Part shown: piece after piece, positions 1-64,000 of the stretch
Layout: each line of letters starts with the position of its first letter
Numbering within the stretch: the first letter of the stretch is position 1
Assembly: GCA_948739805.1 (NCBI GenBank)
Contig: CAPYID010000001.1
Location: 65,856-129,855, forward strand
Direction of reading: 5' to 3'
DNA length: 64,000 nt
Source: an uncultured Clostridia bacterium
GTDB taxonomy: Bacteria; Bacillota; Clostridia; TANB77; CAG-508
Made by a program: the position numbers and the translations under genes
The notes under the pieces: model-generated
Told to the model about the DNA's origin: nothing
The model's input: the letters and a program-made list of their open reading frames with translations, nothing else
Database searches by the model: none

Positions 1-19535: not shown

Positions 19536-20258
19536 ATGAAAAGAATCTTATTTATTTCTTTTGTTATAATGCTAGTAAGTATTTTGCTTATTAGCATTAT
19601 CTTTATTTATAAAGATAAAAAAGAAGATTATGAACAAGAGAAAATATTTGAAGAAATAACAGACATTGTAAATCAAAGTGAAGAAAGAGAAGAAAATACA
19701 ATAAATATAGAAGAACTATATAAAATCAATAATGATATAGTAGGTTGGATTCAAATAGATAATACCAATATCAATTACCCAGTAATGCAAACAAAAGATA
19801 GCCCCAATTATTATTTAAAAAGAAACTTTTATAAAAAATATTCAAGTTTAGGAACACCATATATGGCAGAAAATTGTAATATAGAAACTAGCGATAACTT
19901 AATTATATATGGTCATCACATAAAAGGAAAAAGAGTATTTGGAGAACTAGAAAACTATAAATCAAAAGAATATTACAATAGTCATAAAAATATAAGATTT
20001 TATACCATGCAAGAAAAAGCAGAATACGAAATAATTGCAGTATTTAAAACTATTGCATACACAGGTTTTAGATATTATGAATTTTATAATGCAAAAGATG
20101 AAAGAGAGTTCGATACATTTATAAGTAATTGTAAAGAACTCTCTTTTTATGATACAGAGAAAATAGCAATATATGGCGATAAATTAATTACATTATCAAC
20201 TTGTGAATATTCAAACAAAGATGGAAGATTAGTAGTTGTAGCAAGAAAAATTATATAG
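19536..20258 (+). CDS. class B sortase
   Basis: N-terminal TM anchor, catalytic His (IIYGHH), Cys (LITLSTCEY) and Arg (GRLVVVARKI), in canonical SrtB order. Confidence 0.7.
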   Translation: MKRILFISFVIMLVSILLISIIFIYKDKKEDYEQEKIFEEITDIVNQSEEREENTINIEELYKINNDIVGWIQIDNTNINYPVMQTKDSPNYYLKRNFYKKYSSLGTPYMAENCNIETSDNLIIYGHHIKGKRVFGELENYKSKEYYNSHKNIRFYTMQEKAEYEIIAVFKTIAYTGFRYYEFYNAKDEREFDTFISNCKELSFYDTEKIAIYGDKLITLSTCEYSNKDGRLVVVARKII

Positions 20259-20269
20259 GGGGTGGAAAT

Positions 20270-21364
20270 TTGCAAGATATAAAAATAAGAGAAAAGCAAG
20301 AGAGTAAAACACCAATAAAAATAGTAGATAGAAAATCAATATATAAGGAAAAATTAAAAGAAAACTTTTATAATACAAAGCAAAAATTAAACTACAACAC
20401 AAAAGAAGATGCAGAAAATAGTCCTAACGAATATGGAATAGACAAGATAGAAGAAAAAACAAAAATAGCTTTTAATAAAGGTATAAATAATTTTAATAGA
20501 TATGGCAAAAAATCAGTAAAAACAACAAAACAAAATATACAAAAAGCTAATCAAAAGATAAAACAAAAGATAGAAAAGAACACAATAAAAACTGCAAATC
20601 TAACTGTAAAGAATACAATAAAAAGTACCAATAAAACAATAAAAACGGCAAGACAGACTGGAAAAGTAGCATATAAAACAACAAAACAAACTGCAAAAGC
20701 TACAGTAAAAACTACAAAGAAAGCATATCAAATAACAAAGACAACAACAAAAGCAACTATAAAAGGAATAAAAGTAGGAGTAAAAACAACTACTAAAGCA
20801 ATAAAAGCAACAGTTACGGCAACAAAAGCTCTAGTTTCAGCAATTTTAGCAGGTGGATCAATAGCAGTTGTTATACTTTTAATAATTTGTATAATTGGAA
20901 TGGCTTGTGCAATGTTTATTGGAGATGATACTGGTGCAGGTAATAGAATTGTTACAATTGCTTTAAAAGAAGTTGGAAATGTTGGAGGGGAAAAATATTG
21001 GTCTTGGTATGGCTTTAGCTTTCACGTAGAATGGTGTGCTTGTTTTGTATCGTGGTGTGCAAACGAATGTGGTTATATAGAAAGTGGGACTATACCTAAA
21101 TTTGCCAGTTGCAAAAATGAAGGAGTGCCATATTTTAAAGAAAATGGCTTATGGCAAGAGAGAGGATATGTTGCAAAACCTGGAGATATTATATTTTTTG
21201 ACTGGGAACAAGACGGACTTGCAGACCACGTAGGTATTGTGCAAAAAACAGAGAATGATACAGTTTATACAATAGAGGGTAATTCTAGTGGAGATACTTG
21301 CAGACAGAAAGAATATAATATTAATAGTAATGTCATTTATGGTTATGGAACACCAATGTATTAA
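20270..21364 (+). CDS. CHAP-domain peptidoglycan hydrolase of conjugation apparatus (Tn916 Orf14/PrgK/TcpG analogue)
   Basis: TTG start after GGGGGTGG. K/T-rich repetitive region, then a TM helix, then a C-terminal CHAP domain (Cys in WCACFVSWC, His in ADHVGIV). Confidence 0.8.
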   Translation: MQDIKIREKQESKTPIKIVDRKSIYKEKLKENFYNTKQKLNYNTKEDAENSPNEYGIDKIEEKTKIAFNKGINNFNRYGKKSVKTTKQNIQKANQKIKQKIEKNTIKTANLTVKNTIKSTNKTIKTARQTGKVAYKTTKQTAKATVKTTKKAYQITKTTTKATIKGIKVGVKTTTKAIKATVTATKALVSAILAGGSIAVVILLIICIIGMACAMFIGDDTGAGNRIVTIALKEVGNVGGEKYWSWYGFSFHVEWCACFVSWCANECGYIESGTIPKFASCKNEGVPYFKENGLWQERGYVAKPGDIIFFDWEQDGLADHVGIVQKTENDTVYTIEGNSSGDTCRQKEYNINSNVIYGYGTPMY

Positions 21365-21394
21365 AAACTGAAGGAAATATAATTAAAAAAATAA

Positions 21395-21432
21395 AAGGTA
21401 TGTGGAAAAATAGTCCTACATACCTTTTATTT
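21395..21432 (+). terminator. rho-independent terminator after transfer operon
   Basis: aggtatgtgg-aaaaata-gtcctacatacct stem-loop followed by TTTTATTTTTTTT. Confidence 0.5.
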
Positions 21433-21477
21433 TTTTTGAAACTATGCTATAATGACGGAAAAATAGGAAGTGATTTT

Positions 21478-21741
21478 ATGCAGAAGGACTTAAAACAATT
21501 TATTATAGAATTGATAAGTAAAAAGGAAGAAGAAAATGAAGAATTTGTAAAATATACTTTTTATGAACTAAGAGTAAAGTACAATTTAAATGAACAAGAA
21601 GTTAATCAAGTTCTAACAATAAGTAAAGATTATTTTCAAAATAAAGGTTATAAAGTGTATTTTACAGGAGAAACATTTGAATATCAAAATGCTAATAGAA
21701 TGGTACAAGATAATGAATTGATGATTGCAATAAGGAAATAG
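21478..21741 (+). CDS. hypothetical protein (87 aa)
   Basis: ATG after AGGAAGTG. An upstream TGcTATAAT -10 shares its core with the 569/3418 repeats. Confidence 0.4.
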   Translation: MQKDLKQFIIELISKKEEENEEFVKYTFYELRVKYNLNEQEVNQVLTISKDYFQNKGYKVYFTGETFEYQNANRMVQDNELMIAIRK

Positions 21742-21776
21742 AGAAAATATAAGTTTATAGAGTGGGAGAATTAGTG

Positions 21777-22304
21777 ATGGAAGAATTAATTGATGTACTA
21801 GATGAAAATGGAAATAAAACAGGAGAAATAGTAACAAGAACTCAAATACACAAAGAGGGGTTATGGCATAAAATAGTAGTAATTGCTATTATTGACAAAG
21901 ATGGACGTTTATTAATGCAACAAAGAGCAAAAGACAAAGCCAAGAATCCTCTAAAATGGGATGTTTCTTCAGCAGGACACGTATCAAGTAGTCAAACATC
22001 TATTGAATCAGCTATAAGAGAAACGCAAGAAGAACTTGGCATAGAAGTAAATGAAAAAGAATTACAATATATACTTACATACAAAGATAATGTTAAAATA
22101 GACGAAAATTATATTGATAATCAGATTTACGACTGTTATATTGTAAAAAAAGAAAAAATAGATATAAAGAATATAAAAATACAAGAAAGTGAATTAGAGC
22201 AAGTAAAATTATGTGATTTACAACAATTTAAAAATATTATTGAAAATGAAGATGTAATGAACAGAGAAGAATTATACAAAGAAATTATAAAATACTTAAA
22301 ATAG
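21777..22304 (+). CDS. NUDIX hydrolase
   Basis: Nudix box GHVSSSQTSIESAIRETQEELGIEV (Gx5Ex7REUxEExGU). Confidence 0.8.
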   Translation: MEELIDVLDENGNKTGEIVTRTQIHKEGLWHKIVVIAIIDKDGRLLMQQRAKDKAKNPLKWDVSSAGHVSSSQTSIESAIRETQEELGIEVNEKELQYILTYKDNVKIDENYIDNQIYDCYIVKKEKIDIKNIKIQESELEQVKLCDLQQFKNIIENEDVMNREELYKEIIKYLK

Positions 22305-22328
22305 AGTGAGAACGAAAGGAAAGCAAAT

Positions 22329-23021
22329 ATGCGAATAGGAATTGATATAGATGATACAATGGCAGACACTTTTGATTATCTAATGCCATATATAGCAGAA
22401 TTTTTTAAAATAGATATAAATTATTTGAAAGATAATAACATTTCATATAGTAATCTTCCAAAAGAAATGAAAGAAAAAGAATTTGAGTTTGCAAAAAAAT
22501 ATTATGATAATGTTATTCCAAAAACACCATTTAAACCTAAAGTTGGAGAATATATTGATAAAATTAAAAATTTAGGAAATGAAATTATAATTATTACAGC
22601 TAGAGATAAGAGATTATATACAGATGAATATAAAACTACTATTGAAGAATTAAAAGATAATAATATTAATTATGATAAAATAATTTGTGATTTCGATAAA
22701 GCGAAAGTTTGTAAGAATGAAAAAATAGATTTATTTATTGATGACTCTATTGAAAATTGTAGTAAGGTTGATAAATTAGGAATTACAACATTATTATTTA
22801 ACAGCAAAAACAATATAAGAGTTGAAACAAAATTAACTAGAGTTAATAGTTGGAAAGAAATATATGAGAAAATGATTAAGAAACAGATGATTGATTATAG
22901 AGAGATAAAAGAGGAAGAAAAACAACAAGTAAAAGAATTACAAGAGAAGTATTATGATTATTTTGCACAATATTTGAAAGATAAAATAGATGAAGAAAGA
23001 AAAAGTAAAGGGGAATATTAA
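22329..23021 (+). CDS. HAD-superfamily 5'(3')-deoxyribonucleotidase-like (NT5C family) with K/E-rich C-terminal extension
   Basis: N-terminal DxDxT motif IGIDIDDTMADTF as in NT5C nucleotidases. Downstream HAD motifs (ITAR, DD). Confidence 0.55.
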   Translation: MRIGIDIDDTMADTFDYLMPYIAEFFKIDINYLKDNNISYSNLPKEMKEKEFEFAKKYYDNVIPKTPFKPKVGEYIDKIKNLGNEIIIITARDKRLYTDEYKTTIEELKDNNINYDKIICDFDKAKVCKNEKIDLFIDDSIENCSKVDKLGITTLLFNSKNNIRVETKLTRVNSWKEIYEKMIKKQMIDYREIKEEEKQQVKELQEKYYDYFAQYLKDKIDEERKSKGEY

Positions 23022-23023
23022 CT

Positions 23024-23881
23024 ATGAATATATTGAATAATTGGTTGTTATATGTACTATTATATTTAGTTTTAGCAACGGCATTTACACAATTTTATAA
23101 AATTGCAACAAAAACATTAAAGAGAACAGGAGCATTGACAGTATTACTACAAATGTTGGCAGGATTAACTGCATTAATTTTATGTCCATTTTTTGAATTT
23201 AAGTTTCCAACAGAGATAAGTTTCTATATTATGTTAGGAATAGCAATAATATTTTACGCTATATCAGATAGAATTAATACAACCGTAAGGAGTGGAATAG
23301 AAGCATCAACATTTAGTATGCTAAAACAATTATCAACAACATTTATGATATTTGCAGGATTAATATTTTTTAAAGAAGAATTTATACTAACAAAATTTAT
23401 AGGTGCAATGCTTATTATATTTAGCAATGTATTAATATTTTATAAAAAAGGAAAATTTGAATTTAATAAATATATTTTGTTAGGTATATTAGCTAATATA
23501 ACCTATACGATTGCTTTGTTTTTAGATGTAAATATATCAGATAACTTTAATCTACCATTCTATGTGGCATTAACATTAATTATACCAGCACTATTAATAA
23601 TGATTTTTGAAAGAATAAAACCATCAGAAATAAAAGATGAATTAGTAGGTGGAAATAAAAAAGCAATTTTTATAACTGCTATATCTTGGGGAGTAATGAT
23701 AATATCACAATTAAGAGCATATCAATTAGGAAATGTAACTGTAATTGCACCATTATGTGCATTAACAGTAATATTAAATGTAATTGTTGGTTATTTGTTT
23801 TTAAATGAAAAAGATAACTTGTTGAAAAAAATAATATCTGCAATTTTGATAATTATAAGTATTATTTTAATAAAAATATAA
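23024..23881 (+). CDS. EamA/DMT-family transporter
   Basis: 285 aa, ~10 predicted TM helices in two repeated halves. Confidence 0.5.
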   Translation: MNILNNWLLYVLLYLVLATAFTQFYKIATKTLKRTGALTVLLQMLAGLTALILCPFFEFKFPTEISFYIMLGIAIIFYAISDRINTTVRSGIEASTFSMLKQLSTTFMIFAGLIFFKEEFILTKFIGAMLIIFSNVLIFYKKGKFEFNKYILLGILANITYTIALFLDVNISDNFNLPFYVALTLIIPALLIMIFERIKPSEIKDELVGGNKKAIFITAISWGVMIISQLRAYQLGNVTVIAPLCALTVILNVIVGYLFLNEKDNLLKKIISAILIIISIILIKI

Positions 23882-23902
23882 GTTTTGGAGGAAATTTTTA
23901 AA

Positions 23903-24313
23903 ATGAAAATACTAATAATATGTAGTAAGGCTTTTTATAAAGATATAGAACCAATAAAAGAAAGATTAGAGGAGATGGGGCAAATAGTAGAATTACCCAA
24001 TTCGTATTATGAGCCAGACGCTGAAAAGAAAAGTTGGGAATTAGGAGAAAAAGAACACGCAGAATTTAAGGCAAGAATGTTTAAAATGAGTGAAGAAAGA
24101 ATATCTAATATGGACGCAGTATTAACATTGAATTTTGATAAAAATGGAAAGAAGAATTATATAGGTGGAGCAACTTTTATTGAAATATATGAGGCGTTTA
24201 TGAAAAACAAGAAAATATTTTTATATAATGATATTCCAGACGGAATGCTATATGACGAAATAGCAGGTTTTTCTCCAATAGTAATAAACGGAAAATTGGA
24301 TTTAGTAATCTAG
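23903..24313 (+). CDS. nucleoside 2-deoxyribosyltransferase / DNPH1(Rcl)-like protein (putative)
   Basis: GGAGG RBS then ATG 23903. ILIICSKAF... and ...NYIGGATFIEIYEAFMKNKKIFLY resemble the NDT/DNPH1 fold motifs (YFCGSIRGG / SLGVGYELG). Confidence 0.35.
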   Translation: MKILIICSKAFYKDIEPIKERLEEMGQIVELPNSYYEPDAEKKSWELGEKEHAEFKARMFKMSEERISNMDAVLTLNFDKNGKKNYIGGATFIEIYEAFMKNKKIFLYNDIPDGMLYDEIAGFSPIVINGKLDLVI

Positions 24314-24415
24314 TGATAATGATTTGAAAAATAGAAAAAGATTATATACAGAAGAATCACAAAAATATTTTTGTACCAGATGATTTAGATATAATAGAAT
24401 TATAGAGGGAATGAA

Positions 24416-25027
24416 ATGAAGTTTAAAGAATATAGGCAAATGGCAGATTTGTTATATAATGAATGGGATTTAGGAAAGAAACAATCTCAGGCTAAAGGAA
24501 AGACTTGTGCTTGGATTTATCTATTTCAAATATTGGAAGAAACAGAAGAATTACTTGTTGAAAAAGAACAAGAAAAAGTAATTGGTATATGTGGTTATGC
24601 TAAATGGAATTCGAACAATCATTTATTAAGAAAAAAATTTTATACAGTTTTAAAAAATGTATTAATACATAGTCCGTTAATAAAAAATAAAAATGCAATA
24701 TATAAATATAATGAAGATTATGACTATACTCCAGAAGAATTAAAAAACTACTTTGATGGAGAAATATCAATTTTAATAGTTGATAAAGATTATAGAGGTA
24801 AAGGCATTGGAAGAAAGTTAATACTTGAATGCTTTGAATTAGCCCAAAATGATAATATGAATAATTTGCAAATTCTAACAGATGAATCTTGTGATTTTAA
24901 ATTTTATGAAATGGTTGGTTGCAAAAAAGTTTATCAAAAAGTAATTCAATATGGAGAGCCAGATAAATGCAAAAATATTTGTTCAGAAGAGGGATATATA
25001 TATGAGAAGAAATTAGTTGAAAAATAG
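24416..25027 (+). CDS. GNAT-family acetyltransferase
   Basis: ILIVDKDYRGKGIGRKLI acetyl-CoA motif A. Confidence 0.65.
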   Translation: MKFKEYRQMADLLYNEWDLGKKQSQAKGKTCAWIYLFQILEETEELLVEKEQEKVIGICGYAKWNSNNHLLRKKFYTVLKNVLIHSPLIKNKNAIYKYNEDYDYTPEELKNYFDGEISILIVDKDYRGKGIGRKLILECFELAQNDNMNNLQILTDESCDFKFYEMVGCKKVYQKVIQYGEPDKCKNICSEEGYIYEKKLVEK

Positions 25028-25053
25028 AATGTTTAATATATGGAGGAAAAAGT

Positions 25054-25605
25054 ATGAAAAATTATTTTATAATACATGGAAGTTTTGGAAGTCCATTTGG
25101 AAATTGGTTTAGTTGGTTACAAGATTTTATATCATCAGATGGAAAACAAGTATATGTACCACAATTTCCAATAGGAGTGGGTTATCAAAATTATGAAAAT
25201 TGGAGTAAATTGCTAAAATACTATTTAGATATAGGATTAATCAATGAAAATACAACAATAATAGCACATAGTATAGCACCAGCATTTGTTAGCAAATTCT
25301 TAGTAGAAAATAAATTAAAAGTGAAAAAATTAATATATGTGTGTGGATTTAATAACTATTTAGGAATAAATGAAGAATATGACACTGTAAATAAAACAAT
25401 GTATTTTAATAATTTAGAAGATGTAAAACAATATGCTAATGAAATTATTTGTTTTTATTCAGATAATGATCCATATGTAAAATATGAAGTGGAAAAAGAT
25501 TTTGCAGATAAAATTGCAACAGAGCAAATTTTAATACCAAATGCAGGACACATAAATAGTGAAAGTGGATATGACACATTTGAAGATATAGTAAGTTATA
25601 TTTAG
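25054..25605 (+). CDS. alpha/beta serine hydrolase (YdeN/RBBP9-like)
   Basis: IIHGSFGSP...W, nucleophile elbow AHSIA, and NAGHIN near the C-terminus. Confidence 0.55.
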   Translation: MKNYFIIHGSFGSPFGNWFSWLQDFISSDGKQVYVPQFPIGVGYQNYENWSKLLKYYLDIGLINENTTIIAHSIAPAFVSKFLVENKLKVKKLIYVCGFNNYLGINEEYDTVNKTMYFNNLEDVKQYANEIICFYSDNDPYVKYEVEKDFADKIATEQILIPNAGHINSESGYDTFEDIVSYI

Positions 25606-25660
25606 AGGTAAAGAAATGAAGAATAGAAAATTTTATATGTAGTAAAGGAAAAAAATATAT

Positions 25661-26299
25661 ATGGATAATGATTATATAGAAATGTGGGATAACTGGTCTT
25701 TAAAAAGAGAAGGAAAACCAGTTTATGATTTGTGGTTAGATGAATATAAGAGTGTTTTAGAAAAAAATAAAGATAACGAAATATTGGATTTAGGCTCAGG
25801 AATTGGTGCTAACACTCTCTATTTAATTGAAAGGGGTTATAAAGTTTTATCTTGTGATTTCTCAAATAATGCTTTAAAAAATATAGAAAAATATATATCT
25901 AATACTAAGACAAAATGTTTTAATATGATGAACAATTTTCCACTAGAAGATAATTCATATAACCTAATTATTGCAGATTTATCTCTTCATTACTTTAATA
26001 ATGAAACCACAATACATATAATGAAAGAAATAAAAAGGATATTGAACAAAGATGGAATTTTACTTGCAAGAGTTGCTTCTATAAATGATGTAAACTTTGG
26101 TGCTATTGGTGGAAAAGAATTAGAAAAAAATTATTACTTTGTTGAAGGTTATAATAAAAGATTTTTTGATATAAATGACATTAATAAATATTTTGGAATA
26201 ATTGGAAAATTAGAAGCAAAAGAAACATCAATGACAAGAAAAGAAGAGGCATATTCAAAACCTAAAATTTTGTATCAAGTAATAGTAAGAAATATATAG
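25661..26299 (+). CDS. class I SAM-dependent methyltransferase
   Basis: Motif I ILDLGSGIGANTLYL, acidic loop VLSCDFS, motif post-I/II. Confidence 0.75.
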   Translation: MDNDYIEMWDNWSLKREGKPVYDLWLDEYKSVLEKNKDNEILDLGSGIGANTLYLIERGYKVLSCDFSNNALKNIEKYISNTKTKCFNMMNNFPLEDNSYNLIIADLSLHYFNNETTIHIMKEIKRILNKDGILLARVASINDVNFGAIGGKELEKNYYFVEGYNKRFFDINDINKYFGIIGKLEAKETSMTRKEEAYSKPKILYQVIVRNI

Positions 26300-26357
26300 T
26301 TCTTTCAAGAATTGTAACAAAAGTCCACAGAGTAATATGTACAATAGTACTGGAGGT

Positions 26358-26994
26358 ATAATGAAAATGATAGATGAATATTATAAGAATTTTAAAGTAA
26401 GAGATTATATGAATGAAGAATCTTTAAAAAGTTGTTTATCTACAAATATAATTGATTGTTCATTAGGAACAAATCCTTTTATAGAAGAAAGTATGATAAA
26501 GCAATATATTTTAGAAGCTAGTTCGGAAATTAATAAATATCCTTCTTTAGAATATGAATTATTGAAAGAAGAATTACTTAAGTTTTGGAAAGAATATTTT
26601 TATAACAATATAAATAAGAATAATATAGCTTTTGGTGCAGGAACAATGGGAATACTAAGAAATATTTGCCAATTTTTGATTCAAGAAGGAACAAAAGTAT
26701 TAGGAATAGCGCCACAATTTCCAAGATTTATATCAGAGATAGAATTGAAAAAAGGAATATATGAATATTATAGCCTAGAAGAGAAGAATAACTATAAATT
26801 CATAGCTACAGATTTTATTGAGAAAATTGACAGTACTTATAGTTTAATATCAATAGAAAATCCTAATAATCCTACTGGACAAATAATCGATGTTAACGAT
26901 ATTGAAAAAGCCGTTAGAAAAGCAAAACAATATAATATTATGGTTATAGTAGATGAAGCATATGGCGATTATATGTCATCTACATCTTCTTATG
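26358..26994 (+). pseudogene. hisC-like class I/II aminotransferase, 5' portion (gene interrupted by mobile element at 26995)
   Basis: IDCSLGTNPF, ENPNNPTG and IVDEAYGDY motifs. Reading frame then runs into element sequence and stops (..FSKFRL*). Confidence 0.65.
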
Positions 26995-27068
26995 ACAAAA
27001 ATAAGAAAATATTGATATTTAGTAAGTTTCGCCTATAGTTTATAAATAAAAATTGGAGGTAAAAGATT

Positions 27069-27461
27069 ATGAAAAATGAAGAATTAAAGAAAGAATTTAC
27101 AGATGAAAAGACTGGAATAAGTTATACTTTAGTTGGTGACTATTATTTGCCCAACTTATATTTAGAAACAGAAGAAAAAATCACACTTAACAAATACGGA
27201 TTATTAAGGCTAGATTATTTGAAAAAGCACAAAGAAGCTGATTATATAATAATGTTTATGAATAAAGAACTCAATAAGCATTTAAAAGAAGTACAAGAAA
27301 GAACACAAGCAAGAGTAAATGAATTAGTAGAACAATTAAAGGCTAAAAGTAATTTAACAGAAGATATGAAAAATACTGATATGCTTTATTGGATTGGTAC
27401 AATGAACGCAATCAAAAATCAAGCTGAAGAAATTGTTTTAAAAGAACTGATTTATGTATGA
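27069..27461 (+). CDS. TnpV-family transposon protein
   Basis: 130 aa. SYTLVGDYYLPNL..., YGLLRLDYLKKH, and WIGTMNAIKNQAEEIVLKELIY match the TnpV family pattern. Confidence 0.6.
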   Translation: MKNEELKKEFTDEKTGISYTLVGDYYLPNLYLETEEKITLNKYGLLRLDYLKKHKEADYIIMFMNKELNKHLKEVQERTQARVNELVEQLKAKSNLTEDMKNTDMLYWIGTMNAIKNQAEEIVLKELIYV

Positions 27462-27833
27462 TAACGTTACGCTATTTTCAAATATAAATGCCTTAAAAAG
27501 CATTTTAAGACTTAATTGAATAAGAACATATTAACTACTTGTAGTTTTATAACTATGAGTAGTTTTTTATGTTCAAAAGAGAAATGAAACACCTCTTAAA
27601 AAATGTTTGATGTAATGAGAATATAGATTTGCCATAGAGCGTGGAAGTTTGAAACCGAGCAAGGTTTCATAGAGTAAGGAAAATTTATTTTTTCTTACTC
27701 TTTTTCAATAAATGCAGATATGCAGTTTATTGAAAGCCTAACAAATAGACTTGTCATTTGTTAGGAAAAATCAAAAATGCTAATAGCAATTTTGATTTTG
27801 GGTTGTAGGGTTTCCCTGCCACACAGATAAACT

Positions 27834-27863
27834 TTGTTTGTCTAGTGTGTTAGACAAGTAAAC
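27834..27863 (+). promoter_or_regulatory. oriT of MobV relaxase (pMV158-type, hairpin with TAGTGTG/TTA nick motif)
   Basis: ttgtctaGTGTGttagacaa hairpin ~35 nt upstream of the mob start, with GTGTG/TTA in the loop. Further IRs upstream (cctaacaaat...atttgttagg). Confidence 0.5.
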
Positions 27864-27895
27864 TTATTTTGAGCAAGAAAGGAGCGTTGGAGAAT

Positions 27896-29110
27896 ATGAG
27901 TTACGCTATCGTAAGAAATAAAAAATTAACACGAGCAGAAATAAATGGAAAAGGCACTCATAATGATAGAAAAGCAAAAAATCATTCTAATAAAGATATT
28001 GATCCTACTAGAACACATTTGAATTATTATATTAAGAAAAATGAGTTCACATATACAAAAGAATTTGATAAATATATAAAAGAAAATAATTTACAAGGTC
28101 ATCTTCGTAGTAATAGCATAATAATGTGTCAAATGATATTTACTTCTGATCAATCATTCTTTGATAAAATTGGAGAAAAAGAAACTAAACGATATTTTGA
28201 TGAATGTTATAAATTCATTTGTAATTATAAAAATTTAGGAGAAAAGAATATAATATCAGCAGTAGTACATCTTGATGAAGGAGCACCACACATGCACTTG
28301 ATGTTTGTTCCTGTTGTGCATACCAAAGATAAAGACGGCAATAAAATTGATAAGATTTGTGCAAGAGATTTTTGGAAAGGTAGAGATAGTTACAGAAAGC
28401 TACAAGATGCCTATTTCAATCATGTTAAGTCAAAAGGCTTTGATTTAGAAAGAGGTATGTTTATCGAAGATACTGGAAGAAAACATTATACTATTGAAGA
28501 ATATAAGAAAATTACAAATTATGAAAATACTAAAAAAGTATTGAATGATATAAAATTGGATTTGCCAAATGTTCCAAATATAAGTGATATTGGTAAATTC
28601 ACATTAAAAAGAGATGAAAAAATATTAGATGAAATTATAAAACCTAAAGATGATTTGATTAAGGAGTTATATAGAAATAACTTATCATTGCATAAAGAAT
28701 TAACAAAACAATCTAAAATTATTGATGAAGTTCAAAAATACCAAAAAGAAAGAAATTCAATAATTGCCGATAATCAAGAACTTCATAATACAGTTAAAAA
28801 TTTAGAATATGAATATAAGGAAAAGAAGAAAACTCTTGAACACGAATTTGAAGATAAATCATTTAATTTAGAATGGCAATATAAGAATAAAATTCATAAT
28901 TTAGAAAAAGAAAATAGCCACTTGAAAAAGGTTATTGATAAATTTAAGGAAACTATCTCAAAATTCATAAAATGGATATGTAAAAATTTTGATTTACTTT
29001 CTGAAGATGAGATTATTAGAGATTTTGAAAAAGAAACTCATACTTTTATTGATGCAGAAAAACAAGTCAAAAAAGAAGATAAAGAAAAAGAATGGGATTT
29101 AGAGCGATAA
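27896..29110 (+). CDS. MobV-family (Mob/Pre) relaxase
   Basis: Starts MSYAIVR. Motif III VVHLDEGAPHMHLMFVPV (HxDExTPHxH). Coiled-coil C-terminal half. AAAGGAG RBS. Confidence 0.85.
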   Translation: MSYAIVRNKKLTRAEINGKGTHNDRKAKNHSNKDIDPTRTHLNYYIKKNEFTYTKEFDKYIKENNLQGHLRSNSIIMCQMIFTSDQSFFDKIGEKETKRYFDECYKFICNYKNLGEKNIISAVVHLDEGAPHMHLMFVPVVHTKDKDGNKIDKICARDFWKGRDSYRKLQDAYFNHVKSKGFDLERGMFIEDTGRKHYTIEEYKKITNYENTKKVLNDIKLDLPNVPNISDIGKFTLKRDEKILDEIIKPKDDLIKELYRNNLSLHKELTKQSKIIDEVQKYQKERNSIIADNQELHNTVKNLEYEYKEKKKTLEHEFEDKSFNLEWQYKNKIHNLEKENSHLKKVIDKFKETISKFIKWICKNFDLLSEDEIIRDFEKETHTFIDAEKQVKKEDKEKEWDLER

Positions 29111-29115
29111 AAATA

Positions 29116-29137
29116 GACAGGGAATGCTTCCCTGCCT
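29116..29137. terminator. bidirectional stem-loop between convergent mob and ART genes
   Basis: acagggaa-tgc-ttccctg perfect hairpin. Confidence 0.45.
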
Positions 29138-29158
29138 ATCACACAAAAAAATCAGTTG

Positions 29159-30106
29159 TCACTTGTGAGTGTTTTTAGAATCCCTAATGTAATCTTTCAA
29201 CAACATAATAGCTTCTTCATAGTTATCCCTTTGAGCATACATGACTTTATCTTTATACTCCTGTATAGGGCTTTCCATTACTTTTAAAAATTCTTCTAGC
29301 AAGTTTAGTGGCTGTACATTTATTTCTAAAATAGTTGTAGTAGAATGCCTGTTATTAGGTTCTCTTTGCTTTTTTACTACCTTTTCAGAAACTACTGTAT
29401 AGTCACATGGAGGCAAAAGAATTTCATTTTCTTTATCTTTTCTCCTCTGCTCTTTAGGTCGAATAGATTTTACATCTAAACATTTTGTACCTTCGGGTAC
29501 ATGGATTTCTAACAATGTCCCTCTACTGAATTGCTTTGCAACATCATAGTTTGTAGTTGTTGATACTATCCCATTTACACCGTTTCTTTCTATGGTAGAG
29601 CATCCTCGATACAAAATAGTAGGAGATTCAATTCGAGGGGCATAGTCCAGTGCATCAGAAAACACTTTTAATTTTCTAATAAATCCTACGTCTATCGGAA
29701 AATATCCAACCTCAAGATCTTCCAGTTTTCCAAGATACCTCACCATATTCATAGAAAAGGCAAAGTCATCAAAAACATTAGGAAGAATGCCACTGATATC
29801 AAAATCAAAACCATGGAATTTATCTTCATCATAAAGAGCAAAGCTCCTTTTTCTGAAAAAGTTATTTACAAAGATTCCAGAATTTTGCTTATAACCAGCC
29901 AAAAAGGAATACAGCTCTGGCTTTAATCCATTTAACCTTTTTCGATTAATTGCCGCTTGTTGTTGTTCCAATTGACAGGCTTTCTTTTCTTCCTCTGGAA
30001 GATTTCGAATCATATCTGCTCGTATTCCAGCTAATGTGGATTTCCAATCTTGTGTGGAAGTTACATTTTTTTGAGAACTCCGTAATTGTTTTCTTTTATT
30101 ACTCAT
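29159..30106 (-). CDS. ADP-ribosyltransferase (R-S-ExE type, arginine-specific toxin-like) with N-terminal extension
   Basis: C-terminal half has ILYRG (Arg), IVSTTTN (STS-like) and KENEILLPP (ExE followed by hydrophobic residues), in the order characteristic of C2/iota/VIP2-class ARTs. RBS GAAGGAGG. Confidence 0.55.
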   Translation of the reverse strand: MSNKRKQLRSSQKNVTSTQDWKSTLAGIRADMIRNLPEEEKKACQLEQQQAAINRKRLNGLKPELYSFLAGYKQNSGIFVNNFFRKRSFALYDEDKFHGFDFDISGILPNVFDDFAFSMNMVRYLGKLEDLEVGYFPIDVGFIRKLKVFSDALDYAPRIESPTILYRGCSTIERNGVNGIVSTTTNYDVAKQFSRGTLLEIHVPEGTKCLDVKSIRPKEQRRKDKENEILLPPCDYTVVSEKVVKKQREPNNRHSTTTILEINVQPLNLLEEFLKVMESPIQEYKDKVMYAQRDNYEEAIMLLKDYIRDSKNTHK

Positions 30107-30341
30107 ATTGAGTTTACCTCCTTCTTATAAGTTGTCAATGTGCATAACTAAATTTATCTTTGTGTTACTTTTACCTCCTTTTTGAAATGAAATTGTAAAT
30201 ATACATGATTAACTGGTTATTAAACCAGAGATTAAAAAGGAAAATATGTACAAACAGTATAATAACTGTATAGGTTTATATTATATCAGATTAACGTTAA
30301 AAAGTCAAATTATGTAAATTTAAAAATGTCTATAGAAGTGT

Positions 30342-31325
30342 CTATCTTAACATTTTCCATATTCCATTTTTAGTAGATCCAACTCTTTCAATAATACCTT
30401 TTTCTTTCAGTGCTTTTATATTATATGATATTCCATCTCTTGTCAAATCAAGAATTTTAGCCATTTCAACTTGTGTAATACTTGGATTTTTTTTCATTAA
30501 ATCAATTATTTTTTCTTGTGTAGTCTTTTGTGTAGTTTCTTGTGTAGTTTCTTGTTGTTCTAAAATCATTCCATCAACTGCTTCATCAATAACTTCAAGC
30601 ATAAATTCTATAAATTCATTTGAATTACCAGCATTGTTGCAATTTTGAATTGCAGTATAATAGCCTTCTTGATGTTTTCTTATTATACTTTCTATAGGTA
30701 TATATTTAAATAACTCTTTCCAATGAGCAAGTATTGCTGTTTGCCAAAGTCTTGCTGTTCTTCCGTTTCCATCTGAAAATGGGTGTATAAATACAAATTC
30801 ATAATGGAATATAGAAGATAATATTAACGGATTAACAGTATCTTTTGCTTTATTCATCCAATTAAATAAGTTATCCATAAGTGTAGGCACCATTGTATGA
30901 GGTGGAGCCATAAAAATTTGCACATTTCCATCATAAACAGCCTCTCCGTGATTTCTAAACTTTCCACTATCATCTTCAATAGCAAAAGTTAGTATTCCTT
31001 GTATTTTCTTTAAGTCATCTACAGAATATGGATCAACATTATCAAGTTCTTCGTAAGCTTTATAGGCATTTTTGACTTCTTGAATATCTCTTTGTTCTCC
31101 AATTACAGCTTTTCCATTGATTACTGCCTCAACTTGAAATAGTGATAGTTGATTATTTTCGATAGCCAAAGAAGAATGAATTGATTTAATTCTTGTTTTT
31201 CTTCTTAATTCTGGGTATCTATTTAGACTTTCAAAATAATTAGCCTCTCCAATCTTTTCCATTATCTTTGTTGCTAGATTTAGCATTTTATCAGTAATTG
31301 TATATGGTGGGTAGTTTTCTTCCAT
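30342..31325 (-). CDS. Fic/DOC-family protein with C-terminal winged-helix domain
   Basis: Canonical Fic motif HPFSDGNGRTARL. C-terminal ...ITQVEMAKILDLTRDGISYNIKALKEKGIIERV is an HTH. Start at MEENYPP after GGAGG. Confidence 0.85.
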   Translation of the reverse strand: MEENYPPYTITDKMLNLATKIMEKIGEANYFESLNRYPELRRKTRIKSIHSSLAIENNQLSLFQVEAVINGKAVIGEQRDIQEVKNAYKAYEELDNVDPYSVDDLKKIQGILTFAIEDDSGKFRNHGEAVYDGNVQIFMAPPHTMVPTLMDNLFNWMNKAKDTVNPLILSSIFHYEFVFIHPFSDGNGRTARLWQTAILAHWKELFKYIPIESIIRKHQEGYYTAIQNCNNAGNSNEFIEFMLEVIDEAVDGMILEQQETTQETTQKTTQEKIIDLMKKNPSITQVEMAKILDLTRDGISYNIKALKEKGIIERVGSTKNGIWKMLR

Positions 31326-31370
31326 TTCAAAACCTCCAATTTTGCCACCACTGGTGGCAATTTTCATTTA

Positions 31371-32258
31371 TTATTTATTTCTTGCCCTACTTTTATAAAC
31401 ATTTTCTTGATTTTTACAACTAAATGTATCATATTCAGTTTTTGGGTTTGGTGCTGTAAATGCTTTTCCACAATGTTTACAAAGTTTCAAATATTTCTTC
31501 TCTTCAATTGCAAATAATTTAAAATCTTCATCTATGTATTCTTTTAAACTTCTTACATGTATTGTAATTCCGTTATATTCTAAATTAGTTCTAATATGAT
31601 TTGATTCTAGCTTTTCAATTAAATAATCATCTATATGTTCGCAATCTTCTTTTTTCAATTCTTTTAATATGTTATATAAAGTCTGTGCATAATTTACTAT
31701 CATATCTGCTCGTTCATAGTATTTTTCGTTTTTATAGTATAACTCGTTTAAATCTGGAGTAATAAATTTTTCCATACTATGCTGACAAATAAGTTTATTA
31801 CTTTTTTCTATCAATTCTTTTATTTCTTCTTTACTTGCTGTTGGAAAGAATATTTTAAAATAATCTAGTATGTCCATTGTATTAAAGCAATCATAATATT
31901 CTTTGCCTGTTACATTATTAAATTCTTTTAACAATACCTTTTTATCTAATGTATAATATCTATTTACTGGCAAATTATGAATTAATCCTAAAAGCCCATA
32001 TTGATTTACAAATTCTAGTAATAAACTATCAGTTTTTTCTCCATTTTCTAATGATAGTTTTCCTAAATTTATAAAATCTATTAACGGCTTATCATTTTCT
32101 TCATAATCATCAAAACTAATCACAGTATAATTTGACATATTTATAGTATTATCAATTTTAGGTACAACATATTTAATATTGTTTATAACTTTTATTTCAT
32201 ATTCTTCAAACTTCGGTAAAGACTCATTATTAAAGCCATATTCTAAATCAAATCTCAT
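31371..32258 (-). CDS. hypothetical protein with C-terminal CxxC...C zinc-ribbon-like motif
   Basis: Co-directional and contiguous with the Fic gene (4 nt gap). C-terminus ends LCKHCGKAF...FSCKNQ. Confidence 0.4.
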   Translation of the reverse strand: MRFDLEYGFNNESLPKFEEYEIKVINNIKYVVPKIDNTINMSNYTVISFDDYEENDKPLIDFINLGKLSLENGEKTDSLLLEFVNQYGLLGLIHNLPVNRYYTLDKKVLLKEFNNVTGKEYYDCFNTMDILDYFKIFFPTASKEEIKELIEKSNKLICQHSMEKFITPDLNELYYKNEKYYERADMIVNYAQTLYNILKELKKEDCEHIDDYLIEKLESNHIRTNLEYNGITIHVRSLKEYIDEDFKLFAIEEKKYLKLCKHCGKAFTAPNPKTEYDTFSCKNQENVYKSRARNK

Positions 32259-32538
32259 ATTTTTTCTCCAATCTAAAAATTTTTTCAAAAATTTCGCAGT
32301 AATATATTGACATTAGTAAAATATTACAGTATAATTTTAAATATGTAATATATTTATCAATTATAAATATTACTTTTATTTTTAAGATAATACTTAACAT
32401 CTACAAATATATTACATTAAAATATAACAAATGTCAACACATATACAAAAATAAATAGCGTTATATGGGATTTTTATGCCTAAAATAATGCAAGTAAAAA
32501 ATATTAGTACATATTTAAAGGGAAGGAGGTTTTTGACA

Positions 32539-33009
32539 TTGAATAAGAAAGATGAAATTTTGAAATTGTATTATGAAGATCATTTGAAACAACAAGATAT
32601 TGCACAAAAAGTTAAAGTTTCTCAAGGTTATGTATCGCAAGTTATAAAAACTGATAAAAGATATAATTCAAATAAAGAAACTAAACACAAATCATCTATG
32701 ATTAGAAAGGCAACTTATAATAAAGAATATTATAAAACTTATAAGCGACCTAAAAAAGATGATAATTCATATCGAGAAATGCAAGCCCAGCTTGAAAAAG
32801 ATATTGCTGAATTATCTTATTATCATAACTATAATATGTCTGATTATGATTTTGTAAAATGTAATTCAAGTGCTTATCATAGAAATAGCAAAGGTAATTT
32901 ATCATTAGTAAATGGATTAACAGTTGGGGTTGATGTTCCTAGAACGGTAAATATGAATATCAAAGTGCCAACTCAAAAGTACAAATACAAATGCTGTATG
33001 AGTTATTAA
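32539..33009 (+). CDS. HTH-domain (sigma-70 region 4-like) regulatory protein
   Basis: HTH LKQQDIAQKVKVSQGYVSQVIK. Probable TTG start 8 nt after GGAGG. An upstream ATG at 32476 is possible. Confidence 0.45.
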   Translation: MNKKDEILKLYYEDHLKQQDIAQKVKVSQGYVSQVIKTDKRYNSNKETKHKSSMIRKATYNKEYYKTYKRPKKDDNSYREMQAQLEKDIAELSYYHNYNMSDYDFVKCNSSAYHRNSKGNLSLVNGLTVGVDVPRTVNMNIKVPTQKYKYKCCMSY

Positions 33010-33080
33010 AAATTTGTTTAAGACTTCTATTTAGAGGTCTTTTTATTTTACCCAGATTGACAAAACAGGAGGAATTAGAG

Positions 33081-33215
33081 ATGAGTGAAAAATCAAAAAA
33101 GAAAAATGAAATAGTTATAATAAATAAATTCAAAGACACTGGTGCAGAAAGTGTAACAACTACACTTATAAAAGTTTTTGAAATATTTTGTAATATGCAA
33201 ATGTCTAAAAGATAA
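33081..33215 (+). CDS. small hypothetical protein (44 aa) upstream of recombinase
   Basis: CAGGAGGAATTAGAG-ATG RBS. Confidence 0.3.
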   Translation: MSEKSKKKNEIVIINKFKDTGAESVTTTLIKVFEIFCNMQMSKR

Positions 33216-33283
33216 TAAACAAAGACAGATTTTAGTTTCCATCTATATTTTTAGCTATTGATTTTTATATTAAGTTATGTTAA

Positions 33284-34891
<1,608 letters not shown>

Positions 34892-34944
34892 AAAGATGTA
34901 AACTCATTAAACAACTCAGCTATAAAACTCGTGGGCAAATATGA

Positions 34945-35386
34945 TAATATAATGGTATTAAGAAGTGCCTCAAAATTTTACGGACTGCCTAATCATAGAG
35001 TAGGTTATATGTTTGCAGACAAAGAATTAGTAAAAATATATAATGAAATTGCAATACCATTTCCATTTTCAGATTTATCCGCTAGTGTTTTTATCAAAGT
35101 TTTAAAAGACTATGATAAATTAGAATTTACAAAACAAAAAACAATAGAAGTAAATAAAAAGATATATAACGCAATAAAGAAAGAAAATTACCTTTGTACA
35201 AATATAGAAACACCAATATTTACAATAAAAACAAATAAATATGATAATTTAACTAAGCAATTGATGAAGGAGGGAATTATCGCTGAGAACTGTAGTTATT
35301 TTATAAATTTAGATAACACATATGCACGAATAAGAATTAACAAAGATTATGAACAAATAATAAAAATACTTTCAAAAATATTATAA
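34945..35386 (+). pseudogene. hisC-like aminotransferase, 3' portion (continues 26358-26994)
   Basis: NIMVLRSASKFYGLPNHRVGY contains the PLP-lysine motif of class I/II aminotransferases. No independent start/RBS. Confidence 0.65.
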
Positions 35387-35400
35387 AGGAGTCAAAATAA

Positions 35401-35883
35401 ATGGAAAATGAGGTATATAAACTATTAGATAAATTAAACATTGAATATACAAAAATAGAACATCCACCGTTATTTACTTGCGAAGATAACGAAAAATATA
35501 ATATAAAATTTGATGCAGTAGTATGTAAAAATCTTTTTATAAGAAATAACAATAAAAGTCAATATTATGTGGTTTCTTTACCTTTAGAGAAAAGAGTAGA
35601 TTTAAAATCATTACAAATGATATTAGGAGAAAAAAGATTAAGTTTTGGAAATGAAAATGTACTAGAAGAAAAACTTGGAATAAAGAGTGGAGCAGTTTCA
35701 ATATTTAATATTATCAATTTAAAAGACAAAGATATTAGTTTTATACTAGATGAAGATATATTAAAATACGAAAAAGTAGGTTTTCATCCAAATATAAATA
35801 CAGAAACAGTAATATTTAATCCAAAAGAATTGCACAGAATATTTGAGTGTTATGATGTAAAATATAAATTTATTAAAATGTAG
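35401..35883 (+). CDS. YbaK/ProX-like aminoacyl-tRNA deacylase domain protein
   Basis: KNLFIRNNNKSQYYVVSLP...LGIKSGAVSIFNIIN matches the YbaK/ProRS-associated editing domain. Confidence 0.7.
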   Translation: MENEVYKLLDKLNIEYTKIEHPPLFTCEDNEKYNIKFDAVVCKNLFIRNNNKSQYYVVSLPLEKRVDLKSLQMILGEKRLSFGNENVLEEKLGIKSGAVSIFNIINLKDKDISFILDEDILKYEKVGFHPNINTETVIFNPKELHRIFECYDVKYKFIKM

Positions 35884-36199
35884 CGCATGTAACTTTATGA
35901 CATTTTTACCGAAAAAAATAAAATTTTTAAGTCTATTCGACAAGAAACAACAAATTTTTCACTTTAAAAGTGCTATAATATTTACAAGAATTTCCAATAA
36001 TGTGCCTAAAATACAAAAGAAAAGAGGTAATATAGAAAAGAGAAAAAATAAAATTATTATGTACTAGCAGTCAAAATAGTCAATGTAATAACAAGCAATG
36101 ATTATTTTGGCTATTTTTTTATACTTTTGAAGATTTACATAAAATCGAAAGAAAAATCACATTTGGATTTCCGAATCTCGAAAGAGAGGAGGTGATATT

Positions 36200-36580
36200 A
36201 TGCCAAGTGAATTTAATAACGATATTGTTTTTGCTAGATTTATAAATTACATGAAAAAAGCATTATTACATAAAAGAATAAACTACTTAAAACATTGTAA
36301 ATTTTTAAAAGAGCAAGAACTGCAATTAGAAGATAAGGAATGGAACGTGTTGTCTAGCAAGGATAATATGGTACATTCCTTTTTTGCATTTAATGGGAAA
36401 GATGAACAAAGTATTTTAAAAATACTTACTGAAAAACAAAGACAAGTTATTACTGCAATTTACTATGAAGAAAAGACTATTGAAACTATTGCTAAAGATT
36501 TAAAACTTACACCTAATGCAATATATCAAATAAAGTTTAGGGCTATAGAAAAGTTAAATAAATATTTGAAGGGGGAATAG
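36200..36580 (+). CDS. sigma-70 region 4-like regulator (Tn916 Orf7-like)
   Basis: C-terminal HTH EEKTIETIAKDLKLTPNAIYQIKFRAIEKLNKYL (sigma r4/LuxR-like). GAGAGGAGG RBS. Confidence 0.5.
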   Translation: MPSEFNNDIVFARFINYMKKALLHKRINYLKHCKFLKEQELQLEDKEWNVLSSKDNMVHSFFAFNGKDEQSILKILTEKQRQVITAIYYEEKTIETIAKDLKLTPNAIYQIKFRAIEKLNKYLKGE

Positions 36581-36582
36581 GG

Positions 36583-36804
36583 ATGGAAAATAAAACAGAA
36601 TTTTATAAGTTATTAAATAAAGCTAAATATGATGAAAAGGCTCTGACATTAGTAATTGAACAAATAATGCCATTAATAAATAGTTATTCTTTAAAAAATA
36701 ACAAAATAGATGAAGATTTAAAAAGTGAATTAATAGAATATAGCATATTACTAATAAAATCAGAAAATTTCGCAGATAAACTAGCAAATTATAAAAAAAT
36801 TTAA
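36583..36804 (+). CDS. small regulatory protein (Tn916 Orf8-like, putative)
   Basis: 73 aa, translationally coupled (3 nt after the preceding stop) to the sigma-like gene. Confidence 0.35.
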   Translation: MENKTEFYKLLNKAKYDEKALTLVIEQIMPLINSYSLKNNKIDEDLKSELIEYSILLIKSENFADKLANYKKI

Positions 36805-36879
36805 AAAAATTTTTTATAAATCGTAAGATTTTGAATTTTCAGTTGCTGTTCTTATTGAGAAGTAAAAAAACTCAAAAAA

Positions 36880-37200
36880 ATATAAAGAACATTGACAACT
36901 GAATAGTATTCATTAGATACACCCCTATTATTGCTAGAAATAGTGAGCCATCTTAACAGGTACGCCAAGACCTTATATTAAGTGAGCGAGTAATACTGAA
37001 GTTATAAATATTGAATAGCTATCAATATGGCGATGATAAATAATAGGCATAATGATACTTTTGTCTAGTCATAGTTTGAGCGTGAAAAAACCGTCCCACA
37101 CAATGAGGACAAGCCTGTTATAACAGGTATGGTGGGTGCAGAGCCACCTATGGGCGATTAGCTATTGCCGTCTAATGAATTATAAAAATAAAGCAGAGAG
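36880..37200. other. GC-elevated structured noncoding island (unassigned RNA candidate)
   Basis: ~320 bp with no ORF and GC clearly above the flanks. Several hairpins (cctgttataacagg, ggtgg-gtgcagag-ccacc) and repeated GGCGAT / AATAGCTAT motifs. Confidence 0.2.
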
Positions 37201-37211
37201 GTAAAAAAACA

Positions 37212-37346
37212 ATGATAGTAATAATATTAATTTTTATTATAATAGCAATATTTACATATATGATAATTCGTGGTGGAAATATGCAAAAGACACCGACAGA
37301 ACGAGAAATTGAAGATAAAGAACAAATGAAAATATAGATGAAATTA
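37212..37346 (+). CDS. small TM peptide with charged tail (44 aa; type I toxin-like or unusual antitoxin position)
   Basis: MIVIILIFIIIAIFTYMIIRGGNMQKTPTEREIEDKEQMKI. AGAGAGG RBS. Ends 5 nt before the mazF-like gene. Confidence 0.25.
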
Positions 37347-37351
37347 ACAAA

Positions 37352-37735
37352 ATGGAGGAAATAAAATTGGAAATAAGAAGAGAAACAAGGCAAGTATTTA
37401 GAGGAGAAATATATTATGCTAATCTTTCTGGAGCAATAGGGAGTGAACAACAAGGAACAAGACCAGTGCTTATAGTACAAAATAATACTGGAAATGTACA
37501 TTCTCCAACAGTAATGGTACTTCCTATAACTAAAAAGTTAGATATTATAAATCCACAACCAACGCATATTGATATTAAAAATTTTTGTGGATTAGATTAT
37601 GAGTGTACGATACTTGCTGAACAGATAAGAACAATAGATAAAAGCAGATTACGTGGAAAAATTGGAAACTTACCATATAAGATGATAAAAACAGTAAATG
37701 AGGCAATGCAAATTGCACAAGGAATAAAGAATTAA
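37352..37735 (+). CDS. MazF/PemK-family endoribonuclease toxin
   Basis: RGEIYYANL...GSEQQGTRPVLIVQNN...VMVLPITKK is the PemK/MazF fold signature. Alternative TTG start at 37370 after GGAGG. Confidence 0.8.
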   Translation: MEEIKLEIRRETRQVFRGEIYYANLSGAIGSEQQGTRPVLIVQNNTGNVHSPTVMVLPITKKLDIINPQPTHIDIKNFCGLDYECTILAEQIRTIDKSRLRGKIGNLPYKMIKTVNEAMQIAQGIKN

Positions 37736-37798
37736 ATAGTAATATGAAGAAATAGGTATAATGATTACTTGTTTCTTTTTTATTGGAAAGGAATAGAA

Positions 37799-38197
37799 AT
37801 GGAAGAAAATATAATAGAAAAATTACTATATGAGAGATATTCAGTAAAACAAATGATAGGGTATTTTATAGTAGGATATGATAATGCAACAGATAAAAAT
37901 GATTTCAATAAAATCTTAGACAATATTACAACAACTATTGTAAGCGTAAATAAAAGTAAAATTTTAGATGTAATTGATGTAAAATTCATAGAAAACATTG
38001 AATTATATTGGAATTTAACTATTGAACAAGTTCTTTGCTATGGATACATAGTATTTGAATATCTTATGAATACAACACAGAAAATAAAATCAAAAGATAT
38101 TGTAAATGAATTTAATATAATAGCCAAAATCTATTCTCCAGATAATGCAGTTGAATATGCTAACAAAAAGAGTAGGAGGCTAAAATGCACAGAGTAA
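37799..38197 (+). CDS. hypothetical protein
   Basis: ORF from MEENIIEK. No motif. Confidence 0.35.
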   Translation: MEENIIEKLLYERYSVKQMIGYFIVGYDNATDKNDFNKILDNITTTIVSVNKSKILDVIDVKFIENIELYWNLTIEQVLCYGYIVFEYLMNTTQKIKSKDIVNEFNIIAKIYSPDNAVEYANKKSRRLKCTE

Positions 38198-38469
38198 ATA
38201 ATATATCTAAATTAGAAAACAAAATTAAATATTATAGAGATATCGAAATTGATAATATTAATAGTGAACAAGTAACTGATATTAATAAAATAAAAATAAA
38301 TAAAAGAAAATCAAGTGTTATAAGAATACTTGATTTTTTACGATATGTAGAAAATCCATATATGATAAAAGTGAATGAAACAATTGTAAAAATGCAATTT
38401 TCTACTAAACCCATTAAAGCAGAAGAATGCATAAATCAATTATTTTATAACCTATATCTAAAACATTAA
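38185..38469 (+). CDS. hypothetical protein (94 aa)
   Basis: ORF overlapping the previous gene's end by 13 nt. Confidence 0.3.
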   Translation: MHRVNNISKLENKIKYYRDIEIDNINSEQVTDINKIKINKRKSSVIRILDFLRYVENPYMIKVNETIVKMQFSTKPIKAEECINQLFYNLYLKH

Positions 38470-38572
38470 TTATAAATGATTTCAAGTGTGCAATTATTTA
38501 TTTTACACATTTAACAACAAAGTAAAAATCAAATAAGATTATTGTATACAAATACGAGAAAGGAGAAAACAG

Positions 38573-40274
38573 ATGGGAGGTAGAGTTTCAAGATATGATG
38601 AATTACAAAAGGCTAAGTCAAAAGGTATAAGGGTATGGTCTATAGCAGAATATATAAGATTATCTGTAGAAGATGGCGATGACAAAGTTGAAAGTAATAG
38701 TATTATTAATCAAAGAGCTTTATTAAATGATTTCCTTAAAAATAATCTAGAATTAAAACTGTATGATTACTATATTGATGATGGATATTCTGGAACAGAT
38801 TTTAATAGACCACGGATTTCAGAGATTATTAAAAGATATGAAAGCCAAAAAATTTGATGCAATAATTGTAAAAGATTTATCAAGACTAGGAAGAAATTAT
38901 ATAGAAGTAGGAAATTATATAGAGCAAATATTTCCATTATTTGATATTAGATTTATTGCAGTAAATGATAATATAGATAGCTATAAAGACCCAAAGTCTA
39001 TAAATAATGTAATGGTTCCATTTAAAAATTTAATGAATGATGAGTATTGTAGAGATATTTCTAATAAAATAAGGTCTGTTTTTGAAATAAAAAAGAAAAA
39101 TGGAGAGTTTATAGGTTCATTTGCTCCTTATGGTTATATAAAAGACCCAAACGATAAGCACCATTTAATTGTTGACCCAGAGTCTGCGAGTACAGTGAAA
39201 TTGATATTCAAGTTGTCATTAGAGGGTATGGGAAGAACTACAATAGCACATAACTTAAATGAATTAGGTATTTTAAATCCGTTAGGGTATAGAATAAAAG
39301 TATTAAATATGAATTGGAAAAGTAAAAAAATAAATAAAGATTACAGTTTTGCTTGGGATACAACAACAGTAAATTCTGTATTGAAAAATCAAATATATTG
39401 TGGAGATATGATACAAAACAAAGGAAAACTTATAAGTTATAAAGTACACAAACATATTAAAAATCCAGAAGATGAATGGATTATAGTTAAAAATACTCAC
39501 GAAGCAATAATTGATAGGGAAACTTTTGATAAAGTGCAAGAGGCAATAATGTCGAGAGATACTAGATTAGGAAAAGATGGAAATTTATCTATTTTTGCAG
39601 GACATATAAAATGTGCAGATTGTAAGAGGGCAATGGTAAAAAGGCAAAGCTCATATTACAAAAATAAGCCTAGAAAATATTATTATTATGCTTGTTCTAC
39701 TTTTTTTAGAAAGTCGATAGGTTTATGTACTAAACATTCAATAAGAAATGATAGATTGGAAGAGGCAGTTTTAGAGGCTGTAAAGTTACAAATAAGTCTA
39801 GTTATAGATGCAGATAAAATTATAAGGAATATAAGTAAATCAAAGAAATTTAATTATAAAATGGATACAGTTTCTAATAATATTGATAGACAGGAGAGAG
39901 AGCTAGATAAATATAAAAAATTAAAAAAATCTACTTATGAAGATTGGAAATTTGGAATTATTAAAGAAGATGAGTATTATGAGTATGTAAAAGGATATGA
40001 AGATAAGATTCAACAATTAGATAGTTCATTAAAAAAGCTATATATTGAAAGAGCAACAGCAAGTAATAAAAATCAATATGATAGTGGATGGATTGAAAAG
40101 TTTGAAACAAATAAAAATATAAAAGAATTATCTAAAGAGGTTATTGATGACTTAATAGAAGATATATATGTTCACGAAGGTGGAAATATAACTATTAAAT
40201 TTAAGTTTCAAGATGAATATCAAAATGTAGTAGACTATATTAAAGAAAATAAATATTTATTAGAAGATAAATAA
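38573..40274 (+). pseudogene. large serine recombinase of the ICE (TndX-like), disrupted by +1 lesion at 38813
   Basis: 38573-38812 plus 38814-40274 gives a continuous protein ...YIDDGYSGTDFNRP-GFQRLLKDMKAKKFDAIIVKDLSRLGRNY..., closely parallel to the intact recombinase at 33335. The break is an extra C (cca-c-gga). Zinc ribbon CADCKR...CSTFF...C and coiled-coil tail present. Confidence 0.8.
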
Positions 40275-40276
40275 TA

Positions 40277-40316
40277 AAAAGATATTAAGATTGATATTAG
40301 ATTTTAATATCTTTTC
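40277..40316 (+). terminator. stem-loop terminator after ICE recombinase
   Basis: aaaagatattaa-gattgatattagatt-ttaatatctttt inverted repeat followed by a T-rich run. Confidence 0.5.
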
Positions 40317-40460
40317 TTATATGATAAAATATAGAGAATATATAGAAAATTTTAAATAAATATGATATATTAATTGTGATTTTAAGTAAAAAATTACTAA
40401 TTATAAGGAAATAAAAACAACAATTTTATAAAGAATAGCAATAATTAGGGGAATTTTATT

Positions 40461-41012
40461 ATGTGTCAAAAAATAGCAATTTCAGAGGAAAGTAGATATA
40501 ATTGCCACAATCAAGCAAAGCCAGAATTACCAATAGGTTACGAGCTACCTAGTAGAACGAATATACAAGTAAAAAAGATAGAAAATAAAGAAAATTATAT
40601 AGACCTATTGTTAGAAGCAGATCCTTCAAAAGATATGATACATAAGTATTTGAACGATTCTGATGTGTATGGATTAAAAGTTGATGAAGAAATAGTTTCA
40701 GTTGCTGTAATTTTGCACATTGATAAAAATACATTAGAATTAAAAAATTTAGTTACCAAAGAAGAATATAGAGGAAAAGGATATAGCGAAAAATTATTAA
40801 AGTCATTATGTGGTAATTATAAACAGAAATACAATAAGATGTTAGTAGGAACAACAGAAAATAATATTCCATTCTATGTAAAGCAAGGTTTTGATAAATA
40901 TGAGAAAACAATAAAGAATTTCTTTGTAGATAATTATGAAAAAGAAATAAAGGATGGAGAATTAGTTTGTACTGATATGATATATTATTCTAAACATTTA
41001 AAAAAGAGATAG
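40461..41012 (+). CDS. GNAT-family acetyltransferase
   Basis: ...EEYRGKGYSEKLLKSL motif A. ...NIPFYVKQGFDKYEK C-terminal GNAT strand. Confidence 0.7.
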   Translation: MCQKIAISEESRYNCHNQAKPELPIGYELPSRTNIQVKKIENKENYIDLLLEADPSKDMIHKYLNDSDVYGLKVDEEIVSVAVILHIDKNTLELKNLVTKEEYRGKGYSEKLLKSLCGNYKQKYNKMLVGTTENNIPFYVKQGFDKYEKTIKNFFVDNYEKEIKDGELVCTDMIYYSKHLKKR

Positions 41013-41139
41013 ATAAAGTAAGTTATATTAGAATAGGTACAAGTCATTTATTTTAAATATAGAAGACAATTAATGGGGCAATATAATAATAGTAGTAAAC
41101 TACATAAATAATTATAAGATAAAACATAAGGAGGTATTT

Positions 41140-63044: not shown

Positions 63045-63944
63045 ATGGGATTTATTATTTGTTTATTAATAATTATAATTTTAATGCTATTTCTCTATAT
63101 TTTTATATTAAAAAAAGAAATAAAAAGGATAGCAAATAAAGTAAAAATTGTTAGAAATGAAAGCTCTAATACTTTAATAAATAAAGAGCTTGAAGAAAAA
63201 AATCTTGCATTTTTAATAAAAGAAATAAATAATACAATTAATGAAATAAATAAAAAAGAAATTAATATGAATATAAAAACTGAGGAATTGAAAAAAATGA
63301 TAACAAATACAGCACATGACCTAAGAACACCATTAACCTCAGCAATAGGATATATAGAATTAATACAGACTAATGATATTATAGAAGATAAAAAAGAAAA
63401 ATATATACAAATAGTATCAGAAAGGCTACAAAAATTATCATATTTAATAACAAGCCTCTTTGAATTCTCAAAAATTATTTCAAATGATAATAAAATAGAA
63501 ATGAAAAAAGAAAATTTAATAGAAATTATAGAAGGATGTATCGCAAACTCTTATGATGATTTCATAAAGGAAAATAGGCAGATAAATTTTAGCCATAAAA
63601 ACAGTAAAACAGAAATAATAACGAACAAGTCATTACTAGCTAGGGCTTTTGATAATATGATTATAAATGCTTATAAACATAGTAAAAGTAATTTGGATAT
63701 AGAAATTTTTGAAGAAAATGGGGAAGTGATGATTAAATTTATAAATAAATTAGAAGATAATAATTTAGATATAGATTTAATATTTGAAAAATTCTATACA
63801 ACAGATATTTCAAGAACAAATGGAAATACAGGATTAGGTCTTGCAATAGCAAAAGAATTCATAGAATTAACAAGTGGAAATATATCTGCAATAAAGGAAG
63901 ATGGGCTATTAAAAATGGTAGTTACTTTTACGAGTGATAATTAA
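63045..63944 (+). CDS. sensor histidine kinase
   Basis: N-terminal TM, H-box TAHDLRTPLTSAIGYIEL, N-box IINAYKHS, G-box GLGLAIAKEF. Confidence 0.85.
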   Translation: MGFIICLLIIIILMLFLYIFILKKEIKRIANKVKIVRNESSNTLINKELEEKNLAFLIKEINNTINEINKKEINMNIKTEELKKMITNTAHDLRTPLTSAIGYIELIQTNDIIEDKKEKYIQIVSERLQKLSYLITSLFEFSKIISNDNKIEMKKENLIEIIEGCIANSYDDFIKENRQINFSHKNSKTEIITNKSLLARAFDNMIINAYKHSKSNLDIEIFEENGEVMIKFINKLEDNNLDIDLIFEKFYTTDISRTNGNTGLGLAIAKEFIELTSGNISAIKEDGLLKMVVTFTSDN

Positions 63945-64000
63945 TTTTTTATGGCTATATGAATAACCTAAAAACAATCAAATTATCTAAAATTATAACA

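Follow-up and report, generated by a model that had tools for sequence, protein, structure and literature searches.

The four genes at positions 21777-24313 of the window (the whole stretch of DNA that was analysed, 64,000 nucleotides) are located on the plus strand in the accessory region of a serine-recombinase ICE of a gut Clostridium, and they span two evolutionary units, a segment that is conserved in the ICE family and a swappable cargo slot. The quartet is ordinary mosaic ICE cargo together with one uncharacterised subfamily of the nucleoside 2-deoxyribosyltransferase (NDT) superfamily, and it probably arose by recent juxtaposition in the accessory region of a decaying element, rather than as a co-evolved module. 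An earlier note on this DNA had interpreted the genes as a (deoxy)nucleotide catabolism module with a possible role in defence or counter-defence. Its family assignments (Nudix, NT5C-type, EamA, and NDT/DNPH1) were confirmed by Pfam, homologue profiles, and AF2/Foldseek, as was the mobile-element setting, with relaxase, VirB4, sortase, and CHAP genes upstream of the quartet and a serine recombinase gene downstream. The locus is a cautionary example of how chemically matching enzymes on a mobile element can mimic a pathway or a defence system, while sister elements reveal a deletion and a cassette swap. The relevant features are as follows:

21385..21436, plus strand, terminator-like hairpin directly 3' of the CHAP gene, with a perfect inverted repeat of 19 bp and a T run after it
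21478..21741, plus strand, orf87, a small ICE gene (87 aa) that is always 5' of Nudix in this ICE family
21777..22304, plus strand, Nudix hydrolase of the YfcD/IDI-like subgroup, 175 aa from the gene callers' ATG
22329..23021, plus strand, NT5C-type HAD phosphatase (ORF2), catalytic domain aa 1-185, chimeric C-terminal scar aa 186-230
22887..23010, plus strand, deletion scar, ~53 nt from the start of a lost GNAT gene fused in frame with ~84 nt from the end of a lost SET-domain remnant
23024..23881, plus strand, EamA/DMT transporter, 285 aa, first gene of the variable cargo slot
23903..24313, plus strand, ORF4, 136 aa, divergent member of the nucleoside 2-deoxyribosyltransferase/DNPH1 superfamily, predicted N-glycosidase or transferase
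24416-25027, plus strand, GNAT (Pfam), variable cargo slot
25054-25605, plus strand, serine hydrolase PF06821 (Ser_hydrolase; Pfam), variable cargo slot
25661-26299, plus strand, SAM methyltransferase (Pfam), variable cargo slot
26337..26975, plus strand, 5' part of a HisC-like class I/II aminotransferase gene split by a mobilisable element, 3' part at ~34906-35386
26976..34905, plus strand, nested mobilisable element of 7.93 kb with TnpV, Mob_Pre, a sigma-like gene, and a large serine recombinase (Pfam)
35401-35883, plus strand, YbaK-like aminoacyl-tRNA editing-domain gene, last gene of the variable cargo slot

Composition of the four-gene block

All four open reading frames described in the earlier note are present, and the intergenic gaps within the quartet are 2-24 bp. 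The conjugation genes are divided from the accessory block by the hairpin at 21385..21436, which was not flagged by a consensus terminator scan because its stem is AT-rich. The scan found no terminator within the quartet block, the first one being located only after TnpV, and since the gaps are so short and a terminator is absent up to that point, the block is presumably transcribed as a single unit. A riboswitch search found none. The small gene between the hairpin and Nudix, orf87, has no match in Pfam and is called as 87 aa in L001, L105, and L111-L120; a 113-aa ORF starting at 21400 is an over-extended version of it.

The Nudix protein scored 57 bits against Pfam PF00293 (NUDIX; cut-off 21.1). 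Its Nudix box reads GHVSSSQTSIESAIRETQEELGI, with RETQEE, including the REx2EE core, intact and a Gln replacing the Glu eight residues before the Arg. The best NCBIfam matches were IPP isomerase and YfcD, both under the cut-off, and the nearest PDB sequence match was E. coli YfcD (2fkb, E 5e-7). An N-terminal extension and the Nudix fold are shared with E. coli YfcD and type 1 IPP isomerase-like Nudix proteins, whereas the scores are far under the equivalog cut-offs of NF002995 and NF011922 (64.7 versus 127 and 51.7 versus 152), and by these comparisons IPP isomerase and YfcD are no more than the closest subgroup. To our knowledge, YfcD itself has no established substrate; therefore, the conversion of NTP to NMP that had been attributed to the window protein is not implied.

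ORF2 had no match in Pfam, and PF06941 (NT5C) was absent even at E ≤ 10, yet homologues that are 69-80% identical over residues 1-185 scored 37-38 bits against this profile (cut-off 24.8). The motif residues D6, D8, and T10 (DxDxT) and D138 and D139 (DD), as well as K124, are invariant among the 42 sequences of the family, and T90 is nearly so. The AF2 model (pLDDT 94.3) has a HAD fold, and Foldseek matched it to HAD enzymes, with mdN and cdN among the top matches (E 6e-7 to 5e-6). ORF2 thus has the HAD core with DxDxT and DD in common with human cdN and mdN (PF06941), whose structures 1q92, 2jao, and 2i7d are among the best fold matches of the model. However, the identity to these enzymes is only 16-18%, AphA and generic HAD phosphatases match the model equally well, and ORF2 differs from the NT5C family in carrying a 45-aa scar helix and in being itself under the Pfam threshold. 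Most relatives of ORF2 have GNAT as a partner gene or a fused domain, or else are fused with DUF6933, and an 80%-identical homologue is a chromosomal gene in the context rlmD-GNAT-NT5C-alr. None of the 10 NT5C loci inspected contains other quartet genes.

The EamA protein scored 51.6 bits against PF00892 (cut-off 28.2) with two repeats. Its relatives (76-87% identical) lie among miscellaneous enzymes in chromosomal arrays and have no nucleotide enzyme next to them, the 87%-identical one being in an array with AKR, ALDH, peptidase, GNAT, deaminase, and similar genes. ORF4 was found at none of nine EamA loci, one of which has an adjacent Nudix gene. In the Pfam searches that the earlier note had proposed, the Nudix protein exceeded its cut-off, and ORF2 and ORF4 had no match of their own but have relatives that match PF06941 and PF05014, respectively.

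Two units joined at a deletion scar

In blastn comparisons, positions 21377-22882 of the window correspond to the sister ICE L113 at 95%; the homology stops at 23010, at the ribosome-binding site of the next gene, and resumes at 35887. The Nudix gene is 95% nucleotide-identical to that of L113 and is part of an accessory segment conserved across the ICE family. The sister ICEs (L111-L120) have the backbone and Nudix-NT5C-GNAT in common and then differ: they share orf87-Nudix-NT5C-GNAT(-SET) at 95% nucleotide identity, diverge at the cargo slot, and have, in the place of EamA and ORF4, either PnuC or a set of dehydrogenase, MTase, and sugar-transporter genes. The complete quartet occurs only in 100%-identical copies of the same ICE (L001, L105, and L107), and the co-conservation in other ICEs and genomes on which the earlier note had made its reading depend was not found. 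In the 45-aa tail of ORF2, the initial 18 residues of the lost GNAT protein are joined to the final 21 of the lost SET remnant, the peptide comparison giving MIDYREIKEEEKQQVKEL (GNAT N-terminus) plus QEKYYDYFAQYLKDKIDEERK (SET C-terminus). The evidence for this scar comes from blastn against L113, L115, and L111 together with the peptide comparison. Since the homology to the sister ICEs ends at the slot and the tail of ORF2 is a GNAT/SET scar, the quartet straddles two units.

The variable cargo slot (23011-35886) holds EamA, ORF4, and five unrelated enzyme genes. The GNAT, alpha/beta hydrolase, and SAM-MTase genes that had been noted downstream were recovered by Pfam as GNAT, Ser_hydrolase, and SAM-MTase, and homologues of the three are dispersed over other arrays. 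When the two parts of the aminotransferase gene are rejoined, the product of 368 aa spans PF00155 positions 23-357 of 361 with 156 bits, compared to 95 bits for the 5' fragment alone. The nested element that splits it resembles Tn4451-type mobilisable transposons in having TnpV, a Mob_Pre relaxase, and a large serine recombinase, which we take to be the Tn4451 gene set, and its own cargo (an ADPRT-like gene, Fic, and an unknown gene) is on the minus strand. It does not belong to the ICE cargo array, as other chromosomal sites (L106, L109, and L110) have an identical TnpV and element ends that are 92-99% identical. This ICE copy has further lesions, namely an IS, a group II intron, and a frameshifted recombinase.

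A backbone of relaxase, VirB4, CHAP hydrolase, and large serine recombinase with a variable cargo slot is also what accessory regions of Firmicutes ICEs look like, but the cargo here contains no antibiotic resistance and is instead a string of small 'miscellaneous enzyme' genes. The closest relatives of the cargo genes are in chromosomal arrays of the same gut Clostridia, and close homologues of each quartet gene (76-90% identical) occur separately in such small-enzyme arrays. In the accessory architecture of this ICE family, a cargo slot with breakpoints at ribosome-binding sites comes after the conserved segment Nudix-NT5C-GNAT-SET, and the contents of the slot come from the same gene pool as the variable chromosomal arrays. 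A transporter gene (PnuC or EamA) comes directly after the junction where the homology ends in three of the ICE variants, 3' of NT5C and GNAT and of the SET gene or what is left of it, a position that counts against juxtaposition and could reflect selection for an export or import step.

The Nudix enzyme and the phosphatase are thus part of the segment orf87-Nudix-NT5C-GNAT-SET, kept across the ICE family, and EamA and ORF4 are the first two genes of a seven-gene cassette array filling the swappable slot. Deletions removing the GNAT and SET genes joined both units and left the 45-aa chimeric tail on the phosphatase.

ORF4 and its neighbourhoods

The true start of ORF4 is at 23903 and not at 23885, as indicated by a GGAGG 9-10 nt upstream and by homologues of 136 aa, and the sequence conservation at ORF4 loci runs from the ATG to the stop codon. 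The protein has no match in Pfam (E ≤ 10) or NCBIfam, but 27 of its 52 relatives match PF05014 (Nuc_deoxyrib_tr) at E ≤ 1 (best 1.6e-5), and the distant fusion protein P0353 passes this profile (30.1 versus a cut-off of 28.8). The top 25 PDB matches of the AF2 model (pLDDT 97.9) in Foldseek are all BcmB, NDT, DNPH1, MilB, or YtoQ, and the best viral structure matches are phage NDTs. The Rossmann-like fold is the same as in NDT (PF05014), DNPH1/Rcl, BcmB, and MilB (Foldseek E 4e-4 to 1e-2, probability 1.0), although the TM-scores are only 0.46-0.68 and ORF4 has a helical insertion of ~30 residues (model residues 40-68) relative to NDT and DNPH1. In a profile-PDB alignment with the Chroococcidiopsis NDT (CtNDT), Glu94 pairs with the nucleophile E88 and Asp71 with D62, and D71 and E94 are each kept in at least 90% of the ORF4 family, in which N77, Y86, G88, K103, and E119 are also conserved. 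A difference is found in the N-terminal strand, with the consensus MKIxICxSxxFY, in which a Tyr matching Y7 of NDT or Y24 of DNPH1 is absent and a near-invariant Ser8 is present, as aligned by eye (the HMM-NDT alignment starts at profile position 21). The earlier note had made its reading dependent on the NDT/DNPH1 fold of this ORF, and here it held, with the fold, the aligned catalytic Asp and Glu, and the PF05014 matches of the relatives all in agreement. By these profiles, ORF4 represents a divergent subfamily of the NDT superfamily. The family comprises 876 clusters at 50% identity, an abundant and uncharacterised deoxyribosyltransferase/DNPH1-fold subfamily in gut Clostridia with intact catalytic residues.

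The neighbours of ORF4 change in almost every genome: 83 loci have 77 different immediate neighbour pairs. Near 80 ORF4 loci, EamA was never found, the window-type Nudix was found 12 times (mostly not adjacent), and an NT5C-like gene 6 times, and these were never all together. Nudix genes show no excess next to ORF4 (5/145 versus 5/102 seven genes away). HD, NT5C-like, NTPase_I-T, and Ham1 genes account for 11 of 145 immediate neighbours and are absent from the 25 families listed for the 102 controls, a list short enough that the contrast may be overstated, and the overall neighbour enrichment around ORF4 is weak (16/145 versus 5/102, p = 0.11). Compared with known 'house-cleaning' sets (Nudix, HD, Ham1/ITPase, and YjjX NTPase), ORF4 thus has no fixed operon; on the other hand, an 81-83%-identical ORF4 in L060 and L062 lies between NTPase_I-T and HD-Nudix-HD-HD, in an NTPase_I-T-ORF4-HD-Nudix-HD-HD array, and Ham1 and NTPase_I-T genes adjoin ORF4 in other loci too. 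In L081, the genes that come after ORF4 are a DUF4406-like one, a pair of Nudix genes, and an HD gene, and integrase fragments and a gene for the toxin ToxN lie on the flanks of this array. The Nudix genes in the ORF4 arrays of L060, L062, and L081 are YfcD-like. NT5C-like genes are located directly 3' of ORF4 in L017 and L057.

Probable juxtaposition and its alternatives

If the quartet is a juxtaposition, each product would most likely act constitutively and on its own, as a 'house-cleaning' or salvage enzyme. The Nudix enzyme may cleave some nucleoside-diphosphate-X compound, the HAD enzyme may dephosphorylate (deoxy)nucleoside monophosphates, and the NDT-fold enzyme could, by means of Glu94 together with Asp71, break or transfer an N-glycosidic bond in a nucleotide or nucleoside, while the EamA protein might export an unrelated small metabolite. 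Flux that involves two or more of them would be incidental and not a selected pathway. Of note, the four predicted chemistries line up as a plausible route from nucleotide to base and sugar, which runs counter to juxtaposition. In a working sanitation or catabolism pathway without a defence role, Nudix would make a monophosphate from a non-canonical (d)NTP, (d)NDP, or dinucleotide, NT5C would dephosphorylate or ORF4 deglycosylate this product, and EamA would export the base, nucleoside, or analogue, so that the ICE adds to the recipient a capacity to clear damaged or analogue nucleotides. The family and fold assignments, the conserved catalytic residues of ORF4 and ORF2, the tight spacing without an internal terminator, the stability of the Nudix-NT5C pair across the ICE family, the house-cleaning arrays of L060, L062, and L081, and the NT5C-like genes of L017 and L057 all fit such a pathway. 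However, the quartet is confined to one element and was made by a deletion scar, EamA keeps company with unrelated enzymes and not with ORF4, the enrichment among ORF4 neighbours is weak, and the YfcD/IDI-like Nudix subgroup has no known NTP substrate. We consider this pathway possible but rather unlikely: the nucleotide theme proposed earlier stays plausible in view of the L060, L062, and L081 arrays, whereas a four-gene module has partial support at most, the genes being not co-conserved and meeting at a scar.

Three further readings are much less probable than juxtaposition. Turnover of NAD, NMN, and nicotinamide riboside, in which Nudix converts NAD(H) to NMN, the HAD enzyme yields nicotinamide riboside, the transporter (PnuC in the sisters, EamA here) moves it, and the NDT-fold protein acts on NMN or nicotinamide riboside, might buffer NAD after transfer or counter NAD-depleting immunity. 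At the junction occupied by EamA in the window, L111 and L115 have a PF04973 NMN_transporter gene, NadE and NadD genes are found within ~2 kb of ORF4 in 4 of 84 loci, immediate ORF4 neighbours include NAD_synthase three times and CTP_transf_like twice, and TIR and ADP-ribosyl cyclase are examples of NAD-glycohydrolase folds within the NDT clan. But these association counts are small and phylogenetically non-independent, PnuC-family proteins also carry other nucleosides and vitamins, a NudC-type motif was not seen after the Nudix box by eye (the best matches being YfcD and IDI), and the ORF4 model is closer to NDT, DNPH1, BcmB, and MilB than to TIR, which makes NAD turnover very doubtful. An anti-phage defence or counter-defence cassette, which during infection or once the element has entered by conjugation would deplete dNTPs or degrade modified nucleotides or nucleotide second messengers, is highly improbable. 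It would agree with the location on a mobile element, with the use of NDT-like effectors and nucleotide-depleting enzymes in known defence, such as the NDT-like effector of retron Ec86, with the integrase fragments and ToxN gene bordering the L081 array, and with a weak match of the Nudix protein to the PADLOC candidate PDC-S07 (E 1e-9). This match, however, covers the generic Nudix domain only; PADLOC-DB 2.0 matched just the Nudix domain and a methyltransferase domain (mad2, likewise generic) and detected no specific system, with nothing for EamA and ORF4 and only a marginal pAgo match for ORF2 (E 0.009, no qualifying stretch). Also, the cargo block showed no sensor or regulator, and an RT or ncRNA partner was likewise not found; viral contigs and PHROG contain no relative of ORF4, the nearest homologues are chromosomal genes in housekeeping contexts, and the block is located behind the T4SS genes, outside the leading region. 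The defence role suggested in the earlier note was thus not supported. The least probable reading, and one we regard as remote, is a small gene cluster that makes a nucleoside-type antimetabolite like bacimethrin, mildiomycin, or blasticidin, or gives resistance to one, combining a BcmB/MilB-like N-glycosidase with a methyltransferase, an aminotransferase, GNAT, and an exporter. The top Foldseek match of ORF4 is C. botulinum BcmB, a CMP N-glycosidase, with MilB also listed, and SAM-MTase, PLP aminotransferase, GNAT, and exporter genes are in the same array, but the TM-scores to BcmB are only 0.54-0.57, Pfam found no CMP hydroxymethylase (thymidylate-synthase-like) and no kinase in any cargo gene, the aminotransferase gene is disrupted, and the array is conserved nowhere among the ORF4 and EamA loci.

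Aside from these readings of the quartet, the ORF4 family might be a new nucleotide or nucleoside N-glycosidase, a sanitation step specific to gut Clostridia that works beside YfcD-like Nudix, HD, and ITPase-type enzymes, and the string on the ICE would then let recipients destroy and export nucleotides that are non-canonical, phage-modified, or drug analogues, an ability that moves with the element; we consider this improbable. Another observation running counter to juxtaposition touches the same family, namely the tight NTPase_I-T/HD/YfcD-like Nudix arrays in which relatives of ORF4 reside.

The four genes and their families

The four open reading frames that the earlier note had read as a (deoxy)nucleotide module exist, point the same way and lie close together, 24, 2 and 21 nt apart:

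21777-22304, +, Nudix protein
22329-23021, +, ORF2, NT5C-like protein
23024-23881, +, EamA transporter with two repeats
23903-24313, +, ORF4, NDT-like protein

The enzyme families proposed for them were confirmed at the superfamily level. The Nudix protein scored 57 bits in Pfam against a cut-off of 21.1, and its best PDB match was E. coli YfcD. It had been assigned the conversion of NTP to NMP; membership of the Nudix family stands, but this reaction is just one of many possibilities, because the proteins closest to it, YfcD and type 1 IPP isomerase, are matched with scores well under the equivalog cut-offs. ORF2 itself gave no Pfam match, and relatives that are 69-80% identical across the catalytic domain score above the PF06941 (NT5C) cut-off. 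The HAD motifs are invariant in this family, and the ORF2 model (pLDDT 94.3) matched HAD phosphatases, including the human and mouse 5'(3')-deoxyribonucleotidases and AphA. An exact-sequence look-up of the EamA protein returned no record, and single-sequence PDB searches with ORF2 and ORF4 gave chance-level matches only.

From its start at 23903, ORF4 encodes 136 aa, the length also of its homologues. It had no match in Pfam, NCBIfam, PHROG or PADLOC, and it belongs to a large family, with 1793 matches in a 90%-identity cluster database and 876 clusters at 50% identity. The profile PF05014 (Nuc_deoxyrib_tr) was matched by 27 of 52 diverse family members, and one distant fusion protein cleared the cut-off. 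The AF2 model of ORF4 (pLDDT 97.9) matched BcmB, NDTs, DNPH1, MilB and YtoQ in the PDB, and phage NDTs in BFVD. In a profile-to-PDB alignment, the near-invariant residues D71 and E94 aligned with D62 and the nucleophile E88 of the Chroococcidiopsis NDT. The structure matches and the residue alignment thus bear out the NDT/DNPH1 fold, on which the earlier note had let its reading stand or fall. A literature search on YtoQ, the best match by TM-score, found nothing bearing on function. A scan of viral contigs found no ORF4 relatives, and the Nudix protein gave only generic Nudix-box matches there (24-44% identity).

The conjugative element and its relatives

The window, with a G+C content of ~26%, contains an integrative conjugative element (ICE), a second element nested within it, and chromosomal sequence:

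~3.4-40.3 kb, ICE
6346-7716, MobA/VirD2 relaxase of the ICE
10349-13981, T4SS coupling-protein gene with a group II intron inside it and PF02534 fragments on both sides
11413-13227, RT/maturase/HNH ORF of the group II intron
13241-13337, Rfam intron domain of the group II intron
15187-16794, IS element with rve-family transposase, between TrbL-like genes and PrgI
17168-19531, VirB4 of the ICE
20270-21364, CHAP hydrolase of the ICE
26976-34905, mobilisable element of 7.93 kb, inserted in a HisC-like aminotransferase gene of the ICE cargo
29159-30106, -, ADP-ribosyltransferase-like protein, nested-element cargo
30342-31367, -, Fic/HTH protein, nested-element cargo
31371-32288, -, 305-aa uncharacterised protein, nested-element cargo
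38573-40274, large serine recombinase of the ICE
60064-60417, RNase P RNA, chromosomal

The ICE gene content also includes DUF3848 and DUF3991-Toprim proteins, PrgI and a sortase. On the chromosome the element is bordered by genes for small enzymes, with SDR, metallophosphoesterase and GNAT to its left and GNAT to its right, and a megablast search with 21400-27500 gave no plasmid match.

The decisive evidence on whether the four genes form a module comes from related ICEs. Many contigs of this ICE family (L111-L120) encode Nudix proteins at least 90% identical to that of the window, in the common order VirB4-sortase-CHAP-orf87-Nudix (175 aa)-NT5C (185 aa)-GNAT (164 aa), where orf87 is a small ICE gene. 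The GNAT gene is followed 3' by a SET-domain gene or a 68-aa SET remnant and then by differing cargo: a PnuC-type transporter in L111 and L115, and a 2-hydroxyacid dehydrogenase, a methyltransferase and a sugar transporter in L113 and L114. The DNA of L113 is 95% identical to the window over 21377-22882; window positions 22887-22939 match the first 53 nt of the L113 GNAT gene, and 22927-23010 the last 84 nt of its SET remnant. At the protein level, the 45 extra residues of ORF2 consist of MIDYREIKEEEKQQVKEL (the GNAT N-terminus, in frame), QEKYYDYFAQYLKDKIDEERK (the SET C-terminus) and five more residues. Homology with L113 ends at 23010, the ribosome-binding site ahead of the EamA start codon, and restarts at 35887 with a sigma-like gene, PemK and the recombinase. 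The variable slot is thus 23011-35886, and EamA and ORF4 are its first two genes, the others including a GNAT, a PF06821 serine hydrolase, a SAM methyltransferase, the HisC-like aminotransferase and a YbaK-like editing-domain protein. It follows from these DNA and peptide comparisons that Nudix and NT5C belong to the conserved ICE segment, and EamA and ORF4 to the variable slot. The complete quartet was found only in identical copies of one element (L001, L105 and L107), and it was brought together recently, as a mosaic, in an ICE that is decaying.

In four ICE variants (window 23000-23024; L113 11680-11707; L115 10340-10364; L111 4410-4435), conservation reaches the AAAGGAG ribosome-binding site, and the sequences diverge immediately ahead of the first cargo gene's start codon. 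The ribosome-binding site seems to be the breakpoint of cassette exchange. The first cargo gene encodes a transporter in three of the four (PnuC twice, EamA once).

The ICE copy in the window is decaying and carries several lesions. Besides the deletion scar at the end of ORF2, the intron in the coupling-protein gene and the nested insertion in the aminotransferase gene, the IS element at 15187-16794 is missing from the sister ICEs L113, L115 and L116, and the serine recombinase is present as two overlapping ORFs, owing to a frameshifting 1-nt insertion near 38811 relative to L113 (AATAGACC-TGG in the window versus AATAGACCACGG in L113). This copy may be incapable of excision, or else the recombinase indel may be an assembly error. 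The nested element encodes TnpV, a Mob_Pre relaxase, a sigma-like gene and a 518-aa serine recombinase, and when the halves of the interrupted aminotransferase are rejoined across it, they span the full Pfam model. It also occurs, 92-99% identical, at other chromosomal sites (L106, L109 and L110), where its cargo differs (DUF4379 and YhcG-like genes).

Gene neighbours in other genomes

With a single ORF4 protein as query we collected 80 genome loci, nearly all from uncultured gut Clostridia such as Clostridium sp. CAG:465. Among these species-level genomes with ORF4 homologues of 65-90% identity, EamA was found within 10 kb in none, a window-type Nudix gene nearby in 12 and an NT5C-like gene (29-38% identity) in 6, never all together. 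The co-conservation of the quartet that the earlier note had expected was therefore not seen outside copies of one ICE, either in these 80 genomes or in the sister ICEs. The immediate neighbour pairs of ORF4 were highly variable, with 77 different pairs among 83 loci, which may reflect low synteny across these genomes as a whole or frequent moves of the gene. There was no sign of a cassette with conserved ends: an alignment of the 80 loci was conserved from ATG to stop codon only, with no flanking repeats. Apart from a perfect 19-bp hairpin followed by a T run between CHAP and orf87 (21385-21436), a repeat search of 20000-29500 turned up nothing but low-complexity, AT-rich matches. In one locus (L003), a 381-aa ORF4 neighbour, equal in length to an NT5C-DUF6933 fusion, proved unrelated to it by BLASTP.

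The NT5C homologue at 80% identity is chromosomal and has the conserved context rlmD-like MTase-GNAT-NT5C-alr. In these loci (L086-L095) a 144-aa GNAT gene always lies just before it, and in two of them (L089 and L090) serine-recombinase elements are inserted directly upstream of the GNAT-NT5C pair, beside the rlmD-like tRNA/rRNA U5-methyltransferase gene. NT5C relatives (proteins P0132 and P0134) are sometimes fused to GNAT (329 aa) or DUF6933 (381 aa). EamA relatives (76-87% identical) belong to extended chromosomal arrays whose small enzymes are unrelated, e.g., aldo-keto reductase, aldehyde dehydrogenase, peptidase, cytidine deaminase, SDR and serine hydrolase, and on one 1.5-kb contig a different Nudix gene (48% identity) is located immediately upstream of EamA.

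Possible functions

NDT-like defence effectors are known from the literature on retron Ec86, but there the effector is accompanied by a reverse transcriptase and an ncRNA, both of which are missing from the window block. The block showed no sensor, regulator, RT or ncRNA partner, a riboswitch and RNA search of it gave nothing at E <= 1, and the PADLOC matches were confined to generic Nudix and methyltransferase domains. The genes have their closest homologues on chromosomes. The accessory genes are probably co-transcribed, because the first consensus terminators occur at 27533 and 27671, after TnpV. The reading of the block as a module dedicated to nucleotide catabolism or to defence is not supported.

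The main rival is a genuine nucleotide sanitation pathway. In its favor, ORF4 (81-83% identical) is closely grouped in L060 and L062 with an HD gene and with a Nudix gene 59-60% identical to that of the window, the full run in L060 (8775-12373) being NTPase_I-T-ORF4-HD-Nudix-HD-HD. In L081 (7499-12599), ORF4 is followed in order by a DUF4406-like NDT paralogue, a pair of Nudix genes and the genes for a cupin, an HD protein and the toxin ToxN, and integrase fragments adjoin the array. Both the L060 and the L081 array are compact groups of genes for nucleotide house-cleaning. Among 145 immediate ORF4 neighbours there were five Nudix, four HD, three NT5C, two NTPase_I-T and two Ham1 genes; among 102 control genes seven positions off, there were five Nudix genes, and none of the other four families was among the 25 commonest of 99. 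Nudix alone was thus not enriched beside ORF4. The combined nucleotide-hydrolase set gave an odds ratio of 2.4 (p = 0.11), a weak result with a control of the 25 commonest families, and the p = 0.003 for the non-Nudix families is unreliable because the control covers just those 25 of 99. The neighbour data are a suggestive hint that ORF4 may be a nucleotide-directed house-cleaning enzyme. A joint sanitation pathway nevertheless appears unlikely, and stand-alone housekeeping or house-cleaning chemistry for each product is the likeliest function, and on balance a probable one. The mosaic was assembled from a pool of small enzyme genes, each shuffled singly among gut Clostridia.

The modest novelty here is the uncharacterised NDT-superfamily subfamily that ORF4 represents. 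In some distant family members (P0255, P0305 and P0319) the fusion partner is CobU (cobinamide kinase), a second NDT domain with MazG, or an RNase T-type exonuclease; the partners may give a clue to the substrate, or the fusions may be gene-calling artefacts.

Follow-up and report, generated by a model that had tools for sequence, protein, structure and literature searches.

The three minus-strand genes between positions 29159 and 32258 of the window, i.e., of the complete stretch of 64,000 nt that was analyzed, are best explained as one conserved transposon gene followed by two independent units of cargo. The initial annotation had described three open reading frames, which were indeed present at 29159-30106, 30342-31367 and 31371-32258, and had proposed that an ADP-ribosyltransferase (ART), a Fic protein and a zinc-ribbon protein might act together as a module. 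We consider it probable instead that the zinc-ribbon-like protein, P296, belongs to the transposon backbone, that the Fic gene and the ART cassette are two independent conflict-type cargo units, and that the ART most likely serves in defence. The apparent combination of two post-translational modification enzymes in one system is ordinary modular cargo, and recognizing this keeps a spurious new system out of the catalogues.

The transposon and its backbone genes

The genes reside on a Tn4451/Tn4453-like mobilizable transposon (26996..34896, no strand), which comprises 7,901 bp with one GA copy counted. It was inserted into a gene for a class I/II aminotransferase. The two halves of the Pfam domain Aminotran_1_2 were found on either side of the transposon (26337-27038 and 34931-35386), the dinucleotide GA is present at each junction (26994-5 and 34895-6), and excision in silico, which joined 26995 to 34897, restored an uninterrupted ORF of 382 amino acids. 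These results bear out the earlier proposal of a mobilizable transposon, the relatives of which carry defence genes. A megablast search of the whole element against plasmids yielded no match.

The backbone genes on the plus strand could be assigned by domain matches, and several of them are closely similar to those of the sister elements L026 and L028. TnpV (27069..27461, plus strand; Pfam TnpV, E 2e-33) is 86-100% identical to the proteins of these two elements, and for the TnpX-like large serine recombinase (33335..34891, plus strand; Pfam Resolvase, Recombinase and Zn_ribbon_recom) the identity is 95-97%. The MobV/Pre relaxase (27869..29110, plus strand; Pfam Mob_Pre, E 1.5e-44; NCBIfam, 149.5 bits versus a cut-off of 100) forms the far boundary of the cargo slot and shows 81-93% identity to its counterparts on elements that carry different cargo. 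A palindrome with 16-nt arms 5' of mobV (27767..27799, no strand; inverted repeat I2, 94% complementary) is, by virtue of its position, the candidate oriT. The fourth gene, HTH177 (32476..33009, plus strand), encodes an HTH protein that resembles region 4 of sigma-70 (Pfam Sigma70_r4, E 4e-6). It is separated from the P296 gene by a divergent promoter region (32259..32475, no strand) that has promoter-like sites on both strands and contains the 30-nt inverted repeat I1 (32343-32372 / 32388-32417). HTH177 also adjoins P296 in L004, L026, L028 and L032, with 41-92% identity and always in divergent orientation.

P296 is encoded at 31371..32258 on the minus strand, and its gene starts with an ATG at 32258 that is preceded by the RBS GGAG. 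The initial annotation had listed an upstream protein of 296 amino acids with a CxxC...C motif. The motif was verified as part of a C-terminal zinc-ribbon-like arrangement CKHC...C...N..N (C260-K-H-C263 ... C281), whereas the length had to be corrected to 295 amino acids plus the stop codon. P296 has 480 relatives, and more divergent ones with 27-37% identity are encoded in L032, L086, L092 and L104. The three cysteines C260, C263 and C281 are invariant, and a YGLLG motif is conserved. No family was found in Pfam, NCBIfam, PHROG or PADLOC, and profile comparisons with Pfam and PDB yielded only sub-threshold matches to zinc ribbons (Zn_ribbon_recom, E 0.05-0.1; Rpb2 ribbon, E 0.31). An AF2 model, based on an alignment of close homologs only, had a pLDDT of 44. 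P296 heads differing cargo in L004, L026, L027, L028 and L032. Because its conservation goes along with that of HTH177, MobV, TnpV and TnpX in copies with quite different cargo, P296 is a backbone gene with a "housekeeping" role for the element and does not belong to the cargo.

The variable cargo slot

P296 is transcribed divergently from the HTH gene and marks the beginning of a variable slot, the other boundary of which is the 3' end of mobV. A comparison of related elements showed that the content of this slot, from the start of P296 to the 3' end of mobV, is variable and includes defence genes. In L028-31, which have the same backbone, the cargo consists of a PDC-S02 nuclease (PADLOC, E 2e-123), DUF7695 and DUF4379. 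L026, also with the same backbone, carries a frameshifted Fic gene and other genes, but no ART. In L004/5, a variant with a tyrosine integrase, the cargo comprises a DUF1016 nuclease and a Pycsar cyclase with PycTM. By means of the slot headed by P296, a widespread family of Tn4451-like mobilizable elements carries defence genes (SoFic-type Fic, PDC-S02, Pycsar) from one gut bacterium to another. The earlier suggestion that the genes are not classical cargo, i.e., not antibiotic resistance genes, is supported.

The Fic protein

The first gene downstream of P296 encodes a class II (SoFic-type) Fic-wHTH protein of the AMPylase type (30342..31325, minus strand; Pfam Fic, E 2e-20; HTH_24). The full ORF (30342-31367, minus strand) has 341 codons for amino acids, to which the residue numbers given here refer, and the most likely start is M15 (ATG at 31325, RBS GGAGG at 31337-31333), which yields a protein of 327 amino acids. 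The Fic motif and the wHTH domain that had been noted initially were both confirmed: H195-PFSDGNGRTAR fits the active site consensus HxFx(D/E)GNGRxxR, and HTH_24 matches residues 282-327 with an E value of 8e-10. An inhibitory motif, for which a check had been proposed, is present as well. The N-terminal alpha-inh motif S66-L-A-I-E70-N71 fits (S/T)xxxE(G/N) and aligns with the same motif in the nearest solved relative (PDB 4rgl_A, E 4e-68). The motifs support a canonical, presumably auto-inhibited AMPylase-type protein. The PADLOC model for SoFic was matched over the full length (E 7e-50; residues 20-333 on model positions 15-345 of 361), but the NCBIfam SoFic equivalog NF046030 gave 66.8 bits, far under the cut-off of 550. 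Judged from its sequence, the protein has the SoFic architecture, but represents a distant branch and is not an equivalog of the Shewanella SoFic.

A GC-rich hairpin of 8 bp (31342..31360, minus strand) lies between the stop codon of P296 and the probable Fic start. Because no T-run follows this hairpin, co-transcription of P296 and Fic is likely, and the SoFic-type Fic would then be the first cargo unit, probably transcribed together with the backbone gene. By analogy with SoFic and from its family membership, the auto-inhibited AMPylase may become toxic upon phage infection and abort the infection. Fic-wHTH proteins are very common, and a defence role need not hold for all of them.

The ADP-ribosyltransferase

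The gene at 29159..30106 on the minus strand encodes a solo cytoplasmic R-S-ExE ADP-ribosyltransferase of 315 amino acids (R167, S182-T-T, E226-x-E228). The motifs YRG, STT and ENE-ILL of the initial annotation were all recovered (Y166-R-G, S182-T-T, E226-N-E228-ILL), and the fold, for which a check had been suggested, is a split beta-sandwich with an NAD cleft. Also the catalytic residues are retained throughout the family, including the glutamate pair (R167 in 51/52 sequences, S182 in 50/52, E226 in 50/52 and E228 in 51/52). The initial classification of the ART as a true R-S-ExE enzyme is supported. An N-terminal extension of about 130 amino acids had been overstated, as the helical segment ahead of the R-strand can partly be read as normal C3-type fold. 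The parts that are private to this protein are approximately residues 1-60 and a C-terminal three-helix tail (269-314).

The similarity to known ARTs is structural rather than visible in sequence searches. Exotoxins and secreted effectors have the closest folds, and C3, Lmo0066 and Tre1-type ARTs are most alike. Neither the single sequence nor a profile of 52 sequences matched PDB at E<=10, and no match was found in PADLOC, PHROGs or NCBIfam. With Pfam PF03496 (ADPrib_exo_Tox) the score was 23.2 bits, just below the gathering cut-off of 23.4. The link to PF03496 is transitive, because distant relatives in the family pass the cut-off (E 1e-12 to 1e-13). No signal peptide or transmembrane segment was detected; the N-terminus is charged, and the maximal 19-residue hydropathy is 0.93, without a hydrophobic segment. 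Secretion-targeting domains (LXG, PAAR, Rhs and similar) were likewise absent in searches with Pfam and NCBIfam.

The ART gene is part of a self-contained cassette that constitutes the second cargo unit and comprises a promoter, a leader of about 170 nt, the ART gene and a terminator. The sigma-70-type promoter (30280..30308, minus strand) consists of TTGACT, a spacer of 17 nt, TATAAT and a TG extension, agrees with the consensus at 11/12 positions, and is kept together with the ART gene in other contexts. The transcript is predicted to start near 30273. The conserved 5' leader (30107..30279, minus strand) was delineated from alignments. Besides the covarying hairpins P1 and P3, it contains a box, ACACAAAGAUAA, that is invariant, and two SD-related segments, namely a CU-rich anti-SD and a decoy SD. 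The hairpins are 95.4% paired and have 4 pairs with double changes, compared with 0 in slid controls. A covariance model of the leader matched solely upstream of ART genes, within a range that did not reach the leaders of 57-67% homologs, and Rfam yielded no match at E<=1. The folding z-score of the whole leader was only -0.69. A long-range helix between the CU-rich segment and the decoy SD could not be aligned consistently, and the model omits it. The leader is, with its covarying hairpins, a conserved element outside Rfam, and a second copy of it occurs at the beginning of contig L115. Downstream of the gene, a terminator-like hairpin (29109..29139, minus strand; stem of 11 bp with one mismatch, then TTTT) was read from the sequence and was not reported by the consensus scan.

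Distribution and genomic contexts of the ART family

The ART family is rare and patchy. A survey of 185,579 species genomes revealed 13 loci, a search of 1.84 billion representatives gave 29 clusters at E<=1e-30, and the family has about 275 members in all. The members come from Firmicutes of the human and animal gut, with gut commensal MAGs among them. It is a small, unannotated family of solo cytoplasmic R-S-ExE enzymes that escapes sequence searches.

Relatives with 46-91% identity were found in about 14 independent contexts that lack Fic and have no conserved neighbor in common. An all-against-all comparison of neighbors within 3 kb at 23 loci revealed no partner shared by independent loci, and in the window there is no ORF between the ART gene and its neighbors. 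A toxic ART without an immunity gene would require another safety mechanism. The 84% copy occupies the last cargo position in an element of another type, which has an integrase and no Fic gene, the 91% copy adjoins PDC-S56 (E 7e-243) and a HEPN protein, and the 67% copy adjoins AAA_15/AAA_21, RloB and YaaC genes. In the comparison of the two element types, the ART is 84% identical, but the adjacent MobV only 62%, which points to a recent horizontal exchange. The ART cassette moves by itself between elements and chromosomal sites.

Fic and ART were found next to each other only in the window and in the near-identical contig L016, which has the same order P296-Fic-ART and is not independent evidence because it is a near-identical copy. 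Among the relatives of the Fic protein (53-92% identity), 0/80 loci contain an ART. In L025, a distant ART and a distant Fic are 1.6 kb apart, but the ART follows ffh, and the Fic, which is of another type (29% identity), is part of a TnpX element of its own. That the initial annotation could not place the ART-Fic pairing in any family is explained by the fact that the juxtaposition is incidental.

The role of the ART

Intact catalytic residues and the lack of an immunity partner make the ART a candidate for a new defence or regulatory enzyme. The reading that we favor is that it is a conflict-type enzyme, i.e., an NAD-dependent and probably arginine-directed modifier of proteins that would serve defence or abortive infection and may be held in check by the leader and by the private N- and C-terminal helical parts. 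The analysis shows how the element is built, which fold and motifs the proteins have, that the units are independent, and that the slot is variable and contains defence genes. Catalytic activity, targets and a role in defence in this host are inferred for ART and Fic alike. It is rather unlikely that a far-reaching extension of this reading holds in all its parts: the cassette would be a new single-gene anti-phage or abortive infection system, the leader a previously undescribed cis-regulatory RNA that gates translation by a CU-rich anti-SD switching between decoy SD and real SD, and the region from P296 to MobV a dedicated defence-cargo slot common to serine recombinase and tyrosine integrase mobilizable elements of gut Firmicutes.

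Alternatively, the ART might be an endogenous regulatory enzyme of gut Firmicutes whose action on a host protein would be reversible or confined to a particular developmental stage; mobilizable elements would merely have acquired one clade of the gene as a passenger. Most relatives with 46-77% identity stand alone between housekeeping genes (behind polC or ffh, or close to rpsP, YmdB, TrxB, FabG or AccAD), and with these neighbors an endogenous function fits as well as defence. At three of the about 14 independent loci, ffh/rpsP are no more than 6 kb away, and two have cotJ genes in the vicinity; conserved synteny with ffh/rpsP was rejected, being limited to these 3 loci. A non-toxic enzyme would also be predicted to have no immunity partner, and the conserved regulatory leader suggests that expression is controlled. 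However, a physiological regulator would not be expected to be so rare and patchy, no ADP-ribosylhydrolase or macrodomain partner is conserved beside the gene, and members of the closest clade recur on mobile elements and next to candidate defence genes, with the recent exchange described above. We regard an endogenous role as rather unlikely.

A service to the element itself or an outward attack, i.e., an anti-defence or establishment factor in the recipient or a released toxin against other cells, is improbable. The nearest folds are toxins and effectors that act outside the cell, many phage-borne ART domains share the fold, and in three types of element the ART gene directly adjoins mobV at its 3' end. 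But the protein lacks a signal peptide, a transmembrane segment and any delivery domain, and secreted ART toxins are normally accompanied by an ARH or an immunity gene, which is missing here. Furthermore, 2.9 million viral contigs contained no relative (matches in BFVD were generic for the ART domain only), and many members are located off mobile elements altogether.

A joint toxin-immunity or dual-modification system of ART and Fic, possibly with the zinc-ribbon protein, is very improbable, because the adjacency on the same strand of two post-translational modifiers, the same gene order in L016 and the distant pair in L025 are outweighed by the separate occurrence of both genes elsewhere, by their separate transcription units and by the unrelated cargo that P296 heads in other elements.

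Comparison with known systems

SoFic is a single-gene defence system of a class II Fic protein (10.1101/2022.05.11.491447; PMC12249575). The N-terminal alpha-inh motif SxxxEN, HPFxDGNGRxxR and the C-terminal wHTH are found in both proteins, but the Fic analyzed here is only distantly related to the Shewanella and E. coli SoFic proteins (PDB 3eqx/9tc4, E 7e-11), and a search of the locus for the AS1-like small ORF downstream of Fic (PMC12249575) showed that it is absent.

For the ART, the C3-like and binary-toxin A-component R-S-E enzymes (ADPrib_exo_Tox: C3bot, C3stau, iota Ia, VIP2, Certhrax, SpvB) are the close known group. In contrast to them, it is a solo, cytoplasmic protein without a signal peptide or delivery partner, its sequence similarity to them is almost nil, and it has the private charged/helical N-terminal region and the C-terminal three-helix tail. 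It also differs from the ART-ARH pairs (Listeria Lmo0066, PDB 8za7; Serratia Tre1/Tri1, PDB 6drh), as it has no secretion-associated domain and no adjacent hydrolase or immunity gene in about 14 contexts. CmdT (CmdTAC) and DarT (DarTG) are precedents for ARTs as effectors of abortive infection (PMC11618068; PMC9967889), but they act on mRNA or DNA and have antitoxin or chaperone partners, which this ART lacks, and no sequence relationship was detected, as no PADLOC model matched.

The transposon shares with the Tn4451/Tn4453 family, which also includes Tn6104-6106 of C. difficile and is characterized by 2-bp GA junctions and exact target restoration (PMC3158075), the TnpX-type large serine recombinase, TnpV, the Mob/Pre relaxase, the 2-bp GA target and the exact restoration of the target. 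Its cargo, however, consists of defence/conflict genes instead of catP, the conserved pair HTH177 and P296 is an addition to the backbone, and the same cargo-slot module is also found in elements in which a tyrosine integrase replaces TnpX.

The cargo slot and the gene at its head

All three minus-strand ORFs that the initial annotation had tentatively joined into one module exist as described. The third, P296, encodes a zinc-ribbon-like protein of 295 aa when the ATG at 32258, with GGAG ahead of it, is taken as the start, and its cysteine motif is present (C260-K-H-C263...C281). The ORFs are flanked by genes that were identified by family matches as TnpV, a MobV/Pre relaxase, the sigma-70 region-4-like protein HTH177, and a TnpX-like large serine recombinase. 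The relatives of P296 form a large, tight family, and P296 is part of the transposon backbone. A common backbone was found in the related loci L026, L027, and L028-31, with identities of 95-97% for TnpX, 86-92% for HTH177, 86-96% for P296, 89-93% for MobV, and 86-100% for TnpV, and the enclosed cargo differs from that of the window. Because the same backbone encloses differing cargo across loci, the cargo slot could be delimited by the stop codons of P296 and MobV. In L028-31, it contains a PDC-S02/DUF1016 nuclease (PADLOC E 2e-123), DUF7695, and DUF4379, and in L026 a frameshifted Fic gene followed by unrelated genes, without an ART. In L004/5, an HTH177-P296...MobV module (56%, 80%, and 81% identity) is joined to a tyrosine integrase and carries a DUF1016 nuclease and Pycsar.

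HTH177 and P296 (31371-33009 in the window; also in L004 and L026-L032) represent a conserved divergent pair at the start of the variable slot, separated by a 30-nt inverted repeat (32343-32417). The partner of this module is the TnpX serine recombinase or, alternatively, a tyrosine integrase with an Xis-like gene. In the closest sister element, L026 (P296 96% identical), the gene at the position of the window Fic is broken into ORFs of 84 aa and 194 aa (L026:9892-10932) and is frameshifted or decaying; an Anti-Pycsar Apyc1/metallo-beta-lactamase family match lies just beyond this element (17924-18619). In three further loci (L007-L009), an operon of tRNA-synthetase paralogues begins with a P296 homologue (8001-8942, 82% identity) and comprises two TrpRS-like paralogues, a Glycos_transf_3 gene, and ADH, HAD, kinase, and phosphoesterase genes. 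An extra IleRS gene adjoins the operon, and RepA_N is nearby in L009. The operon resembles a synthetase-paralogue island, possibly for antibiotic self-resistance.

Independence of the ART and Fic genes

The proposed three-gene module did not hold, as P296 is backbone that also heads other cargo, Fic and ART are found apart, and the ART has transcription signals of its own. Relatives of Fic (53-92% identity) were located in 80 metagenomic loci, none of which contains an ART; many of these loci have MobV relaxases nearby, and some have distant P296 homologues upstream. The order P296-Fic-ART was found elsewhere only in L016, a short, near-identical contig. The 84% identical ART copy in L032 is the last cargo gene of an integrase-type element, convergent with MobV and accompanied by other cargo without Fic. 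Next to the 91% copy in L013, Fic and MobV are reduced to 3'-end remnants, and the ART adjoins PDC-S56 (E 7e-243) and a Cthe_2314-like HEPN protein. A 67% copy adjoins AAA_15/21, RloB, and YaaC genes, and copies with 46-77% identity are lone genes in housekeeping surroundings. No neighbor gene was common to the independent ART loci.

The Fic-to-ART gap is 235 bp and contains a putative ART promoter (TTGACT, 17 nt, TATAAT; 30308-30280, minus strand); a hairpin followed by a T-run at 29109-29139 is the predicted terminator. These signals mark the ART as a transcription unit of its own. P296 and Fic are spaced by about 45 nt, including an 8-bp GC-rich hairpin without a T-run (31342-31360); the two genes are likely to be co-transcribed, and translational coupling between them is not likely. 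In summary, the variable slot of this mobilizable transposon holds two independent units, the adjacency of ART and Fic is incidental, and their mutual independence is very probable.

Of about 14 independent loci, 3 have their ART homologue (46-77% identity) within 6 kb of ffh/rpsP, and cotJ genes are near two (L001, L010-L012, L025). This proximity exceeds chance, though it is not general.

The ART protein and its possible role

The ART (29159-30106, minus strand) has 315 aa and the expected motifs Y166-R-G, S182-T-T, and E226-N-E228-ILL. The sequence alone suggested the assignment only weakly: The Pfam ADPrib_exo_Tox score was 23.2 bits (cut-off 23.4), and searches of the PDB by sequence and by profile gave no match. 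More distant relatives pass the Pfam model (E 1e-12 to 1e-13). The structure prediction that had been proposed as a check yielded an AF2 model (52-sequence alignment, pLDDT 88.6, pTM 0.83) that argues strongly for the ART fold, and the catalytic residues, including the Glu pair, are nearly invariant in the homologues. Neither of the outcomes named beforehand as fatal to the assignment, a missing ART fold or a lost Glu pair, was thus seen. In the model, a disordered, charged N-terminus and a long helical N-terminal part precede the core (residues ~140-268), which is followed by a three-helix C-terminal tail; no hydrophobic segment was found. The protein represents an uncharacterized branch of the R-S-E superfamily with an architecture and leader of its own.

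Two homologues deviate. In a 46% identical one (L025:4106-4963), YHGC replaces YRGC, exchanging the catalytic Arg for His, while E-E-E is kept at ExE; it may be inactive or altered. In the distant family member P0255 (521 aa), the ART core is fused to an HD phosphohydrolase domain (Pfam HD, E 7e-8).

The ART would be an NAD-dependent protein modifier acting inside the producing cell, for which ExE suggests an arginine target and the expression of which the leader would control. Of the roles considered, one in defense or conflict is the likeliest, and we propose it tentatively. It is favored by the rarity and patchiness of the family, horizontal exchange, and recurrence beside defense genes, but disfavored by the housekeeping surroundings of many members, the absence of an immunity gene, and the lack of any match in the defense databases searched. 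An endogenous regulator, which lone genes in such surroundings would also fit, is rather unlikely, and an anti-defense or exported effector is improbable.

The leader of the ART gene

Every ART copy with at least 70% identity keeps its promoter together with a ~170-nt leader, in any context (window 30107-30308, minus strand; L013:5820-5948, L032:6520-6652, L015:5827-5950, L022:5827-5951, L115:5821-5962). The leader contains an invariant ACACAAAGAUAA box. Compensatory changes are seen in hairpin P1 (ACAGU/ACUGU versus ACAGC/GCUGU), and P3 occurs as CUGGUU-UAAU-AACCAG versus CUAGCU...AGCUAG, UUGGUU...AACCAA, and UGGCU...AGCCA. Across six distinct sequences, 95.4% of the hairpin cells are paired, which was equaled by 0 of 500 shuffles, and double changes occur at four pairs, with all slid controls at zero. 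The sample is small, however, with six or seven sequences that represent about four lineages, and the whole-leader z-score was only -0.69. P3 is fully paired (100%), with compensatory changes in 3 of 6 pairs; it could alternatively be a DNA palindrome or operator instead of an RNA hairpin. A CU-rich stretch, the anti-SD of the leader, has two possible partners: the MFE structure pairs it with a decoy SD located upstream, and the centroid structure with the true SD. A covariance model matched only ahead of ART genes, apart from one additional copy, which lies at the edge of L115 and is truncated. Because a search of Rfam gave no match, the leader may be a new cis-regulatory RNA.

The additional copy (L115:1-97, minus strand; 42 bits, E 0.002) is divergent and contains further compensatory hairpin variants; the gene that it heads falls outside the fetched locus.

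Surroundings of the transposon

The GC content of the window is low (~25%). About 2.5 kb to the right of the transposon, a 127-aa ORF (37352-37735), the translation of which includes GEIYYANL...GSEQQGTRPVLIVQNN, is by this translation a candidate PemK/MazF-type toxin, and small sigma-like ORFs (36200-36804) are close to it. A larger accessory region might enclose the transposon. A group II intron domain (13241-13337; Rfam RF00029, 59.8 bits) and a bacterial RNase P class A RNA gene (60064-60417; 280 bits) have no relation to the cargo.

Comparison with known systems

The Fic ORF (30342-31367, minus strand, 341 aa) contains a Fic domain with the quoted motif H195-PFSDGNGRTAR, a wHTH and, as was asked of it, an inhibitory motif, namely of class II (S66-LAIE70-N). 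Because no ribosome-binding site precedes the first ATG, while GGAGG lies seven bases ahead of the second (31325), and because the alignment of relatives begins only at residues 9-20, the protein probably has 327 aa and starts at 31325 rather than 31367. The PADLOC SoFic model was matched over its full length (E 7e-50), and the closest solved structure is 4rgl_A (E 4e-68). SoFic was reported as a stand-alone defense protein (10.1101/2022.05.11.491447) and has been described as a class II AMPylase with N-terminal auto-inhibition (PMC12249575). The SoFic of E. coli H397 has a downstream-encoded antitoxin, AS1, of 47 aa (PMC12249575), whereas no co-oriented ORF of at least 20 aa was found after the window Fic. 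As its score is also far under the NCBIfam SoFic equivalog cut-off, it is therefore SoFic-type by architecture, not an orthologue, and a further member of an already known class. By analogy, it would be an auto-inhibited AMPylase serving as an abortive-infection toxin.

The transposon comprises 7,901 bp (26996-34896) and interrupts a class I/II aminotransferase gene, the two parts of which lie at 26337-27038 and 34931-35386; in silico excision, joining 26995 to 34897, regains a single ORF of 382 aa. Both junctions carry GA, which matches the 2-bp target behavior known for TnpX elements (PMC3158075). The transposon is a member of the Tn4451 family with defense cargo and an additional backbone pair.
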